Assembly: GCA_019058315.1 (NCBI GenBank)
Contig: JAHPZH010000001.1
Coordinates: 535,536-599,535, forward strand
DNA: 64,000 nucleotides
Direction: 5' to 3'
From: Candidatus Helarchaeota archaeon
Lineage (GTDB): Archaea > Asgardarchaeota > Lokiarchaeia > Helarchaeales > RDOG01
Shown: piece by piece, positions 1 to 64,000 of the stretch
Layout: every line of letters starts with the position of its first letter
How positions within the stretch are numbered: position 1 is the first letter of the stretch
Translations under genes and position numbers: made by a program
The notes under the pieces: generated by a model
What the model was told of the DNA's origin: nothing
Databases searched by the model: none
What the model saw: only the letters and a program-made list of their open reading frames with translations

Positions 1-817
1 CCCCAGTCTTCGTTGGAAAAACAGAATCAAATAGATCAACTCCTCTCTCCACCGCTTCTAAAATATCTTGAGGTGTACCTACTCCCATCAAATGTATTGT
101 TTTATCTTTTGGCAATAATGGCACTGTATGATCTAAAACCTTATACATAACCTCTTTTGGTTCCCCAACACATAAACCACCAAGTGCATATCCTGGAAAA
201 TCTATCTCCAGCATTTTCTCGACACTTTTTTTTCGTAAATCTAAAAAAGTACCTCCTTGAATTATTCCAATTAAAGTTTGGTCAGTTGAATTATGTAATT
301 TTTTACATATTTTAGCCCAATTTAAAGTAAGTTCCAGAGATTTTTCATAATATTTATAATCTAAACCATAACGGGGACACTCATCAAAAATCATTATAAT
401 GTCTGCACCGAGTTTATGCTGTATCTCCATTGATTTTTCAGGTGTAATGATATATCTCTGGCCATCATAGGGATTTTTATATTCTATCCCATTTTCCTTA
501 ATTTTACAGTAAAAACGTGTTGACATGGCCTGAAATCCTCCACTATCTGTAAAAATGGGCTTTGACCAATTGATATATTTATGTAATCCCCCTAATCTCC
601 TAATAATTTCGAGACCTGGTCTTAAATACATGTGGAAAGCATTTACAATTATTGTTTGAGTACCAATTTTTTGTAGTTCTGGAAATGTCATCCCCTTTAC
701 AACCCCTTTAGTAGCACAACCTATGAATGCCGGAGTTTCTATCATTCCGTGCTGTGTTTTTAATAAACCTGTCCTTGCCTTAGATTTTGAATCTTTATTC
801 TTTATTTCAAATTCCAT
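1..817 (-). CDS. tgt: tRNA-guanine transglycosylase, bacterial (queuosine, G34) type; 3' end truncated by window edge
   Basis: Not in the ORF track. Manual translation from the ATG at 817: MEFEIKNKDSKSKARTGLLKTQHGMIETPAF...FHMYLRPG...GGLHKYINWSKPIFTDSGGFQ...DIIMIFDECP...GIIQGG...GYALGGLCVGEPKE...HLMGVGTPQDILEAVERGVDLFDSVFPT. These are all hallmark TGT motifs. Confidence 0.93.
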   Translation of the reverse strand, partial: MEFEIKNKDSKSKARTGLLKTQHGMIETPAFIGCATKGVVKGMTFPELQKIGTQTIIVNAFHMYLRPGLEIIRRLGGLHKYINWSKPIFTDSGGFQAMSTRFYCKIKENGIEYKNPYDGQRYIITPEKSMEIQHKLGADIIMIFDECPRYGLDYKYYEKSLELTLNWAKICKKLHNSTDQTLIGIIQGGTFLDLRKKSVEKMLEIDFPGYALGGLCVGEPKEVMYKVLDHTVPLLPKDKTIHLMGVGTPQDILEAVERGVDLFDSVFPTKTG

Positions 818-838
818 ATAACCAAATAACCTATTGTT

Positions 839-1219
839 TTAGATTCCCTCAATAGCCCTTTCTATATCATCGCCTTCATTTTTATCCCAAAATCTTCTAA
901 CAGAAGTAGAAATTCCACCTCGAACAGCAACCTCCAATTCAATAAATATCCAATTTGGTTCTATTACAGCTTTGAGGTCTTCAATTATTTTATTTATTAA
1001 TTCTTCATGATAAATTCCTTCATTTCTATAGCTCGTCAGATATAATTTTAAAGACTTTAACTCAACGATTTTCTCATCAGGTTCATAAAGTAATCTAAGT
1101 GTATAGAAATCAGGTAATTCAGTTGTTGGACAAACTGCAGTCAATTCTGGATATACATGTTCACAAACAAATTTTTTTCCTTTATTCTTATTTTCAAAAG
1201 TTTCAAGTAAATCTCTCAT
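839..1219 (-). CDS. queF: NADPH-dependent preQ0 reductase QueF (type I, unimodular)
   Basis: CPTTELPDF (catalytic Cys/Asp), QueF motif VELKSLKLYL, YHEE and RGGI; directly upstream of tgt on the same strand. Confidence 0.88.
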   Translation of the reverse strand: MRDLLETFENKNKGKKFVCEHVYPELTAVCPTTELPDFYTLRLLYEPDEKIVELKSLKLYLTSYRNEGIYHEELINKIIEDLKAVIEPNWIFIELEVAVRGGISTSVRRFWDKNEGDDIERAIEGI

Positions 1220-1349
1220 CTTTTTAACTTCTATAAATTTGTCATTTTAGTAATATTAAGAATCAGTTTAATTAAATATGAAATAATTAATTAAAATATT
1301 AATATTTTCAGCACTTTGAAATTGAATTATTTGAAAAATATAAAAAAGG

Positions 1350-1997
1350 GTGCTTAAAATAAATTCTGACGAAAATCTCGGAAAAGTTACAATTGAAAAA
1401 TCAGCACTTCAAAATGCATTAAGTCATGTAGCAGAATATGGAAATTTTAGGCTTCCTCGCCGTAAATGGAAGGAAGTGTACGGGTTACTAATTGGAAAGT
1501 TAAAAAATAATAATTTAATTGTAAATAATGCATTTCCAATGACTCATGGTAGTTCGATATTTGTTGAATTTGAAAAAGAACATTACATTCTTGCAGCAGA
1601 AATTAATGAGATTATTGCTGAAAATGGTGATTTTTTTGTTGGCTGGTATCATTCACATCCTGGTTTAGGATTTTTCTTATCAGGAACCGATGTTTTAACT
1701 CAATTAGGATTTCAAGACGTAAATCCTCATGCAATAGCAATTGTTTTTGATCATAAAGAATTAGAAAGGGAAAATGAAACATTTACAATCTTCCGTTTAC
1801 ATAATACGTCGGAAGGAATTTTATCTAATTACTATGTTGTAGATTATGAACTCAATGGTTTAGAGAATGAATCAGAGTTAGAATTTATAGAAAAAATATA
1901 TTATAAAATAACTCATTCTTTAGAAACTAAAAAAATCAGAAAAGTAGAAAGCACAGCAAGGAATAATATTGAAAAATGGCTTAAGTTAGAAGATTAA
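1350..1997 (+). CDS. MPN/JAMM (Rpn11/Mov34-like) metalloisopeptidase
   Basis: KEVYGLLIG (catalytic Glu) and VGWYHSHPGLGFFLSGTD (JAMM HxH-x7-S-x2-D). Confidence 0.88.
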   Translation: MLKINSDENLGKVTIEKSALQNALSHVAEYGNFRLPRRKWKEVYGLLIGKLKNNNLIVNNAFPMTHGSSIFVEFEKEHYILAAEINEIIAENGDFFVGWYHSHPGLGFFLSGTDVLTQLGFQDVNPHAIAIVFDHKELERENETFTIFRLHNTSEGILSNYYVVDYELNGLENESELEFIEKIYYKITHSLETKKIRKVESTARNNIEKWLKLED

Positions 1998-2055
1998 AAT
2001 AAAAAGTATTATAAATTTATAGATTTATTCTTAAGCTGGGATTTTATTTAAAAAT

Positions 2056-2703
2056 CTATTCTATTGGAGTCCCGCATTTTGGGCAGATCTCAGCATCATA
2101 ATCAACTTCTGCCCCACAATTAGGACAATTAACTCCAAGGACTGAAAATACTTCATCTAATTCTGATGATGTTTCGACAGATTGTGTTGGTGTAGGATGG
2201 GATGGTAGATTTTGTCCAAAAGATATAACGGGTTCTGTTGTTGTGGTCTCAGTTGTAATTTCTTGTTGTATATTACTCTGATCTTTTATTTCAGCAGGTT
2301 TAGTAACTGCAGTTGAATATGCTGACCAAAATGAATCAGGTTGACTAGTTGGCTTTTTCATTTTTATTGTTGGTTTAGGTCCTGCTTGTGGTGTTATTGG
2401 GGTAGGTAGGGCACCAGTTTTTTGAAAATCATCAACTTGTTTCAATAAAGTTGCCATTTTTGCACCCAGATCCATTTCATCTATAGGATGGTCTTTTAAT
2501 GAATATTTATGTCCAACAATATCCCGAATATAGTCTGTGATGACGGCTGAAGTTACTTTCTTGAGTTTCACAACCTTAAGGACCTTATTATTGGTATTAT
2601 CTATTACTCTCATAGCCCACTTTTTTCTAACTGATGCTATTTGAAAACTACATGGGCATCCTTTGATTGGGATCTTTTCTGTAATAAATTCTGTCTGTGC
2701 CGT
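2056..2703 (-). CDS. Hypothetical protein with Pro/Thr-rich linker and C-terminal zinc ribbon
   Basis: C-terminal CPNCG...CPKCG. The track start is the ATG at 2613, but the frame stays open to an ACG at 2703 that follows a GGAGGA SD-like sequence, so the start is uncertain. Confidence 0.7.
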   Translation of the reverse strand, partial: TAQTEFITEKIPIKGCPCSFQIASVRKKWAMRVIDNTNNKVLKVVKLKKVTSAVITDYIRDIVGHKYSLKDHPIDEMDLGAKMATLLKQVDDFQKTGALPTPITPQAGPKPTIKMKKPTSQPDSFWSAYSTAVTKPAEIKDQSNIQQEITTETTTTEPVISFGQNLPSHPTPTQSVETSSELDEVFSVLGVNCPNCGAEVDYDAEICPKCGTPIE

Positions 2704-2805
2704 ATGGAATCCTCCAACTAGTTATACAATAAATTTGAAAATATTAATTAATAAGAATTTTTGTGTTTATTTAACAACTTTTTAATTTATAAGGGTATTT
2801 TCACG

Positions 2806-4923
2806 ATGAAGATAGATCTAAGAAAAATGAAAAAAAGAACCCTTATTTTTCTTATGCTATCATTAGTGGGAGTATCTATCCTTTTTCTTGTTCCCGGAAT
2901 TTTTGATAAAGCTGAAAAAAACCCTTATGATGAGCCCGGAGTATTAATTAATGAGGTTTATATTTATGGTTTTTTAACGCACTTTCTCGAACCTACTGTG
3001 ACTCTTTCGGCAGCTATTGTACAACCATTAATTCATAATGGAGGGCTACGTCCGGGAATAGTTTTATGTCACGGATGGGGAGCAACTAAAGAGGAATTAA
3101 TGTATATTGCTGCTGATTTTGCTAGAGCCGGGATGGTTGTAATATTATTTGACATGGAGGGGACGGGAAGGAGTACGGGGGCTCATAATTTGGTTGGAGG
3201 AAGAACTAGACTTAATGCGTGGGCTGCAGTCGAATATTTGGTTAAATTAAGTGATGTGTTACATATAAATACAAGCTGTATAGGCATGGCTGGACATAGT
3301 CAAGGTGGTATTACAACAGCAATTGCTTCCGCATTAGATGAAGTCGATGGCCCTGCTTCTAAAGGCATAGCAAACATATCCGCATCAGTTTCAATATTTT
3401 CAGAAGGTTTTATTGAAGATGTTTTTGGTGTTATGTTTGGGTATGATTCAACTGTAATGCCAATTTTATGGCCTTACCTTGGAATGGACTTATTCGATTA
3501 CAATAACCCACTGGATAGATGGCAACAATCTATTATTCCCAATATTAATGCCTCTAGACCAAAAAATTGGATGCTAATTACAGGTCAATCAGATGAATTG
3601 ACAAATAATTGGATTCAATATCATGTTATGAAGCATGCTGTGCCTGATGAAATAACATATGAAGATCTCATTTCAAATATTACTACTAAGAATGTTTGGA
3701 CTCTCCCAACACAATTAGGAAATTTCTCACAGGGAACAGCGAGAAAATTCAGTCTTCTTTATGGGAGAGATCACTCTGGAGAAATGGATTCTGTATTAAC
3801 AGGCACAATGATGATTGATTGGTTTTGTGATGCCTTTTTATTCAATCAAGATAGAACAGAATTAGAAATTCTTACTGGTATAATTATATTCCGTGATGAA
3901 TTTTCTGACTTTAATACAGATTCATTATTTGATATAATTTCTAAAACTATTTCATCAAATGGTCTGCTGATAGGATTAACAATTGCGATGATTCCATTAG
4001 GTTATTTTCTTTCATTAAAGTTTAAAAATAAGAAGAATTTAGATCCAGTAAATGCTCGAAACATTGAAAAAAGATCTTTTATAAAATGTCTTTTATTATA
4101 TGCTGGGGTTTATCTATTAGCTTCATTGTGTTCATTTTTCTTTGCTTGGTTATTTTCAATTCGCACAATTGTTCCATTTTTTGTCTCTAATATTTTTGCT
4201 GTGTTCTTCTTAATGAAACAAATAATATTAGTTCCCTCACTGATTGGTATTATCTATTATGAAAGGAAAAAACTTAATCAAACAGCTGAAGATTTTGGAA
4301 TTTCTCGAGAAAGTCTTTTAAAATCAGCATTAATCGGAATAATTATGATATTAACCTTTATATCTATTACTAATATTGTAGATCTGACATTTAATAATTT
4401 CACACAAGCCCTTTTTATTCCTCCAGCCCATTTACAAGGATTCTTCACATTTGTACTAATCTTAGGTCTAAATTTTTTAATTGATGATCTAATATTCAGA
4501 GGATTGGTTCAATCGAAAATGGAACGTTATGGGGGCCGTTGGAATGCTGCTTTTTTAACAAACTTCTATACTGCTGTAATCGGAGGTCTGGCAATGATGT
4601 TTACTGTGCTGCCTCTATTTTGGAACGATCCGGGCTCTTCGCTTACATTTTGGGACATTGATATATTAAGAATGCTATTTAGAGATACTCCTTTAGTGCT
4701 TCCATTTATACTAGCCGTATTTTTAGGTGGAACTGGGTTATACGCTATTATTGGAATAATTTCTGGAATATTTAAAGCGAAAACAAGAAATATAATAGCT
4801 GGAACTGTTGTTATTACATTAATTGTTGCATTTCTCCTCGTTAATTGGGGACCATTTGGAATCCTTACTGCTTGGGACGGAGTACATTTTCCACAATATA
4901 TACACGCGGTGATTTCAGATTGA
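2806..4923 (+). CDS. Membrane-anchored alpha/beta hydrolase fused to a C-terminal multi-TM CPBP (Abi/CAAX protease)-like domain
   Basis: N-terminal TM; VLCHGWG oxyanion motif; GHSQGG nucleophile elbow; C-terminal multi-TM region with IDDLIFRGLVQ, resembling CPBP EExxFRG. ATG 2806 preferred over TTG 2761. Confidence 0.72.
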   Translation: MKIDLRKMKKRTLIFLMLSLVGVSILFLVPGIFDKAEKNPYDEPGVLINEVYIYGFLTHFLEPTVTLSAAIVQPLIHNGGLRPGIVLCHGWGATKEELMYIAADFARAGMVVILFDMEGTGRSTGAHNLVGGRTRLNAWAAVEYLVKLSDVLHINTSCIGMAGHSQGGITTAIASALDEVDGPASKGIANISASVSIFSEGFIEDVFGVMFGYDSTVMPILWPYLGMDLFDYNNPLDRWQQSIIPNINASRPKNWMLITGQSDELTNNWIQYHVMKHAVPDEITYEDLISNITTKNVWTLPTQLGNFSQGTARKFSLLYGRDHSGEMDSVLTGTMMIDWFCDAFLFNQDRTELEILTGIIIFRDEFSDFNTDSLFDIISKTISSNGLLIGLTIAMIPLGYFLSLKFKNKKNLDPVNARNIEKRSFIKCLLLYAGVYLLASLCSFFFAWLFSIRTIVPFFVSNIFAVFFLMKQIILVPSLIGIIYYERKKLNQTAEDFGISRESLLKSALIGIIMILTFISITNIVDLTFNNFTQALFIPPAHLQGFFTFVLILGLNFLIDDLIFRGLVQSKMERYGGRWNAAFLTNFYTAVIGGLAMMFTVLPLFWNDPGSSLTFWDIDILRMLFRDTPLVLPFILAVFLGGTGLYAIIGIISGIFKAKTRNIIAGTVVITLIVAFLLVNWGPFGILTAWDGVHFPQYIHAVISD

Positions 4924-4995
4924 TCTAAAAAAATTAGATATTGTTTTATTTTAAAAAATCTTGAAATTTTCATTACTTAATTTTTGAATAAATGA

Positions 4996-5072
4996 AGTAA
5001 GTTATATTGTAACTTGCTTATATTGCAATTTGGTTATATCATAATATATCTTGTACTTTATATTCGCAATTG
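4996..5072. promoter_or_regulatory. Imperfect 16-bp tandem repeats with an embedded palindrome upstream of the surface-protein gene
   Basis: GTTATATTGTAACTTG (5001), CTTATATTGCAATTTG (5017), GTTATATCATAATATA (5033), plus a related copy TTATATTCGCAATTG (5058). AAGTTA-n5-TAACTT inverted repeat at 4999-5015. Confidence 0.4.
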
Positions 5073-5192
5073 TATGTTGTTTTATTCACTTGTATTAGGG
5101 TAATTTAAGATTAAATATTAAAAAATTAATAAACAACATATAAGGAGCTTTTTAAAATTAAAAAATGGGTAATATCTTGTATTTTAATTTCT

Positions 5193-6953
5193 ATGATGCT
5201 ATATTTTTCTATATTCGGTGTTTCATTGTCCAATTCTCCTATCTTTATATCATTCCCAGAATCAATTAACCAAAATTCCAATTTGTATACTTCTAGTTGG
5301 TCTAATGCGACTGTGATTTCAGACGATAGTAGTGGATGGAATAATATGGGCAGCTACTACCCTAGCATCATTACAGGTAAAAATGGAACTTTACACGTGG
5401 TTTGGACTGATAATACATTTGGTCCATGGGGAACTGATTATGAAATATTTTATGCAAATTACACTGACGCTGGCTGGTCCAATGCAACTTGTATTTCAGA
5501 TATTTACGGGTGGAATGATGCTTATAGTGCTTATCAAAGTATTGCTATTGATGATAATGGAAATTTACATGTAGTCTGGACGGATGACACGGATGGTGAA
5601 TGGGGAACGGATCTAGAAATAATGTATACTAATCGTACTGCAGCTGGTTGGTCTAATGCAACGGTGATCTCGGATGATGCAACTGGGTGGAATGATGCTG
5701 ATAGTAATTATCCTAGCATCGCTACTGACATTAATGGAAACGTACACGTTGTTTGGCAGGATGATACGAATGGTACATGGGGAATTGATACAGAAATAAT
5801 GTATACAAATTATACTGCCACGGGCTGGTCCAATGCAACGGCGATTTCTGACATTTATGGATGGAATAATGATGTTAGTAGAGAACCATGCATCACCACA
5901 GATAAGAATGGAATAGTGCATGTGGTTTGGCATGACGATACAGATGGTACATGGGGAACAGATATGGAAATAATGTATTCAAATTATACTGCATCAGGTT
6001 GGTCTAATGCTACCGCGATTTCAGATATTTACGGATGGAATGATGGTTATAGTTCATATCCTAGCATTGCCACAGATAATAATGGAAGTATACATGTTGT
6101 CTGGCAGGATATCGTGGCGGGTGAATGGGGATCAGATGTCGAAATATTTTATACTAATCATACTACTGCGGGCTGGTCAAATGCAACTGTGATTTCAGAT
6201 GATAGTTCTGACTGGAATGATGGATCAAGTTGGAGACCTAGCATTGCCACGGATAATAATAATGGAATTCACGTGGTCTGGGAAGACTACACTGACGGTG
6301 AGTGGGGAACTGATTCTGAAATAATGTATGTAAGATACACTAGTGTGGGTTGGTCTAACGCAACATGTATTTCAGATCTTTATGGATGGAATGATCTTTC
6401 GAGTGTTTACGCTAGTATCGCAACCGATAATTATAGAAGGGTCCATATTGTATGGCAGGATGATACAGATGGTGAATGGGGAACAGATCAAGAAGTGATG
6501 TATTCATACATAGGATATCCAACCTCAAACCACCCTTTAAATATTACGACTTCAACCAAGGGTTCGGAAACAATCAATTGGACACTTTGGGATGCAGTAG
6601 GATCTGGAAAATTTAGGGTTTGGACGAATGATACAAACGATATCTATTATATTTGGCAGGATTGGATTGATTGGACGAATAATACAAATTTATTAGTGCC
6701 GATTAATAGAACTACGATTGGGTTTTTCAATTATACAATCGAATACAACAATAGTATGGGTGAAATGGGTATAATTGACACAGTAATGGTAAATGTTACT
6801 AAATATGTACCTTCAAATCAAGAGCAAAATTTGGGGTTAGTTCTTATATTAGCAACACAACCGACAGATTCAGGTCTAATCTTTGTATTGATTGGAATTG
6901 GTGCTGCAGCGGTAATAATCGTAATTGTAATAGTAATTAAAAGGAAAAAATAA
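5193..6953 (+). CDS. Cell-surface glycoprotein: 7 x ~58-aa repeats (probable 7-bladed beta-propeller), Ig-like stalk and C-terminal TM anchor
   Basis: Seven copies of WSNATxISD..GWN...S..PSIATD.NG.HVVW.D.T.G.WG.D.EI.Y; many N-x-T/S sequons; C-terminal hydrophobic helix followed by KRKK. True start may be ~5157. Confidence 0.85.
   Translation: MMLYFSIFGVSLSNSPIFISFPESINQNSNLYTSSWSNATVISDDSSGWNNMGSYYPSIITGKNGTLHVVWTDNTFGPWGTDYEIFYANYTDAGWSNATCISDIYGWNDAYSAYQSIAIDDNGNLHVVWTDDTDGEWGTDLEIMYTNRTAAGWSNATVISDDATGWNDADSNYPSIATDINGNVHVVWQDDTNGTWGIDTEIMYTNYTATGWSNATAISDIYGWNNDVSREPCITTDKNGIVHVVWHDDTDGTWGTDMEIMYSNYTASGWSNATAISDIYGWNDGYSSYPSIATDNNGSIHVVWQDIVAGEWGSDVEIFYTNHTTAGWSNATVISDDSSDWNDGSSWRPSIATDNNNGIHVVWEDYTDGEWGTDSEIMYVRYTSVGWSNATCISDLYGWNDLSSVYASIATDNYRRVHIVWQDDTDGEWGTDQEVMYSYIGYPTSNHPLNITTSTKGSETINWTLWDAVGSGKFRVWTNDTNDIYYIWQDWIDWTNNTNLLVPINRTTIGFFNYTIEYNNSMGEMGIIDTVMVNVTKYVPSNQEQNLGLVLILATQPTDSGLIFVLIGIGAAAVIIVIVIVIKRKK
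5298..6515 (+). repeat. Intragenic ~174-177 bp tandem repeats (7 units) encoding propeller blades
   Basis: Recurrent tggtc(t/c/a)aa(t/c)gc...atttc...tggaat...ggtgaatgggga...gaaata motifs in frame. Confidence 0.8.
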
Positions 6954-7034
6954 CCTTAAACATTCAAAATCTTCTTTTTTTTCAATATGTTTGGATTTAT
7001 CTCCATAATTTCAGATTAATAAAATAAATAATTT

Positions 7035-8090
7035 CTATTCTTCAGACTTTTTATTTTCTTCAAAATTATAAAGAATTTTACCTATATTATAAAATACTTC
7101 ATCAACATTTTCCCCATTTAACGCCGAAGTTTCGATGTATTCATACTTCAATTGCTTTCCTAGTTTTATTCCATCTTCTTTAGTTACTTTCCTCTCATCA
7201 CTCATATCTGATTTATTACCAACGATATATCCCAAGATTTTTTCATCTTTTAAAAATCTATTTATATCGGAATTCCATTTTGCTACATTTCCAAAGGTTT
7301 TTGGAGAAGTTAAATCAAAAATCAACAGTTGAGCATCTGCACCTCTATAAAAATGTTTTCTCATTTTTTGAAATTTTGTTTGTCCTGCAAGATCCCAGAT
7401 TATCAATTCAATGTTTGTATTTTTATAATTAATTATTTTTTCGGTAATATTAACTCCAATTGTACTGATATATGTTCTTTTAAAAGCATGATCAGTAAAT
7501 CTTAAAATTATCGAAGTTTTTCCAACACTAGGATCTCCACAAACAATAATTTTAAATCTATATTTTGATTTTATAACCTCCTCCTCATCCAAAATAGGAA
7601 AAGACTCCTCTTCATCAATAAAAATTTCTTGACTTTTTAAATCTTCTAATAAATTTATTATTTTGGCATGAAATTTTTTCAATTCTTCTTGAATTTGATT
7701 TTTATCCGCAGTTTCTTCTTCGATATCAATGATTTTATCAATTGTCTCATTAAAAATAACTTCAAAATGATTCAAGTATTTATAAAAAATCGAATCATTT
7801 ACTTCGTTATAGAGCAAAGTCAAGCTACTTTCCGCAATCCCACCTCTTCTAGATTTATTCTTAATCTCCAATAATCGAACTAAACCTTTCAAATTGATAG
7901 ATGGAAAAGGTAAGATTGCTATAGATTCTGAACTACGGTGATCCTCACCAATCATAATGTTGATTGTTTTTAAACTCACTAGATTTTTTATTTTTATGGA
8001 TATATCTTGTGGATAGTATGCAAGAGCCGTAGGCCCCAGTTTATCCTCAAACTGAGAATAAATGACCCCAATTATTAATTCTTCTGTCAA
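7035..8090 (-). CDS. Longin/uDENN-like domain fused to Rab-like small GTPase
   Basis: N-terminal GVIYSQFEDKLGPTALAYYP resembles the longin/uDENN start. G-boxes GDPSVGKTS, YISTIG, WDLAGQ, GNKSD, ETSA. Confidence 0.88.
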   Translation of the reverse strand: MTEELIIGVIYSQFEDKLGPTALAYYPQDISIKIKNLVSLKTINIMIGEDHRSSESIAILPFPSINLKGLVRLLEIKNKSRRGGIAESSLTLLYNEVNDSIFYKYLNHFEVIFNETIDKIIDIEEETADKNQIQEELKKFHAKIINLLEDLKSQEIFIDEEESFPILDEEEVIKSKYRFKIIVCGDPSVGKTSIILRFTDHAFKRTYISTIGVNITEKIINYKNTNIELIIWDLAGQTKFQKMRKHFYRGADAQLLIFDLTSPKTFGNVAKWNSDINRFLKDEKILGYIVGNKSDMSDERKVTKEDGIKLGKQLKYEYIETSALNGENVDEVFYNIGKILYNFEENKKSEE

Positions 8091-8114
8091 TTCTAATCTT
8101 TTATTTAACTCAAG

Positions 8115-9161
8115 TTATTTTCTCTTTAATAATTCTCCTAAATTAAAGAAAGCATCATCAATATTCTCACCTGTTAAAGCAGAAGTCTCAATGTAACCAA
8201 GATTTAACTTTTTCGCAATTTTTAAAGCCACATCTTCATCTATTTTTCGATTTTCAACTAAATCATTCTTATTTCCAACAATAAAACCCTTAATTTTTGT
8301 TTTTAAATAGGATTCAACATCTTTATACCAATCTGGAATGCTATTTAATGTTTTTGGGCGTGTTAAATCAAATACTAATAGTACACCATCCGCTCCTTGA
8401 TAGAAATGTTTTCGCATTCTTGAAAATTTGCTTTGTCCAGCTATATCCCAAAGAATGTATACAATTGAGATATTTTTTTCTTTAGATAAATCTATTTTTT
8501 TTTCTGAGATATTAACTCCAATAGTCGGTATATAAGTTCGTTTAAATGCCCTATCAGTAAATCTTAATATAGTAGAAGTTTTCCCAACACCAGGATCTCC
8601 ACAAACAATAATTTTGAACCTAAAAGACTTCCCTACTACCACTTTCTCAGGAACAGCTTCGGGGAAGGCTTCTCCCTCCAGAGCCTCCATCTCAGTTTCT
8701 CGTAATTCATCTAAAATCGTATTTAATTTTATATAAAACTCTTCCATCTCTTTCAAAATGCGATTTTTATCTGCATTTGATTCCTCTAATTCAATAACTT
8801 TTTCAACAGTTTCATTAAATACAGACTCAAAATTTGGCATATATTTATAAAAAATTAGATCATTAGCCTCATTGAATAAAACTGTTATAGATGCATCAAC
8901 AACTCCCCCTCTTCGTGTTTCATCTTTGATTTCAATCGCTTTAACTAAACCTTTAAGATTATTTGATGGAAACGGAATTACGGCTAAGGACTTAGGAGTT
9001 TCTCCTTTTTCTCCTGATAAAATATTAATAGTTTTTAGACTAACAGTGTTTCTAACATCCTCTGCAATATCAGAGGGATGCCACACTATTGCTCTAGGAC
9101 CGAGTTTCCCATGAAATTTTGAATAAATTCCACCTTTAATAAGATTTTTTTCCATTTTCAA
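8115..9161 (-). CDS. Longin/uDENN-like domain fused to Rab-like small GTPase (tandem paralogue)
   Basis: GGIYSKFHGKLGPRAIVWHP; GDPGVGKTS, YIPTIG, WDIAGQ, GNKND, ETSA; collinear with 7035..8090. Confidence 0.88.
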   Translation of the reverse strand: MKMEKNLIKGGIYSKFHGKLGPRAIVWHPSDIAEDVRNTVSLKTINILSGEKGETPKSLAVIPFPSNNLKGLVKAIEIKDETRRGGVVDASITVLFNEANDLIFYKYMPNFESVFNETVEKVIELEESNADKNRILKEMEEFYIKLNTILDELRETEMEALEGEAFPEAVPEKVVVGKSFRFKIIVCGDPGVGKTSTILRFTDRAFKRTYIPTIGVNISEKKIDLSKEKNISIVYILWDIAGQSKFSRMRKHFYQGADGVLLVFDLTRPKTLNSIPDWYKDVESYLKTKIKGFIVGNKNDLVENRKIDEDVALKIAKKLNLGYIETSALTGENIDDAFFNLGELLKRK

Positions 9162-9217
9162 TCAAATTATTTTATTAGAATCTATAAAATACTTATTCAT
9201 TTTTCAACGTTATTAAA

Positions 9218-9460
9218 TTATATTTCAAAATGTTCCTTTTTTATGGACTCTCCACACTTTTTACATTCAACCACCATCCCCATATCAAGCAAATTAAGCT
9301 CATTTTCAGTTAACTTTGTGGAAGGGTGATTGCAGAATGGACAATAATAAGCCTTGAGTTTACGTTTCTTTTTAACTTGAGAGGCTTCCGCTAATTCTGT
9401 CACAATTGAACTGTTGCTTTCATTTTCTGTATCTTCATCTTTTATATCTTTTTCTTCCAT
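9218..9460 (-). CDS. Small zinc-finger protein
   Basis: CPFC...CKKC; same strand, upstream of the GTPase pair. Confidence 0.65.
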   Translation of the reverse strand: MEEKDIKDEDTENESNSSIVTELAEASQVKKKRKLKAYYCPFCNHPSTKLTENELNLLDMGMVVECKKCGESIKKEHFEI

Positions 9461-9807
9461 TATAGTTCACTCTAAATCGATTTTTGTTATTTTGATAGAA
9501 TTAATAATATTTATAGAAATAAAAATTTTTAATTATTTGATATTTTTTGAATTTTATCTAAATTAATTTTGGATTTCCTTTTAATTAGAAATAATAAACA
9601 CTCTTCTCCAAATCATCTAAATTATTCTCTGATAAAATCTATGTGTTTATATAATTAAATAAATATTGGATTCTTTTGTTTTAAATTTATTAATTCTTTA
9701 TTATTGAGTGTTTTAACGATTTAGGGTATATTTTCACAAAAAACTCATATGACCTAACTTATTTATAAGCATTATAACATAACAATAGTAAATTATTCAT
9801 AGTAAGT

Positions 9808-9821
9808 CTCTCACTTGAGAG
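9808..9821. promoter_or_regulatory. Palindromic putative operator CTCTCA-CT-TGAGAG
   Basis: Perfect 6-bp arms in very AT-rich intergenic DNA, between a TTTATAA box (9762-9768) and the start of the 9879 gene. Confidence 0.35.
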
Positions 9822-9878
9822 GTTAATTATTTAGATTTTAGAAGTTATTATAACCAATTTAAAGTTAAAATATGAGGT

Positions 9879-11045
9879 TTGACAATTATGTCCCCTTATA
9901 GTTACGGTGACATACCAGATGATTTTCCATCAAAGGTTTTTACTCCATTAGGTGAACATCTCTTCAAGTTATTCAAAGAATTTGGACACGAATATTTTAT
10001 TGGCAAAACTACAACTTCTGAAGTAGGTTTTTTTAGTAAAGCTTCGGAGTTTTTAAGCGAGAAATTTAAAACTGCTGTCAATACGGCTAAAAAAGTCATT
10101 AGTGGTGAGATCCAACATCCTGAAAATGTATTAACAACTTGGTTTTTCCCGCCAGTTATGTATGTTAGATCCGATTTACAAATGGGAAGTACAAAACTCA
10201 TTTATGGGAATTCAACTGATATTACTTTCATATGTATTAATGATGCTAACTATGAACCAGAATTGCTAATTAACGGACATATGGAAGATGGAGTTCCTGT
10301 AGATTATTGGTACATTTTGGGTGAGGATGAAGTCTTTGAAAGAAGACATATTAAATATGGTACGAGATTGCGTGAAATTCCTAGTAAAACAAAAGATTTT
10401 GTAAAAGGTGGATTTCAAATTTTAGACATTCTAAAAGATGTTAGAAACGAGAGAAGCCCACAGTGGTCTGATTCTGCTTATTCGATGTGCATGTTGTGGA
10501 TAACTGGAGCAATTAATATGTTTGTAGAACCCTCTAGTTGGAATGCCTTGGCAGAAATCTGGGATGGAGTAAATGCCAAAAAGATTTATGGTAGACCTGA
10601 TTACTTTTATTGCTATGTTCCTTGGCCACCCGTCATGAATTTATTATTTGCAATGGGTCGACCCGAATTCACAATGCGTCTAACCGGATTATTAACAAAT
10701 CATCAGCTATTTGTTAATGGATTTGAACCAGAGATGATAAATTTTTATAAAGACGTAGTTCCTGAAGTATGGGATTGGTTAATAAATAATATGAAGGAAA
10801 GTGGAGTCCCGACTCCAAGGCAGACTTTAGGTTGCACACCACCTGATCTAAAAGATAAAAAGAAGTTCAAGAACTTAGAATTCGATTGGATCTACCCAGA
10901 AGGAGCTAGAGTTAAGCCTTTTGAATGGGATCTCGCAGATGAAGAAGTATTTAGCGGTATATTTACCGACATATCACACGAAACTCCAGCAGAACAATTT
11001 TATGGTAAAGAACATATAGTTTCTAAGGGAATTGGTGAGGAATAA
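9879..11045 (+). CDS. Hypothetical soluble protein (~385 aa)
   Basis: Long ORF, Trp/Pro/Met rich, no recognised motif. GAGGT SD suggests the ATG at 9888 as start. Confidence 0.75.
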   Translation: MTIMSPYSYGDIPDDFPSKVFTPLGEHLFKLFKEFGHEYFIGKTTTSEVGFFSKASEFLSEKFKTAVNTAKKVISGEIQHPENVLTTWFFPPVMYVRSDLQMGSTKLIYGNSTDITFICINDANYEPELLINGHMEDGVPVDYWYILGEDEVFERRHIKYGTRLREIPSKTKDFVKGGFQILDILKDVRNERSPQWSDSAYSMCMLWITGAINMFVEPSSWNALAEIWDGVNAKKIYGRPDYFYCYVPWPPVMNLLFAMGRPEFTMRLTGLLTNHQLFVNGFEPEMINFYKDVVPEVWDWLINNMKESGVPTPRQTLGCTPPDLKDKKKFKNLEFDWIYPEGARVKPFEWDLADEEVFSGIFTDISHETPAEQFYGKEHIVSKGIGEE

Positions 11046-11104
11046 TAATAATTTAAAAATATAAAAAATATAATTATGAAAGATAAATATTTGGAGAAAT
11101 TAAA

Positions 11105-11722
11105 TTGAAAACCGCAGGAGAAGTATTGGGAGAATTATTGATAGGCTGTGTTAGAGCACTTACACCTGAAGAACGAGAAAAACTTTATGTTAAACAAAAA
11201 TTAAACGGTAAAATAGTCGAATTTATTTTACCAGACGAACATGAAGCATGTGTTGTCTATTTTGTGGAAGATCCAGTAACTAGATCTTGGCTATCTTATA
11301 AAAGTTATCCAACACCTAGAGTTAAATGTAAGAATTGCAAATGGAAAGGTTTATGGTCCGATCTAAAAGTAGAAGAAGAGGAAATGGATCTAACGGGTAA
11401 AGTGAGCGATTTAGAGCTATTTCACCCTGTTAAAAAAACAGTAATTGAAAAATGCACTATATGTGGTGGTACAAAATTAAAGTATGAAGATTGGAAATTT
11501 GAAAAAGCTGATCTAGTAATTAAAGGTACATTTGCAGACATTGGAGCAGTAGCAGAGGTTACTTTAGGAGGATTTTTTCATAGAATGAGACAATTATTCA
11601 AAGTAATGGGAATGATGATGAAAAAAGAAGTAAGTATTAAACCACTACGTAAGCTTGGAATGGGTATATTAGTTTCGAAGTTAATTACTGGAAAAGTATC
11701 CGAAGATTATAAAGAAGATTAA
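11105..11722 (+). CDS. SCP2 sterol/lipid-binding-like domain protein with inserted zinc ribbon
   Basis: LNGKIVEFIL...KADLVIKGTFADI...MMMKKEVSIK resembles an SCP2 fold; CKNC...CTICGG insertion. Confidence 0.5.
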   Translation: MKTAGEVLGELLIGCVRALTPEEREKLYVKQKLNGKIVEFILPDEHEACVVYFVEDPVTRSWLSYKSYPTPRVKCKNCKWKGLWSDLKVEEEEMDLTGKVSDLELFHPVKKTVIEKCTICGGTKLKYEDWKFEKADLVIKGTFADIGAVAEVTLGGFFHRMRQLFKVMGMMMKKEVSIKPLRKLGMGILVSKLITGKVSEDYKED

Positions 11723-11872
11723 ATTGGTAAAATTTTAAATATTTTTTTTATTTTATTTTTATAATAGGTATTTGATTAAAAGTGGGAGATTTTAAATAAT
11801 ATTTTCATAATAGTAATAAATAATACTAGAAATAGTAAATGTAATATAGTGGTGGGTAACTTAATAATTTAG

Positions 11873-12766
11873 GTGAGTTTAGATTTGGCAACAGATTGGT
11901 ACGGTATTAAAAAACAAATTTCTAGTACGATGATGGATTTTGGATTTCGTGTTTATGTATCAATAGCTGATGTCTTTGGAAATCCAAAAATTATGGACGA
12001 AGAAATCGAACCTTTCAAAGATATAGTATGTAAATCAATTAAAATTAATAGTAATTATTTAAATATAGGCGATTATGCAATTCCAATTTCGTCTAAAAAC
12101 CTAATGATCTTTAAAATTTCGGAAAAAGCAGTTGTTGTGTTATTTGCAAATAAAGGAAATATTGCACAATTATTATCTTTTAAGAAAAATATAGATTATT
12201 TTGGTGAGCAAATAGAAAAATTACTAGAGGATATGGAAGCCCCAGAAGTAGAGGTTGAAGTGCCAACAGTAGTTGAGAAAGTTGAAAAAAAATTACCTAG
12301 ACAGATTCTTGGTAAAGAGCTTCCAATTTATACCCCAACTCTCAATAGAGAATTAGATAAAAAGGCAAAATTCACAATGGAAGAAATGCGCATTTTACAT
12401 ATGTGTGATGGTAATAGGGGTTTCTACGAGATTGCCCACGAGGCAAATCAACCTGAGAGTTTTTTATTTGATTTCATAGTTAAAAATATAAAGAAAAAAT
12501 GGCTTGGTCCAAAAGCTTATCCCATTATTGTTCAATGTCCTGATTGTGATTTAACACATTATTTATTTATTCATGAAGATTTATTTGAGCTAGATCCGGA
12601 CCTACTTTCAATTTTAATTCGGTCTGAACGATGCAATCATGAATATGTAGTCTTTCTTAATAAAAAATTAAAATATGAATTACAATCTTTCGGTTATTTT
12701 ACACCATTTCAACAAGATAAATTTATGAAAAAGCTAGGGGAGCACTATTATACTATAATTTCTTAA
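11873..12766 (+). CDS. Hypothetical protein (possible roadblock/longin-like N-domain, winged-HTH and Zn-binding C-domain)
   Basis: ILHMCDGNRGFYEIA (wHTH-like); CPDC...C.H; N-terminal region similar to 59504..60325. Confidence 0.55.
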   Translation: MSLDLATDWYGIKKQISSTMMDFGFRVYVSIADVFGNPKIMDEEIEPFKDIVCKSIKINSNYLNIGDYAIPISSKNLMIFKISEKAVVVLFANKGNIAQLLSFKKNIDYFGEQIEKLLEDMEAPEVEVEVPTVVEKVEKKLPRQILGKELPIYTPTLNRELDKKAKFTMEEMRILHMCDGNRGFYEIAHEANQPESFLFDFIVKNIKKKWLGPKAYPIIVQCPDCDLTHYLFIHEDLFELDPDLLSILIRSERCNHEYVVFLNKKLKYELQSFGYFTPFQQDKFMKKLGEHYYTIIS

Positions 12767-12810
12767 ACTTCACTTATTAACTTTTTTTTTAAATAAATAA
12801 TATCAATTTT

Positions 12811-14052
12811 TCATTCAACAATATAATAATAAGTAGGATCTACTTTTCTTTGCTTTTTTCGTCTTGAAAACCGCCCAAACCATGGATGTACTCCCATTGG
12901 AAAATTTTTAAACCTTGGTATATAATTTTTAGTCTTTTCAGGTATTTCCCAATTATAATCTAACTCTCTTCCTGCAAAAGCTGTGAAAATAGCTAAAAAA
13001 TTCGAATATAGTGATGCTCCGCTGAGTAAAAGGGTTTCATAATCCCAATTTGCGAATTTTAGATACAATTCAGTCATAGCATCTTGAGTGTATTTTCCAA
13101 CTTGTTCGAAAGTGCTAAATTCGACATTATAAACCTCACCCATCTTTTCAGGATATTTTTGCTCTATAGGTCGTAATAATTCACGATGCCATAAGCCGAT
13201 TGACGTTATTTTACTAGATAATTCTGGAGGGTCTGCAAACATAGTTCCCCAATCATTGAATTCAATTGTTTTCATATTTTTTAATGTATATCCAATTGCT
13301 AGGTTAGGTATTGGAGATTTTGTTTCAGTTTCAGAATGCTCGAATGGGGCTTTTCGCCCTGCATAAATTTCATCTCCTGTATAAAAAAACATAAATTCTT
13401 TAAATAATAAATATTCTCCCGTATCTAATTTATATGGTCCATGTTCAAAAATTCCTGCTCTACATTCGCATTTATCTAAAAAGTTCCAGTTCGTCATTGT
13501 TGCAACTGTTCTCTTAAATTTTTTAATCTGTTCTTTGGTTGGCTTGAACATATCTCCTCGCAATTTCTCAATTAAAGAATTATCTAAGATACGCATATTA
13601 TTATCTTCACTTTGATCTACAAGGAGCTTTTTATCATTTCTATAATAAGGATTTAAATTACGAAAAAAGTCTAATAAAAACTTAGTTTGTTCTTTCTTTT
13701 CTTCAGGTTCTTTTTCTGGTCCACCCATATCGTAAATACATTGTCCCCTCCCATGAAGATATAACATAGCAAAAGATTGAAATGCCAGACCATTTAAAGC
13801 TCCAATAATTGTCTTGCATTTAGGTCCAATTTCTCGTGGGTCACATCCATGATCAACCATATCTTTTACAATATTATATTGGAAATTTTGGTCGTAAAGT
13901 TGGTGGCATGCAACACAAATATAAGTTGAAACTGGAAAAATTTCAGATCCTACTTCGAGTCGCCCTGCCATCAAAGCTCTGTGCACATTGTTTGACATTA
14001 ATTGAATTATTTTATTTGCTTCATCTGTTGTAATATTACTTTTCCAAACCAT
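12811..14052 (-). CDS. Uncharacterised ~410-aa protein, paralogue A (candidate dikinase acceptor-binding subunit)
   Basis: Collinear with 14624..15856; shared FPVxTYICxACHQLY, LYLHGR, DKCxCRAGIFEHGPYK, DWGT, DPTYYYIV. Confidence 0.75.
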   Translation of the reverse strand: MVWKSNITTDEANKIIQLMSNNVHRALMAGRLEVGSEIFPVSTYICVACHQLYDQNFQYNIVKDMVDHGCDPREIGPKCKTIIGALNGLAFQSFAMLYLHGRGQCIYDMGGPEKEPEEKKEQTKFLLDFFRNLNPYYRNDKKLLVDQSEDNNMRILDNSLIEKLRGDMFKPTKEQIKKFKRTVATMTNWNFLDKCECRAGIFEHGPYKLDTGEYLLFKEFMFFYTGDEIYAGRKAPFEHSETETKSPIPNLAIGYTLKNMKTIEFNDWGTMFADPPELSSKITSIGLWHRELLRPIEQKYPEKMGEVYNVEFSTFEQVGKYTQDAMTELYLKFANWDYETLLLSGASLYSNFLAIFTAFAGRELDYNWEIPEKTKNYIPRFKNFPMGVHPWFGRFSRRKKQRKVDPTYYYIVE

Positions 14053-14072
14053 ATAATCACATCTTATTATTA

Positions 14073-14585
14073 TTAAGGAAATTTATTATATTTTGACCAA
14101 ATATTGGGATTTGCACTAAAAAATAACGGAAATACGACAAGAATTATAATTAAAACAATTATTAAACCTGGTAAGATTCCTTTTAATATTAAAGATTTAG
14201 TATCAATTTCTGTTTGATCTTTATAAACAAAGTAAAAGATATAAATCCCTGTAATTATCATAAAAACATGTGCAATTTGTGCTTGAATCATCTCAATTGA
14301 GAAGGGAATTGGAACAAAGAATCCACCGATAGCAAATGTAAAAAGTAAAATAGAAACTGCAATTAAATAATATGCAACTGTTTTGTTCGGTCTATAAATA
14401 TATATAATTAAACCTATAGACGTAGCAACCATAGTTGGAGAACAAATATTCATAATTAACCATTCAAGGACTGTAAAATGTAGAATTAATAAATGACCAA
14501 TAGCTGGAAATATTGTATTGACTACTAATGCAATTACCAAGATTATACCAATCTTCTTATTGAAAATTTCTTTAGTTTGACTCAA
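14073..14585 (-). CDS. Integral membrane protein (~5 TM)
   Basis: Hydrophobic segments throughout; lies between the two paralogues. Confidence 0.7.
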   Translation of the reverse strand: MSQTKEIFNKKIGIILVIALVVNTIFPAIGHLLILHFTVLEWLIMNICSPTMVATSIGLIIYIYRPNKTVAYYLIAVSILLFTFAIGGFFVPIPFSIEMIQAQIAHVFMIITGIYIFYFVYKDQTEIDTKSLILKGILPGLIIVLIIILVVFPLFFSANPNIWSKYNKFP

Positions 14586-14623
14586 AAATTTTCACCAAAT
14601 AAGAAATAAATAAATTTGATTTA

Positions 14624-15856
14624 TTAATCAACAATATAATAATAAGTTGGGTCTATTTTTCTTTTCTTTTTACCTCTCGTAAATCTTGCTATAAATGGAT
14701 GTGCTCCAAGTGGATATTTTTGAAATTTGGGAATGTAATCATATGTTTTTTTAGGTATTTCCCAATTATATGGAATTTCTGTAAAAATATTAAATAAAGC
14801 TAAAAAATTTGTATAGAGATTCACCCCTGCCATTAATCGTTTAGTATAATCCCATTCCGCGATTTTTATATACAATTCATTTAATGCTGATTGTGCATAT
14901 TTTCCTACTTGCTCAAAAATATCAAAAGAGACTGGTTCAATTTTTCCCATTTTATCTGGATATCTTTGTTTTGTTGGCAATAATAATTCTCGATTCCAAA
15001 ATCCTATCGAGGTTATTTTATCAGAAAAATCGGTTGGATCAATGAATACAGTTCCCCAATCTGTGAATTTAACAGATTTAATATCTTTAACGGTATAAGC
15101 AATAGAAATATTTGAAATCGGAGATTTAGATTTGGTCTCAGATAGACCCAATACTCTCCTCCTCCCTGGATAAAGCTCTTCTCCAGTATATAAAAATAGG
15201 AATTCTTTAAATATCAATAATTCTCCAGAATCCATTTTATAGGGGCCATGTTCGAATATCCCAGCACGACAATCACATTTATCCAAATAGTTATGAGTAG
15301 TTAATATAGCAAGTGTTCTTTTAAATTTCTTAATCTGTTCTTTATTAACTCCAAACATGTCTTCTCTTAATTTTTCAATTAGATCTTTATCTAAAATACG
15401 CATATTTTCGTCTTCACTTTGATCTGCCAAGAGTAGACCATCATTTCGATAATTGGGATTTAAATATTGAAAAAAATCTAAAATAAATTTGGTTTCTTCT
15501 TTTTTTTGTTTAGGCTCATGTTCTGCTCCTCCCCAGTCAAAAATCTTTTGTGCACGACCATGTAAATAAAGCATTGCCAATGATTGAAAACTTAAACCAT
15601 TCAAAAATGCACATAATGTTTTACATTTAGGTCCTATCTCTCTAGGATCACAACCATAGTCTACCATTTTCTTGATAATTTCATATTGAAATGATTGGTC
15701 ATAGAGTTGATGACAAGCAATACATATATATGTAGTAACTGGAAATAATTGCGATTCTATAGCTTCTCTCCCGAAAAGTCCTTTACGGACATTTTCTGAC
15801 ATTATATATATTAATTCATTAGCTCTTTCTGTTGTTATAGTGCTCTTCCAAATCAT
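14624..15856 (-). CDS. Uncharacterised ~410-aa protein, paralogue B
   Basis: See 12811..14052. Confidence 0.75.
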   Translation of the reverse strand: MIWKSTITTERANELIYIMSENVRKGLFGREAIESQLFPVTTYICIACHQLYDQSFQYEIIKKMVDYGCDPREIGPKCKTLCAFLNGLSFQSLAMLYLHGRAQKIFDWGGAEHEPKQKKEETKFILDFFQYLNPNYRNDGLLLADQSEDENMRILDKDLIEKLREDMFGVNKEQIKKFKRTLAILTTHNYLDKCDCRAGIFEHGPYKMDSGELLIFKEFLFLYTGEELYPGRRRVLGLSETKSKSPISNISIAYTVKDIKSVKFTDWGTVFIDPTDFSDKITSIGFWNRELLLPTKQRYPDKMGKIEPVSFDIFEQVGKYAQSALNELYIKIAEWDYTKRLMAGVNLYTNFLALFNIFTEIPYNWEIPKKTYDYIPKFQKYPLGAHPFIARFTRGKKKRKIDPTYYYIVD

Positions 15857-15896
15857 AAATCTCTCTCAAAAAATGAAAAAGATATAGATGTTAAAA

Positions 15897-16895
15897 TTAT
15901 TCCCGCGTTGATATTAAATATTCAGATATTCCATCGCCTTCTTTCCCCTCGCAACTAAAGGATACAATTTGTTCAAAGACTTCAGTTTTCCCTTTTGGAG
16001 AAGGTAATGGGAGGTGTATAGATTCTATAGTATTGGAAACTAAGGTAGTTTTATTTCCTTTCTCATCTGTTAACAAAAATGTTGATGAAACTGGTGTTTT
16101 TCCATCTTCTTTCGTTTTTGTGGAAACATCTACACTTTTTATATGGATATTTCCAACTTTTGTAGATATAAAACCTGTTTGTAGAATTTTTCCTAAAACC
16201 TCTATTCTGGCAATATTTATGGTTTTATCTTCAAATTGTGCCGAGAGCCAATTCCAACGATCTATATTCACCCAATCCCGGGTACCCCAGCTATGATCCC
16301 GGTGTCCAAGGCAATCAATATTTCTAGTTTCCCCAGTTTTCTTTATTACTAAAGTACCCTTTGCTTTCATCCCTTGTTCATAATGTTGCTGAGCTGCGAC
16401 ATCTAACATTTCAACACCATATTTTTCAAGACTCTCTAAAGGGTCTTCATGTGATAGATAGTTGAAAACTGGAAATCTTGCATCAAATGTTATATCTAAC
16501 TTAAATTTTCTGTCCTCAAATTTAACTTTCCATTGTTTCATAGGTTTTGTGCAAATATAATTCAATTTTTTATCATATTCCCAATTATCGGGCATAGTAT
16601 CAATAGCGGGTTGATTTAAATATGCATTAGGGTTTCCATCAACTATTAACACTGCCATTATAGTAGACTTTTTATCAAACATTTCCATAGACCATCGCGT
16701 AAATAAAAAAACGTTATTTTTACGATCAATGAAATTAAAATACCAACTTTCATTATGATTTTCTGGAAATTCCCCAAAATCATGTTTATATTCATCTTCT
16801 TCGGAGATATCTACTCCTTTTTTAATATATTCTAAAAGTTTGCTATCAACTTCAATCCCTTTTTCTTTGAGATATTTTAAGACTTTATCTATCAT
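15897..16895 (-). CDS. AttH/CrtC/tocopherol-cyclase-like beta-barrel protein
   Basis: NESWYFNF, HYEQ and GHRDHSWGTRDW motifs typical of this lipocalin-like double-barrel superfamily. Confidence 0.65.
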   Translation of the reverse strand: MIDKVLKYLKEKGIEVDSKLLEYIKKGVDISEEDEYKHDFGEFPENHNESWYFNFIDRKNNVFLFTRWSMEMFDKKSTIMAVLIVDGNPNAYLNQPAIDTMPDNWEYDKKLNYICTKPMKQWKVKFEDRKFKLDITFDARFPVFNYLSHEDPLESLEKYGVEMLDVAAQQHYEQGMKAKGTLVIKKTGETRNIDCLGHRDHSWGTRDWVNIDRWNWLSAQFEDKTINIARIEVLGKILQTGFISTKVGNIHIKSVDVSTKTKEDGKTPVSSTFLLTDEKGNKTTLVSNTIESIHLPLPSPKGKTEVFEQIVSFSCEGKEGDGISEYLISTRE

Positions 16896-17072
16896 TTTAG
16901 ATTGCTCCTATCTTTATCTAATCAAAAAAAAATATTCATTCTTGCTCTAGATTGTAATTTTAACATTTAAGAATTTAGATATTATTATTATTTTACTAAT
17001 TATAAAATTAATAGAAATTATTATATAGAGTTCAAACCAAAATGTTTACTATATCTAAAAGGAGACTAAAAA

Positions 17073-17237
17073 ATGGATGATTATCGTGCACTTTTTATCG
17101 TATTCATGTCTTCAATAGCAGTCTTAGGGATTGTGGCAATAGTATATATCGTATTTTTCAAAAATAATCCCCTTAATCTATTAAGTGATGAAGCTATAAA
17201 CATAATTTTAATAGCTTTATTGTCGCAAGGTAAATAA
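17073..17237 (+). CDS. Small 54-aa membrane protein (below ORF-track cutoff)
   Basis: AAGGAG SD then ATG; MDDYRALFIVFMSSIAVLGIVAIVYIVFFKNNPLNLLSDEAINIILIALLSQGK*. Confidence 0.6.
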   Translation: MDDYRALFIVFMSSIAVLGIVAIVYIVFFKNNPLNLLSDEAINIILIALLSQGK

Positions 17238-17411
17238 TTTATTAATTCACTATTTTTTAATTAATCTTAATGTATAATAATAAGAAATAACTTTATCATT
17301 TGAGTTCAGATGATTTTCTAACTTAATTTGATAAATAAAAAAGTAATTAAATATCAATTTGGTTTATTCTTCAAATAATTAAATGAAAAAAAAATAAAAG
17401 GTGTAATATTT

Positions 17412-17792
17412 TTGGGATATAAGCTAATTGGAAATGGATTAAGTGTCTCTAGTAAAAAAGAAGTTGAGGGGATATTTAGAGCAATCCATACGGTTCAAGA
17501 TGTTATTAAACTAATTAAAGGAACTGGGGATGATGCAGCTGAAGGAAAAATATGCTGGGTGGAACAAGCGGGTGCAACAACTTTAGGTCCAATTTTAAGC
17601 CGTATTTCTGGAGTAGTTTGTCAAACAGGTTCTTCAGGCTCTCATATTGCTATAGTTTCAAGAGAGTATGAATTGCCAGCCCTTATGTCTTGTGTAATAA
17701 AAGGAAATCTTGATGATATTAATGGTAAAAAAGTCAAAATAAGAACTATAGAAGACAGTAACCATGGAGAATTGTTATTGTGGGAAGAGTAA
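17412..17792 (+). CDS. Stand-alone PEP-utiliser phosphohistidine (swivel) domain
   Basis: GVVCQTGSSGSHIAIVSREYELPA matches the GGxxSHAAIxAREhGhPA signature. Confidence 0.85.
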   Translation: MGYKLIGNGLSVSSKKEVEGIFRAIHTVQDVIKLIKGTGDDAAEGKICWVEQAGATTLGPILSRISGVVCQTGSSGSHIAIVSREYELPALMSCVIKGNLDDINGKKVKIRTIEDSNHGELLLWEE

Positions 17793-18742
17793 GAATTCAA
17801 AAATTATATGAATTTATTGAAAAAAAAGATTTTAACATTTTAGGGGGAAAAGGAGCGCATTTAGCTAAACTTTTAGATTTAAAAATGCCAGTTCCCTCAG
17901 GGTTTATATTACCAACTACTTGTTTTAAACTTTTTTTAGAAAAATCGGATTATTTTCAAAGAATCATGTCCATTCTTCAAAATCCGATTAATTTTGAAAA
18001 TATCCTTGAAGTCTCTAAACAGCTTCAAGACTCTATTATGTATTCAAAATTTCAAGAAAAATTTTTAATTGCGGTTAAGAATGCATGGGAAGAATTATCC
18101 AAGTATACAAATATTGACTATGTTGCAGTTAGATCCTCTGCAACTGTAGAAGATTTAGAAACTGCTTCATTTGCGGGACAAGCCGAAACATTTTTATGTA
18201 TAGATAATTTAGATGACCTTTTAAAATCCATTAAACAATGTTGGGCTTCTTTATATTCACCAAGTGCTTTAATGTATTGCTTAACAAATAATATTCCAGT
18301 AGAAAAAGTACAAATGGGTGTTATAGTTCAAAAAATGGTTAATTCAGATATTGCTGGGGTTATGTTCACTGCAGATGTGGTAAATAAAGATCCAAGTAAA
18401 ATTCTGATTAATATAACATGGGGATTCGGTGAAACTATAGCGGATGGAAAAGTAGATGCAGATGAAATATTAGTAGATAAAGAAACCTTAGAAATTCTAA
18501 ATATTAGAATTGGTAAAAAAGAATTAATGAGTATTAGAAATGTAAATGCTTGTGGAACTAGAATTATTGAAACTCCACACAATAAAAGAGATTGCTGTTG
18601 CATAACTGAGCAAAAAATTATTGAAATAGCTAAAATTGGATTGGAAATCGAAAAGAAATTTGACCATTATCAAGACATTGAATTTGCTATTGAAAATAAT
18701 GAAATCAAAATTTTACAATCTCGGCCAGTAACTACGATGTAA
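17780..18742 (+). CDS. Stand-alone PEP synthase/PPDK N-terminal ATP-grasp domain
   Basis: GGKGAHL, PVPSGF, VAVRSSATVED...SFAGQ.ET, VQKMV...AGVMFT, DIEFAI, ILQSRPVT then stop; overlaps the His-domain gene. Confidence 0.9.
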   Translation: MGRVRIQKLYEFIEKKDFNILGGKGAHLAKLLDLKMPVPSGFILPTTCFKLFLEKSDYFQRIMSILQNPINFENILEVSKQLQDSIMYSKFQEKFLIAVKNAWEELSKYTNIDYVAVRSSATVEDLETASFAGQAETFLCIDNLDDLLKSIKQCWASLYSPSALMYCLTNNIPVEKVQMGVIVQKMVNSDIAGVMFTADVVNKDPSKILINITWGFGETIADGKVDADEILVDKETLEILNIRIGKKELMSIRNVNACGTRIIETPHNKRDCCCITEQKIIEIAKIGLEIEKKFDHYQDIEFAIENNEIKILQSRPVTTM

Positions 18743-18801
18743 GAATTAAAAGGTATATGATATTGGATTTAAAAAAAATAGGATATTGATAGATTCTTTT
18801 T

Positions 18802-19704
18802 TTAATCTTTTAGTTCTGAAAGGTCAAAGACGTAAATTTTATCTTCCCAACAACTTACGGCGAGTAATTGATTATCAGGAGATATTGAAACTCCAGTAAC
18901 TGCTTTTCCTATCTTAATCTTTTCCAGCTGTGTTCCATCTGGTTTAAAAATCAAAACAGTTTTATCAGAAGACCCACTTGCAATCCACTTACCATTTTTT
19001 GACCAGTCTAGTGCCATGACTTTATCTTGGCCACCTTCCAATGTTTGAGTGCTTTCACCGTCTCGATTATAGATTCTAATCAACTTATTTTTATAAGTCC
19101 AAGAGCCAACTGCGAAATTTTGCCCGTTTGGAGCCCATGCTAAGCAAGTATAAGACTCATAATGTTCTGATAGAACCTTAATTTCGTTCCACCCATTAGG
19201 ATCCCATAACCGAATTTTAGCGTCTTCAGAGGCAGTAACGAAAATATTACCATCTAAGCTCCATCCAAAACCATTTACAAAAGAGGTATGTCCCACAAGC
19301 TCCTTAATGTGGGATCCATCAACGTTCCAGATATTTATTTTATGATCTATGGTGTTAGATGCAATCATTTTGCCATCAGGCGACCAAGCTAGTTTATCAT
19401 TGACATTGGCATCAAAATCCTTGATAGTATTTCCATTTGAATCCCAAAGCCTGATCATTTTTTGTCCAGCTGTAGCTAGCATTCCCTCAGAAGACCAAGT
19501 TAAATATTTTACCTCGAATTCAGGCACTTCCAGAACCTTGATTGATTTTCCTTCTCGATTCCATAAACGTGCCGTCGAATCTGATGCACCAGATGCAAGT
19601 ATTTGACTGTCTGGAGACCATGCTACGGTCTCTACAGGACTTGCTTTGTGACCTTTAAATTTCATTTTTTTCATTTTTATCACAACAATTTTAATTATTA
19701 ACAA
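18802..19704 (-). CDS. WD40 repeat beta-propeller protein
   Basis: About 7 GH...VAWSPD...LASG..D.T.RLW repeats. Confidence 0.92.
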   Translation of the reverse strand: MLIIKIVVIKMKKMKFKGHKASPVETVAWSPDSQILASGASDSTARLWNREGKSIKVLEVPEFEVKYLTWSSEGMLATAGQKMIRLWDSNGNTIKDFDANVNDKLAWSPDGKMIASNTIDHKINIWNVDGSHIKELVGHTSFVNGFGWSLDGNIFVTASEDAKIRLWDPNGWNEIKVLSEHYESYTCLAWAPNGQNFAVGSWTYKNKLIRIYNRDGESTQTLEGGQDKVMALDWSKNGKWIASGSSDKTVLIFKPDGTQLEKIKIGKAVTGVSISPDNQLLAVSCWEDKIYVFDLSELKD

Positions 19705-19752
19705 TCAAATAGGGTTTAATTTCTACTATTTCTTTTTAAATTCTAAATATAA

Positions 19753-20250
19753 TTAATCATTCCATAATTCATTTTGCATTAGCTTCTTTATGAGTTCACG
19801 ATCGTAAATGAATAAATAAAGTCCAAGCCCAAGTGCAGACATTCCTCCAAAATAAATTAATGAAAGATATCCATTCCAGCCTGGAGGATAAAATAGATTA
19901 AAACCCAGAAAGCTCGTTAAATTTATTGCTAATAGTTCTAAGAATGCACCCATAAGAGTTGTCAGCATTAAATAAAATAATAATCCATTATAATCCAATT
20001 TTTCAATTTTAAAAAGTAAAAGCCAAGTGCAATAAATAAAAATATCGAACAGATGGACGAAAATATCATAGGGTTGTTGCCAAAGTATAATCATTAAAAA
20101 CATATCGAGCGTCCCTTGAATAGATCCGACACATAATCCAACCCAAATATGTCTATATTCTTTGTGACGAGCCCAAATTAAACATAAAAAAAGAACTGCT
20201 ATTCCAAGTGCAAGCCTACCAAAACCAAGCATTGCCCCGAAACTTGTCAT
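19753..20250 (-). CDS. Integral membrane protein
   Basis: About 5 hydrophobic helices. Confidence 0.65.
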   Translation of the reverse strand: MTSFGAMLGFGRLALGIAVLFLCLIWARHKEYRHIWVGLCVGSIQGTLDMFLMIILWQQPYDIFVHLFDIFIYCTWLLLFKIEKLDYNGLLFYLMLTTLMGAFLELLAINLTSFLGFNLFYPPGWNGYLSLIYFGGMSALGLGLYLFIYDRELIKKLMQNELWND

Positions 20251-20260
20251 AACAGCATCA

Positions 20261-21820
20261 CTAATCTGTATTTAATTCTTGGTAAATTTTATTCATATTT
20301 TTATAAATTTTAAGGTAAGCTTTGAATAATTTATCATATACTTTTTTATTTTGGCGTTGGGGCTGATAACTGGTCTTAATTTTTATTTTATCTTTTAAAG
20401 CATTAAAATTTTTGTATTTACCTAAACCTACTCCAGCAATCAAAGCAGCACCTATAGAGCCTGCATGAAATGGATTTTCCATTGAATTAATAACTTTCTC
20501 TGTGATATCAGCAAAAATCTGACACCAGATTTTACTGGATGCACCACCGCCAATTATGTTGATTTCTCTGACTTTACCTTTATTTCTTGAAAGTAATTCT
20601 TCCACACCTTGAAGCATCCATTTCACATGATATGCTACTCCTTCCAAAATAGCTCTTACAAAATCAGCTCTTGTATGATCTAGGCTTAAATTGAAAATTC
20701 CTCCTCTTAATGTAGTATCTAGGATTGGACATCGTTCTCCAAACATCCAAGGAGTAAAAATTAAATTATGGCTTCCTGGTGAAGAAGTTTCTGCAAATCG
20801 ATCCAAATCTTCATACGTCTCATCTTTCCCAATTTGATCTCTAACCCATTTTAGACATGCCCCAGCACTTTCTTGATGAGCAACCAACATGTATTTTTTA
20901 TCAGGATCAGGTCCTAAGACCGTGCCAGTCATAACTGCAATTTTCCGAAGACGCTTTGAAACTGGGGCTATTAACCAAGCACTAGAACCTACATATAGAT
21001 GAACTTCATTCTCTCGAACAGCCCCCGAACCAACTAATGCCGCAGACATATCACCACAACCATTAATTATGGGAATACCAGGTTTTAAATTCATTTCTTT
21101 AGCTGCTTCATCAGTTAATCCCCCGACAATATCGGTAGAATCCCCGACTTCTGGCAATTTTTCGATATCAATCTTAGCAAGATCACAAATTTTTTGAGAC
21201 CAGTTCATTTTTCCTTCATTTATATCTAGAATCCAGGAAACTGACGCACAATCTCTTGACGTAACATATTTACCTGTAGATTTATAAAGTATCCAATCCT
21301 TACAATCAAGAAATTTATAAGTATCGGCATACATTTTAGGTCTTTCATCTTTGATCCATAAAATTTTTGAAAGAATATCTTTTGGACCTGGACCTGCACC
21401 TGTGATCTTTAAAAATGTATAAATTTTTCTTATATTTTTTAGCATAGCACCCGTGGTAGTTAAATCCATAAGTCTTTTCGCTTGTTCTACTGCTCTAGAA
21501 TCCATCCAGATCATACAGTTCATTAATGGTTTGCCAGTTTTGTCAGTTGGGATTGTTCCATCCATCTGGGTAGCTGGTATTATGGCATCTACATCATCAG
21601 GATTTAAATTGGTTCTTTTTACTAAGTCAATAGTATTCTGTGTAATGGTGTTCCACCAAACGTAAGGATCTTGCTCAGCCCAATTAAGTTGCGGATAAAT
21701 TACGTCATATTCTCGAATTACTGAATCAATAATTTCAGTTTTGTCATCTTTTCCTTCTAAATTTATCAAACTAGATGCAGTTCCAGACGTTCCCATGTCA
21801 TGTGCAATAATATAACCCAT
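20261..21820 (-). CDS. FGGY-family carbohydrate kinase (xylulokinase-like)
   Basis: AHDMGTSG, AEQDP..WW, WMDSRA, GCGD, FTPWMFGERCP, RAILEGVA, IIGGGASSKIWCQIFAD. Confidence 0.9.
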   Translation of the reverse strand: MGYIIAHDMGTSGTASSLINLEGKDDKTEIIDSVIREYDVIYPQLNWAEQDPYVWWNTITQNTIDLVKRTNLNPDDVDAIIPATQMDGTIPTDKTGKPLMNCMIWMDSRAVEQAKRLMDLTTTGAMLKNIRKIYTFLKITGAGPGPKDILSKILWIKDERPKMYADTYKFLDCKDWILYKSTGKYVTSRDCASVSWILDINEGKMNWSQKICDLAKIDIEKLPEVGDSTDIVGGLTDEAAKEMNLKPGIPIINGCGDMSAALVGSGAVRENEVHLYVGSSAWLIAPVSKRLRKIAVMTGTVLGPDPDKKYMLVAHQESAGACLKWVRDQIGKDETYEDLDRFAETSSPGSHNLIFTPWMFGERCPILDTTLRGGIFNLSLDHTRADFVRAILEGVAYHVKWMLQGVEELLSRNKGKVREINIIGGGASSKIWCQIFADITEKVINSMENPFHAGSIGAALIAGVGLGKYKNFNALKDKIKIKTSYQPQRQNKKVYDKLFKAYLKIYKNMNKIYQELNTD

Positions 21821-21953
21821 TAAATTACCTCATTATACCAAAAAATTTACAAATTTTAATTCAAAACACTTAAAATAATTAAAATAGACTTATTGATAAT
21901 AAGTTTTTATAACTTTAATTTATTACTTTCTAATTTGTATAATTTCATTTGAA

Positions 21954-23333
21954 GTGAATAATATGTCGAAATTAAATTGGGCAACACGTTTGGATAATTA
22001 TATATGGATGGACGAGATAAACAGCAAAAATGCTGCAGATGCAGTAAAAGCAGCTAATGCTTTAATGATTCTCAAGGATAAAGAGGCTATCTATTCTTTA
22101 CTCGATACAATAGAAACAAGAATAAAAGATACTAGAGAAAGTTATGTTGATCTATTAGTTGAAATAAGAATAACTAAGAAGCTCTCTAATCTAAGAGACA
22201 AACTTAGGGACGAATCTAGGAAAGTAGAATTTTCAAGAAATGTATTAGATCCTCTTAGAAAATATTTAAGAGCACAAAAAACCAAGGAAGAAAAGGACTT
22301 AGAAACAGATCAGATAAAAAATATAGAAACAAAATTAAATGCAGTCTCTAATTATATCAGAGAATTAAAAAACAGTTTTAATAGTGCAATTCGAGAAGTA
22401 AACCCAAAAAAAGAATTAGAAAAGATGAATATTTCTTCAGGACGTGAAAAAGGTGCACTTGAGTCCTTTTTAAAAGATATTGAAAGCTTAGATAATTTTT
22501 CTGAAAGAGATAAAACAATTGAAGATATAAAGAATTTTTATGAAAACGAAAGTAATTTTTATGATCTTTCAAAAGCAATTTTTGATATATTAGTTAAAAT
22601 GGCAGAAGGAGTTCCAATACAACCATTTATTAATAAATTAAAATCAATTGGTAATGATCTAGGGAATCAATTCGCGGACGCTTTGGCTGAATTAGGCGAG
22701 GCGAAATTTTTAGAAAAAGTAGAAAATGCAAAAAAATCTAATGAACAATTTGAAGATTTAATGCTCCCATTATTAGACCAATTTGACGAACTTTCAGGGA
22801 AAAATGTTTCCGTTCAATTTCAAACTATTATTACTAAGCATATTGACAATGCAAAAGTTCTTATTGCAATAATTCAAGCCCTTGGGGCGATATGTACCGA
22901 AAATGAAGCTACTCAAGCTTTATTAGACTTACTAAATTCTCTAGATCTTAAAACACAGAAGAAATTTCTTGATTTAATTATAGAGCAAAAACCAGCTTTA
23001 GAAATCTCATATGGCAATTTAAAATGTAAATACGAACTAATTATAACAGAAATATTTAAAGCGTTAGGAAAATTCAAAGACAAATCAATTGTTGATCGAA
23101 TTCTTCAATTATTAAATTCCGATAATATCATTATAAAAAGGAAAGCCATCATTCTATTAGCTCAATTGGGAGATTCCAAGACCATAAAAGAATTAACCTC
23201 GTTTTTAAATGATGAGGATTTGCAAGTCCAAGAATACGCAATGATAGCACTAAAACAAATGGTTCCCTTTTTAAAAGGAATGGATAAATCAGAGATTTTA
23301 AATAATATTAATTTAGATTATGCAAAAAAGTAA
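21954..23333 (+). CDS. Coiled-coil protein with C-terminal HEAT repeats
   Basis: KALGKFKDKSIVDRILQLL / LLAQLGDSKTIKELTSFLNDEDLQVQEYAMIAL. Confidence 0.75.
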   Translation: MNNMSKLNWATRLDNYIWMDEINSKNAADAVKAANALMILKDKEAIYSLLDTIETRIKDTRESYVDLLVEIRITKKLSNLRDKLRDESRKVEFSRNVLDPLRKYLRAQKTKEEKDLETDQIKNIETKLNAVSNYIRELKNSFNSAIREVNPKKELEKMNISSGREKGALESFLKDIESLDNFSERDKTIEDIKNFYENESNFYDLSKAIFDILVKMAEGVPIQPFINKLKSIGNDLGNQFADALAELGEAKFLEKVENAKKSNEQFEDLMLPLLDQFDELSGKNVSVQFQTIITKHIDNAKVLIAIIQALGAICTENEATQALLDLLNSLDLKTQKKFLDLIIEQKPALEISYGNLKCKYELIITEIFKALGKFKDKSIVDRILQLLNSDNIIIKRKAIILLAQLGDSKTIKELTSFLNDEDLQVQEYAMIALKQMVPFLKGMDKSEILNNINLDYAKK

Positions 23334-23501
23334 AATTTCTCTTTTTTTCAAATCAATTTATTTTGTGAAACGTTCCCTTATTGGATAACTATATATTTGA
23401 TGGATCATTAATATTGATAAATTGAATTAACTCGAATTATTTATCATTTTGAGTTTCTTACTTCACGATTCAAATAGAATATGTCAAAGAGGCGTTTTTA
23501 A

Positions 23502-24014
23502 TTGAGTTTAGAAGATAAAATTGGCAAACTTGAAAAAGCTTTGAACGAGATTAAACAAAGATTAGTAAAAGTTGAACAAAAAGTAGGGATTTCCCAATCA
23601 AGTACTGGGATAAAACCATCAGAAAAACTTGTCGCTCCCATTCCGAAACCCTCATTACCCAGTGCCCCTATACCAAAACCTAAATCAAGCACTCCTTCGG
23701 CTCCAATTCCTAAACCTGCATCAAATACTCCTTCAGCTCCAATTCCCCAACCTGCATCTACAGCATCTAATATTGATTTAAAACCTACTGTTAGGAAAAA
23801 ACAAATAATAAAACAAGCATTACCTAGAGGAGGAGCAACAAGCCAAATTAAAGCTAAAAAGGGAGTTTTTCATTGTCCACAATGCGATAGTGATTATTAT
23901 GAGGAGCTTGAGGATAAAACAAAGCCATTATATACAATGGGCCCTGGCATTGCAATTTACAAAAAGAAACTCCGTTGCTGGAATTGTGGGCATGAGTGGC
24001 CGAAACCATCTTAA
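23502..24014 (+). CDS. Coiled-coil, proline-rich (3x PSAP) and zinc-ribbon protein
   Basis: N-terminal heptads; PSAPIP(K/Q)P repeats; CPQC...CWNCGHEW. Confidence 0.75.
   Translation: MSLEDKIGKLEKALNEIKQRLVKVEQKVGISQSSTGIKPSEKLVAPIPKPSLPSAPIPKPKSSTPSAPIPKPASNTPSAPIPQPASTASNIDLKPTVRKKQIIKQALPRGGATSQIKAKKGVFHCPQCDSDYYEELEDKTKPLYTMGPGIAIYKKKLRCWNCGHEWPKPS
23634..23759 (+). repeat. Intragenic ~36-bp tandem repeat (12-aa PSAPIPKP unit)
   Basis: APIPKP SLPSAPIPKP KSSTPSAPIPKP ASNTPSAPIPQP. Confidence 0.75.
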
Positions 24015-24255
24015 CCTTAATTTAATATACAACTAATATATTAAGTCAATTTCTCTTTTTTTAATATGATTCATTTGTTAATTTAAAAAATGAATTATTT
24101 TATTCACTTGATAGTCGAAAAATATGTCACCCAAAAAATTGATGACACATAATATTTTTTTTTAAAAGAGTAATATACCTCTAGTAATCTATAATATCTT
24201 TTTTTCTTTTCTCTATATAGTAAAAAGGAAGAAACGTTATTAATCTTAACATTTA

Positions 24256-24765
24256 TTATAATTTTAAACTCAGCTGGTCTGCGTTTTCACCCCACGAATA
24301 GAAATGATTTATTGTCTTTACAAATTTAAAATTCAATTTTTTATAGAATTTATACGCATCTTTATTGGATTCTTGAACATGAAGATAAATTTCCTTTACT
24401 TTAGGATGTTTTTTGAGATTATCAATTAATTTATTTATGAGTAATTTGCCAATTCCTTGTCTACGATAATCTTCTAAAACTCCAATTGCATAAACCAAAG
24501 CAGAATTTTTCTTTACCTCTCCTCCATTTATATCTACTAAAATAAAAGCAACTATTTTATTTTCAAGACTGTCCTCGGCAACTAGAAATAAATCTGGATG
24601 TTTCTTATGGTAAATATTAAATAAATATGAAAAGGAAACCCTTAAGGTAGCAGAATTAACCACATCAACTTGATCAAAATCCTTACGGGTATATTCCCTA
24701 CAAATTATATTATTCACAGAATCCATATTTGTCGATTTTCCATTTTTTTTTGATATTAAAACCAT
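24256..24765 (-). CDS. GNAT N-acetyltransferase (RimI/Ard1-like)
   Basis: IGVLEDYRRQGIGKLL, LHVQESNKDAYKFYKK, HFYSWGENA. Confidence 0.88.
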   Translation of the reverse strand: MVLISKKNGKSTNMDSVNNIICREYTRKDFDQVDVVNSATLRVSFSYLFNIYHKKHPDLFLVAEDSLENKIVAFILVDINGGEVKKNSALVYAIGVLEDYRRQGIGKLLINKLIDNLKKHPKVKEIYLHVQESNKDAYKFYKKLNFKFVKTINHFYSWGENADQLSLKL

Positions 24766-24856
24766 TTTGTTTAAAACTGATTTTTTATATCAAATATTTA
24801 AAATTTATTAGATTTAAAGTAGTTTTAAATGTAAAAGAAAATGAGGTAGAATTTAA

Positions 24857-25546
24857 TTGGCAAGTCCTTTTCGTGTTTATGAAAATATCTATTGTATTGG
24901 AGGTGGCAGCATTTCAAGTGCCGGCGATTGCATGGTTTATCTTATTGATATGAAAAAAAATAACCTTGTTTTAATTGATTCTGGAGTAACAAATTTTAAT
25001 AGAATTGTAGATAATATTAAAACTCTAAATTTTGATCCAAATAATCTTACTGCCCATATTATAACACATTGCCATATAGATCACATTGGAAATTCTGCTC
25101 ATTTCAAGAAATCATTTAATTTAAAAGTCTATGCACATGAACTTGACGTAGAACCAATTGAAAAAGGCGGTTCAAAGACAGGAGCAAGTTTTTATGGAGT
25201 TAATTATGAACCTGTAGAAATCGATCAAAAGTTTACAACAAGAGAGGGAGAGGAGATTTTACATATTGGAGAATATGACCTTCATATTCTTCATATTCCT
25301 GGGCATACACCAGGGGGTATAGCACCCTATATTGATATCGGTGGAAAACGAGTCATTTTTGCTCAAGATGTTCATGGTCCGCTTTTTCCTGCATTCGGTT
25401 CAGATAGAAAACAATTTGTCAAGTCTTTAAAAAGAATGCAAGATTTAAATGCTGATATTCTTTGTGAAGGACATTTCGGAATATATGATAGTAAGGACAA
25501 AGTTAAAGAATATATTGGCAGCTACATTTCTCAATTCTCAAGATAA
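24857..25546 (+). CDS. Metallo-beta-lactamase fold hydrolase
   Basis: LIDSG, THCHIDHIG, PGHTPG, CEGH. Confidence 0.9.
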   Translation: MASPFRVYENIYCIGGGSISSAGDCMVYLIDMKKNNLVLIDSGVTNFNRIVDNIKTLNFDPNNLTAHIITHCHIDHIGNSAHFKKSFNLKVYAHELDVEPIEKGGSKTGASFYGVNYEPVEIDQKFTTREGEEILHIGEYDLHILHIPGHTPGGIAPYIDIGGKRVIFAQDVHGPLFPAFGSDRKQFVKSLKRMQDLNADILCEGHFGIYDSKDKVKEYIGSYISQFSR

Positions 25547-25667
25547 ATTATTTAATTTTTATTTCTTAAATAATATCATTTATATTATGGTCTGATTCAT
25601 TTAATAAAATAAATTGATAAGCTTCTTTTTGGAGTTCTATAATGAAATTAAATTGGATGTAAGATCT

Positions 25668-26402
25668 ATGGAAAAAAAATTTCAAATCATAATCGATAAG
25701 AGAGAACCAAAAAAAATTATTGATTTACTCAAACAAGAAGAAATTGAAGTTAAGACGCAAAATTTAGATGTAGGGGACTATATTATTTCTGATTCTTTGG
25801 CCGTCGAAAGAAAATCAGGTCGTGACCTAGTTTCTTCAATAACTCAAGATAGAAGAAATTTGTTTGAGCAATTGATGCGGCTCTCAGAAACATATGAACT
25901 ACCAATTCTACTAATTGAAAATTTAAAAGCTGCTTTTAAATCTCAAATGGATCCTGCATCCATCTATGGAGTTATCACCAGTATTGCACAAAGAAATCGA
26001 ATTCCTATCATTCCTACCCTTAATTATAAAGATACGGTATTAGCTCTAAAAAGAATGGTTATTAGGGAACAAAAAGAAGAGGAAGAGCCTTTTGTAATAG
26101 CAAGAAGAGCCCCAAAGACAATGTCACATGAAGAACGCCAAACTTTTTATTTGGAGGGACTTTATAATATAGGACCAAAACGTGCACAACAATTATTGGA
26201 CACCTTTACAACCCCAAATGGAGTTCATAAAGCGATAAAAAATACCAAAATATTATATACGAAAACTGGAAAAGTAAAAGGAATTGAGGGTGAACTATGT
26301 AAGGTCAAAGGCATCGGTCCCAATTTTGTTATAAAAAATAAAAAATTATTATTTAATATAGAAGTAAACAACTCAAAACTTCAAAAAAAATTAAAAAATT
26401 AG
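25668..26402 (+). CDS. xpf: ERCC4/XPF-family structure-specific nuclease with HhH motifs (short XPF)
   Basis: IIDKRE, LDVGDYI, VERKS..DL, LYNIGPKRA and VKGIGP HhH. Confidence 0.85.
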   Translation: MEKKFQIIIDKREPKKIIDLLKQEEIEVKTQNLDVGDYIISDSLAVERKSGRDLVSSITQDRRNLFEQLMRLSETYELPILLIENLKAAFKSQMDPASIYGVITSIAQRNRIPIIPTLNYKDTVLALKRMVIREQKEEEEPFVIARRAPKTMSHEERQTFYLEGLYNIGPKRAQQLLDTFTTPNGVHKAIKNTKILYTKTGKVKGIEGELCKVKGIGPNFVIKNKKLLFNIEVNNSKLQKKLKN

Positions 26403-26429
26403 CTAAAATCTAACAAATAGTATTAATAA

Positions 26430-27017
26430 TTAGTCTGATTTGGGTTTTGCTCGACGTTTTAAAATTTTAGGTTCCTTAACATATGGTGGACGGGGTTTGA
26501 AGTTTGGAGGCTTTGGTAGTCTGGCGACTATTCTCGCGGGATTTCCTGCGACCATAGTAAAGTCAGGGACATTTTTAGAAACTACACTACCACTTGCTAC
26601 AACAGCCCCTTCTCCTATAATGACTCCTCCTAAAATTGTTGATCTGATTCCAATCCATGCTTTTCTTTTTATTATTGTTGGTCTTGGGAACATCGGAGCC
26701 TGTGTTGGATATTGACCTTCTTTCATTCTCATTATTTCTTTTCCATGTGCCACAATAATAGTGTAAGCTGCTATTTGGGCCCCATCTTGAATAATTACTT
26801 GAGAAGGAAATTGATCTTCAATATAGACATTTCTACCAAGCCATACATTTTTACCGATTCTCACTCCTCGAGCTTTATTCAATCTTGCTCGTAAACCTCC
26901 TCCAGGAATGAAACTAGAAATAATATTTACAAAACGAGAAAGTAAATGCCCTAATTTGCTTCTTTTCCTTCTCAATTTTTTTGAAAGTTTTGAATGATAT
27001 AGATCCCTTTTAGACAA
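26430..27017 (-). CDS. Hexapeptide-repeat (left-handed beta-helix) acyltransferase, WbeO/WcaF-like
   Basis: GVRIGKNVWLG, AWIGIRSTILGGVIIGEGAVVASGSVVSKNVPDFTMVAGNPARIV. Confidence 0.88.
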   Translation of the reverse strand: MSKRDLYHSKLSKKLRRKRSKLGHLLSRFVNIISSFIPGGGLRARLNKARGVRIGKNVWLGRNVYIEDQFPSQVIIQDGAQIAAYTIIVAHGKEIMRMKEGQYPTQAPMFPRPTIIKRKAWIGIRSTILGGVIIGEGAVVASGSVVSKNVPDFTMVAGNPARIVARLPKPPNFKPRPPYVKEPKILKRRAKPKSD

Positions 27018-27034
27018 ATTGAATCACAATAATT

Positions 27035-27829
27035 CTAATTCTTATTTATTCTTTTAGCAATTGCTATAATATAATTGTCTTCCTTTATTATTTTTATAAA
27101 ATAAATTTCCATTTTGTTCTGATTATTAATATTTACGAAGATTTTATTATTTCTTATAAAAATATGCGTTTTACGAAAATCTAATTTTAATCCAAGACCA
27201 GAAGCTTTAGAAACTGCTTCTTTTATACACCAAAAAGTAGTGCAAATTTCACTTTCAGAAGATTTTAAAGCTCTATAATTAGTAAAACATTTGAAAATTT
27301 TTAAAAAATCCTTAATCGTCAAGATTTTCTTTATTAAACTAGGTGAAAAATTCCTAATTTTCTCGATATCAACACCTATTTGATCAAAACTGGCAATAGC
27401 TACAATTTTATCTTGAGAATGTGAGATTGAAAAATTTATTTCTTTAATGTTTAATATTCCAGAAATGTTTAATACTGGTTTATTTGGAGAATTATTCAAA
27501 ATTTCAATTTCATTATAGGGATAATAACTCAAATTTGAATATTTTAACAATTTTATTATTGAGATCTTTGCCAATATCCTACCATATAACCAAGAAAATT
27601 TCTTTTTCTTATTTAAATATTCATTAACTTCCCGATTTGTAAAAAAATTTTTGAAAAATTCCTGATTTTCTAAATGTGAGAGATAAACATCTTCTTTCTT
27701 ACTAAGAGAAATTAATAAAATAACTAATTCTCCATCTATTACGAAAATAACTTCTTTAAAGTCAAATAGATGAATTAATCTAGAATTTAATTGATTGAAA
27801 TTTGAAATTTGGCCTCCAAGGTCTAACAA
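27035..27829 (-). CDS. 4'-phosphopantetheinyl transferase (Sfp type)
   Basis: GRILAK, NKP, FSISHS, IGVDIE, FWCIKEAVSKASGLGL; start uncertain. Confidence 0.88.
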   Translation of the reverse strand: MLDLGGQISNFNQLNSRLIHLFDFKEVIFVIDGELVILLISLSKKEDVYLSHLENQEFFKNFFTNREVNEYLNKKKKFSWLYGRILAKISIIKLLKYSNLSYYPYNEIEILNNSPNKPVLNISGILNIKEINFSISHSQDKIVAIASFDQIGVDIEKIRNFSPSLIKKILTIKDFLKIFKCFTNYRALKSSESEICTTFWCIKEAVSKASGLGLKLDFRKTHIFIRNNKIFVNINNQNKMEIYFIKIIKEDNYIIAIAKRINKN

Positions 27830-27906
27830 AAAATATCTCCAACATTAAAATTTATATTTATTCAAAAAATAGAGATCTATTTATATTAATTTATAAGGTT
27901 GAAATT

Positions 27907-28311
27907 ATGAATATAGAAATTGGAAAAACAGCGGAATTTTCAAAAACAATCACTGAAGATGACGTAAAGAAAATGGTAGTAATTTCTGGGGATGATAATC
28001 CAATTCATCTCGACGAGGAATTTGCAAAAAGAACTATATATAGAGGAAGAATAGCACATGGTCTACTCTCGTTGGGTTTGGTCTCCGCAGCATTGACTAA
28101 ACTTTTTGGACCAGGAAATATTTGGTTGAATCAAACTTTTTCTTTTACAAAACCGATTCACATTGGAGATACACTAAAAGCAAAATTAAAAATCATCTCT
28201 ATAGATAAAAGAAAAGTTTGTACTGTGGAAACTTTGGTTTATAATCAAAATGATGAATTAGTTTTAGATGGTAAAGCTGAATCAAAAGTTGCTTATATTA
28301 AAAAAAAGTGA
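27907..28311 (+). CDS. MaoC-like (hotdog) enoyl-thioester hydratase/dehydratase
   Basis: SGDDNPIHLDEEFA, GRIAHG, FTKPIHIGDTL; ATG 27907 preferred. Confidence 0.9.
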   Translation: MNIEIGKTAEFSKTITEDDVKKMVVISGDDNPIHLDEEFAKRTIYRGRIAHGLLSLGLVSAALTKLFGPGNIWLNQTFSFTKPIHIGDTLKAKLKIISIDKRKVCTVETLVYNQNDELVLDGKAESKVAYIKKK

Positions 28312-28396
28312 AAAAGTCTTGAACCATTAAAAAAAAATAGTTTGAATAACCTTTAATTACAAAATATTTAGAAAATATCATATAACTGCTTGATAG

Positions 28397-28648
28397 TTGA
28401 TTAAAGTCATGGTTAACTTGGAAAAATTCTTGGAGTATGTCTCCGAAGTATTCGAAATAGATCAGTCAGAAATATCTGATGAGCTAACTCCTGATGATAT
28501 TGAAGTTTGGGATTCCATTTCTCATATGGACTTAATGGCAAAATTCGAAGAAGAGTGGGGAGTTACATTTGATGTAGAGGAACTAACGGAAATGGAAACA
28601 ATCGGCCTTATTAAGAAAGCTTTGATCCGTCACGGAGTTGAATTATGA
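28397..28648 (+). CDS. Acyl carrier protein
   Basis: Acidic ~80 aa; WDSISHMDL phosphopantetheine Ser; FEEEWGVTF. Alternative ATG at 28409. Confidence 0.88.
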   Translation: MIKVMVNLEKFLEYVSEVFEIDQSEISDELTPDDIEVWDSISHMDLMAKFEEEWGVTFDVEELTEMETIGLIKKALIRHGVEL

Positions 28649-30156
28649 ATTTAACAGAAGAACTTTTTAAAAATTCATATAAATTAGATAAGATAGCGTT
28701 TTTTCATAGAGATGAGACTATCTCCTATCCCGATTTATATGGTAAAATATGTGCTGTCATAGAAGAACTTAGAAATCAAGGGTGTAAGAAAGGAGATAAA
28801 ATAGCAATATTTGCAAATAATTCAATATTCACAGTTATTGCATATTTTGGGATTATTGGAAATGGTAATGTTGCAATTCCTCTTTATCCGAGAATCTCAG
28901 AAGAGCATTTGAATTATATTATTAAGGGTTGCAAAGTAAAAACGCTCTTCATTCAAACTAAACTTCTAAAACGCTTTAAAGAGCGATGTAAAACTAAGAT
29001 GGAAAATTACTTTTTTGATGTTGAAAGTGAATCTGGAATAAATATCAGTACTTTACCAAAAAAGAAAACAAAATTTCCAGAAATTGAAGAAAAAAAGGAA
29101 ACCGCAGTAATAGTATTTACATCAGGGTCAACTGGAGTTCCCAAAGGTGTAATGGTATCTCATCATAACATTAATTATAATGCAGATTCAATAATAGAGT
29201 ATTTAAAACTCACAGATAAGGATAGATTTATGGAAGTATTACCTTTTTCTTATTGTTATGGAACATCATGGCTCCATACACATATGAAAGTGGGTGGACA
29301 ATTAGTTATTAATAATCGTTTTATGTTTCCAGGTAAGGTGTTAGACGAAATTAATGAAAAAGAATGTACGGGTTTTGGGGGAGTACCTGCACATTTTCAA
29401 ATTTTATTGAGAAGATCAAATATACATAAAAGAAAATTTCCTTCTTTGAGGTTTATTGCTCAAGCAGGGGGTAAATTGGCAGTTCCTTTTATTAAAGAAT
29501 TAATGGAACTATTTCCAGATAAACAAATTTTTATTATGTATGGTCAAACAGAAGCAACTGCTCGGTTATCTTATTTACCACCTCAATTATTAGAAAAAAA
29601 ATTAGGATCAATAGGTAAGGGTATTCCTGGAGTCAATCTTGAAGTTTTAAAAAAAGATGGAACTCCAATAAAACCTGGTGAAGTTGGTGAAATTTTGGCA
29701 GAAGGTGGTAATATCATGCAAGGGTATTGGAATGATCCCGAAGGAACAAAAAAAACTCTTAAAAATGGGAAGTTATGTACAGGAGATCTTGCAACGATTG
29801 ATGAGGAAGGCTTTCTATTTCTAGTTGATCGAGAAAAAAATATAATTAAGAGTGGTGGCTATCGAGTTTCACCTCAAGAAATTGAAAATGTAATCTTTCA
29901 AATTCCAAATGTTATTGAAGCGGCAGTCATTGGAGTGCCAGACGAAATTTTAGGCGAAGCAATTAAAGCGTTTGTTGTAACTGTTAAAGACGCTAAAGGT
30001 TTAATAGATAAAGATTATATTATAAAATATTGCAGAAAGCAATTACCATCTCATAAAATCCCAAGATATGTGGAATTTATAAAAAATCTACCAAAGAGTA
30101 GTTCAAATAAAGTTATGTATGAAGTTTTAAAGAAACAAGAAAGGGAGAAAAAATGA
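28645..30156 (+). CDS. AMP-dependent (ANL) acyl-CoA/acyl-ACP ligase, WbeL-like
   Basis: FTSGSTGVPKGV, AQAGG, MYGQTEATARL, TGDL, DREKNIIKSGGYRVSP, LPKSSSNK; ATGA overlap with the ACP gene. Confidence 0.92.
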   Translation: MNLTEELFKNSYKLDKIAFFHRDETISYPDLYGKICAVIEELRNQGCKKGDKIAIFANNSIFTVIAYFGIIGNGNVAIPLYPRISEEHLNYIIKGCKVKTLFIQTKLLKRFKERCKTKMENYFFDVESESGINISTLPKKKTKFPEIEEKKETAVIVFTSGSTGVPKGVMVSHHNINYNADSIIEYLKLTDKDRFMEVLPFSYCYGTSWLHTHMKVGGQLVINNRFMFPGKVLDEINEKECTGFGGVPAHFQILLRRSNIHKRKFPSLRFIAQAGGKLAVPFIKELMELFPDKQIFIMYGQTEATARLSYLPPQLLEKKLGSIGKGIPGVNLEVLKKDGTPIKPGEVGEILAEGGNIMQGYWNDPEGTKKTLKNGKLCTGDLATIDEEGFLFLVDREKNIIKSGGYRVSPQEIENVIFQIPNVIEAAVIGVPDEILGEAIKAFVVTVKDAKGLIDKDYIIKYCRKQLPSHKIPRYVEFIKNLPKSSSNKVMYEVLKKQEREKK

Positions 30157-31232
30157 TAAAAAAGAATATAATGATCCCACATATTTACTATGTAAATGAA
30201 CTTTTTATGGGAAAAGGAGCTCTTTCAACTTTAAAAAATATAGAAGAAGATAAATTTTTAATTTTCGTTTCAAAAACGGTAAAGGGTTTGGAAAATTATC
30301 AAAAAATAGAGAAATATTTGGATGGAAAAACTTATACTGAAGAAATTATTGAAGATTGTTATGAAAAAAGGATATTGGAACTTAGAGATAAGTATAAAGA
30401 TTATAATCTTGACATACTTGTAGCTATAGGAGGAGGTAAAGTTATAGATTCTGCAAAAATTGTGAAATTTCTAATAGAAAATCCTGCTCATGATTTGGAA
30501 ACCCTTAAAAAAGAATATTTTAATTATAATAAAAAAATTAAACTTGTTGCTGTCCCAACAACACCTTCTACTGGTTCAGAATCTAATTCTACTGCTTTGA
30601 CAAAAACAGAACAAAATGAAAAAATTGCATATATAAATCGTTCTTTCATCCCGGATATGGCAATTTTAGACTATGCATTTTTGGAATCGATTCCATTGGA
30701 TAAACTTATTCCGATGACTGGGGATATTTTTGGGCATTCTTTTGAAGCTTTTTTCTCCAAGTTAAGTAAACAACTAATTATCATATATGCAAAATCGAGT
30801 ATGAACTTTTTAAAAAAAGGTATTCTGGGACTTAAAAAGAATAAAGAAGATAAAAAAAGTCTTGAAAGTATTATGGTGGCAGGACATGTCGGAGGAATAG
30901 CTGCAGGTAATGCATTTGTAGGTGCTTGTCATGCCCTTGCTCACGCTGCAGAAATAAAGATTAACAAAGGACATAGCAGTCTTATTATGAACCTAATAAA
31001 ACCAACCCTTACTTGGCATCAGAAAAAAACAGAAAATCCAGATTATGAACAATTTATAACCGCTTATAATGAGATTGGTTATGATGAATATTTAGAACCA
31101 AGAATTTTTGATACTCTTGATAATGACTGGTGGGCAGAAACAGCTCTTAAAGATCCAGCTGTTAAAACCAATCCTATCAGAATGAAATTGGAATCCATGC
31201 TGGAGTTGGTTAAATGGATCAAGACCAAATAA
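30153..31232 (+). CDS. Iron-containing alcohol dehydrogenase, WbeM-like
   Basis: AIGGGKVIDSAK, VPTTPSTGSE, DIFGHSFE, CHALAH, GH metal ligands; ATGA overlap. Confidence 0.9.
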   Translation: MIKKNIMIPHIYYVNELFMGKGALSTLKNIEEDKFLIFVSKTVKGLENYQKIEKYLDGKTYTEEIIEDCYEKRILELRDKYKDYNLDILVAIGGGKVIDSAKIVKFLIENPAHDLETLKKEYFNYNKKIKLVAVPTTPSTGSESNSTALTKTEQNEKIAYINRSFIPDMAILDYAFLESIPLDKLIPMTGDIFGHSFEAFFSKLSKQLIIIYAKSSMNFLKKGILGLKKNKEDKKSLESIMVAGHVGGIAAGNAFVGACHALAHAAEIKINKGHSSLIMNLIKPTLTWHQKKTENPDYEQFITAYNEIGYDEYLEPRIFDTLDNDWWAETALKDPAVKTNPIRMKLESMLELVKWIKTK

Positions 31233-32329
31233 TAAAAGATATTATAACAGCTGACCAATATAATCTTGCTCAAAAAGAGAAAGAAGCTAAATTACTGCCA
31301 ATTTTTAAAGAACAAATATTAAAACAAATTGAGAGTCTAGATAATTTAAAATCTTTTTATAAAAAATTTAATGTAAGTATTGATAATGTAAATTCATTAA
31401 ATGAGTTACCACCTATTCCAGTAAATATGTTTAAAAAATTTGATTTGAGAACATGTAAAAAGGAAGATACCTTAAGGATTTTACATTCCAGTTCCACAAC
31501 AACCGGAATTCCAAGTAAAATTTATATTGATAAAAAAACTGCTTTTCGTCAGACTCGTTCATTCCTCTCTACAATTAAGAATTTTATTGGAAAAGAAAGA
31601 AGACCATTATTAATTATTGATACGGAAGAAGTCGATAAGGCTGGATCTGACACATTAACCGCAAGAGGTGCTGCAATTCGTGCAATTGCTAACTTTGCAA
31701 CTAAAAAAGTCTATGTAATGGATTTGGAAAATGGAGATCTTGAAATAAATTTTGATAGACTCAAAAATTTTTGTGATAATTTCGAAGGACAAGACATAAT
31801 AGTCTATGGTTTTACTTATATCATCTGGAGTCGATTTTATAAAATTTTAAAAGAAAAAAATCTTCAGTTAAATTTCCCAAATATTAAAATTCTTCATAGT
31901 GGTGGTTGGAAAAAATTAATTGAACAACAAGTTGATAAAGAAACATTCAATTCTGAAATCGCTAGCATTTTTAATACAAGTCCAAAAAATGTCATTGATT
32001 ATTATGGAATGGTTGAACAAGTAGGGGTTGTTTTTGTTGATTGCGAGGAAGGCTGGAAACATGTTCCTGATTTTGCTGAGGTTATAATAAGAGATTTCTA
32101 TACCATGAATGAAAATGAACCAAAAAAACCTGGGCTAATCGAAGTTATGAGTATATTACCAACAAGCTATCCAGGACAAGCTTTATTAACGGAAGATGTT
32201 GGTGAAATTATTGGCATAGATGATTGTGCATGCGGAAGAAAAGGGAAATATTTTACTTTTAGATCTAGAGTCCGAAAAGCAGAATTAAGAGGATGTGGAG
32301 ATACTTTTGCTGAAAGGAGGGGAGATTAA
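31214..32329 (+). CDS. luxE: LuxE-like acyl-protein synthetase
   Basis: LPPIPVNMFK, HSSSTTTGIPSKI, HSGGWKK, DYYGMVEQ, SYPGQALLTEDVG, terminal ELRGC (acylated Cys). Confidence 0.88.
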   Translation: MDQDQIIKDIITADQYNLAQKEKEAKLLPIFKEQILKQIESLDNLKSFYKKFNVSIDNVNSLNELPPIPVNMFKKFDLRTCKKEDTLRILHSSSTTTGIPSKIYIDKKTAFRQTRSFLSTIKNFIGKERRPLLIIDTEEVDKAGSDTLTARGAAIRAIANFATKKVYVMDLENGDLEINFDRLKNFCDNFEGQDIIVYGFTYIIWSRFYKILKEKNLQLNFPNIKILHSGGWKKLIEQQVDKETFNSEIASIFNTSPKNVIDYYGMVEQVGVVFVDCEEGWKHVPDFAEVIIRDFYTMNENEPKKPGLIEVMSILPTSYPGQALLTEDVGEIIGIDDCACGRKGKYFTFRSRVRKAELRGCGDTFAERRGD

Positions 32330-32340
32330 TTATTCAAGTC

Positions 32341-33627
32341 TTGTTCTTTAAAAATAAAATATACAAATTAAATGAAAAAAATGTTAGTGATTTAAAAGAA
32401 ATTAGGTCTGAAATTGAAAAGAGCAGGGAAATTTTTAAAAATATCACTACTGAAAAAATTATTGACCTTTTTCACCAATTTGGTAGAGAATTACTCCATA
32501 ATAAGGAATTTATATCATTCGAAGGGGTTCCATTTCTCTCTAATTGGCTTAGGAAAGGTAATATTGAAAAAATTGTACTTAAGAATTTAGGTTCTTTTGA
32601 AGTTCTAAAAGATTTCATTGGTGAAGGGCGGAAAAAGGTAAAGGCTCAACCGAGGGGTGTTATTTGCCAGTGGATTGCTGGAAATGTCCCTACTCTGGGA
32701 TTTTTCTCATTAATTCAGTCTATTTTAGTTGGAAATTCAAATATAGTTAAAATCCCACCTGCAAGTCAATTTATTTTTCTTGAATTAATTAAACTATTTA
32801 GAAAAACTGAAATAGAAGGACTAAAAGGGTCTGATATTTTAAAAACAGTAGCAGTTATTGATTTTTTACCCTCAGATACAAAATCCAACTTAAATTTTTC
32901 ATTAAGTGCTGATGCAAGAGTAATCTGGGGGGGTCAAGAAGCAGTAGATGCTATTTCAAAAACAACAAAAATGACTCATTGTGAAGATATTGTTTTTGGT
33001 CCAAAGTATTCTTTTGGTATAGTGGATAAAAAAGCACAAGAATCTGAAGAGCTTTCTAAATTAATCCGTCGATTCGTTAATGATATTATAATTTTTGATC
33101 AAGGCGCATGTTCATCACCACAGGTTATCTTTTTTGAAAAAGGAGATCTTAGTTTAGAATCAATTGGGCAATTATTCGAAGAAGAATTTAAATTAGCATC
33201 CGAACGCTTCCCAAAAAATGGAATAGATCAGTTTATAGCGTCAAAAATAATTAATATCAGAGCAGAATATGCTCTTTCTCCAGAAAAGAAAATGCTTGCT
33301 TCCAAAGAGAATGATTGGACAATATTAATGGATAATAATATCAGATTAGAAGAACCTGTCCAATCACGGACTATTTTTTTAAAACAAGTAGAATCTGTCA
33401 TGGATTGTGTTAATTTAATTACTCCAAGAATTCAAACTATCGGCACAGCCATTTATGATAGAAATAAATTATTAGAATTTACTGATGCTGTGACATATAA
33501 AGGGGTGGCAAGATGCGTTTTACCAGGTCAAATGAATTTTTATGATTCTCCGTGGGATGGGATTTATTTCTTAAACCGATTAGTAAGATGGGTAACTTTA
33601 TATATGCCGGCAGATGAAAAACTTTAA
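32341..33627 (+). CDS. luxC: LuxC-like acyl-CoA/acyl-protein reductase
   Basis: PRGVICQWIAGNVP, IWGGQEAV, FGPKYS, FDQGACSSPQ (catalytic Cys), PWDGIYFLNRLVRW. Confidence 0.9.
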   Translation: MFFKNKIYKLNEKNVSDLKEIRSEIEKSREIFKNITTEKIIDLFHQFGRELLHNKEFISFEGVPFLSNWLRKGNIEKIVLKNLGSFEVLKDFIGEGRKKVKAQPRGVICQWIAGNVPTLGFFSLIQSILVGNSNIVKIPPASQFIFLELIKLFRKTEIEGLKGSDILKTVAVIDFLPSDTKSNLNFSLSADARVIWGGQEAVDAISKTTKMTHCEDIVFGPKYSFGIVDKKAQESEELSKLIRRFVNDIIIFDQGACSSPQVIFFEKGDLSLESIGQLFEEEFKLASERFPKNGIDQFIASKIINIRAEYALSPEKKMLASKENDWTILMDNNIRLEEPVQSRTIFLKQVESVMDCVNLITPRIQTIGTAIYDRNKLLEFTDAVTYKGVARCVLPGQMNFYDSPWDGIYFLNRLVRWVTLYMPADEKL

Positions 33628-33647
33628 AATAAATAAGAGTTTGAATT

Positions 33648-34466
33648 ATGTCATCTTCTATATCTATCGGAAATCATTGGAAAATTGTTCTTTATAGCAC
33701 ATTATTTAACTTTTTATTTGAATACGCAGTTCGTGGTTTTGATAACACATTGGAAATTCCCATACTGCTTTTTGGAATTATAGGTATATATTTCACCTAT
33801 TTTATCTTATTAGAAGATCTGATTGTAAGGTTTAGACTTAAGGATTATGAGCTCTTTTTGATCGCATTTTTTTACTGCCTTATCGGGATGGTGCTTAATT
33901 CAGGTTATATTTTTTGGGAACCAGGTCCATTCCAACCAAATTACTTAATTTTTGGAGTTAATTATTTGGTAATTATTTTTGTATGTATCTTTTGGTGGTC
34001 TGAATTTCAAACTGTACTTACTTTTTACTTTGCAAATAGAATTTCACCAAGAGATTGGGATCAACCATTTCTTGGTAGAAAAGGATGGATATTAACCTTA
34101 TTTCTAAATGCTCTATTTCTATCATTATTTTTTTTAAGTGGAAAGATAGTTTACGGGAGAATAGAAGGTTATATTTCAATGTTTATTATGTGGGTTGTAT
34201 TTGGAATTATTTGTTATATAATGTTAAAGAAGAAAGATCGAAATGAACCATTAAAATTTGAATCTTCGAAAATTCTTGATATTATTATGATATCTACTAT
34301 TATTTTATCGATTTTTAATGCTATTTTTCTTATTAAGGACCCTGTTATTATTGGAGCATCTCATGTAAATAGTCTTGCATTAAGAATTACAATACTTTGG
34401 TCCTTATTGCTAGGTATTTTTGTAATTTTTTATCGTATTTTATCAAAAAAACCAATTTCGGTATGA
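33648..34466 (+). CDS. Integral membrane protein (~8 TM)
   Basis: Hydrophobic throughout; 20 bp after luxC on the same strand. Confidence 0.7.
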   Translation: MSSSISIGNHWKIVLYSTLFNFLFEYAVRGFDNTLEIPILLFGIIGIYFTYFILLEDLIVRFRLKDYELFLIAFFYCLIGMVLNSGYIFWEPGPFQPNYLIFGVNYLVIIFVCIFWWSEFQTVLTFYFANRISPRDWDQPFLGRKGWILTLFLNALFLSLFFLSGKIVYGRIEGYISMFIMWVVFGIICYIMLKKKDRNEPLKFESSKILDIIMISTIILSIFNAIFLIKDPVIIGASHVNSLALRITILWSLLLGIFVIFYRILSKKPISV

Positions 34467-34488
34467 TAAAACCGCTACTTCTATCTAA

Positions 34489-35319
34489 TTAGGTTTTGAG
34501 ACGCCTAAAATAGTCCAATATAGATAGATTATCTATATCACCTGATAAGCATACAATTGTTTCATCCTCTCCCTTCTTGTAAAATTTTGAAAATGCCTCT
34601 TTTAAGGATAAAATCATAAAATTCTTTTTTGCGTTTATACTTTTAATAAGTCCCTCTAATATTTTGATATATTTTATTTGACCCATTCTAATTGGATGCA
34701 GATCATAGACCAAGACACCAGTTTTACCAAAATCCAAGGCTTCTACAAAGCGTCTTAAAATCTCATTATTATTATTTAGTTTAAGATTATCAATAAGAAC
34801 ATCATCTGATACACCAATTAAAGGAAGTGTAGTAACTCCAGATTTATGTTTAATGGGATGTGGAGGTTCCTTCCAAGGTGGTTTTTGAATATTTATTGAA
34901 GAATCATAATTTATGCCTAATTTCTTTTCATATTCGAAAAATAAATCAGAATTCTTTTCAATTTGAGTTATTCCATAAGGTGCCCTAAAAATCCAAGGTT
35001 TTTGATTTAATTTTTGAAAAATTGAAATAGCATCTTTCATATCTTTAAAAGCTGCTTTTCTTCCAATCAGAGAATAATCCGGATGTAAATGTCCATGTGG
35101 ACCATAGTCATGATTACCAAAATGTGAGAAAAAGTTAGCTTGATTTTCAATTAAATAAGTTGAGATAAAATAAGTAAATTTTACATCATGTTTTTCAAAA
35201 ATTTTATTCATTCTTGATATTAAATTAACCATATTCTCAGAAAATAAACTCAAATAATTGGAAATTTTCTTTATTAATACAGGAATTTTATTTCTATAAG
35301 TTAAAATTCTTCTAAACAA
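34489..35319 (-). CDS. Polysaccharide deacetylase (NodB/CE4-like), apparently circularly permuted
   Basis: HGHLHPDY, FRAPY, YDSS and DLHP. The (S/T)xD(I/V)D-type motif (LSGDID) lies at the C-terminus rather than the N-terminus. Confidence 0.75.
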   Translation of the reverse strand: MFRRILTYRNKIPVLIKKISNYLSLFSENMVNLISRMNKIFEKHDVKFTYFISTYLIENQANFFSHFGNHDYGPHGHLHPDYSLIGRKAAFKDMKDAISIFQKLNQKPWIFRAPYGITQIEKNSDLFFEYEKKLGINYDSSINIQKPPWKEPPHPIKHKSGVTTLPLIGVSDDVLIDNLKLNNNNEILRRFVEALDFGKTGVLVYDLHPIRMGQIKYIKILEGLIKSINAKKNFMILSLKEAFSKFYKKGEDETIVCLSGDIDNLSILDYFRRLKT

Positions 35320-35481
35320 AGAATTATCACGCTCTAATTATAATCATAAAAAATTGAAAATTATTAAATCTTATTTTATTGAGTTTTACATATTGCCTAA
35401 AAATAAAGATAATTTAGACTCTTATTTAATTTGAATATAGGTAAATATAGTAATTTTTATAATATTTTTATGTGTCTTGGA

Positions 35482-37101
35482 ATGGAAAGTTTAAAATACT
35501 TAAAATTTGAACCAAGGGAGTATCAAACTATAGCTGTAGAGAAAGCTATAAATGAAATGGAAAATGGGAAAAGACTTTTATTAATTTTGCTTCCAACGGG
35601 GATGGGAAAAACTAAAGTGGGGGAACTGATAGTTTCAGAATATATATTAAAAGGAAAATTAAAAAAGCAAGATAAAATTTTATTTTTGGCTCCTGATAGA
35701 AAAATGAAACATCAACTTTATGAAGTTGCTAATCAAGATGGCCTTTCACACTTTGGAAATCTATTTATATTTCCTGAAGGAACAACTATTCCTCCAAAAA
35801 TAATTAGAAATCACTTTAAATTATCAAAATTTATTTTCTCTACGCCAGAACTTTTATTCAATGCCGTTTTTCCAAGAAATCCGCGCATGAGGAAGGTAAA
35901 CCTTGAAGATATGAAAAAGATTAAGCTGGTTATAATTGATGAGATTTTGGAAGTCCTCGCACAAAAATTTGGAAAAGAGAGGTTTCGAGTAAATTTAAGA
36001 TTTAGACCGCTCCTTGAAATATTGGGTGTATTCGATTCTAACTCAATGAATGTGTTTGTAGGATTAACTGCTACAATAAGCCAATATAAAAAACGAAAGA
36101 TATTGATTGAATTATTTGGAGGAAATGAAAAGGCTGCTGAGATAACTCCTACCCAAACTGATGACTTTAAAGAATATGCACCTGCAATTATTGTAAAAAA
36201 ATTTTATGCATTTGATGATTTCGTAAAAGGTGTTGATGTCTTATTCATGAGTCTGAATTCTAAATGTTTAAATATTTTACAACAAGCCCATAGGATTCTA
36301 ACCGGAGCACCTTTAGAAAGCGACCGCACCTTATTATTTGCTAATGAAATGTTAAAAAAACAAGATGTTGTAAAAGAACATTTTGAAAAACGAAAGCGAG
36401 GAGAGTTATTTGAAAAAGCAAGAGGCTATGCTGGAGCATATTTAGATCTAGTAGTTGCTAGGCAAATGCTATTCGAACATGGTCTGCCTACGTTATATAG
36501 ATTTATCCATTCAGTTAAGAATTCAATACTTCTTAAATCTGATGAATGGAATGACATTATTCAGCAATTACAAATCAGATGGGAAAGTCCTGAGGGCATA
36601 ATCACTAAAAAAGAAGAAAGATTAATAGAACTACTAAAGCGGAAAGTCGTTGAGGAGAAAAAACGTGGGATTGTATTTTGCAGATTTGTTCAAATGACTA
36701 AGAACCTTTATCGCCTTGCTGAAGCTGCAAATATTAAATCAACTTTTATTCACGGTCAAATGGATGGAATGAGCCAAAATAACCGAATTAATCAATTCAA
36801 AAAAGGTGAAGTGGACGTTTTATTTGCGTCAAAAAAATTGATTGAACGTGGAACGGATATTCCCCAAGCAGATTTTGCGATACATTTTGGAACTACAATG
36901 TCTGCTGAACGAAGGGAGCAGAGTATGGGGAGAATTAGATCTACCATGAAAAATTTAAAAGAAGATATTACTATTCTTTACCATGAAACCGCAGAACAAG
37001 CTAAATTTTCAAAAATGATAGAAGACTTCATGGAGAATGTGGAAAAAGTTAAGGTCGAAGGATGGACTATTTTTAAAGATGGAGATATCTCAGAAAAATA
37101 A
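35482..37101 (+). CDS. SF2 helicase, Hef/FANCM-like, divergent
   Basis: EPREYQ, LPTGMGKT, STPE, IIDEIL, GLTAT, IVFC, FKKGEVDVL, ERGTDIP, EQSMGR. Confidence 0.78.
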   Translation: MESLKYLKFEPREYQTIAVEKAINEMENGKRLLLILLPTGMGKTKVGELIVSEYILKGKLKKQDKILFLAPDRKMKHQLYEVANQDGLSHFGNLFIFPEGTTIPPKIIRNHFKLSKFIFSTPELLFNAVFPRNPRMRKVNLEDMKKIKLVIIDEILEVLAQKFGKERFRVNLRFRPLLEILGVFDSNSMNVFVGLTATISQYKKRKILIELFGGNEKAAEITPTQTDDFKEYAPAIIVKKFYAFDDFVKGVDVLFMSLNSKCLNILQQAHRILTGAPLESDRTLLFANEMLKKQDVVKEHFEKRKRGELFEKARGYAGAYLDLVVARQMLFEHGLPTLYRFIHSVKNSILLKSDEWNDIIQQLQIRWESPEGIITKKEERLIELLKRKVVEEKKRGIVFCRFVQMTKNLYRLAEAANIKSTFIHGQMDGMSQNNRINQFKKGEVDVLFASKKLIERGTDIPQADFAIHFGTTMSAERREQSMGRIRSTMKNLKEDITILYHETAEQAKFSKMIEDFMENVEKVKVEGWTIFKDGDISEK

Positions 37102-37827
37102 TTAAGGCACTTTTTTGATATATGCTTCTTTTTCTTCTCTTGTAAATATTTTAAATGTCTTTTCATCAGTGCTAATCACTCCAACATCAGTATGATCTGG
37201 AGCAAATTCTTTAGAAATTACCTTCTTTAGGGCTGATAGAGCAAGGATTATGGTCTCTTCGATGCTCATTTTTTCTTTATATTCCTTTTCTAAAAACTCT
37301 CTAGCTGTTGGAGCACCTGAACCTATGGCTTGTGCACGATATTTATTAAAAGCACCCGATGGTGCAGTCATATATAATTCTGCTTTAGAATTAACACCAA
37401 CTCCTGCAATAAGCATGGCGATCCCAAAAGGTCTTACTCCTGCATTCATAGTATATATTTGTTTTAAATTACAAACTTGCCTTACAAGCATTTTAATATC
37501 TATCGGCTCATCATAACTAAGACGATTAACTTGAGCTTGCACCCTTGCGTGTTCTATTAAAACTTGAGCGTCTGCAGTTAAGCCCGCTATTACACAACCA
37601 ATATGTTTATCAATTTTGAAGATTTTTTCAACCTTCTCAGAAATTTGTAATGGTTTTAATCTCTTCTCCGCAACAAGAGCTGCCCCTTCTGCCGATTGAA
37701 CTCCAATTGCTATAGTTCCTTGCTTTATCGCTTCTGAGGCATATTCTACTTGAAATAAACGACCTTCGGGTGAAAAAATCGTAATAGCTTGATCATAAGA
37801 GGCTTCATGTGGTTGCAATTTCTTCAA
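37102..37827 (-). CDS. psmA: Proteasome alpha subunit
   Basis: YDQAITIFSPEGRLFQVEYA signature; GVRPFG; AIGSG. Confidence 0.95.
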   Translation of the reverse strand: MKKLQPHEASYDQAITIFSPEGRLFQVEYASEAIKQGTIAIGVQSAEGAALVAEKRLKPLQISEKVEKIFKIDKHIGCVIAGLTADAQVLIEHARVQAQVNRLSYDEPIDIKMLVRQVCNLKQIYTMNAGVRPFGIAMLIAGVGVNSKAELYMTAPSGAFNKYRAQAIGSGAPTAREFLEKEYKEKMSIEETIILALSALKKVISKEFAPDHTDVGVISTDEKTFKIFTREEKEAYIKKVP

Positions 37828-37958
37828 TTCTCCAATTTTTTCTATTCTTATTTATTTTAAATTTTTAAATAATTCTTTTTAAGATTATTACAGAATAATC
37901 CAAATAAAAATTCGCTTATGAATTTTACATTATATCAATTCTAAGAAGCTTAAACAAA

Positions 37959-38495
37959 ATGGAGCCATCCTCTAAAAATCTTGAATTCTGGTTAAAACAG
38001 CTTGAAGATTCAGATCTTGATAAAAAAATGCAAGCTCTTGAACAATTAATTGAATTGAGAAATCCTGAAATCATGGATATCCTAATCGAAGTTGCGGAAA
38101 TAGAAAAAAATGAAACTCTTCGTATAAAAGCAATTCAAGCTCTTGGTAAATTAGATGTTTCTGACCCAACTGATATATTTAATGTTCTTAAAAAATTGCT
38201 AATTGGAGAAAATCCAAAAATAAGAAAAGCAGTTCTTCGAACTATAGTTGATTTAGGAGATATTAGTGCAATTAAATATCTAACAAAATATTATTATTCT
38301 GATCATAGTGTTGGGATAAAACCAGATGTTAGTAAAGCTCTGGAAGACCTTTCAAAAGTTTTAGACGAAATTAAAAAGGATAAAAAAGTAAAAAAATCAA
38401 ATATGACAACTATACAGAAAAAATTGCCTATAAAATCGACCAATAAAGAAAATGATATCGATTATCAAAAATATATTAAAAAATTTTTTGACTAA
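37959..38495 (+). CDS. HEAT repeat protein
   Basis: LRIKAIQALGKL, IRKAVLRTIVDLGD. Confidence 0.78.
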   Translation: MEPSSKNLEFWLKQLEDSDLDKKMQALEQLIELRNPEIMDILIEVAEIEKNETLRIKAIQALGKLDVSDPTDIFNVLKKLLIGENPKIRKAVLRTIVDLGDISAIKYLTKYYYSDHSVGIKPDVSKALEDLSKVLDEIKKDKKVKKSNMTTIQKKLPIKSTNKENDIDYQKYIKKFFD

Positions 38496-38525
38496 TTGAT
38501 TATAAAACAATTTTAAAGTGGTTAG

Positions 38526-38873
38526 ATGGAATTAATTTTAAAAATGAATAATTTTAAATTTCCTTTTAATAGCAAAGCATTCCAAATTCTTGCTACAATA
38601 GTTCCAGATTCGGAATTAAGTGAAAATGAAGAACTCGTATTTGTTTTGCGTGCATATTCTGCTGGAACTGGACAAAAACTAAATATTGAAAAAATTATTC
38701 AATCTGAAGAAAATCCGGATTATTTGAATGCCCTTTTGAATAGGGGTGATTCTGAGGCAACAAGAGACCCAATGGGAAGGAAATGGGCCGGAATTAACAA
38801 ATTCAATGCCTGGCTACAAGATCATGGATTGCCTATAAGAATTATTCCAAATAAACTTTATTTAGAGACTTAA
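38526..38873 (+). CDS. Hypothetical protein
   Basis: 115-aa ORF following the HEAT gene on the same strand; no motif. Confidence 0.6.
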   Translation: MELILKMNNFKFPFNSKAFQILATIVPDSELSENEELVFVLRAYSAGTGQKLNIEKIIQSEENPDYLNALLNRGDSEATRDPMGRKWAGINKFNAWLQDHGLPIRIIPNKLYLET

Positions 38874-39006
38874 ACCATTCATTAAAAGTTTTATTGTTTC
38901 TCGCTTTTTTTATTATACAGAAATGATATCTAAAATCATTGCAGAATATATTTAAAAATAAAAAGGTCAAATCTGCATTTAGAGATTTTTTTTAATTGAT
39001 GAAGGA

Positions 39007-39501
39007 ATGGTACAAAAAATGCCAAAAGCAAGTAAAAAGGTTAAAGCTAAGAAAAAAATTAAAAAAAGTAAAAAGGTAAAAGTTAAGAAGAAAACTGAAT
39101 TAAAACCTAAGAAAACGAAAGCAAAGCCGATTTTATGTATATGTAAAGATGGTTACACGATTGAGGAACGTTTAGGTGATGTAGAATATTTCTCATACGT
39201 TTTATTTGGGATAGTTAGAAGATTCGGGCTTTCAGAGCCACCAGATCTTGAAGAACTTTTACGAGTATCCAAAATAGTTTTAAATCACATAATGAGCATG
39301 CGCTTTGATGATGCGATAGGGTACCCAGTTTATCCTAATTCAGATTTCAATTCGGCATTAATCCGGATCGCTAGAAAAATGATTGAGATTGCTACTAAAA
39401 AGTTAAATGAAGGACAATCTTATCATGATTTATATGACAAAATTCTTGAAGATTTAGACAAAGAAGAGTGGAGATATGAATGGGATTTAAAAACTCGATA
39501 A
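39007..39501 (+). CDS. Hypothetical protein with Lys-rich N-terminal tail
   Basis: PKASKKVKAKKKIKKSKKVKVKKKTELKPKKTKAKP followed by an acidic helical domain. Confidence 0.65.
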   Translation: MVQKMPKASKKVKAKKKIKKSKKVKVKKKTELKPKKTKAKPILCICKDGYTIEERLGDVEYFSYVLFGIVRRFGLSEPPDLEELLRVSKIVLNHIMSMRFDDAIGYPVYPNSDFNSALIRIARKMIEIATKKLNEGQSYHDLYDKILEDLDKEEWRYEWDLKTR

Positions 39502-39624
39502 GAAACCATCTTATTTAAGATAAAAAAAAATATCATTGAATTTGTTAGATTTTGAGGGACCTAAATCATCCAAAAAAGTCTCTTTTATTTTAATTTCGTC
39601 TTAAATGAAATTTATAAAAAAGAA

Positions 39625-40620
39625 TTAAGGCAATTTGAACCAAATTTTGCCCATTTTAAGTGATGGCATATACTGACCTCTACGTTTCCGCTTCCGTTCG
39701 ATGACTTTTTTTATTCCATCAGCAAAGCGATTGAATTCAACCTCTGCTTTTTCCGGCTCAGTTACAGCCATAGCTGAAATTTTACCTGATAACAAGGCTC
39801 CGGTAATTCCACCCCCGAATGCAGGTTCTACAAATCCGGCCATAGTGCCCGTTAAAATGAAGTCTTTATAAAAAAGACGTGGCCATTTTGGTGTATTACC
39901 TAGAAATCGTCTCCATTTATCAAAGGACCGTCCCTCGATCGAATTTAATTGTTTTTTAAAGGATTCTAGGACTTCTGGGGTAACCCCTCTACGAGCAAAT
40001 AAGAGGACATACCAAATTCCATTCATTGCACAAGTATAACCATACTCATTAGTTAAACCAAAGTAAAATTTATTAGAAATAAAATTCTTCTCGACTTCGG
40101 AGTATGCCCAATACCCAGAAAATACACTGTATTCGATTCCCAACCACTCATAAATTCCAGGAGAAAGACCTGAGGCAATAATTGTGCCCTTAGGTGCAGT
40201 ATTAAATTCCTCTTTAGTAAATGGTTTATTAAACTCAAATTTAACACCTTCCTTATTAGCAATCCTGTAAAGGATACTATCCAATGAAGACTCCCTATGT
40301 CCACGTTCGGTATTACACATACCATGTGAAGCAATCATAGATTTCAAGTCACCAACTTCTTTCCCATTCATGTAAATTTCAAGAACATCGGTGCTATCAA
40401 CAAATGCCTCGCTTAAATCTATTCCTATATAATCAAACAAATCTTCTCCAACTGGAGTAGTATGTACTGATGGATGCCATCCAGGAGGTCCTCCAACACT
40501 GTCCTCTTTTTCACGAACAAGAACATTGAATCCTTCACGATTCAAATTTATTGCTGCAACTAAACCTGATGGACCCGCACCTACAATAATAATATCTTTT
40601 TTGACCATTTTTATCTCCAT
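39625..40620 (-). CDS. FAD-dependent oxidoreductase (geranylgeranyl-reductase-like)
   Basis: IIVGAGPSGLVAA; LTGTMAGFVEPAFGGGITGALLSG (GDAAG.v.P..G.G-like). Confidence 0.75.
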   Translation of the reverse strand: MEIKMVKKDIIIVGAGPSGLVAAINLNREGFNVLVREKEDSVGGPPGWHPSVHTTPVGEDLFDYIGIDLSEAFVDSTDVLEIYMNGKEVGDLKSMIASHGMCNTERGHRESSLDSILYRIANKEGVKFEFNKPFTKEEFNTAPKGTIIASGLSPGIYEWLGIEYSVFSGYWAYSEVEKNFISNKFYFGLTNEYGYTCAMNGIWYVLLFARRGVTPEVLESFKKQLNSIEGRSFDKWRRFLGNTPKWPRLFYKDFILTGTMAGFVEPAFGGGITGALLSGKISAMAVTEPEKAEVEFNRFADGIKKVIERKRKRRGQYMPSLKMGKIWFKLP

Positions 40621-40708
40621 TAAAAAATTGTAATTAATTGATTTGTTTAAAATATTTTAATTTATTGGATAATTTTCGATATTTATACTAACTAATATGA
40701 AAAAATTG

Positions 40709-41641
40709 TTATTTTATCATTCTATCAACAAAAAAACGTAAAAAACGTTGAGAATTGACTTTTAGACAAATCTTTAATGGTGGTTTTTCTTTGGAAATTA
40801 TAAGTTTTCCATACTCTTCATTTTTATTAACCATGACCTCTAAACCCATCATTTCAGTTGTAAATAAAGTCGGATCAATTGAATATGCCATTGCTAATGC
40901 ATCATGAATATAACACCCATCAATATTTCTCAGTTTTTGATTAATTTCTATATAATATGGAAGCATTCGACTTATGAGTATCGAGATTGGAGTATTTGCT
41001 TTCTTAATCTCATAAAGATTAGCAGTTGTTAATCTAAAACTAGTTGTTACATCAAGTGGAACAAGCGTAATCGGTAGATCTGACTCGAGAACAATTTTAG
41101 CTGCTTCAGCATCTGCCCAGATGTTATACTCTGCAACGGAAGTGACATTTCCAGGAATATTGACAGCTCCCCCCATAATAATAAGCTCTAATATGTCATT
41201 TGAAATTTCAGGACTAGATGTTAACATTTTAGCTATGTTTGTTAAAGGTCCTGTAGCTACAATTGTTACTTCATTAGGGTTATTTTTAATCGTATTGATT
41301 ATAAATTCTGATGCTAACTGCGGGATAGGTTGAGTTTTTGGACTTGGTAGGTTAATATTTCCTAAACCATCTTGACCATGGACAAATTCAGCAGTTTCCA
41401 ATTCTTTATAAAGAGGTTTTTCACTCCCTCTTACCACAGGTATATTTTCTATCTTCAGATATTCTAATATACTCAAAGCATTTAATGTGCCTCTATCTAC
41501 ATTAACATTCCCCGCTACTGTTGTTATTCCAATTAATTGGAGTTCTTTTGACTGCAAAGCAAGCATTATTGCTAAAGCATCATCAATCCCCGGATCGCCA
41601 TCAAAAATAATTTTTTTCATAGAGTACCCAATATTTGCCAA
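40709..41641 (-). CDS. Inosine/uridine-preferring nucleoside hydrolase
   Basis: DGDPGIDDALA, VHGQDGLG, TGPLTNIA, AEYNIWADAEAA, IHDALA. Confidence 0.92.
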   Translation of the reverse strand: MANIGYSMKKIIFDGDPGIDDALAIMLALQSKELQLIGITTVAGNVNVDRGTLNALSILEYLKIENIPVVRGSEKPLYKELETAEFVHGQDGLGNINLPSPKTQPIPQLASEFIINTIKNNPNEVTIVATGPLTNIAKMLTSSPEISNDILELIIMGGAVNIPGNVTSVAEYNIWADAEAAKIVLESDLPITLVPLDVTTSFRLTTANLYEIKKANTPISILISRMLPYYIEINQKLRNIDGCYIHDALAMAYSIDPTLFTTEMMGLEVMVNKNEEYGKLIISKEKPPLKICLKVNSQRFLRFFVDRMIK

Positions 41642-42354
41642 AATAAATAATTCATACGAATAATAAATGCACCAAAAAAGATGAGAGTCAATAAAATATT
41701 CAATATAATTTCTGTATTATCTCCTATCCAAGGATCACGCATCCTATCAGAGTTGTATATAAAGGGATCCCAAAGAAAAATTTTGCGTGGAGGCACCCAT
41801 TCATAAATAAGAACTGCAAGAAATACCCCATTAATAATTAAAGATAAAATTGCAACAATTCTTGTTGAAACTGGTGAATAATTCAAAAACATAAATTTTT
41901 CAAAGTCAAAATACGGATATCTAGGAAATATATCTGTTAATAAAATATCAAGATGATAACTAAATTCACTAGCAGGCCAGAAATAAAGATGATGTATTGC
42001 TCCATATTCATTTGCGGTTGTATTAATATCTAATAACAAATGTATAAAAATACCAAACAAACCGAGAAGAATAAATCGCATTAACTTCATATTTTCAGTT
42101 TTTGGATCCCTCCATTTCATAATCCCAAAAGAAATGATAGCTAGAATTGTGCTCATTATAAACCCCATTAAAAACATGTGGGTTACTCCCCCATGAAAGG
42201 ATGCTGGATATTGGAAGCCGCTTATAAAAAAATAGAAAATAGCATCGAAATCTGGAAGAATCGCTGCTAAAATCAACACAATCTTCTCTGAACGGTCCAA
42301 TTTCAAGAGCCTTCCTGAAAAATACCCGCTTAAGTAATGAATATGAAACCACAA
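41617..42354 (-). CDS. YdjM-like membrane metal-dependent hydrolase
   Basis: H near the N-terminus, LPDFD, HGGVTH, IHLLLD, FWP. Confidence 0.75.
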   Translation of the reverse strand: MWFHIHYLSGYFSGRLLKLDRSEKIVLILAAILPDFDAIFYFFISGFQYPASFHGGVTHMFLMGFIMSTILAIISFGIMKWRDPKTENMKLMRFILLGLFGIFIHLLLDINTTANEYGAIHHLYFWPASEFSYHLDILLTDIFPRYPYFDFEKFMFLNYSPVSTRIVAILSLIINGVFLAVLIYEWVPPRKIFLWDPFIYNSDRMRDPWIGDNTEIILNILLTLIFFGAFIIRMNYLFWQILGTL

Positions 42355-42363
42355 TTTTAGTCC

Positions 42364-42396
42364 GTTCTTATTTTGTTCTTATTCTGTTCTTATTTA
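42364..42396. repeat. Three 11-bp direct repeats GTTCTTATT(TT/CT/TA) in a divergent promoter region
   Basis: Copies at 42364, 42375 and 42386. Confidence 0.65.
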
Positions 42397-42440
42397 CAAA
42401 AAATACTTTTAAACTTTAAATATTTCTTATTTTTGAGTTA

Positions 42441-43073
42441 TTGACTAGAATAGTTGAAAATAAAATGCATATGAACGTTCATACAGCTATAGGTATATTA
42501 ATTACAATGATATTTTCAGATTATTTATCTGATTTTGAGATATTATTTGTTATAGTAGTTATGGTAATAATTGATTTCGACTTTCTATTTTCAAAATTTG
42601 CTAAAAATCATAACCATCGTAGATTACCCACACATACATTTTTTCTCTATGGGATTTTCATTATCATAGGGATAATATTCTTTATTTTTAGAATTTCATT
42701 ATTTAATTCCACTGATATATGGCGATATATTATTTTAATTGGAATTTGCGGACTTATTCATGTAGGAACAGATTCAATTGATTGGGGAATTTTATTATTT
42801 TATCCTTTTAGCCAAAATTTAATAGGAGGCATTTTGAAAATTCCTGATATAAAAAATGATGAAAATAATGAACTGGGACGTTGCTATTTTATAAATAAAT
42901 ACTATAATTCAAATATTATCAAAGTATTAGAAATAAGTTTTGGAATTTCAGCAATCTTATCAATATTATTAATTAATATTGATTATTTTTATGTTCTATT
43001 AATTTATTTTGGGACTTTGGCTTTACATCTCATTCAATTTTTCAGATGTAGCAAACAAAAAGATAATTATTGA
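42441..43073 (+). CDS. YdjM-like membrane metal-dependent hydrolase
   Basis: NVHT, IDFD, NHRRLPTH, IHVGTD, GILLFYPF. Confidence 0.72.
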   Translation: MTRIVENKMHMNVHTAIGILITMIFSDYLSDFEILFVIVVMVIIDFDFLFSKFAKNHNHRRLPTHTFFLYGIFIIIGIIFFIFRISLFNSTDIWRYIILIGICGLIHVGTDSIDWGILLFYPFSQNLIGGILKIPDIKNDENNELGRCYFINKYYNSNIIKVLEISFGISAILSILLINIDYFYVLLIYFGTLALHLIQFFRCSKQKDNY

Positions 43074-43200
43074 TAGATTAATATAATAATTTAATTAAAA
43101 TTATTTAGTCAATATGAACTCCTTTCCTTAACACCAAAATATATTTTCGAACCAAAACTTTGAAAATAAAAAAATTCATTCATTAAAATGTGTTCTTGAA

Positions 43201-43941
43201 ATGGTTGTCACAAAGAGAAAAATAGCAGTTGCCCTTTTTGTTATTGCATTCTGGTCAACTATTTGTTATATGGCTTTCGACTATCAAACTGATGAATGGA
43301 ATAGAACTTTTGTGTGGCCTGATGGCTGGCTTCATAAAGTAAGGTCGATTAGTTTTAAAGGAAATAATTTTTATGATGATCATGGCTTAGATCTTAATTA
43401 TTTATCTACTCTAGCAGGATATCCTGACGAAGGGGAAGAAGATGGGTTTTTTCCTGGTTTAGATAGTCCATGGAGTGCTTGGACTGACTGGACTTCATAT
43501 AGCTATCAGATTGGTAAAGATGAGGAAATTTTAGAAGGATATGAAATAATGACATGGTACTCAGCTTTTATGGTCTTTGTCCCACCCGGCTTTGATGGAG
43601 ATTATGATGTTAATGTTGGTTCAGATGACTCTATAAAAATCTGGAAAGATGGTAAAATAATACATAATAAAAGTTTGGTAGATGAAAGGCGAATCGTTCC
43701 TGATACGGATGTAATTAAAAATGTTAATTTTCATGAGGGCCATAATGTCTTTATTGTTGGATTATATCAAAAATCAGATATAACTGGTTTTTGTTTCCGA
43801 ATAAAAGATCATAATACAGTCATGCCTTGGCTTGGATTTTATTATTGGATTAGTCTTCCACCTCCAAATTACGGATATGAAATAACCCTCATAGCGATAT
43901 GTTTAGTTGCTGCTTTTATATGGGTATATTTCGTTTATTGA
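43201..43941 (+). CDS. Membrane-anchored protein with extracellular PA14-like beta-sandwich
   Basis: N- and C-terminal TM helices; GSDDSIKIWKDGKII...GHNVFIV resembles PA14. Confidence 0.55.
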   Translation: MVVTKRKIAVALFVIAFWSTICYMAFDYQTDEWNRTFVWPDGWLHKVRSISFKGNNFYDDHGLDLNYLSTLAGYPDEGEEDGFFPGLDSPWSAWTDWTSYSYQIGKDEEILEGYEIMTWYSAFMVFVPPGFDGDYDVNVGSDDSIKIWKDGKIIHNKSLVDERRIVPDTDVIKNVNFHEGHNVFIVGLYQKSDITGFCFRIKDHNTVMPWLGFYYWISLPPPNYGYEITLIAICLVAAFIWVYFVY

Positions 43942-44033
43942 TTTCTTTATTTCTTTTAAATTTCATAATTAAATTAGAGAAAATATTCTAATACCTTTGG
44001 TTCTTAGAAAATTAATTAAATATAGTTAGAATT

Positions 44034-45053
44034 TTGAAAAAATTGCAGGAATTCAGCTTTTTATTTTGGGTAGGTATATTTTTTGTCGGTTATTTATTAA
44101 TTTTCTTTTTTGCAGATGTTTTTATAGATAATTTGAAAATATTATGTATTATTTATGGAGTATCTCCTTTTATAATAGGATCAATGATTTTAGGGATAGA
44201 TCCAGAAGAATCTATCGCATCTATTATAGCTTCATTAGATGGACTGCCCTATATCGCAGTGGGTAATGTTATTGGAAATTCTATTATAGCATTAACTTTA
44301 TGTTTTTCTTTGCCAGCCCTATTCTATAAAATTAAATTTAAAAAAGTTTCAAAATTTTATTTTTTAATAATTTTTTCGTGTCTATTATTTATTCTACTTG
44401 GTTTTTTAATTACTTCTGGATTATTTCTCTTTGGAACAGCTTGTCTTATTGTTTATCTAATTTATCTTATTAGAAATATTAGATATATATCTAAAGAAAA
44501 GGAAATCGATCTTTCTGTTGACTATGAGTTATTTGAAGGAGAAGTAGAAGAGGAGGTAAAAGAAAGATCAATAAAATTCAAGTTAAAAAAGATCTTTTTA
44601 ATCGTTATTAGTTTATTATTTATTTTCATTGGTGGAGAAGTGCTAATTTATGCAACAACTGAAATTATTAAAATAACCAACATTTCTGAATCAATTTTTG
44701 GATTTATTGTAATTGCATTTACAACTAATGTCGAAGAGTTGACTTTGGTTATTAAATCGATAAAAAAACATAGTATTGAAATCGGTTTAGGAGGAATGAT
44801 AGGTAAAATTATTTGGAATTTTACGATTACCTTTGGAATTAGTGGTATAATAACCTTAAATATTATATTTGACTGGAATCTGATATGGAATTGGATTATT
44901 TTGTTTTTAACCATATCATATTTTTATATTATATCTTGGAAACGATCCTTAACAAGAATTGATGGTGCTATTTTATTAATTATTTTTATAATTTTCCTAA
45001 TATTTAATATATTACTGCCAATTAATGTAGGGTTACTCCATGGGATTTTTTAG
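44034..45053 (+). CDS. Sodium:calcium (CaCA) antiporter
   Basis: Alpha repeats GIDPEES...GNVIGNS and AFTTNVEEL...GGMIG; ~10 TM. Confidence 0.85.
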   Translation: MKKLQEFSFLFWVGIFFVGYLLIFFFADVFIDNLKILCIIYGVSPFIIGSMILGIDPEESIASIIASLDGLPYIAVGNVIGNSIIALTLCFSLPALFYKIKFKKVSKFYFLIIFSCLLFILLGFLITSGLFLFGTACLIVYLIYLIRNIRYISKEKEIDLSVDYELFEGEVEEEVKERSIKFKLKKIFLIVISLLFIFIGGEVLIYATTEIIKITNISESIFGFIVIAFTTNVEELTLVIKSIKKHSIEIGLGGMIGKIIWNFTITFGISGIITLNIIFDWNLIWNWIILFLTISYFYIISWKRSLTRIDGAILLIIFIIFLIFNILLPINVGLLHGIF

Positions 45054-45142
45054 TTAATAACGATTGATGATAAATTTAAAATATTTAATTAATGATTTCT
45101 ATTCAAAAAAATACTTAATAGATTAAAAATTTTAATCTGAAA

Positions 45143-46312
45143 ATGGGTGATTTAATGGTTAAGAAAGTTATAGCGCTTGGTGGCGATGGTATTGGACCAC
45201 TTGTTGTCAATGCAACTGTCTGGTTATTGAAAGAAATGAAAATTCCAAATTTAGAAATCCAATCTATGCCCGTAGGTGAATCTGCTATCGAAACCCATGG
45301 AGATGCGTTTCCTCCAGAGACTAAAGAAGCTGTTCAAAATTGTGACGCTATTTTATTTGGAGCTACGGAAGAAAAAGCCTTACAAGTAATTGCTTTTTTG
45401 AGATGGGGTCTGGGTAATTATGCGAATATTAGACCCATCAAATATTATCCTGGTATTGAAGTTGTTTCCCCTATGAAAAAGGAACTGATAGAAAATATAG
45501 ATTATGTATTTGTACGTGAAGGAACAGAAGGAATGTATGCTGCCGCAGGAAGAGAAGGAAGAGTCAAAAAATTAGCAAAAAAAGGAGTTGTCAACCCTAC
45601 AGAAATAGAAAGATGGGGTGAAAAAGCTGTCTATGCTCTGCGTATATGTTCTCCTAAAGGGACTGAAAGAATTGCACGATTCGGTTTGGAGTTGTGCAAG
45701 AAAAGAAAGGAAGAAGGTGTTGGTAAGGGATTACTTGAAGTTATAACTAAAAGAAATGTATTACGTGTTCAAGATAAACTTTGGTTGGATACTATAACAA
45801 AGATTGCTAAAGCAGAATATCCCGAAATTAAAATCGAAGAATATTTTGTGGATGATTTTGCTAGACGTTTGTTACGTTATCCTGATTACCATGACACTAT
45901 AATTGCCGAAAATATGATTGGTGATATTCTAACTGATATGTGTGCAGAGCTTGTTGGTGGCTTAGGACTTGCTGGATCTGGAATATATGGTGAGAAGATA
46001 CCCTATTTTGAACCTACACATGGAAGTGCACCTGCAGTACTTGCTAGAAAAAACTATGCTGGAGAACCTGTAGCAAACCCAATGGCAACAATTTTTTCTG
46101 CAATAATGATGTTAGATTATTTAAAATTTGAGAAAGAAGCAAAAAAATTGGAAAAGGCAGTTGCAGCATTAATTGCAGATGCAAAAAATTATGATGAAAA
46201 TTGGAAAGACTTACCTAGAGATATTGTTCCTGAGAAATTACGGAAAGAAGGTAAATTTGCCTCAACACAACATACAGCAGAAGCAATCTATGAAAAATAT
46301 AAGTCAATTTAG
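45143..46312 (+). CDS. Isocitrate/isopropylmalate dehydrogenase family beta-decarboxylating dehydrogenase
   Basis: GDGIGP, YANIRP, VREGTEGMY, NMIGDILTD, FEPTHGSAP, ANPMATI. Alternative start at 45155. Confidence 0.9.
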   Translation: MGDLMVKKVIALGGDGIGPLVVNATVWLLKEMKIPNLEIQSMPVGESAIETHGDAFPPETKEAVQNCDAILFGATEEKALQVIAFLRWGLGNYANIRPIKYYPGIEVVSPMKKELIENIDYVFVREGTEGMYAAAGREGRVKKLAKKGVVNPTEIERWGEKAVYALRICSPKGTERIARFGLELCKKRKEEGVGKGLLEVITKRNVLRVQDKLWLDTITKIAKAEYPEIKIEEYFVDDFARRLLRYPDYHDTIIAENMIGDILTDMCAELVGGLGLAGSGIYGEKIPYFEPTHGSAPAVLARKNYAGEPVANPMATIFSAIMMLDYLKFEKEAKKLEKAVAALIADAKNYDENWKDLPRDIVPEKLRKEGKFASTQHTAEAIYEKYKSI

Positions 46313-46371
46313 AATTTTTTTTTATTTTTTATTTTATTATATACAAATCATTTTAAAAGAAGTGTGAATAT

Positions 46372-46647
46372 ATGGCAGAAGAAGAAGAACCGCCCATTCA
46401 ATATTATGAAATTATAAAACATAAAACTATTTCTAAACGAGGTCGCTGGTGGACTCTTCTAACCTTATTGAAAGATACAGAAAAAGATCAAACTTTTTTG
46501 TCAATTTATAAATTTCAGAAGAGAACAAATAAAAGTACAGATGAGAAATATTGGGCAAAACATTCTAGTTTTAGAATAAATAATATAAAACATGCTCAAA
46601 CTCTTGTTGAATCACTCAAAGATTTAATGGATACATGGGAAGAATAA
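46372..46647 (+). CDS. Small protein, possible PC4/whirly-like ssDNA-binding fold
   Basis: WW..L.....FLSIYKFQK...YW....F.I then a C-terminal helix. Confidence 0.5.
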   Translation: MAEEEEPPIQYYEIIKHKTISKRGRWWTLLTLLKDTEKDQTFLSIYKFQKRTNKSTDEKYWAKHSSFRINNIKHAQTLVESLKDLMDTWEE

Positions 46648-46776
46648 GATACTCTTGGATATCCACCAAATAAGTTAAAAAATCATGAATTTCTATAAAA
46701 ATCAAAAAATATACTTTATAACCCGATTAGAAGAAATTATATCGACAAAAAATAGTCAGATTAGGCGGGTTTATTA

Positions 46777-46802
46777 AAAAGCGCCTCTATTTAGGCGCTT
46801 TT
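46777..46802. terminator. Perfect 10-bp stem hairpin AAAAGCGCCT-ctattt-AGGCGCTTTT
   Basis: GC-rich inverted repeat in AT-rich intergenic DNA; terminator or operator. Confidence 0.45.
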
Positions 46803-46860
46803 CAAAGATTTTTAAATGTAAAATTCTTCTATTATTTTAAGACATGTTACGGAAGAAAAA

Positions 46861-47310
46861 ATGATGACGTGTCCAATTTGCGGTGTTCCTACACCTGGAG
46901 AATCTTATTGTTCTGTAGAATGTATGAAAATTGCTAAGGAAAAAGAAGCAAAGGGTGTAGAAAGTGAAGATGCAGAGGAAAAAGAATTAGATCGAAAGTA
47001 TGAATTACTCCCAATTCTCACCGAGAAATGGACTATTTGCCCATTTCATAAAGTAAAACTAAGACTTGGTAAAGAGAAATTAATAAAGGAAGACGAGGAT
47101 GACGAGGATACCTATTATTATGAGCGTACTAAGTATTGTCCGAAATGTTATCGGGTTTTTTGTTATCTTTTCAAGGAATATGGAATAGAGGATGCAGAAT
47201 GGGAACTTGAGGCACCATATTTCGAAGAAACAGTTGATTTACTTGCTGAACTTGACCCCATAATAAAAGAATATGACCGTAAAAAGAAAGATATTTATAG
47301 TTTCGACTAA
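46861..47310 (+). CDS. Acidic zinc-finger protein
   Basis: CPICG...YCSVEC; CPFH...YCPKC. Confidence 0.7.
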   Translation: MMTCPICGVPTPGESYCSVECMKIAKEKEAKGVESEDAEEKELDRKYELLPILTEKWTICPFHKVKLRLGKEKLIKEDEDDEDTYYYERTKYCPKCYRVFCYLFKEYGIEDAEWELEAPYFEETVDLLAELDPIIKEYDRKKKDIYSFD

Positions 47311-47340
47311 TTTTAACCATTTTTATTTAATAATTTTGTT

Positions 47341-47889
47341 TCAATCTATGAAATAATCCATAATAATTTCATCATAATAAATTCCATCTATTAAAAATTG
47401 TTTTTTCCTAGTTCCAACTATTTTAAATCCCATTTTTTTATACAATTCTATCGCATTTGTATTTGTGTGGAATACTGACAAATTAACTTTTTCAAAACCC
47501 TTCAATTTTGCTTCTCTTAATGCATTTTTCATTAATAGACCACCAATGCTTGGTTTCGCATTCCTATAGGTCTTATTTAGCAAAATACCTAATTCCCCCG
47601 CTTGTTCGCTACATTCCCAATTATTATGTTCAATAGTGCAATGTCCTACTACCTTTTCATCAATAGTAGCTACAAGTACTATGTTATTCTCATTTTGATG
47701 GTTATAGAACCACGATTCTTGTTCATATTTATTTGTAATTTCAGAAATGACTGGAATAAATCTTTTTTCACAAACCACAGAATTAAAATTTTCCCAAATC
47801 ATAGACAAATCAGACTTTATTGCATGTCTAATTATAATTTTAACTAGAGGTCCATTAGATAATGTAACTTCAACAGATTCTAAAATCAA
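47341..47889 (-). CDS. GNAT N-acetyltransferase
   Basis: ELGILLNKTYR, LSVFHTNTNAIELYKKMGF, YYDEIIM. Confidence 0.88.
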   Translation of the reverse strand: MILESVEVTLSNGPLVKIIIRHAIKSDLSMIWENFNSVVCEKRFIPVISEITNKYEQESWFYNHQNENNIVLVATIDEKVVGHCTIEHNNWECSEQAGELGILLNKTYRNAKPSIGGLLMKNALREAKLKGFEKVNLSVFHTNTNAIELYKKMGFKIVGTRKKQFLIDGIYYDEIIMDYFID

Positions 47890-47916
47890 TTAAAGATACC
47901 GCCCCTAAAATCTCAA

Positions 47917-48264
47917 TTAATATCCATGATTCAACAGATAAATTAAAGGTATATCTTCAAACTTTCCATCAGGAAGTTTTCTACGTATTGTTATAGGTAA
48001 TAATCTATTTTCAAGTTCCATTTCAGCAATTTGGATTGGATCTTTAATGTCTGGAATTTCATCTAACAGAATTGGAGCTGACATAGAGATTTGTAAAGCT
48101 CTAGCTCCAATAATTCTTGCCCTCTCGTATTTAGTTAAGTGAGAAGGTCCAATTTCTATCTTAAATTTCTTCCTTTTCTCTTCTAATGGTATAGATGGTT
48201 CTTCTATTAGCTCCTCTTCGCTCTTGATCTCTTTTTTGGTCTTTTTTTTCGATTTTTTAACCAT
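47917..48264 (-). CDS. rpoK: DNA-directed RNA polymerase subunit Rpo6 (K)
   Basis: [22 protein letters not shown]...IAEMEL...[12 protein letters not shown]. Confidence 0.95.
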
Positions 48265-48479
48265 AATTAATAGCGCCCGACCAAAATTTAAACCTAATAT
48301 GATATCTTCTTATTTTTAACTTAAAATACCCAAAATCAGTTAGACGTTTCAAAAATAGGTTTTTTATCATTTTCACTAATTTATACTTATAAATTTTTTC
48401 TTTTTAAGAAATAATTTATTTTTAGAGTAAAAAGAAAGAAAAAAATCTTGAAATGAAAGTGACAGATAAAATAGAGTTC

Positions 48480-50141
48480 TTAATTTTTTAAAAAATCAGA
48501 AGAACTTAACCGGATTGTACCTTGGATCAATCCTTTATTTAACATTTCATTTAAGAGCTTTTCTGCAAATTTTTCTGTTATGTTTAAAGTCTTCGCTATT
48601 AAAGAAAAAGGAATGTTTTTATAACGTTTTATAAGATTTGAGATCGCTCTATATGTCGATTCTTCATGTAGGAATGTTCCAGCATCGATATCAAAAAAAA
48701 TCTTCTTAAATTTATCTTTTTTCTCAAACATCTCAATTAAAATTTCTTTAACAACAAATTGAGAATAATTTAAATGATTTGCGATCTGCTCTATTGTCAC
48801 TATTGGAGATTTTTTTATCATCTTTTCAACTTCTATACCAAAATCATCTATAATCGAAGGGATTTCCTTTTGAAACGATTTCTTTATTCCTTTAATTTTC
48901 CATTTTACTTTATGAAAATCAGAACTAGTGCCTAACTCAGGATCATCTAATCTAAATATTTCAAAACCTAGAAATTCTTCAGTAATTTTAGTGAAATCAA
49001 ATACCAATGCTATGGCCTTTGGATTTAAATTTTGATATCCCAATTGGTTTAATCTATCTGTAGGTGATAAAAATAAACCTAGGCCGGGGTGTGAATGATA
49101 CCAACCAACCGTAAAATATCCCTTTTCAACTGCCATTGAGTCATATTCAGCTGCCTTTAAATAATGTTCCTCTTCAAAGGCAACTTCGAATTTCTCACCT
49201 GAAGTGATAGGAACTGAATCAAAAATTATCAAATCCTCATCTTTTAATTTTCCGATTAAAAGACCATATGTCTCTTTCCAATCTTCCCGTTTAATATCAA
49301 AATTTGCGTAAAACATTGTATGCAATAAAATATTTCTAAAAGAATCTAAGTTTAAAATGACTGTTCCCTTTTCTTCTACTGTTACTTTTGTTAAGTGAAG
49401 TTGTTCTTCAGGAACATACTTAAACAGAACATTATGGAATAAACTTATAAGAATGGCCTGAAAAGAGGGTCCAGAAAATGATAAATTGCTTGATTCTGCT
49501 TCAATTGTTTGAAGATTCCGTCTAGCCTCTTCAATATTGCCCTTTAATATATTATTAATAAAATTAAATATTGTTAACCCCAATCCAGTTATTTTATTTA
49601 ATTTAATTAAGTCCTCTATTTTATTCATTATATCTTTGGCACTTTCAGGTATTTCGAGTAAAAGATCAATTATTGCTATGAAACTATCATAAATAGTAGC
49701 ACGCTCATAAATATATTTCTGCAGAACGGAATCCTCCATTTCCGCCCTTTTATTAGTGAATTCTTTAGCTTTTTGAAAAAATCTTATCGAGTTTAAATAA
49801 TCCGGAGTCCCTTCTTTGGGATTTAATAAACATGTCGCTAAATCTATACAACAATTTGCAATTTTTTCATATTTATCTTTTAAGTCTAATTGACCTTTAG
49901 TGTAAGCATTAATTGCATTTTGATAGCATTTTATTGCTTTAGCATATTCTTGGATTTCCACAAAACAAGCTGCCGCTCTAAATAAACTATCTCCAATTTC
50001 GGTTTTAGGATCTTCAACATCTGAAGTCTTTTCAATTTCTAAAGCGGCTTTTAAATAGTTCTTTATAGCTTCTTGGAAATTTCCATTAATTTCGTATGCT
50101 CTACCTTGCTCCTTATATTCCATTATATGGCTATCCCACAC
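48480..50141 (-). CDS. TPR/alpha-SNAP-like, MPN/JAMM and winged-helix (PCI-like) fusion protein
   Basis: N-terminal EAIKNYLKAA / FRAAACF / KAIKCYQNA; KETYGLLIG...GWYHSHPGLGLFLSPTD; C-terminal IPFSLIAKTLNITEKFAEKLLNEMLNKGLIQGTI. Confidence 0.82.
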   Translation of the reverse strand: MWDSHIMEYKEQGRAYEINGNFQEAIKNYLKAALEIEKTSDVEDPKTEIGDSLFRAAACFVEIQEYAKAIKCYQNAINAYTKGQLDLKDKYEKIANCCIDLATCLLNPKEGTPDYLNSIRFFQKAKEFTNKRAEMEDSVLQKYIYERATIYDSFIAIIDLLLEIPESAKDIMNKIEDLIKLNKITGLGLTIFNFINNILKGNIEEARRNLQTIEAESSNLSFSGPSFQAILISLFHNVLFKYVPEEQLHLTKVTVEEKGTVILNLDSFRNILLHTMFYANFDIKREDWKETYGLLIGKLKDEDLIIFDSVPITSGEKFEVAFEEEHYLKAAEYDSMAVEKGYFTVGWYHSHPGLGLFLSPTDRLNQLGYQNLNPKAIALVFDFTKITEEFLGFEIFRLDDPELGTSSDFHKVKWKIKGIKKSFQKEIPSIIDDFGIEVEKMIKKSPIVTIEQIANHLNYSQFVVKEILIEMFEKKDKFKKIFFDIDAGTFLHEESTYRAISNLIKRYKNIPFSLIAKTLNITEKFAEKLLNEMLNKGLIQGTIRLSSSDFLKN

Positions 50142-50167
50142 AAAAAATATAAATTTTTAAAAAGAAA

Positions 50168-50695
50168 TCAAAATTTTGTAATTAACAATTTTGCTAATTC
50201 TGTAAATGCTTCATCTACTTTATCACCGGTTTTTGCAGAAGTCTCTATAAAACCGTGAGCATTAATTCTTTTTTGAAGTTTTAATCCATCTTCTTTTGTA
50301 ACTTCCTTATTTGGTAAATCCATTTTATTAGCAACAAGTATTGTTTGAAATTTTGGTTCTTTAACGTATTTATCTAATTCGTCCATCCATCTTTGTTCTA
50401 TCTGATTATATGTAGATTTTCGTGTAACGTCGTAGACAATTAATGCACCTTGTGCGCCTTGGAAATAAACATCTTGCATTTGACTCCATCTATCGTCACC
50501 AGCTAAATCCCATAATGTTAGCTTAATTCTATTGCCCTTTAATTCTATATTTTTTAAATAAATATTAGCGCCCATTGTGCTTTTATATTCCTCAGAAAAT
50601 TTCTCAGTTACATATTTTTTGACTAATGAAGTCTTACCTACAGCGGGCTGTCCAATTATACTGATTTTGAAAACATAAAGCGGTAATTTACTCAT
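50168..50695 (-). CDS. Rab-like small GTPase
   Basis: GQPAVGKTS, YKSTMG, WDLAGD, NKMD, ETSAK. Confidence 0.92.
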   Translation of the reverse strand: MSKLPLYVFKISIIGQPAVGKTSLVKKYVTEKFSEEYKSTMGANIYLKNIELKGNRIKLTLWDLAGDDRWSQMQDVYFQGAQGALIVYDVTRKSTYNQIEQRWMDELDKYVKEPKFQTILVANKMDLPNKEVTKEDGLKLQKRINAHGFIETSAKTGDKVDEAFTELAKLLITKF

Positions 50696-50854
50696 TGCAA
50701 TTATCTCGTTTTAGTATGGTTGATTCAAGAGATAAGATCCTATTATCACATCAATCCATATTAATTTAATTAATTTATTGAATTTACATATAATGCCAAA
50801 TTGAATTAATTAGATAATTCTATTCAGATGATTTGAAAATTTACTGAATAATAA

Positions 50855-51994
50855 TTAATATTTTATATCCGAAAGCAGATGTTCATTTCCAATTTTAACT
50901 CTTTTTAAACCAATCACATTCTTAGCGATTTCTAAGCAGCGTTTTGCATGGTTTTTACTAGTCAGGGGTAGATCGTTCATATAATAATGAGGAAAAAAGC
51001 CTAATAACGAATATGGAATATTTGGATTAATGTCTTTTATAAATTGAGCGATTTTTTTTACTTCATCAACATCTACATAACCAGGAACTAATAATGTAGA
51101 ACCTATTAAAAAAGGGATTTTGGGTCTTTCCGCCACCATCTCACCTAATTTTTTGAAATTTTCAAAGGTTTGTTTATTAGAAACCCCACAAAGAGCAATA
51201 TTTAAATTTTCATCAAAGCATTTAAGATCTATTTTAATACAACCCCCTGAATTAAAAGCTAGTTCTGCTGCTTTCTTCATCAATGGCCACTTCATCCCCC
51301 CATTAGTTTCAAAACAAACTCTAAATATCTGCTTATTTTCTCTAGCTTTATTCAAAGCGATTTGAGCAGTTTTAATAGCATGAGGCATCTGCGGAGAAGG
51401 ATCCCCACCAAAATAGCAAATACAACTAACTTTGTTATTAATTTTTTCGGCTAATTCTCTTGAACTAATAAGATGGTTTAGTTTTTGGGGCATTTGTCGA
51501 TATTGATAGTTCTGGCAATATAAACAGTCAAAATTACATGCCCCATAAAACACAGCAAGATTTGAATATCCATATTCTGGTCCTTGTTTATTAGCATAAT
51601 TAGGATACCCGCAACCAGTTCCCGCTGGACAAACAAATGCCGCTACGCAGTTTGTAGGATTTGGATCATAATACCATTGAAGTAATCCTTTTTCTATAGT
51701 TCCTGCTAGACGATTAATCCTACCTTTATCATTTTTCACAAGACCACAATAACCCAATCCACCCAAGGGAATTTTACAATCATTTGAACAGAAACCACAT
51801 CTTATGCCATCATCATCCCTTGGAACAGCTGGGGGAAGACCATACTTCTTCCTACTCATTTCATGCAATTGGTGCGTAATTTCAATAGCTTCACTAGGCC
51901 TTTCTATAATACATTTATAACAAACCCCCAATTTTCTTGAAAATATTTTGTCCGATTTACGACAAACTTTGCATTCTGGAGTTTCGACTTTCAT
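50855..51994 (-). CDS. Radical SAM protein (PflA/AmmeMemoRadiSam-like)
   Basis: CNFDCLYC; N-terminal CGFCSNDC...GYCG; GGDP, ETNG. Confidence 0.88.
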   Translation of the reverse strand: MKVETPECKVCRKSDKIFSRKLGVCYKCIIERPSEAIEITHQLHEMSRKKYGLPPAVPRDDDGIRCGFCSNDCKIPLGGLGYCGLVKNDKGRINRLAGTIEKGLLQWYYDPNPTNCVAAFVCPAGTGCGYPNYANKQGPEYGYSNLAVFYGACNFDCLYCQNYQYRQMPQKLNHLISSRELAEKINNKVSCICYFGGDPSPQMPHAIKTAQIALNKARENKQIFRVCFETNGGMKWPLMKKAAELAFNSGGCIKIDLKCFDENLNIALCGVSNKQTFENFKKLGEMVAERPKIPFLIGSTLLVPGYVDVDEVKKIAQFIKDINPNIPYSLLGFFPHYYMNDLPLTSKNHAKRCLEIAKNVIGLKRVKIGNEHLLSDIKY

Positions 51995-52111
51995 ATACCT
52001 CCAATTTTCCTAACTAAAAACAAAATAAATTATAAAAAATAAAACTTTTATGTTATTTCTCCAGCATTTATTTTAGAAATGAAGTGAGCATTAAAATCAG
52101 TTGAAGTAAAG

Positions 52112-52612
52112 ATGACTTTAAAAAAATTCTCGATGGACTTGACTCCTTATAAACTACGAGAATTTAAAGAAGAGGATCTTGCTTCAGTTGTTGATATCAA
52201 TCTAAAATGTTTGCCAGAGAATTATCCGGACTTCTTTTTCTTAGGAATTTATTATAGATATCCCAAAAGCTTCTTGGTTGCTGAAATCGATCATAAAATC
52301 GTTGGCTATTCAATGTACAGAAAGGAAAAAGGAATCTCATGCTTTGGTTTGAAATGGATTGATAAAGGACACTTGGTTTCTATTGCAGTACTTCCTGACC
52401 ATAGAACCAAAGGATTAGGACAAAATTTGCTCCTAGGTGGAATCCATTCTATGAAATTCGATTATAACGCAAAAGAAATCATCTTGGAAGTACGTATTTC
52501 AAATAACTCGGCTATCAATTTATATAAAAAGAATTCATTCAGTATAGTAAAAACACTTTCTCATTATTATAAGGATGGGGAAGATGCATATTTAATGGCT
52601 TTCAAATGTTAA
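52112..52612 (+). CDS. N-terminal acetyltransferase Ard1/RimI
   Basis: INLKCLPENY, GHLVSIAV, LEVRISN..AI.LY, YYKDGEDAY. Confidence 0.9.
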   Translation: MTLKKFSMDLTPYKLREFKEEDLASVVDINLKCLPENYPDFFFLGIYYRYPKSFLVAEIDHKIVGYSMYRKEKGISCFGLKWIDKGHLVSIAVLPDHRTKGLGQNLLLGGIHSMKFDYNAKEIILEVRISNNSAINLYKKNSFSIVKTLSHYYKDGEDAYLMAFKC

Positions 52613-52777
52613 TACATTTATTTAAAATTTAAACGTTAATTGTCAATATTTTTTATTTTAAACCTTCAGAAAATAATATAAATAACATTTAATTATTCAG
52701 AATCTATTGTAACCTAGAAATTAATTATAACTTAATTTTGATAATTTATTTACAATTAGCTACTTAACGGTAAAACA

Positions 52778-54091
52778 ATGTATTTTCAAAATAAACCATA
52801 TGATTTTTACCAAATTCGACAAATAATAGAAACTGAGTTTTTTTCAGAAAGAGAATTTATACATCCAATAACTCAAACTCCTACTTTTCTAATCTTATCT
52901 GAGCCAAAAATTAAAAAATTGGGAGATGCATTCGATTCAGTATTGGAAAAATTTGCAGATATAAATTTGCTCCCATTTTTAAGAACACCAACACCTTTAG
53001 AGTTAGATTTATTAGGAGAGGATATTGAAAAGAGAAAATATTATTCAATATTAATAGTCCCAAAAATAGAAGAGGATATACGACCAGAAAATATTAAAAT
53101 AAATATAATACTATTCTTTTGTACGTTAATTTCAGTATTTTTTGCTGCTTGGGTATATTTTATATTTTTAGGTGCAGATCCTCTAAATGTAAATACTCAA
53201 TTTAATAGTATTTTCAAATTACTCCCTATCCTTATAGCTTATGGTCTATCCATTTTATCTATACTTGGACTTCATGAATTAGGTCACATGGCTGCTTGCC
53301 GTATGCATAAAACACGTACAAGCTGGCCTTATTTTATACCACTTCCTATACCTCCTCTAGGCACTATGGGTGCCATAATAAAACAAAAAGGTCTAGTAAA
53401 AAATCGAAATGAACTTTTTGATATTGGTCTATTTGGTCCATTAGTTGGTTTTTTAGTGACATGTATAGTACTTTCAGTAGGTTTATTTTTGACAAAGCCC
53501 ATTACAACCGCAGATTATGTTACATTTATGAACATTCTCTACCCATTTTTACCAAGAGAGATAATAGAATTATATGTATTAGTCCTCTTAACATCCCCTC
53601 AATTACCTTTAATGCCAATTTTTTATGTTCTGGATCCAATTTTCTTTCCCGGAATATTAACTTATAATTTTTATGCTCGATCAATTGCTCCAATCCCATT
53701 ACCCGATGTAATCATATTTTTCCATCCATTAGCCTTTGCGGCATGGGTGGGTCTGCTTTTATCGGCTTTAAATATGTTACCATTTGGACAATTAGATGGG
53801 GGACATGTGGCTCGGGCAGTTTTTGGGGATAAAGGTTTTACTATTAATATTAATGGAATTCCTAGAAGGATTGAATTTTATAAAATTATAGGCCTTATCA
53901 GTCTAGGTATTATATTTTACATTAGTCCAGTATTTGGTTTTATTGTTCTTGTTTTATCAAGGGGTATATCACATCCCGGACCTTTAAATGATGTGTCTCC
54001 AATTAGTAAGCGAAGAAAATTTTTCTTCTTTATATTTCTAACTATGATAGTTCTAAGCTTTCCGCTCGGAACATTGTGGGTCTTTTTCTAA
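52778..54091 (+). CDS. Site-2 protease (M50)
   Basis: HELGH, PYFIP, GTMGA, NMLPFGQLDGGH. Confidence 0.92.
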   Translation: MYFQNKPYDFYQIRQIIETEFFSEREFIHPITQTPTFLILSEPKIKKLGDAFDSVLEKFADINLLPFLRTPTPLELDLLGEDIEKRKYYSILIVPKIEEDIRPENIKINIILFFCTLISVFFAAWVYFIFLGADPLNVNTQFNSIFKLLPILIAYGLSILSILGLHELGHMAACRMHKTRTSWPYFIPLPIPPLGTMGAIIKQKGLVKNRNELFDIGLFGPLVGFLVTCIVLSVGLFLTKPITTADYVTFMNILYPFLPREIIELYVLVLLTSPQLPLMPIFYVLDPIFFPGILTYNFYARSIAPIPLPDVIIFFHPLAFAAWVGLLLSALNMLPFGQLDGGHVARAVFGDKGFTININGIPRRIEFYKIIGLISLGIIFYISPVFGFIVLVLSRGISHPGPLNDVSPISKRRKFFFFIFLTMIVLSFPLGTLWVFF

Positions 54092-54112
54092 TTTATTAGG
54101 ATGTAGTTTTAA

Positions 54113-55372
54113 TTGGAATTAAAATTAGCATATGGCAATCAAACAGTCACTGTAGAAGTTCCAGAAAAAAATTTTTTAGGAACTTTATTGCCAAATGAAC
54201 TTCCAAGTGCAGAAGATGAGAGTCTAGAAATTCAAAGGGCGATTAATAACCCAATAAAAAGTCCTAAATTGGAAAAAATAATAAAACCAAACATGAAAGT
54301 CTCTATATTAGCAGATGATCATACAAGAGGGACTCCTGCATATTTAATTTTACCACATATTTTGAACAAATTAAATAAATTAAAAGTTCCTGATGAAAAT
54401 ATTACCATAATATTTGGGTGTGGAACCCATAGATGTGTAATGCCAGGTGAAGCAGAATTTTTAATAGGAAAAGAAATAATAAAAAGAATTAGGGTAGAAA
54501 GCCACAACTGTTATGCTGAAGATTTAGTTAATATTGGCAAAACATCTTTCGGTAATGAAATAAAGATAAATTCAATTGTTGCTAATAGTGACGCGATTAT
54601 TACTTTAGGCAAACTCGGTTATCATTATTATGCTGGATTTACAGGGGGTAGAAAAAGCATTCTACCTGGAGTATCCTCCTATGATACCATAAATTTTAAT
54701 CATGCTATGCTTATTCATCCTAAAGCAGTAACTGGAAATCTGGAGGGAAATCCTGTTCATCAGGATATGGTCGAGGCAGCAAGGCTTGCAAAAGTAGATT
54801 TTATTATTAATCTAGTAAAAAATAGTAAGGATAAAATCGTCAAAACTTTTGCGGGAGATTTAGAAGCTGCACACTTGGAAGCCAGTAAATTATATGATAA
54901 AATGTTTAGGGTAACCATTAAAAAAAGACCCGATATCGTATTACTCAGTGCAGGGGGTTACCCAAAAGATATCGATTTATATCAAGGTTCTAAGGCTATT
55001 GATAATTCAAAATTCCTAGTTCGTCCTGGTGGTGTAATAATTGCATTGTTAGAATGTAGAGAAGGGGTTGGAAATGATGTTTATAGAGAATGGTCTATAA
55101 AATATCGAACTTTAGAAGAACTTGAAAAGCAAGTTAAGACTAATTTTGTTTTAGGGGGGCATAAAGCTTATTATATGGAAAGAATTTTATTAAAATCTAC
55201 GATAATACTCGTTTCTGAAATGCCAGATAAAGAAGTCAGTGAAATTTACAAATTAAAACCATCTAGTAATGTTGATGATGCATTAGAAATAGCTTATAAT
55301 ATTGTAGGCAGGAATGCAAGCTTAATGGTTATGCCTTATGCAGCATCAACCTTACCAAGCATGGGTAGTTAA
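54113..55372 (+). CDS. larA: Nickel-pincer-dependent lactate racemase family (LarA-like)
   Basis: DDHTR, GCGTHR, HYYAGFTGGRKSILPG, GGYPKDIDLYQ. Confidence 0.85.
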   Translation: MELKLAYGNQTVTVEVPEKNFLGTLLPNELPSAEDESLEIQRAINNPIKSPKLEKIIKPNMKVSILADDHTRGTPAYLILPHILNKLNKLKVPDENITIIFGCGTHRCVMPGEAEFLIGKEIIKRIRVESHNCYAEDLVNIGKTSFGNEIKINSIVANSDAIITLGKLGYHYYAGFTGGRKSILPGVSSYDTINFNHAMLIHPKAVTGNLEGNPVHQDMVEAARLAKVDFIINLVKNSKDKIVKTFAGDLEAAHLEASKLYDKMFRVTIKKRPDIVLLSAGGYPKDIDLYQGSKAIDNSKFLVRPGGVIIALLECREGVGNDVYREWSIKYRTLEELEKQVKTNFVLGGHKAYYMERILLKSTIILVSEMPDKEVSEIYKLKPSSNVDDALEIAYNIVGRNASLMVMPYAASTLPSMGS

Positions 55373-55413
55373 AATAAACTGAAATTTTTTAGAAAATATC
55401 TGATATGAAATAG

Positions 55414-55977
55414 TTACCAAGCTACGATTGCAGCAAGAGCTCCAAATAAAATGGGAAGGCTTCCAATATAATATTGTGTTGCATGATTTAAAGACACAAC
55501 ATGTCCTTGTAGCATTTCAAAATATATACCCAGCTCTACTAAAGCTTTTACAAGAATGTAGTGTAACCTTAAATCGTCATTACCCCTTGAATGTGCATCA
55601 GCAGTTAATGCATCAAGAACAAAATAAAAACGATTTAAATCGCTAGTACCTGCAATAAAGATTGTCATAAATATAAACGATGCAATAGTGGCGATTATGG
55701 CTCCATAAAGTGATAATTTATGATTCTTTTGTTCAAAGCAGCATAATATTCCTCCAAATAAGGTCAATGCGGCTAAAAGATAAAACAAAAAATTTGGAAG
55801 AACAAAATTGTTAAAAGGAGCTCCAATATACAACCCTATTAATGGTATCCAAAAAGCATAATAATTCGGATGTATCCACCAAGGTATAAAACAGAAGATT
55901 ATTAATATTATTCCACAAAATAAAATTGTCTTTTGTTTAAAATCCAACGTCTTCCATTCAACCATTAATTTCGCCAC
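55414..55977 (-). CDS. Membrane protein
   Basis: About 4 hydrophobic helices. Confidence 0.6.
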   Translation of the reverse strand: MAKLMVEWKTLDFKQKTILFCGIILIIFCFIPWWIHPNYYAFWIPLIGLYIGAPFNNFVLPNFLFYLLAALTLFGGILCCFEQKNHKLSLYGAIIATIASFIFMTIFIAGTSDLNRFYFVLDALTADAHSRGNDDLRLHYILVKALVELGIYFEMLQGHVVSLNHATQYYIGSLPILFGALAAIVAW

Positions 55978-56000
55978 ATTTTTTAAATTAACTTATATCC

Positions 56001-57443
56001 TCATAATTTTTTAAGTTTATCCTCTAATGGTAGAATTTTTTTATGGAGAATTGTAAGTGCTTTTTTTCCTGCTTTATGAACTCCGATAGAACTTTGATTA
56101 ATTAAATTTAATCCCTTTATTTGCACTTTCTTCACAAAATCTCTAATTAATTGGGATAAAATTACATATTTTCGATTAATTTCAGTCCAAATAAATCCAT
56201 TTTTAATGAAAAAATTTGGATTTTTTTCCTTAAATTGTTCTACATGTTCTTTAAGTTGTACTGGTGGTCCTTTCCGTTGATATATTGATGAGAGATTATT
56301 TTTTGAACAATGAAAAACTAGACCATAATAATAATCTTCATAATAAAGAGTATAAGTGCATTTACCAAATTTTGGTTCACCAGTTGATTCTTTTTCTAAT
56401 AAAGTCTTAATTTTTTTTCCTAAACTATATAATTTATCTCTTAATTCAGTATAATGAACTGTGTCACCACTTTTAAATTCTAAAACATAATAATTACTAC
56501 CTAGTTTCGACAATTCGTCATCAGATAGCATTCTAATTGGTTGCTTTATAAAAAAATCCTCAGAGGGCGACTTTAGAAACTCGAATATTTGATGATTAAT
56601 ATATTCATATGCTCTTCTAGAAATGCTAGAAGCAATATTTCGTTTTCTATCTGTAGGGTCTACAATTATTATATAATCATTTTTAAATCTAGGAATATTT
56701 AATAGGGCTTTAGTATCTCTATTAAAAAAATCTATAGGTTTTTTACGAATGAAATTAAAATTTTGAAAAGTGTTTTCAAGATTTTCAAAATAAAGGATTA
56801 GGACTTCAGCAGAAAATCCTGTAAAACCGAATTGTCCTATTGAACATGTATCACCATATGCATAATTTCCCTTAAAGAATGATTTTAATAAGCGAACATC
56901 ATTTTTTTGATTATTAGTTAAATTCTTACTAATAATATCGGTATGAACTGGAGTACGATCAACAGCGGTGATTGGTCCATCTTTGAGTAATTCTTCTTTA
57001 CTTAAAGCAAAACAGCCAACAATATCTATATCGTAAATTCCTTTCTTTACATTTAAATAAGGATGTTCGGCATAGAAAATCCTAATTTTCTCACATTTTA
57101 GTTTTTTAGCCGCTAGAATGAATATATTATTGATAATATCTAAAAAGAGTTGATCTATTTTTTCTTTTTTTTCTCTTTTTTCTAATTTAAGTATATGGCT
57201 ATAATCTTCTTTCTTTAAACCTATAAAAATATCAATATCACTTGCTGAAGTGAGGTTTGTTTGTTTTTTTCCTGTTGAACCTTGTGATTCTATAAAAACA
57301 TAATTTAACCCCTGATAACTTGTGATTTCTTTTAAGGAACTAATAAATAAATCTGTAATTTTTTTAATATTTAATTGCTCGGATTCAGTGGGCACTAATT
57401 TGGCTAAAAGCTTGTTTTTAAGATTTGAAATATCAATACCCAC
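56001..57443 (-). CDS. cca: CCA-adding enzyme, archaeal class I
   Basis: QGSTGK.T.L...SDIDIF, YAEHPY, AVDRTPVH, VRLLKSF, GFTGFSAEVL, DPTD..RN. Confidence 0.92.
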   Translation of the reverse strand: MGIDISNLKNKLLAKLVPTESEQLNIKKITDLFISSLKEITSYQGLNYVFIESQGSTGKKQTNLTSASDIDIFIGLKKEDYSHILKLEKREKKEKIDQLFLDIINNIFILAAKKLKCEKIRIFYAEHPYLNVKKGIYDIDIVGCFALSKEELLKDGPITAVDRTPVHTDIISKNLTNNQKNDVRLLKSFFKGNYAYGDTCSIGQFGFTGFSAEVLILYFENLENTFQNFNFIRKKPIDFFNRDTKALLNIPRFKNDYIIIVDPTDRKRNIASSISRRAYEYINHQIFEFLKSPSEDFFIKQPIRMLSDDELSKLGSNYYVLEFKSGDTVHYTELRDKLYSLGKKIKTLLEKESTGEPKFGKCTYTLYYEDYYYGLVFHCSKNNLSSIYQRKGPPVQLKEHVEQFKEKNPNFFIKNGFIWTEINRKYVILSQLIRDFVKKVQIKGLNLINQSSIGVHKAGKKALTILHKKILPLEDKLKKL

Positions 57444-57522
57444 AAAATCACCTGCAATTTAATTGATAATTAATATTCATCAGATCTTAAATTAATACAT
57501 AAGTAGTTTATAGTTTATTCAA

Positions 57523-57554
57523 TTCATCGCATAATTTGAGGTATGCGAGCTGAA
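57523..57554 (-). terminator. Hairpin TCGCATA-n8-TATGCGA downstream of 57577..59364
   Basis: Core stem 57527-57533 / 57542-57548, extendable by TTCA/TGAA around a bulge. Confidence 0.35.
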
Positions 57555-57576
57555 AAATAAAAAAATAAGGAAGAAT

Positions 57577-59364
57577 TTATTCAAAGGAAATGTCTGGGTC
57601 TTGGGATTCGTATTCTCCAGTACCTTTAATGGTATATTTAATCTCTATTTGTTGACCGGGACCGATATCTGTTAATCTCCATACGATTTGTGTCCCAGCT
57701 TCTGTATCTACAGTTTCTGGCTTTATTTCATCTGGTTGTGAACTAGTAAAGGTAAAACTTGAAGGGATAATATCTTTTACTGTTACTTTTTCAACGGGGA
57801 CTTCTCCTTTATTCGCGAAAACAATAGGAATTATATATTCCCCTTCTTCAGAACCTGGAGTTACTGATTTATATGCTCGATATTTTCGCCTAACAGTTTT
57901 AGCGACTATTTTTATTTCCGGTACTCCTGCTTTAACTGGGGGTCCTGGAGGGACTGTATTAAACTCTGACATTAGTGGACATGCATAATCTGCAGGGCTG
58001 GGGTCCCAACCCGTTATAGGATATTCAACTAGGATTTCATCATCCGGATTCAAAGGATTAACGAGTGTAGCTAAATTTGGAATTGAAATAGTCAATTTAT
58101 GCTCCATCGATGGATCCTCGTTATTTGGCTCCATTTCAAGAATTACACCTTGCCTTAATTCTTTTCCCTGAGTCACAGTTCTTACCAAATCAAGAGAGGG
58201 AGGTTTAAATGATGCAGGAATTGTATCTTCTATTTTTATTTCAAAGAGTGCAGCAGTTCCCATATTTTTAGTTCTAGATTTTATTAGCATGTTAGTTTTT
58301 GCATGAGCATTAACAGTATCTGGTTCTAATGTTTTTTCACATTTGATTGCAGCAACAGGAATAACTCCTGACTGTTTCGTAATATGACCAACGATTTTTT
58401 TCTGTACTTCATATAGAACAGAAAAATTGTTTGTTTTACTGAATTTAGGAATACCTACAGACTCAACATTGAAATCCTTAGTCCATGAAGCTTGAGGTCC
58501 TAAATTTATTCCAGGAGATTCTTCTAATACTATTTCTTTAGTTGTTTCTTTTATCTGAGATACTTTTGCATTATTTAATACAACTTGAAAATCAGAAAGG
58601 TTCTGAAATTCAACAGTGCATTGCCAATTATTTTGGGAAACTTCTTCATTATCTATAGCATATAAATTATCAGATAATGCTTCTATTTTACCATTAAGAT
58701 CGGAGCGAATAATATTGGGTATTTCATAATCAACCTCAATCTTACCTGTTTGATGGAGATCTGTTTTATCCGGTGTGGCTCCCAGACGAATGTTTAAAAC
58801 TGCTGAATCACCCGCTGGTAAGGTTATTTCAGTCCAATGTACCTCACGGGTGCTTTCTTTATATTCCGTAATGCCAGAAGATGGAGGGTCAATATGAGGT
58901 GTATCAAAATAGTCTGGAATTGCTTTTATTACCTTAGCTTTTGCTTGGACTGTAGAATTATTTGTTAATTTTATCGAATAATTAGTGGGCATCCTGTGAT
59001 TCAAAACAAAATTCCAGTTTATCTCTTCACCTTTTTCATAATATGTATCAATAGTCTCAACTAATTCAATTAGAGGTTTTTGAACAACTTCTGTTGTATC
59101 TAATTGATATTCAAAAGTTTTACTTGCACTAGCATTAATTTCTCCAGTTTTTATTTCATTTTCAGTTAAAGAAACCGAATTAATCCCATCTAATAAAAGA
59201 TTTGTGTTCCATATTCTATGACTAGAACTAGGATTATTTACCGATACTAAGCCAACCATTGAAATCGATTCTAATTCTCCTTTACCAGAGAGGTTAGTTT
59301 CTACTTTTTCCGTGAAATTAATAACAATCTTTTTGCCCGATTCCATTTTTATCCTTAGAGTCAT
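57577..59364 (-). CDS. All-beta multidomain protein; N-terminal half resembles a mu-homology domain (AP mu / delta-COP)
   Basis: IVINFTEKVETNLSGKGELESISMVGLVSV and GITEYKESTREVHWT; C-terminal DUF11/Ig-like repeats (V.D.IP..F...W); no signal peptide or TM. Confidence 0.55.
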   Translation of the reverse strand: MTLRIKMESGKKIVINFTEKVETNLSGKGELESISMVGLVSVNNPSSSHRIWNTNLLLDGINSVSLTENEIKTGEINASASKTFEYQLDTTEVVQKPLIELVETIDTYYEKGEEINWNFVLNHRMPTNYSIKLTNNSTVQAKAKVIKAIPDYFDTPHIDPPSSGITEYKESTREVHWTEITLPAGDSAVLNIRLGATPDKTDLHQTGKIEVDYEIPNIIRSDLNGKIEALSDNLYAIDNEEVSQNNWQCTVEFQNLSDFQVVLNNAKVSQIKETTKEIVLEESPGINLGPQASWTKDFNVESVGIPKFSKTNNFSVLYEVQKKIVGHITKQSGVIPVAAIKCEKTLEPDTVNAHAKTNMLIKSRTKNMGTAALFEIKIEDTIPASFKPPSLDLVRTVTQGKELRQGVILEMEPNNEDPSMEHKLTISIPNLATLVNPLNPDDEILVEYPITGWDPSPADYACPLMSEFNTVPPGPPVKAGVPEIKIVAKTVRRKYRAYKSVTPGSEEGEYIIPIVFANKGEVPVEKVTVKDIIPSSFTFTSSQPDEIKPETVDTEAGTQIVWRLTDIGPGQQIEIKYTIKGTGEYESQDPDISFE

Positions 59365-59503
59365 TGATTTGGCATTATTTAAAATTTACAAGTTTAAAAA
59401 ATAAAATAAAAATTTACAAAATTTAGTTAATTTAGTAACAAAAAAATCGTCTAAAATTTAAAAAGGGGGTTATTTAGAGATATTATTTAAGCTAGATAAT
59501 CAT

Positions 59504-60325
59504 TTATGTATTTTGGATAACTTTTTTTTCCCATTCATTAATTTTTATAATTAATTCTTTTTTATCCTTAGAAGTAAGAACATCATCTTGCTGGTATGTC
59601 CTTAATTTACTTGATGTTGTAGTAATATCTGCGATAACTGGATGCCAAGCATACATTTTAGAAATTGATTTGATAGCATCATCTAAATCTTTTGCAAAAT
59701 CTAAAGCATTAACCTCTTGATTTAATTTTGATTTTAAATTACAAATTACCGAATAAAAAGAGACTTTAGTACTTTCCTTTTCTAATATTGCTTTTTTAGA
59801 TTTTTCAATTCTTTCAACTACAGAATCAATCCTTTGGGCATAGTTATTTATTAAAAATTTAAGAGATTCAAGCTGTTCTAAATCTTCTGTTATTTTGACA
59901 GCTAATAATGTATCAGGTGATAGTTTAAAAAATCCAAAATTACCTTCATTTTGTTTGGCGACGAAATTTCCAATAGCAATTTCTTGAAAATTATTTCTCG
60001 TAAAATTCTTTATAAAATCGATATCCTTGTATAAGCCGCTATAATCACAATATATAACACTACAATTTTTGGTTAAAATAGCAATATAGATATTTTCTTT
60101 GATATCTTGATATAAATTTCGATATAAATCTCTAATTACTTCATTTAATTCCTTAATTGGATCTGAAATAATTCTTACTCGTTTATATAATATTAAATTC
60201 TTATATTTTTGACAATATTCATAACTTGTTGAACCTAAACAATGATACTCTTTATTTCCTATGGTTATTCTATCAGTAGGACTACAAATATCATAGAAGG
60301 GACAACGTTTGAACATATAATCCAC
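59504..60325 (-). CDS. Hypothetical protein with N-terminal Cys cluster and possible roadblock/longin-like domain
   Basis: CPFYDIC...C...C; IGNFV...NFGFFKLSPDTLLAV similar to IGDYA...NLMIFKISEKAVVVL in 11873..12766. Confidence 0.55.
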   Translation of the reverse strand: MDYMFKRCPFYDICSPTDRITIGNKEYHCLGSTSYEYCQKYKNLILYKRVRIISDPIKELNEVIRDLYRNLYQDIKENIYIAILTKNCSVIYCDYSGLYKDIDFIKNFTRNNFQEIAIGNFVAKQNEGNFGFFKLSPDTLLAVKITEDLEQLESLKFLINNYAQRIDSVVERIEKSKKAILEKESTKVSFYSVICNLKSKLNQEVNALDFAKDLDDAIKSISKMYAWHPVIADITTTSSKLRTYQQDDVLTSKDKKELIIKINEWEKKVIQNT

Positions 60326-60786
60326 TGTATCATAATATAATTACAGATTAAAGTTTAATTCAATAAAAAATATGAATTAAAGTTGATTTTAATGGTTTTT
60401 TAAAATTTATAACTCTTTTCTATTAACTATTCAATTTTTAAAGATTTAAGGCTTTTATAAAATTTAAGATATTTTAATTTAACCTTTTTATACGAGATTT
60501 TTCTAGGATATGTGAGGAATTTTAGAATTTAAAGTTATTTTAACAAATTAATATATTAATTATTTATCATTGGAATAGAATTCGATAATATATCTAAATA
60601 ATCTTATGAAAAAAATGAATTTTTAATTGTAAGCTTGCTTTTTAAAGCAGATAATAAAATCACAAGTAATAAATATGATGTGACATTGTCTTTTTTAGAG
60701 AGTGAAAATTACCCGCTAATTATTTTTTCAAATGACATCCAAGCAATATAACCTTTTTGCATTGAATTATCGATAAATGTGATTAA

Positions 60787-62481
60787 ATGGATAAAAAAAC
60801 TGAAGAATTAAAAAATGCAGCTGACTTTTTTAAGAAAAATGAATATCTACCTGCAGCTAAATGTTATGCAAATGTTGCAGAACTATTGGAAAAAGCGGGG
60901 AATATTAAAGAGGCTGAATTAATTTTCCATAATATTATTGATTGTTATAATAAAGAAGCCGAAATGAATATTAGACAAAAAAAATATCAAGAAGCCGCTG
61001 AGATATTATTATCGGCAGGAGAACTGGAAACTCGAATAAATGAGGAGGATATTTCGAGAGAATACTATAATAAAGCAGTTCAACTATTTATTAAAGCTGC
61101 TGAAGAAACTCTAGACCAAAAAAATTTTCAAAATGCAGGGGACTTATTCAAAAAAGCTGCTTTTTACTTGGAGCAAGAAATTCAAGATACCGATTCAGCA
61201 ATTAAATATTACCATAATGCAATTGAAAGTTATCAAAAATTTAAAAATCAAATTGTTGTTAAAGAAGATCTAAAAAAGGCTACCCAAATTACTCAATTAA
61301 TAGCAATTTTATATGAAAGAACTAATGATTACAAAAAAGCAATCGAAATAGACAAAGAAGCTCTTGAATTGGCTAAAAAGAGAGATTTGGTTCAAATTAT
61401 TACTGATTGTTATCTGCATATGGCTCATTGTTATTTAAAATTAAATAAAGAAGATGATATGATTAATACTCTTAAAATTGCAAAGGATTACAATATTAAA
61501 ATTGGTAAATTAAAGATGCAAAAAAAGAATTATCTCGAAGCCGCAGAAAGTTTTGATAATGCTATTTCGATCTTAAAGGAATTAACTATATTACTTGATA
61601 AAAAAAGTGTTGTTTTGGAAGAAATTAATCAATCATATATAAATAAAGCAGATAGTTATCTCAAAATAGCTGAATCACATTTAAAACAAAACGAAATTGA
61701 TCGTGCAGCTCATTTTCAAAGGAACGCAGCCCTTTGCTATAGATTGATTAATAAACATAAGAATGCAGCAGAGCTATTTCTTGAGGCGGGGACAAATTTT
61801 GAAAAAATTAATACACAAAAATTAGCTGCAATTAATTTTAGAGATGCAGGATTACAATACGAGCTGATGAAAAAGCTTGATATAGCTGCTGAATTGCTAT
61901 TCAAAGCAGCAAAATTAGCAATAACAGAGGGAACTACTGAAATATCAATTGAATGTTATCGCGCTACTTTAAGAAATTTTGAATGCTTTGATGATATGAT
62001 AAAATTTGAAGAAACTCTTAAAGATCTTGAAGAAATACTAAAAACTCTCGCAGAAGAAGAAGAACAAGAAGAGAACTATCATATCGCCGCAAGTTATCTC
62101 TTTGAAATAGGAAATTATTATGATTCCTTGAAAAAACCAAAAAAAGCTGAAATTTATTATAAATCTGCAACTGATAAACTTCAGAAAGCAGTAGAAATTG
62201 CAATTAAAGAAGAACAATTGACAATCGCTGCGTATTCTTTATCTTGTTTCATTATCATTAAATTAATCTTGAACGATACTGATATTGAATCAATTTTAGC
62301 GATGTATAGAAATAAATTAGGAGAAAATCACTATTTCAAATTAAGTGAAGATTTATATAAGGAATTTATTTCTAAAGAAGCGAATTTATTTGCAGTTATC
62401 GATAAATATGATAATATAATTAAACATTCAGATGAATTAGATTATTTAATCTCGAAATTAACAGAATCAATAAAAAGTTGA
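60787..62481 (+). CDS. Alpha-SNAP-like / TPR helical repeat protein
   Basis: Repeated AAxxF/YxxAA units: NAGDLFKKAA, NAAELFLEAG, AAELLFKAAK. Confidence 0.75.
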   Translation: MDKKTEELKNAADFFKKNEYLPAAKCYANVAELLEKAGNIKEAELIFHNIIDCYNKEAEMNIRQKKYQEAAEILLSAGELETRINEEDISREYYNKAVQLFIKAAEETLDQKNFQNAGDLFKKAAFYLEQEIQDTDSAIKYYHNAIESYQKFKNQIVVKEDLKKATQITQLIAILYERTNDYKKAIEIDKEALELAKKRDLVQIITDCYLHMAHCYLKLNKEDDMINTLKIAKDYNIKIGKLKMQKKNYLEAAESFDNAISILKELTILLDKKSVVLEEINQSYINKADSYLKIAESHLKQNEIDRAAHFQRNAALCYRLINKHKNAAELFLEAGTNFEKINTQKLAAINFRDAGLQYELMKKLDIAAELLFKAAKLAITEGTTEISIECYRATLRNFECFDDMIKFEETLKDLEEILKTLAEEEEQEENYHIAASYLFEIGNYYDSLKKPKKAEIYYKSATDKLQKAVEIAIKEEQLTIAAYSLSCFIIIKLILNDTDIESILAMYRNKLGENHYFKLSEDLYKEFISKEANLFAVIDKYDNIIKHSDELDYLISKLTESIKS

Positions 62482-62688
62482 TATGATCTCGAAATAATAT
62501 TATTAATTTTTAGTACTTACGTTAATTTGAAAAATTAGAAAAGGGTAAAAAGGGATAGAATTAATATTTTATATTTGTATTATTGATAAAATATTTTTAT
62601 TTTTAACATAACATAATTTAATTTAAATAATATTATTTAATAGGAAATTTTAATAAATTTCTTCCTTATATAGACGGGTTTCAAAGAA

Positions 62689-63585
62689 ATGGGCTTAGAA
62701 GACGTAAAAACTGAATATGCAGACTATGAAATATGCTGTGATAAACCAGATATTAGACCATATAGAGGTGTCTTGGTCTGTCGAAGTTGTGGTACTGTTC
62801 ATGGTCCAGTTCTGGCGGATTCACCACGTAGAGCTTTTTCTGAGGAAGAAATTTCCCAAAGAAGACAATCTGAACCTGTATATCGAACTATAGGTGCTAG
62901 AACAGTAATTCCACGTAGTAATGTTGATATAACAGGTGCGCCCTTATCAGCAAAGACAAAATCTCTATTCTGGAGACTTGCTAAGATACAAAAATCAGTC
63001 ACCTCAACTTTTGAGCGTAATCTATCCATTGCTCAACCAAAATTACTTAATATGGCCAGTATGTTAGGACTTCCTCAAACAGTTACTGAAGAAGCACTTA
63101 GAATTTATTCTAAAGCTGTAAAAAACAAACTTACTATGGGAAGAAGTATAGATAATTTAGTTGCAGCTTCAATTTTCATTGCTATTAAAAGACACGGGAT
63201 TCCACGAACTTTAGATGAAGTTGCTGAATCTATCCAAATTACTAAAAAAAGTCTATCCAAAGCTTATCGTTTAATTATGCAAGAATTTAATATAAAGTTA
63301 CAACCTGTTTCGCCCGTAACCTTTATTTCAAAATTTTCTTCTGAATTAGGACTAAGTATGCAGGTTCAGAATAGAGCAAAGGAACTTTTAAAAATTACTA
63401 AACAAAAAACTAGTTTAATTGGCAAGGATCCTAAAGGTTTAGCATCTGCAGCCATTTATATTGCTGCAAAAGAATTAAATGAACCTAGAAGTCAAGTAGA
63501 ATTATCTAAAATTGCCCATATATCCGAAGTTACTTTGAGAAATCGTACTAAAAATATTAAAAATGCAGTCGGTTTAAAAAAATAA
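62689..63585 (+). CDS. tfb: Transcription initiation factor IIB (TFB)
   Basis: Zn ribbon LVCRSCGTV, ERNL, GRSID...AASIFIA, PRTLDEV, GKDPKGLASAAIYIA, SEVTLRNR. Confidence 0.93.
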   Translation: MGLEDVKTEYADYEICCDKPDIRPYRGVLVCRSCGTVHGPVLADSPRRAFSEEEISQRRQSEPVYRTIGARTVIPRSNVDITGAPLSAKTKSLFWRLAKIQKSVTSTFERNLSIAQPKLLNMASMLGLPQTVTEEALRIYSKAVKNKLTMGRSIDNLVAASIFIAIKRHGIPRTLDEVAESIQITKKSLSKAYRLIMQEFNIKLQPVSPVTFISKFSSELGLSMQVQNRAKELLKITKQKTSLIGKDPKGLASAAIYIAAKELNEPRSQVELSKIAHISEVTLRNRTKNIKNAVGLKK

Positions 63586-63625
63586 TCAAAAAATATTTTT
63601 AAGATTTGATAAAGGATTCATTATT

Positions 63626-63925
63626 ATGATTATTATCCATTTAGAGGACCTAAATGACTTCGCTAGTTTTTTAGAAAAACGGATCAGCAATGAAATATTT
63701 TTTGAATTTATCAAACCTGAGTTTACGCTAAATGGAATTAGAGTTCAACTTCAATATCTTGGTGTAATGAATAATACAAATGTTTTATTCACAACACATT
63801 TGGATTTCCCAAAAATTAAAGATAAAGAAGCTGTTAAAGAAAAATTAAAGGAAATTAAAATAGCTGATCTTGAATTAAAACTAATTCATGGGACTATTCG
63901 TGAACTTTATTTCTCAATCTCATAA
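63626..63925 (+). CDS. Hypothetical protein
   Basis: 99-aa ORF directly after tfb on the same strand. Confidence 0.6.
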   Translation: MIIIHLEDLNDFASFLEKRISNEIFFEFIKPEFTLNGIRVQLQYLGVMNNTNVLFTTHLDFPKIKDKEAVKEKLKEIKIADLELKLIHGTIRELYFSIS

Positions 63926-64000
63926 ACTGATTTATTCTCCATGAATTAATTTCTCACGAAATTGGTTTTCAATTTCTGTGAAATTTGAAAGGTTTTTTTC

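What the first reader, a model, noticed from the sequence alone, without database searches (positions are those of the whole stretch)
26430..35319. ACP-dependent LuxE/LuxC acyl-reduction cluster mirroring V. cholerae O1 wbeKLMNO: candidate archaeal glycan hydroxyacylation system
Seen: a tightly coupled operon MaoC, ACP, ANL ligase, Fe-ADH, LuxE, LuxC and a TM protein (ATGA overlaps at 28645 and 30153, overlap at 31214). A PPTase and a hexapeptide acyltransferase are divergent, and a CE4 deacetylase is convergent. Established: V. cholerae O1 rfbK/L/M/N/O (wbeK-O) encode an ACP, an adenylate-forming enzyme, an Fe-ADH, a LuxC/LuxE-like protein and an acyltransferase, proposed to make the 3-deoxy-L-glycero-tetronyl group on perosamine. 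Archaea generally lack ACP-based acyl metabolism. Inference: a dicarboxylate is loaded on ACP, its free carboxyl is reduced to an aldehyde (LuxE/C) and then an alcohol (Fe-ADH), possibly remodelled by MaoC, and transferred onto an amino sugar freed by the deacetylase. This would give hydroxyacyl-decorated surface glycans in a probable Asgard archaeon. No luxAB is present, so this is not bioluminescence.
Basis: partly seen in the sequence, partly recalled or inferred. Interest (0 to 1): 0.9.

Follow-up and report, generated by a model that had tools for sequence, protein, structure and literature searches.

The report
Carrier-protein acyl-reduction cassette in Asgard archaeon
An Asgard (Helarchaeota-like) archaeon carries a complete gene kit that probably builds a small reduced hydroxy-acid on its own carrier protein and attaches it to an amino sugar; the kit resembles the never-solved "tetronate" genes of the cholera O1 antigen and has now been seen many times in this scan.

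Summary
All ten genes carry the stated domains, the 4-nt and 19-nt overlaps exist, and the catalytic residues are intact. The ACP and the PPTase are each the only one of their kind in the 5.8-Mb genome. It is not a chimeric insert: GC is uniform, two other MAGs share the same flanks, and contigs from an independent study bridge both junctions.

The core ACP-ligase-LuxE-LuxC occurs in Asgard archaea, DPANN, methanogens, Thermoplasmata, several bacterial phyla and about 44 Clostridium species. The Fe-ADH-containing form described for V. cholerae wbeK-N is found in Asgard archaea, a Micrarchaeon and an Opitutus polysaccharide cluster. In other Asgard archaea (MK-D1, Lokiarchaeum, Thor, a Helarchaeote) the cassette lies among GT4, DegT, LbH transferase, PIG-L and ribophorin genes. 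Here it has moved away from the N-glycan island and keeps only an LbH transferase and a CE4-like gene.

The glycan N-acylation reading is therefore supported by synteny, not by chemistry. The cassette is patchy: 12 of 400 Asgard species genomes have it.

New lead: the unassigned 304.127-Da linking sugar of MK-D1 N-glycans has the same mass as an amino-HexNAc carrying a dihydroxybutanoyl group.

This scan has already reported the same cassette in at least 11 other genomes, including Lokiarchaeum.

The parts
26430..27017 (-). Left-handed beta-helix (hexapeptide) acyltransferase, 195 aa. It is the proposed transferase that moves the finished acyl group to the acceptor.
   Evidence: Pfam Hexapep, 51 bits. 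The best solved relatives include nucleotide-sugar N-acetyltransferases (WxcM-like 4mzu, QdtC, WlbB-type 3mqg) alongside maltose/galactoside O-acetyltransferases. It is 81% identical and in the same position in L088. An LbH gene lies within 10 kb of the cassette in 7/10 Asgard and 11/16 other archaeal loci, and in 0/44 Clostridium loci.
27035..27829 (-). Sfp-type 4'-phosphopantetheinyl transferase, divergent from the operon. It primes the ACP.
   Evidence: Pfam ACPS 60.6 bits plus AASDHPPT_N. It is the only ACPS-family match in the genome. A PPTase also lies near the cassette in MK-D1, L. ossiferum, Thor, Helarchaeota, Methanoregula and Thermoplasmata loci.
27907..28311 (+). MaoC-type (R)-specific enoyl hydratase/dehydratase. 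The ORF is open from 27802, but the likely start is ATG 27907.
   Evidence: Pfam MaoC_dehydratas 77.5 bits. Start candidates are listed. The gene is conserved near the cassette in Loki, Thor, Heimdall and Helarchaeota loci and in a subset of Clostridium loci.
28397..28648 (+). Acyl carrier protein, 83 aa, with the Ser of a D-S-I motif at residue 40 (counted from the TTG at 28397).
   Evidence: Pfam PP-binding 26.7 bits, cut-off 20.8. Sequence. It is the only PP-binding match in the whole genome. Its stop overlaps the ligase start (ATGA).
28645..30156 (+). ANL (adenylate-forming) ligase, 503 aa. It is the proposed loader of a non-amino carboxylic acid onto the ACP.
   Evidence: Pfam AMP-binding 250 bits plus AMP-binding_C. 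It falls below every NCBIfam cut-off. The best solved relatives are a feruloyl/fatty-acyl-CoA synthase, MenE, malonyl-CoA synthetase and oxalate-CoA ligase. The position aligned to the A-domain F-D-x-S motif reads Y-C-Y-G, so the Asp that binds an alpha-amino group is missing. The gene is adjacent to the ACP gene in about 60 loci.
30153..31232 (+). Iron-containing alcohol dehydrogenase, 359 aa. It is the proposed aldehyde-to-alcohol reductase.
   Evidence: Pfam Fe-ADH 105 bits plus ADH_Fe_C. The GGG dinucleotide motif and the Asp and His positions align with those of 3zdr (my reading of the alignment). An Fe-ADH sits between ligase and LuxE only in Asgard loci, Micrarchaeia L065 and Opitutus L082.
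31214..32329 (+). LuxE-type acyl-protein synthetase, 371 aa. It is the second ATP-dependent carboxylate activator.
   Evidence: Pfam LuxE 225 bits. The NCBIfam LuxE equivalog scores 72 bits against a cut-off of 550. Cys361 in the C-terminal R-G-C-G aligns with the Cys of K-G-C-S in P. phosphoreum LuxE, 7xc6_E.
32341..33627 (+). LuxC-type acyl-thioester reductase, 428 aa. It makes the aldehyde.
   Evidence: Pfam LuxC 248 bits. The NCBIfam LuxC equivalog scores 118 bits against a cut-off of 750. Cys257 is invariant in 15 homologues and aligns with the Cys of the D-Q-Q-A-C-F-S stretch of 7xc6_A. LuxE-LuxC fusions of 806-844 aa exist elsewhere.
33648..34466 (+). Multi-pass membrane protein of 272 aa, co-oriented and 20 nt after LuxC. 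Function unknown; membership in the system is doubtful.
   Evidence: No Pfam or NCBIfam family. There is a weak AF_0692-like lead. It is conserved after LuxC only in L087 (89%) and L088 (42%). Relatives elsewhere sit in unrelated contexts. One paralogue follows a DegT gene on contig C9.
34489..35319 (-). CE4-like (polysaccharide deacetylase family) protein, 276 aa, convergent. A possible sugar de-N-acetylase; membership is uncertain.
   Evidence: Pfam Polysacc_deac_1 33 bits, cut-off 23. H-x-x-x-H-P and R-x-P-Y motifs are present, but I could not recognise a canonical T-F-D-D (read by eye). It is conserved in L087 (87%) and L088 (68%) only. Thor and one Promethearchaeota locus carry a PIG-L deacetylase near the cassette instead.

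Best explanation
This is a self-contained, carrier-protein-based pathway that tailors a short acyl side chain. It is the archaeal counterpart of the V. cholerae O1 wbeK-O type cassette.

Proposed steps:
1. The Sfp-type PPTase converts the single ACP to its holo form.
2. The ANL ligase, translationally coupled to the ACP, adenylates a small non-amino carboxylic acid and thioesterifies it to the ACP. The acid is most plausibly a C4 dicarboxylate such as malate, fumarate or succinate.
3. MaoC hydrates or dehydrates the 2-enoyl/3-hydroxy position of the tethered acid.
4. LuxE activates the remaining free carboxylate with ATP and passes it through its C-terminal Cys361 to Cys257 of LuxC.
5. LuxC reduces it with NAD(P)H to an aldehyde.
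6. The Fe-ADH reduces the aldehyde to a primary alcohol.
7. The hexapeptide (LbH) acyltransferase moves the finished hydroxyacyl group from the ACP onto the free amine of an amino sugar, which ends up in a surface or N-linked glycan.

Shown here: the domain identities, intact catalytic residues, gene coupling, uniqueness of ACP and PPTase in the genome, co-conservation of the genes, and synteny with glycan genes in relatives.

Inferred: the substrate, the order of steps, the ACP as the donor for the LbH enzyme, and the acceptor.
For: - Domains and overlaps are confirmed.
- Catalytic Cys residues of LuxE and LuxC, the Fe-ADH metal ligands and the ACP Ser are present.
- ACP and PPTase are each the only copy in the genome and sit next to each other. 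There is no convincing ketosynthase, so the carrier serves this cassette and not fatty-acid synthesis.
- Two separate ATP-dependent carboxylate activators (ANL and LuxE) sit in one operon with one carrier. This is most simply explained by a substrate with two carboxyl groups.
- The ANL lacks the Asp that A-domains use to bind an alpha-amino group. Its nearest solved relatives include MenE, malonyl-CoA and oxalate-CoA ligases.
- ACP-ANL-(Fe-ADH)-LuxE-LuxC keeps the same order in about 60 loci.
- The Fe-ADH form occurs in Opitutus inside a polysaccharide cluster with GT1 x2, a PglD-like N-acyltransferase, DegT and a PglF-like dehydratase. There LuxE and LuxC are fused into 844 aa, as reported for wbeN (2478 nt).
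- Asgard synteny: MK-D1 has GT4-ACP-ANL-FeADH-LuxE-LuxC together with PPTase, DUF354, LbH, MaoC and DegT. L. ossiferum has the same set. A Helarchaeote has DegT, ribophorin I, GT4 and UDP-sugar dehydrogenase nearby. Thor has PIG-L, LbH and methyltransferases.
- An LbH gene lies within 10 kb in 7/10 Asgard and 11/16 other archaeal loci, against 0/44 Clostridium loci.
- Papers place the same gene types in flagellin glycosylation islands of Aeromonas and Enterobacteriaceae.
Against: - In this genome and its two syntenic relatives the cassette lies between DNA-repair and proteasome genes. The only candidate glycan genes beside it are the LbH transferase and the CE4-like gene. The ribophorin/GT4/DUF354 island is on contig C5.
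- No enzyme of this cassette type has been characterised biochemically in the papers I could read. wbeM's role is called unclear.
- The 44 Clostridium loci carry the same core beside a sigma-54 activator and 4-hydroxybutyryl-CoA-dehydratase-like genes, not glycan genes. The core is therefore not tied to glycans by necessity.
- The top NCBIfam hits of the ligase are fatty-acid-CoA ligase subfamilies, though below their cut-offs.
- The LbH enzyme resembles CoA-dependent acetyltransferases as closely as anything else.
Confidence: 0.6

Rival explanations
1. The chemistry on the carrier is the same, but the acceptor is not a glycan. The hydroxyacyl group is transferred to a lipid head group, a polyamine, a small metabolite or a protein, or is simply released.
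For: In the window, L087 and L088 no glycosyltransferase, sugar aminotransferase or nucleotide-sugar gene lies near the cassette. A membrane protein of unknown function follows LuxC. The LbH enzyme is of the generic small acetyltransferase type.
Against: Every other Asgard locus inspected in detail has glycan genes within 10 kb. LbH and DegT genes recur with the cassette across archaea and in Opitutus. The CE4-like and PIG-L neighbours belong to carbohydrate or GlcNAc deacetylase families.
Confidence: 0.17
2. A fatty aldehyde/fatty alcohol pathway. The ANL loads a fatty acid on the ACP, LuxE/LuxC reduce fatty acids to aldehydes as in the lux system, and the Fe-ADH makes fatty alcohols for wax, ether-lipid or signalling compounds.
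For: LuxC and LuxE are the fatty-acid reductase of bioluminescent bacteria. The top NCBIfam ligase hits are long-chain fatty-acid-CoA ligase subfamilies. An ANL + ACP + LuxC-like reductase route from fatty acid to aldehyde exists in tambjamine synthesis.
Against: LuxE and LuxC score far below the NCBIfam equivalog cut-offs (72 vs 550 and 118 vs 750 bits). Two activating enzymes would be redundant for a monocarboxylic acid. No luxD, luxAB or FAS genes were found. The cassette is in only 12 of 400 Asgard genomes, which does not fit a core lipid role. Its synteny is with glycan genes, not lipid genes.
Confidence: 0.08
3. A catabolic or fermentative module that reduces a dicarboxylate to a hydroxy acid for energy metabolism, as the Clostridium context suggests.
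For: 40/44 Clostridium loci pair the core with a sigma-54 activator. 36/44 pair it with a 4-hydroxybutyryl-CoA-dehydratase-like gene, often with a CoA-transferase, aldehyde dehydrogenase and Fe-ADH. G000 encodes a 63%-identical homologue of that dehydratase-like protein elsewhere.
Against: None of these partner genes is near the cassette in any archaeal locus. The Asgard LuxE+LuxC sequences lie outside the strongly supported clade that holds Clostridium. A stoichiometric carrier protein with a dedicated PPTase and an LbH transferase points to biosynthesis.
Confidence: 0.07

Closest known systems
Vibrio cholerae O1 wbeK-wbeO (rfbK-O, VC0248-VC0252), the proposed synthesis of the 3-deoxy-L-glycero-tetronyl N-acyl group on perosamine
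   Same: Same set of enzyme types in the same order: ACP, adenylate-forming ligase, Fe-ADH, LuxE plus LuxC, and a hexapeptide acyltransferase. Papers confirm wbeL (471 aa, tetronate synthesis), wbeM (Fe-ADH) and wbeN (2478-nt acyl-CoA reductase/acyl-protein synthetase).
   Different: LuxE and LuxC are separate genes here. A MaoC hydratase and a dedicated Sfp-type PPTase are added. The transferase is divergent. The host is an archaeon, and the cassette is not inside a glycan locus in this genome. Sequence orthology to the V. cholerae proteins was not tested because the sequences could not be fetched.
Opitutus sp. polysaccharide cluster (locus L082)
   Same: ACP-ANL-Fe-ADH-LuxE/LuxC in the same order. 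It has an LbH (PglD-like) N-acyltransferase and a DegT aminotransferase in the same cluster.
   Different: LuxE and LuxC are fused (844 aa). It has an SDR and a KAS III instead of MaoC, and no PPTase nearby. Identity to the window proteins is 25-35%.
ACP / AMP-ligase / FabG / LuxE / LuxC genes of Aeromonas group II and Enterobacteriaceae flagellin glycosylation islands
   Same: ACP, AMP-dependent ligase, LuxE and LuxC together inside a glycan-decoration locus. The authors suggest that an acyl or lipid component is added to the glycan.
   Different: Those islands have a 3-oxoacyl-ACP reductase and no Fe-ADH or MaoC. The target is a pseudaminic-acid-based flagellin glycan. Their chemistry is also unsolved.
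LuxC-LuxE fatty acid reductase of luminous bacteria (PDB 7xc6)
   Same: Homologous folds. The acyl-accepting Cys of both proteins is conserved.
   Different: Identity is low (roughly a quarter by my reading). Scores are far below the equivalog cut-offs. There is no luxA, luxB or luxD. An ACP, a second ligase, an Fe-ADH and MaoC are present.
Clostridium sigma-54-linked ACP-ANL-LuxE-LuxC operons
   Same: Same four-gene core at 40-60% identity, sometimes followed by MaoC.
   Different: No Fe-ADH inside the operon and no LbH transferase. The neighbours are a sigma-54 activator and 4-hydroxybutyrate-pathway-like genes. They form a separate, strongly supported clade.

Membership tests
WbeK-O-type ACP/LuxCE glycan acyl cassette | ACP gene immediately followed by an adenylate-forming ligase gene | tested here: met
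   PP-binding and AMP-binding genes overlap by 4 nt.
WbeK-O-type ACP/LuxCE glycan acyl cassette | Fe-ADH between the ligase and the LuxE/LuxC genes | tested here: met
   Fe-ADH lies at 30153-31232 and overlaps both neighbours. wbeM is reported as an Fe-ADH.
WbeK-O-type ACP/LuxCE glycan acyl cassette | LuxE and LuxC domains present (fused in WbeN) | tested here: met
   Both domains are present as adjacent separate genes. Fused forms exist in other organisms.
WbeK-O-type ACP/LuxCE glycan acyl cassette | Hexapeptide acyltransferase belonging to the cluster | tested here: met
   An LbH gene lies divergently at 26430-27017 and is conserved at 81% in L088. LbH genes recur with the cassette across archaea.
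WbeK-O-type ACP/LuxCE glycan acyl cassette | Embedded in a glycan biosynthesis locus with amino-sugar genes | tested here: not met
   The window's flanks are ERCC4, MBL, GNAT, helicase and proteasome genes, and the glycan island is on contig C5. The feature is met in MK-D1, L. ossiferum, Thor and another Helarchaeote.
WbeK-O-type ACP/LuxCE glycan acyl cassette | Sequence orthology to VC0248-VC0252 | not tested
The 'longer' search returned only unnamed fusions.
WbeK-O-type ACP/LuxCE glycan acyl cassette | Product is a hydroxyacyl group amide-linked to an amino sugar | not testable with these tools
   This needs biochemistry or glycan mass spectrometry/NMR.
Lux fatty-acid reductase (LuxCDE) | Scores above the NCBIfam LuxC and LuxE equivalog cut-offs | tested here: not met
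   LuxE scores 72 bits against 550 and LuxC 118 bits against 750.
Lux fatty-acid reductase (LuxCDE) | Acyl-accepting cysteines of LuxE and LuxC | tested here: met
   Cys361 and Cys257 align with the corresponding cysteines of 7xc6.
Lux fatty-acid reductase (LuxCDE) | Companion luxD and luxAB genes | tested here: not met
   None was found among the 20 genes scanned around the cluster.
Type II fatty-acid synthase ACP/AcpS | ACP above equivalog cut-offs, with ketosynthase genes in the genome | tested here: not met
   The ACP scores 22-27 bits against cut-offs of 66-84. There are only three marginal partial ketoacyl-synt matches, and the same family also matches all four archaeal control genomes.
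NRPS-type amino-acid adenylation domain | Asp of the F-D-x-S motif that binds the alpha-amino group | tested here: not met
   The aligned position reads Y-C-Y-G (my reading of the LgrA alignment).
CE4 polysaccharide deacetylase | Pfam score above cut-off plus the catalytic motifs T-F-D-D, H-[ST]-x-x-H and R-x-P-Y | tested here: inconclusive
   The score is 33 bits against a cut-off of 23. H-G-H-L-H-P and R-A-P-Y are present. The expected T-F-D-D position seems to read L-F-S-E, judged by eye from a weak alignment.

The most novel reading that the evidence does not exclude
The Asgard cassette makes the four-carbon substituent of the still unassigned 304.127-Da linking sugar of Asgard N-glycans.

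In MK-D1 the initiating GT4 phosphoglycosyl-transferase gene lies directly upstream of ACP-ANL-FeADH-LuxE-LuxC. DegT and an LbH transferase are close by.

The published residue C12H20N2O7, provisionally read as 'HexNAc + threonine', has the same mass as an amino-HexNAc N-acylated with a dihydroxybutanoyl group. That is the same acyl formula as the cholera tetronate. It also matches HexNAc carrying an amino-hydroxybutanoyl ester.

If either is true, carrier-protein chemistry decorates the sugar that links glycans to proteins in cultured relatives of the eukaryotic ancestor, and the unsolved WbeK-O-type chemistry could be worked out in a cultured archaeon.
Probability: 0.2. Interest if true: 0.75.

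Novelty: new variant of a known kind. Interest (0 to 1): 0.5.

Why it matters
- Carrier-protein (ACP) chemistry is almost absent from archaea. Here the only ACP and the only PPTase of a 5.8-Mb Asgard genome serve one small cassette. ACP genes in archaeal genomes therefore need not mean fatty-acid synthesis.
- The same cassette type sits in the cholera O1-antigen locus and in flagellin glycosylation islands, yet the papers I could read contain no biochemical characterisation of it. Two cultured Asgard archaea carry it, and one has published glycopeptide masses that are still unassigned. The question can now be tested directly.
- Against this, the cassette is a patchy accessory module shared with many bacteria and other archaea, so it says little about eukaryogenesis. 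This scan has already reported it repeatedly.

Tried and rejected
- **Chimeric bacterial insert: rejected.** GC is uniform. Flanks are identical in two other MAGs. Contigs of an independent study bridge 24800-26654 and 34295-35894.
- **Expression:** no RNA holder was listed for the stretch.
- **Direct comparison with V. cholerae WbeK-O:** not possible. The search for longer LuxC relatives returned only unnamed LuxE-LuxC fusions.
- **ANL as an amino-acid-activating A domain** (which would allow threonine or aspartate loading): disfavoured, because the F-D-x-S Asp is missing.
- **TM272:** no family. Only a weak AF_0692 lead. Homologues in two other organisms sit in unrelated contexts. I left it as a doubtful member.
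- **CE4 motif:** I first misread the A-T-F-F-like strand as motif 1. After correction the canonical Asp-Asp still could not be recognised.
- **MK-D1 supplementary tables** (to see whether the cassette proteins were detected): not held.
- **Literature searches** for Asgard plus LuxC/LuxE/ACP found no paper on this cassette in archaea.
- **AU test holding all Fe-ADH-type rows (Asgard + L065 + L082) together:** borderline (p 0.049), so nothing is claimed from it.
- **Not run:** structure and complex prediction. An enzyme with its carrier is a poor case for the complex tool, and a fold would not reveal the substrate.

Full report
**1. What is there**

- a hexapeptide (LbH) acyltransferase and an Sfp-type PPTase on the minus strand
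- MaoC, ACP, ANL ligase, Fe-ADH, LuxE, LuxC and a 272-aa multi-pass membrane protein on the plus strand
- a convergent CE4-like gene

The ACP/ligase and ligase/Fe-ADH junctions are ATGA overlaps. Fe-ADH and LuxE overlap by 19 nt. The apparent MaoC/PPTase overlap comes from taking the longest ORF. MaoC most likely starts at ATG 27907, giving 134 aa, as in relatives.

No protein reaches an NCBIfam equivalog cut-off. LuxE scores 72 bits against 550, LuxC 118 against 750, and the ACP at most 27 against 66. These are family members, not orthologues of the lux or FAS proteins.

**2. Are the enzymes intact?**

- LuxE Cys361, in the C-terminal R-G-C-G, aligns with the Cys near the C-terminus of P. phosphoreum LuxE.
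- LuxC Cys257 is invariant in 15 homologues and aligns with the Cys of the D-Q-Q-A-C-F-S stretch of 7xc6 chain A.
- The Fe-ADH keeps the glycine-rich motif and the Asp and His positions that align with a solved ADH domain (my reading).
- The ACP has a D-S-I serine.
- The ligase position aligned to the A-domain F-D-x-S motif reads Y-C-Y-G. An alpha-amino acid substrate is therefore unlikely.
- The ligase's nearest solved relatives are a feruloyl/fatty-acyl-CoA synthase, MenE, malonyl-CoA synthetase and oxalate-CoA ligase. This does not fix the substrate.

**3. Is it native?**

- GC is a uniform 27-33% across the window.
- A Helarchaeota MAG whose LuxC is 70% identical (L088) has all ten genes in the same order between the same neighbours: HEAT, GNAT, MBL and ERCC4 on one side, helicase and proteasome alpha on the other. 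A 93% relative (L087) shares the downstream half.
- Contigs from an independent sediment study bridge the ERCC4/LbH junction and the membrane-protein/CE4/helicase junction.

The chimeric-insert objection is therefore rejected.

The genome is 5.8 Mb in 12 contigs and 94% complete. It falls in the same class as two genomes whose size, single contig and hit coordinates match MK-D1 and L. ossiferum. The nearest named proteins come from Helarchaeota/Hodarchaeota MAGs.

**4. A dedicated carrier**

The ACP is the only PP-binding match in the genome, and the PPTase is the only ACPS match. The ketoacyl-synthase family gives only three marginal partial matches. It also matches all four archaeal control genomes. 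The carrier therefore serves this cassette and not fatty-acid synthesis.

**5. Distribution**

- LuxC relatives at about 50% identity occur in Promethearchaeum syntrophicum MK-D1, Lokiarchaeum ossiferum, and Sigyn-, Hermod-, Thor-, Heimdall- and Sif-archaeal MAGs.
- A pattern scan of one genome per species returned 80 loci: 10 Asgard, 16 other archaea (DPANN, Methanoregula, Methanoculleus, Methanomassiliicoccaceae, Thermoplasmata, Halobacteria), 10 other bacteria and 44 Clostridium/Bacillota (grouped).
- ACP-ANL-LuxE-LuxC keeps its order in about 60 of them.
- An Fe-ADH between ligase and LuxE is restricted to the Asgard loci, one Micrarchaeon and one Opitutus.
- Within the phylum the cassette is rare. 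LuxE is found in 12 of 400 species genomes, 10 of 85 genera and 3 of 90 high-quality genomes. It is absent from the representative genomes of the same family and order.
- A LuxE+LuxC tree puts Clostridium plus the non-Asgard archaea in a well-supported clade (SH-aLRT 99) that excludes all Asgard rows.
- Holding the 13 Asgard rows together gives a better likelihood than the free quick search and is not rejected (p-AU 0.745).

This pattern is consistent with one old acquisition followed by many losses, but it does not prove that history.

**6. Context decides the reading**

- **MK-D1:** GT4 (polyprenyl-phosphate HexNAc-1-P transferase family)-ACP-ANL-FeADH-LuxE-LuxC. These are followed by an alpha/beta hydrolase, PPTase, DUF354, LbH transferase, MaoC and a DegT aminotransferase. 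L. ossiferum has the same set.
- **Another Helarchaeote (L083, LuxC 76%):** the cassette lies among DegT, ribophorin I, GT4, a second LbH gene and a UDP-sugar dehydrogenase.
- **Thor:** a PIG-L deacetylase, an LbH protein right after LuxC, a PPTase and methyltransferases.
- **Methanoregula:** LbH-PPTase-ACP-ANL-LuxE-LuxC in one direction.
- **Opitutus:** the Fe-ADH-type cassette, with LuxE and LuxC fused into 844 aa, sits in a typical polysaccharide cluster. That cluster has GT1 x2, asparagine synthase, a PglD-like N-acyltransferase, an SDR, a KAS III, DegT and a PglF-like dehydratase.
- **Counting:** an LbH gene lies within 10 kb in 7/10 Asgard and 11/16 other archaeal loci, but in 0/44 Clostridium loci. 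The Clostridium loci instead carry a sigma-54 activator (40/44) and a 4-hydroxybutyryl-CoA-dehydratase-like gene (36/44).

There are thus two context classes, and the window's cassette belongs by sequence and architecture to the glycan class. In this genome, however, the ribophorin I/DUF354/GT4/UDP-sugar dehydrogenase island is on contig C5. Only the LbH transferase and the CE4-like gene accompany the cassette.

**7. Comparison with the known system**

Papers confirm the following for V. cholerae O1:
- The O antigen is perosamine N-acylated with tetronate.
- wbeL (VC0249, 471 aa, with a putative ATP-binding domain) is needed for it.
- wbeM (VC0250) is an iron-containing ADH whose role is called unclear.
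- wbeN (VC0251, 2478 nt) is an acyl-CoA reductase/acyl-protein synthetase.

Aeromonas and Enterobacteriaceae flagellin glycosylation islands carry ACP, AMP-ligase, FabG, LuxE and LuxC, and their chemistry is also unknown.

The window's cassette has the same enzyme set and order. It differs in having LuxE and LuxC split and in adding MaoC and a PPTase. I could not fetch the V. cholerae sequences, so orthology is untested.

**8. Mechanism**

The most economical logic is this. Two ATP-dependent carboxylate activators work on one carrier, so the substrate has two carboxyl groups. One is tethered to the ACP by the ANL. The other is activated by LuxE, reduced by LuxC to an aldehyde, and reduced by the Fe-ADH to an alcohol. 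MaoC adjusts a 2-enoyl/3-hydroxy position, for example fumaryl to malyl thioester. As background from my own knowledge, MaoC-family hydratases are known to act on dicarboxylic enoyl-CoA thioesters such as mesaconyl-CoA. The LbH enzyme then transfers the product to an amine.

The free amine could come from a DegT transamination (Loki-type loci) or from de-N-acetylation (CE4-like gene here, PIG-L in Thor). The CE4-like protein is weakly matched, though, and I could not recognise a canonical Asp-Asp motif.

The 4-hydroxybutyrate-type neighbours in Clostridium are an independent hint of C4-dicarboxylate chemistry. All substrate statements are inference.

**9. A testable link**

Glycoproteomics of MK-D1 (Nakagawa et al. 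2024, PMC11284389) found three linear N-glycans. They share a linking sugar of 304.127 Da, provisionally read as HexNAc plus threonine. Two further residues of 311.08 and 303.10 Da are unassigned.

My arithmetic gives these matches:
- C12H20N2O7 is also an amino-HexNAc residue plus a dihydroxybutanoyl group (C4H6O3, the tetronate formula).
- It is also a 6-deoxy-diamino sugar plus a trihydroxybutanoyl group.
- It is also HexNAc plus an amino-hydroxybutanoyl ester.
- 303.095 Da equals HexNAc plus succinyl.

The gene for the enzyme family that installs linking sugars (GT4) is the first gene of the MK-D1 cassette operon.

Against the diamino-sugar version, the authors saw HexNAc fragments in glycans without a HexNAc residue. 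That fits a labile substituent on HexNAc better, although the 311 and 303 residues might be the source of those fragments. I put the link at about 0.2. Earlier notes of this scan do not seem to mention it.

**10. Doubtful parts**

The 272-aa membrane protein is conserved after LuxC only in the three syntenic genomes. It has no family. Its relatives in two other organisms sit in unrelated contexts. One paralogue follows a DegT gene on contig C9. I cannot assign it a role.

**11. Verdict**

The cassette is a variant of a known but biochemically unsolved kind. It is widespread outside Asgard archaea and rare within them. This scan has already reported it in at least 11 other genomes, including L. 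ossiferum.

Interest is moderate. It rests on the dedicated ACP/PPTase pair in an archaeon and on the fact that the question can now be tested in cultured Asgard archaea.

Noticed in passing
G000 contig C8, about 9.2-13.5 kb (locus L089:6263-10465, minus strand): A second, divergent LuxE (379 aa) and LuxC (553 aa) pair lies directly downstream of a FIST-domain protein. It has no ACP, ligase or Fe-ADH. It is only 23-30% identical to the window's pair.
   Followed up: partly
Loci L013-L081 (44 Clostridium/Bacillota genomes), e.g. L086:5280-20271: The ACP-ANL-LuxE-LuxC core is linked in 40/44 loci to a sigma-54 activator and in 36/44 to a 4-hydroxybutyryl-CoA-dehydratase-like (HpaB/AbfD family) gene. 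A CoA-transferase, aldehyde dehydrogenase and Fe-ADH are often present too. This looks like an undescribed sigma-54-regulated module, possibly for C4 acid metabolism.
   Followed up: partly
G000 contig C5, about 557-590 kb: A probable N-glycosylation island with homologues of ribophorin I, DUF354, GT4, two UDP-sugar dehydrogenases and an LbH transferase. It is separate from the cassette.
   Followed up: no
G000 contig C9 (locus L090:6826-9195): A DegT sugar aminotransferase is followed at once by a paralogue of the window's 272-aa membrane protein (24% identity) and a convergent NUDIX gene. A NUDIX gene also lies beside a relative of that membrane protein in locus L093.
   Followed up: partly
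Published MK-D1 N-glycan masses (PMC11284389) and locus L004:3551-18447: The unassigned 303.10-Da terminal residue matches HexNAc plus succinyl (303.0954) within rounding. The 311.08-Da residue remains unexplained.
   Followed up: partly
G000 contig C5:1398069-1399526: A homologue, 63% identical, of the Clostridium 4-hydroxybutyryl-CoA-dehydratase-like protein is encoded far from the cassette.
   Followed up: no
window 21954-23333 and 37959-38495: HEAT-repeat proteins flank the region on both sides. They are conserved in the same positions in the Helarchaeota relatives L087 and L088.
   Followed up: no

Follow-up and report, generated by a model that had tools for sequence, protein, structure and literature searches.

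In the proteasome lid, the COP9 signalosome (CSN) and eIF3, PCI and MPN domains are found on separate subunits. A locus encoding one small, expressible archaeal polypeptide in which a PCI-type winged helix (WH) is combined with a catalytically intact Rpn11/CSN5-like domain raises the question whether such a fusion resembles an ancestor of these complexes or is a product of its own lineage. The window, i.e., the whole stretch of 64,000 nucleotides analysed here (Candidatus Helarchaeota archaeon, contig JAHPZH010000001.1, positions 535,536 to 599,535), harbours such a gene. An earlier note made from the sequence had described an open reading frame (ORF) at 48480-50141 (-) coding for a TPR/SNAP-like N-terminus, an intact JAMM motif and two winged-helix-like segments, the last of them PCI-like, and had read it as a proto-lid or CSN-like, possibly ancestral-like deubiquitinase scaffold. 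The ORF is present and real, and all four of these elements are recovered far beyond chance; as to its history, the protein looks like a lineage-specific, self-scaffolded deubiquitinase and not like an ancestral lid.

The coding sequence (TPR-MPN-WH1-WH2) is best placed at 48480..50123 (-), giving 547 amino acids plus stop. The ATG at 50123 is the likely start, because the orthologues and the database entry P0002, which is also 547 amino acids long and 100% identical to the window protein, begin with the same methionine (MEYKEQ); the GTG at 50141 chosen in the earlier note would add 6 residues. The full-length ORF is conserved in several genomes at 35-86% identity. In the AlphaFold (AF2) model the full-length chain has a pTM of 0.59, so that the relative placement of the domains is not fixed by the model.

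The catalytic part is an MPN/JAB domain of the MPN+ type (residues about 250-412; 48888..49376 (-)), which matches Pfam JAB (PF01398) with 43.5 bits at a cut-off of 22.5. The JAMM zinc site H343-S-H345-x7-S353-xx-D356 can be read from the sequence (HSHPGLGLFLSPTD; 49056..49097 (-)), and the catalytic glutamate E284 (codon at 49272..49274 (-)) aligns with E76 of CSN5, which completes the motif E-x(n)-H-x-H-x7-S-x2-D. E284, H343, H345, S353 and D356 are invariant in 27 related sequences. The JAMM motif is intact, as had been claimed, and a pseudo-enzyme (MPN-) scaffold was rejected because every catalytic residue is invariant. Sequence matches in the PDB are led by the Rpn11 of Caldiarchaeum (2.7e-14), CSN5 (4e-9) and Rpn11 (7e-9), and structural comparison with Rpn11 gave an E of 5.6e-8 and a TMt of 0.70-0.77 in Foldseek and a Z of 16.0, with an rmsd of 3.6 Å over 152 residues, in VIA-align. 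The domain shares its fold and complete zinc site with Rpn11, CSN5 and the free-standing Rpn11 homologue of Caldiarchaeum subterraneum (6fjv/6fnn), the last a biochemically characterised deubiquitinase (PMC6043591); as a group these match at Z 15-16. However, Rpn11 and CSN5, which end in bundle helices, rely on an MPN- partner and on PCI subunits that are chains of their own. In the window protein the TPR arm, the MPN domain and both winged helices make up a single chain, with no gene for an MPN- partner evident nearby; the Caldiarchaeum protein, in turn, is a bare domain.

Within the same genome the nearest paralogue, with 58% identity in the MPN domain, is a JAB protein of 472 amino acids encoded on contig 6 after E2-like, E1 and E2 genes. 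It belongs to a group of Asgard proteases found after E1/E2 genes (contig 6 and P0031-P0051), the MPN domains of which are 46-58% identical to that of the window protein, but which lack the TPR arm and the winged helices and instead carry an apolipoprotein-like coiled coil at the C-terminus. A tree of MPN domains shows the window family as one group (support 94/88) beside this operon-linked clade (95/85). While the contig 6 copy sits inside a ubiquitin-system operon, the window gene does not, no ubiquitin, E1 or E2 gene being adjacent among its neighbours; the ubiquitin, E1, E2 and RING genes of the genome lie in three clusters. SAMPs are known targets of archaeal JAMM proteins that lie outside ubiquitin operons. 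In line with this, the isolated position of the gene, together with a weak NCBIfam desampylase match (12.5 bits), would agree with a protease for a modifier or peptide other than ubiquitin, either of the SAMP/Urm1/ThiS type as with the haloarchaeal desampylases or in a maturation reaction unrelated to tagging. However, both in sequence and in fold the protein comes closest to domains of the Rpn11/CSN5 and not of the desampylase type, and the 58% identical paralogue shares its operon with an E1 and a UQ_con-type E2, so that such a substrate is considered improbable.

The N-terminal arm (residues 1-241; 49401..50123 (-)) is a TPR/SNAP-like alpha-solenoid of 12 helices in the AF2 model, with pLDDT mostly above 90. 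Its right-handed helical-hairpin repeat fold is borne out by the VIA-align matches, of which the TPR domain of LGN (Z 17.3, rmsd 2.3 Å over 153 residues), gamma-SNAP (16.5) and KLC2 (16.4) score highest, followed by p67phox (14.7), the 19S proteasome chain 8amz_Q (13.9) and CSN1 (12.6). In the window protein the arm stays just below the Pfam cut-offs at residues 9-130 (TPR_12, 23.9 versus 30.1 bits; SNAP, 22.9 versus 25 bits). Several relatives carry precomputed TPR family matches, and faint MIT matches are seen in the N-terminal arm of relatives. The TPR/SNAP-like N-terminus of the earlier note is therefore recovered as a fold, but no sub-type can be assigned because helical repeats have a high structural background. 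Nor do the matches identify the arm as the helical half of a PCI domain, since 8amz_Q and CSN1 score lower than the generic TPR proteins (Z 16-17) and fall inside this background. As single-chain JAMM deubiquitinases in which an N-terminal helical domain targets a partner machinery, AMSH/STAMBP and Sst2 (MIT plus JAMM) offer a parallel. However, the MPN domain of the window protein is nearer to Rpn11/CSN5 than to AMSH (7e-9 versus 1e-5), its arm is a 12-helix TPR solenoid instead of a 3-helix MIT domain, and AMSH lacks a winged-helix tail.

Both winged helices of this tail are complete in the AF2 tail model (pLDDT 87.6, pTM 0.78), with the topology H1-b1-H2-H3-b2-b3. WH1 (residues 415-486; 48666..48881 (-)) includes a long helix, is of a generic winged-helix type and gives no Pfam PCI match, while WH2 (residues 487-547; 48483..48665 (-)) is PCI-like, as the earlier note had proposed. 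Pfam PCI (PF01399; cut-off 22 bits) matches residues 485-537 with 41.3 bits when the tail alone is used as query and with 37.2 bits for the full protein, and is matched by six of nine family members; JAB and PCI both exceed their cut-offs, so that one and the same chain holds an MPN+ domain together with a winged helix of the PCI type. The last 60 residues correspond to the winged-helix subdomain of PCI subunits (CSN2, CSN3, CSN4, CSN7, chains of the 26S lid and of eIF3, PCID2). The five best VIA-align matches are CSN2 (Z 10.9, rmsd 1.1 Å over 62 residues), CSN3, DDRGK1 (10.7), the PCI domain of CSN4 (10.4) and the 26S proteasome chain 22mm_a (10.3), spanning Z 10.3-10.9 with an rmsd of about 1.1-1.3 Å in four of the five; CSN7 follows at 9.5. 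With respect to CSN2, CSN4 and the 26S chain the rmsd is 1.1-1.4 Å at 21-28% identity, and in Foldseek CSN2 and CSN4 superpose at 0.8-1.2 Å with 23-28% identity. When a family-wide profile of the tail was compared with the PDB sequences, no PCI subunit reached significance (CSN2 had an E of about 0.5) and the winged helix of eS25 was the best match (4e-5 to 6e-3); therefore, sequence profiles alone do not establish PCI membership. Among 1.84 billion representative proteins a profile of the tail retrieved only four representatives of the family and 89 multi-WH proteins, and, the library entries being without names, a eukaryote-like PCI subunit architecture was not singled out among them.

Since the winged helix is the commonest DNA-binding fold of archaea, the protein might instead be a regulator that binds DNA with both winged helices and uses the MPN and TPR parts as a sensory or regulatory module. 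The tail does show weaker Pfam matches to Rrf2, HTH_24, MarR and other families, and in VIA-align the first DNA-binding wHTH structures come in at Z 9.5, about 1 Z unit behind the PCI-type winged helices on WH2. On the other hand, PCI exceeds every DNA-binding family on WH2 by at least 14 bits, and the best structural matches are scaffold winged helices that do not bind DNA. Moreover, in WH1 as in WH2 the helix presumed to serve for recognition is neutral to acidic (net charge -3 to +2), with no conserved basic surface, while the net charge of the tail varies from -11 to +7 among the orthologues. DNA binding is accordingly regarded as highly improbable. The earlier note had asked whether the C-terminal region would match only generic DNA-binding HTH domains; this is not the case, because the tail resembles the scaffold winged helices of PCI proteins, DDRGK1, UFL1 and eS25 more closely.

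Taken as a unit, the two winged helices find their best Foldseek match in the UFL1-DDRGK1 array (PF09743, PF09756) of the UFM1 E3 ligase (8b9x, 8ohd, 9gy4), with an E of 1.3e-5 for 8b9x and a TMq of 0.57-0.69 (0.69 for 9gy4_E) over 127-135 alignment columns. PF09743 remains below threshold on the tail (best E 0.002; five of nine members), and within the genome the tail is most closely related to UFL1-like multi-WH proteins that match PCI, E3_UFM1_ligase and DDRGK, and not to RING-PCI proteins. A UFM1 pathway was rejected as the source of these matches, as no UFM1 gene could be found in the 94% complete genome and UFC1 reached a sub-threshold 21.9 bits; the likeness to UFL1-DDRGK1 is thus one of scaffold and not of pathway.

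What holds of the proto-lid reading is that MPN+ and a winged helix of the PCI type are combined in one chain. By this reading several copies of the protein, or other PCI-like winged-helix proteins of the genome, would associate through the edges of their PCI-type winged helices, like the horseshoe of the lid, CSN and eIF3, and so form a simplified PCI-MPN complex that would be an ancestor or a true homologue of the eukaryotic ones. It might draw further support from the PCI-like winged helices in about 17 ORFs of the genome, where they are fused to RING, WD40, LRR, VWA and HEAT domains, several of these ORFs thus carrying RING or repeat domains typical of substrate receptors. However, in a PCI domain the helical repeats are fused directly to the winged helix, which is usually followed by a bundle helix. 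In the window protein the order is solenoid (1-241), MPN (250-412), WH1 and WH2, so that WH2 is preceded not by a helical-repeat subdomain but by a complete winged helix, with the solenoid placed 250 residues earlier in the chain, beyond WH1 and the MPN domain. Furthermore, the chain ends no more than 4 residues after the last strand of WH2 in the window protein and in all orthologues, leaving no C-terminal bundle-forming helix in either the AF2 model or the orthologue alignment, and the tail has its nearest relatives in the genome among UFL1-like and not RING-PCI proteins.

The distribution of the architecture also argues against great age. It was found in seven of seven genomes of the order Helarchaeales, to which the window belongs, but in none of 114 other genomes of the class, where only the MPN domain is matched; neither Pfam nor the tail HMM detected a winged helix in those MPN proteins of other Lokiarchaeia for which the alignments reached residues 520-535. 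Within the family, relatives of 484 amino acids have kept WH1 and miss WH2, i.e., in one lineage WH2 was lost and the rest retained. Together with the position of the MPN domain beside the operon-encoded Asgard protease clade and the promiscuity of PCI-like winged helices in the genome, this confinement to one order speaks against an ancestral-like scaffold, and a proto-lid is judged unlikely. A literature search found no published TPR-MPN-PCI/WH fusion, and HTH/PCI and TPR domains are mentioned only in Asgard ESCRT-associated proteins by Makarova et al. 2024 (PMC10936438).

Directly upstream of the gene, 44 nt from its ATG, lies a gene for a Ras/Rab-like small GTPase (50168..50695 (-); Pfam Ras, 163 bits). 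An orthologous GTPase gene occupies this position in four divergent genomes, that of the window included; in the other three the GTPases are 64-77% identical at gaps of about 20-30 nt, although the adjoining MPN proteins are only 37-67% identical. It is therefore probable that the GTPase gene is an operon partner of the TPR-MPN-WH gene, although the neighbour is missing at the P0015 locus and beside the 484-aa relatives. The 44-nt spacer in the window is AT-rich and, to judge from its composition, could hold a promoter of its own. A second ubiquitin-E1-E2-JAB operon of the genome likewise has a gene for a Ras-like GTPase at its end. Structure prediction for a complex of the protein with the GTPase, GTP and Mg returned a score of 0.00, which is evidence neither way.

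From this anatomy and neighbourhood we infer a substrate, a role for the arm and the winged helices, and a coupling to the GTPase. The explanation that we favour, somewhat beyond even odds, is a scaffolded isopeptidase for ubiquitin or a ubiquitin-like modifier, with docking parts supplied by arm and winged helices, derived within the Helarchaeales and perhaps coupled to the GTPase. Within this order, accessory domains would have been added to a copy of the MPN protease of an E1-E2 operon, giving rise to a soluble, zinc-dependent JAMM enzyme that may strip the archaeon's own ubiquitin or ubiquitin-like modifier from proteins, with its targeting parts on the same chain as the catalytic domain. 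The role of the TPR-like solenoid would be to bind a substrate or partner, while the two winged helices, of which WH2 is of the PCI/DDRGK1 type, would serve protein-protein docking or oligomerisation and not DNA binding. The upstream GTPase, with which the protein is probably co-expressed, may recruit or switch the protease.

A more far-reaching scenario takes the PCI-like winged helix as a common docking module of the Helarchaeales, the contacts between winged helices joining the JAMM deubiquitinase, RING E3 ligases and HEAT/TPR, WD40, LRR and VWA receptors into a GTPase-controlled machine that would write and erase ubiquitin, the prokaryotic equivalent of the lid, CSN and eIF3 and perhaps related to them; this we hold to be rather a long shot. 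The narrow distribution cautions against taking the fusion itself as ancestral. Nevertheless, with PCI-type winged helices also present in RING ligases and putative substrate receptors of the same genome, it can be tested whether these modules already served for docking within the ubiquitin system of Asgard archaea, which proteins are the target of an Asgard deubiquitinase encoded outside the ubiquitin operon, and whether Asgard ubiquitin signalling may be under the control of small GTPases.

The reading frame at 48480-50141 on the reverse strand opens with GTG, and since P0002, a database protein of identical sequence, and every orthologue begin with MEYKEQ, six codons after this GTG, the ATG at 50123 was taken as the start of a 547-aa protein, from which residues are numbered here. 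The window, with a G + C content of 30%, is located on contig 3 of a 5.8-Mb genome in 12 contigs (estimated completeness 94%), and all close relatives of the protein come from Helarchaeota/Lokiarchaeota metagenome bins, so that the source is a Helarchaeales-type Asgard archaeon. According to Pfam, residues 9-130 match TPR_12 and SNAP slightly under the cut-off, JAB/MPN is found with 43.5 bits (cut-off 22.5), and PCI with 37.2 bits at residues 485-537 (cut-off 22). A full-length AlphaFold model (27 relatives as input; pLDDT 83.5, pTM 0.59) comprises twelve helices at 1-241, an alpha/beta MPN domain at about 250-412, and a long helix at 415-438 followed by two small alpha/beta units. Modelled by itself, the tail (residues 413-547) forms two complete winged helices (pLDDT 87.6, pTM 0.78), WH1 (415-486) and WH2 (487-547), each of topology H1-b1-H2-H3-b2-b3, the last strand being the chain end. 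Pfam matches, the JAMM motif and the models thus bear out the earlier note's description of helical repeats, JAMM motif and two winged helices in one polypeptide.

The JAMM motif is complete (E284, H343, H345, S353, D356), and its residues are unchanged in alignments of 10 full-length and 27 total relatives. By sequence, the nearest solved structures are a Caldiarchaeum Rpn11 homologue (2.7e-14), CSN5 (4e-9) and Rpn11 (7e-9), AMSH-type enzymes ranking after these at about 1e-5, and fold searches agree on Rpn11-type relatives (Foldseek: Rpn11 5.6e-8, TMt 0.70-0.77; VIA-align: Rpn11 Z 16.0, CsRpn11 Z 15.4). For CsRpn11, deubiquitinase activity has been demonstrated (PMC6043591). The window also holds a second, small MPN/JAB ORF at about 1383-1997 on the forward strand (about 204-217 aa, JAB 57 bits), which is 43% identical to the MPN domain described here. 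Another MPN protein of the genome (L035, G000:C1:368853-370238, reverse strand; 461 aa) has an AN1-type zinc finger in its N-terminal part, a finger tied in eukaryotes to proteasome and p97 stress pathways.

With respect to the tail, its matches are not confined to generic DNA-binding helix-turn-helix domains, as Pfam and both structural searches favour PCI, DDRGK1 and UFL1. When the tail is scanned by itself, PCI leads with 41.3 bits, ahead of eS25 (27.2), Rrf2 (21.9) and lower-scoring families, and Pfam PCI matched in six of nine orthologues. Among 48,161 representative chains, WH2 is most similar to CSN2 (Z 10.9, rmsd 1.1 A over 62, 26% identity), CSN3 (Z 10.9, 4.8 A over 102), DDRGK1 (Z 10.7, 1.2 A over 59), the CSN4 PCI (Z 10.4, 1.3 A over 65), the 26S proteasome chain 22mm_a (Z 10.3, 1.2 A over 62), PCID2 (Z 9.5, 1.4 A over 62) and CSN7 (Z 9.5, 1.2 A over 62). 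DNA-binding winged helices follow from Z 9.5 down, mostly at 1.7-2.8 A, so that the lead of the best matches amounts to about one Z unit. For the two-winged-helix unit, Foldseek ranks the UFL1/DDRGK1 array of the UFM1 ligase first (E 1.3e-5 to 1.4e-4, TMq 0.57-0.69), with CSN2 (7.7e-4), SelB, ESCRT-II and eS25 next. A family profile of the tail run against PDB sequences finds eS25 at 4e-5 to 6e-3 and CSN2 only at E ~0.5, and the Pfam PCI model matches something in two control prokaryotes too. In WH1 as in WH2, the presumed recognition helix is neutral to acidic (-3 to +2), and the net charge of the tail drifts from -11 to +7 across orthologues, which would argue against conserved DNA binding.

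In a PCI domain, the winged helix is the direct continuation of a helical-repeat subdomain, and as a rule a further helix comes after it and joins the helical bundle of the complex. In the models, however, WH2 is preceded by another winged helix, the solenoid sits on the far side of the MPN domain, and the chain stops after WH2; for these reasons the tail is not a complete PCI domain. The solenoid itself, as modelled, is a generic TPR/SNAP-like repeat: VIA-align favours LGN (Z 17.3) and gamma-SNAP (16.5) over the 19S proteasome chain 8amz_Q (13.9) and CSN1 (12.6), and the latter two values are inside the helical-repeat background.

A search of 1.84 billion representative proteins with the tail profile retrieves four that represent the family, after which come 89 proteins made of 2-12 winged-helix repeats; 60 of the 89 were scanned (PCI in 42, E3_UFM1_ligase in 29, DDRGK in 25). 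The nearest tail relatives inside the genome are UFL1-like multi-winged-helix ORFs. As a search of the 94%-complete genome found no UFM1 gene, and a UFC1-like (UFM1 E2) match is sub-threshold (21.9 bits; G000:C3:664556-664798, forward strand, in a 176-aa ORF), the likeness concerns a class of scaffolds rather than the UFM1 pathway. In the genome, 20 PCI-profile matches fall in about 17 ORFs, and seven ORFs encode an MPN domain; the two domains occur together only in the present one. The PCI-like winged helix is fused to partners as different as HEAT + TPR + RING (835 aa), RING-H2 (312 aa), LRR, VWA, WD40, an ABC ATPase and UFL1-like multi-winged-helix arrays (loci L016, L019, L020, L022, L025, L026, L027 and L030), which suggests a common docking module tied to the ubiquitin system. 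HTH/PCI and TPR are among the accessory domains of Asgard ESCRT-linked proteins (Makarova et al. 2024, PMC10936438).

In a search that covered 121 genomes of the class, all seven from the window's order proved to encode TPR-MPN-WH proteins. Both winged helices are present in four (the window's own, G008, G012 and G002), and WH2 is missing from three of a single family (G004, G006 and G010). In the 114 genomes of other orders the MPN domain is the only matching part, neither the tail HMM nor Pfam finding a winged helix in their MPN proteins. In an MPN-domain tree, midpoint-rooted for drawing only, the family forms a single group (94/88) adjoining a coiled-coil clade (95/85), and the proteins lacking WH2 form one clade (100/100) nested, at moderately supported inner nodes, among WH2-bearing lineages; this nesting suggests a family ancestor with all four parts and a single later loss of WH2. 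From the coiled-coil clade, a 472-aa MPN + coiled-coil protein on contig 6 shares 58% identity with the MPN domain, and its gene comes after E2-like, E1 and E2 genes. That ubiquitin-system cluster (L052, G000:C6:265800-271200) encodes an E2-like/RWD protein (235 aa), an E1 (409 aa), an E2 (172 aa) and the 472-aa protein with its apolipoprotein-like coiled coil, and includes a second ThiF-type E1 in convergent orientation; no ubiquitin-profile match was seen on contig 6. Of the earlier proposal, the presence in one chain of a catalytic-type MPN domain together with a PCI-type winged helix holds, while the ancestral lid-like scaffold is not supported: one-order distribution, MPN tree and operon paralogue together point to an origin within this lineage from an operon-encoded Asgard deubiquitinase and not to a pre-lid relic.

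A Ras/Rab-like GTPase gene (50168-50695, reverse strand; 175 aa) lies directly upstream, with 44 nt between its end and the ATG. Orthologues of this GTPase (64-77% identical) hold the same position in three other genomes, with spacers of about 20-30 nt, next to MPN proteins 67%, 41% and 37% identical to the one described here; in the neighbourhoods inspected, the pair is absent from the locus of the full-length orthologue P0015 and from the relatives lacking WH2. The window GTPase has intact P-loop, NKxD and SAK motifs, lacks a C-terminal Cys for prenylation, and carries Asp for the switch-II catalytic Gln (WDLAGD; WDLAGQ in all three orthologues). In a co-oriented run on contig 2 (L051, G000:C2:150000-157400, reverse strand), genes for a ubiquitin-like protein (117 aa), E1 (406 aa), E2 (175 aa) and JAB (267 aa) are followed by those for a 423-aa protein with a weak RING match, a Ras-family GTPase (195 aa) and a 293-aa protein without family match. 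This GTPase is 38% identical to that of the window, and the run is a second case in this genome of a JAMM gene linked to a GTPase gene. TPR domains are able to act as GTPase effectors, as in p67phox-Rac, and p67phox is among the solenoid's fold matches (VIA-align, Z 14.7); by analogy only, the solenoid could act likewise.

Downstream by 215 nt lies an RNA polymerase subunit Rpb6/RpoK gene (47917-48264, reverse strand), and the order GTPase, TPR-MPN-WH, RpoK, GNAT acetyltransferase is repeated in two other genomes (L036, L037). The 484-aa TPR-MPN-WH1 relatives, those lacking WH2, have directly upstream a conserved gene of 537-554 aa without Pfam match (L049:2334-3998, with a 2-nt gap; L050:2287-3900), possibly an alternative partner. 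Full-length orthologues without the GTPase neighbour, which make up the P0011/P0015 branch, have in common a downstream gene in convergent orientation, about 580-800 aa long and also without Pfam match (L047:2547-4322; L048:187-1923; L040:7776-10187).

In public annotation, relatives are already called "PCI domain-containing protein" or "Mov34/MPN/PAD-1 family protein"; a literature search found no paper on the TPR-MPN-WH architecture. On balance, we favour the prediction of a ubiquitin/Ubl isopeptidase that carries its own scaffold: its TPR arm and PCI/UFL1-like tail would dock partners, and, more tentatively, the adjacent GTPase may control it.
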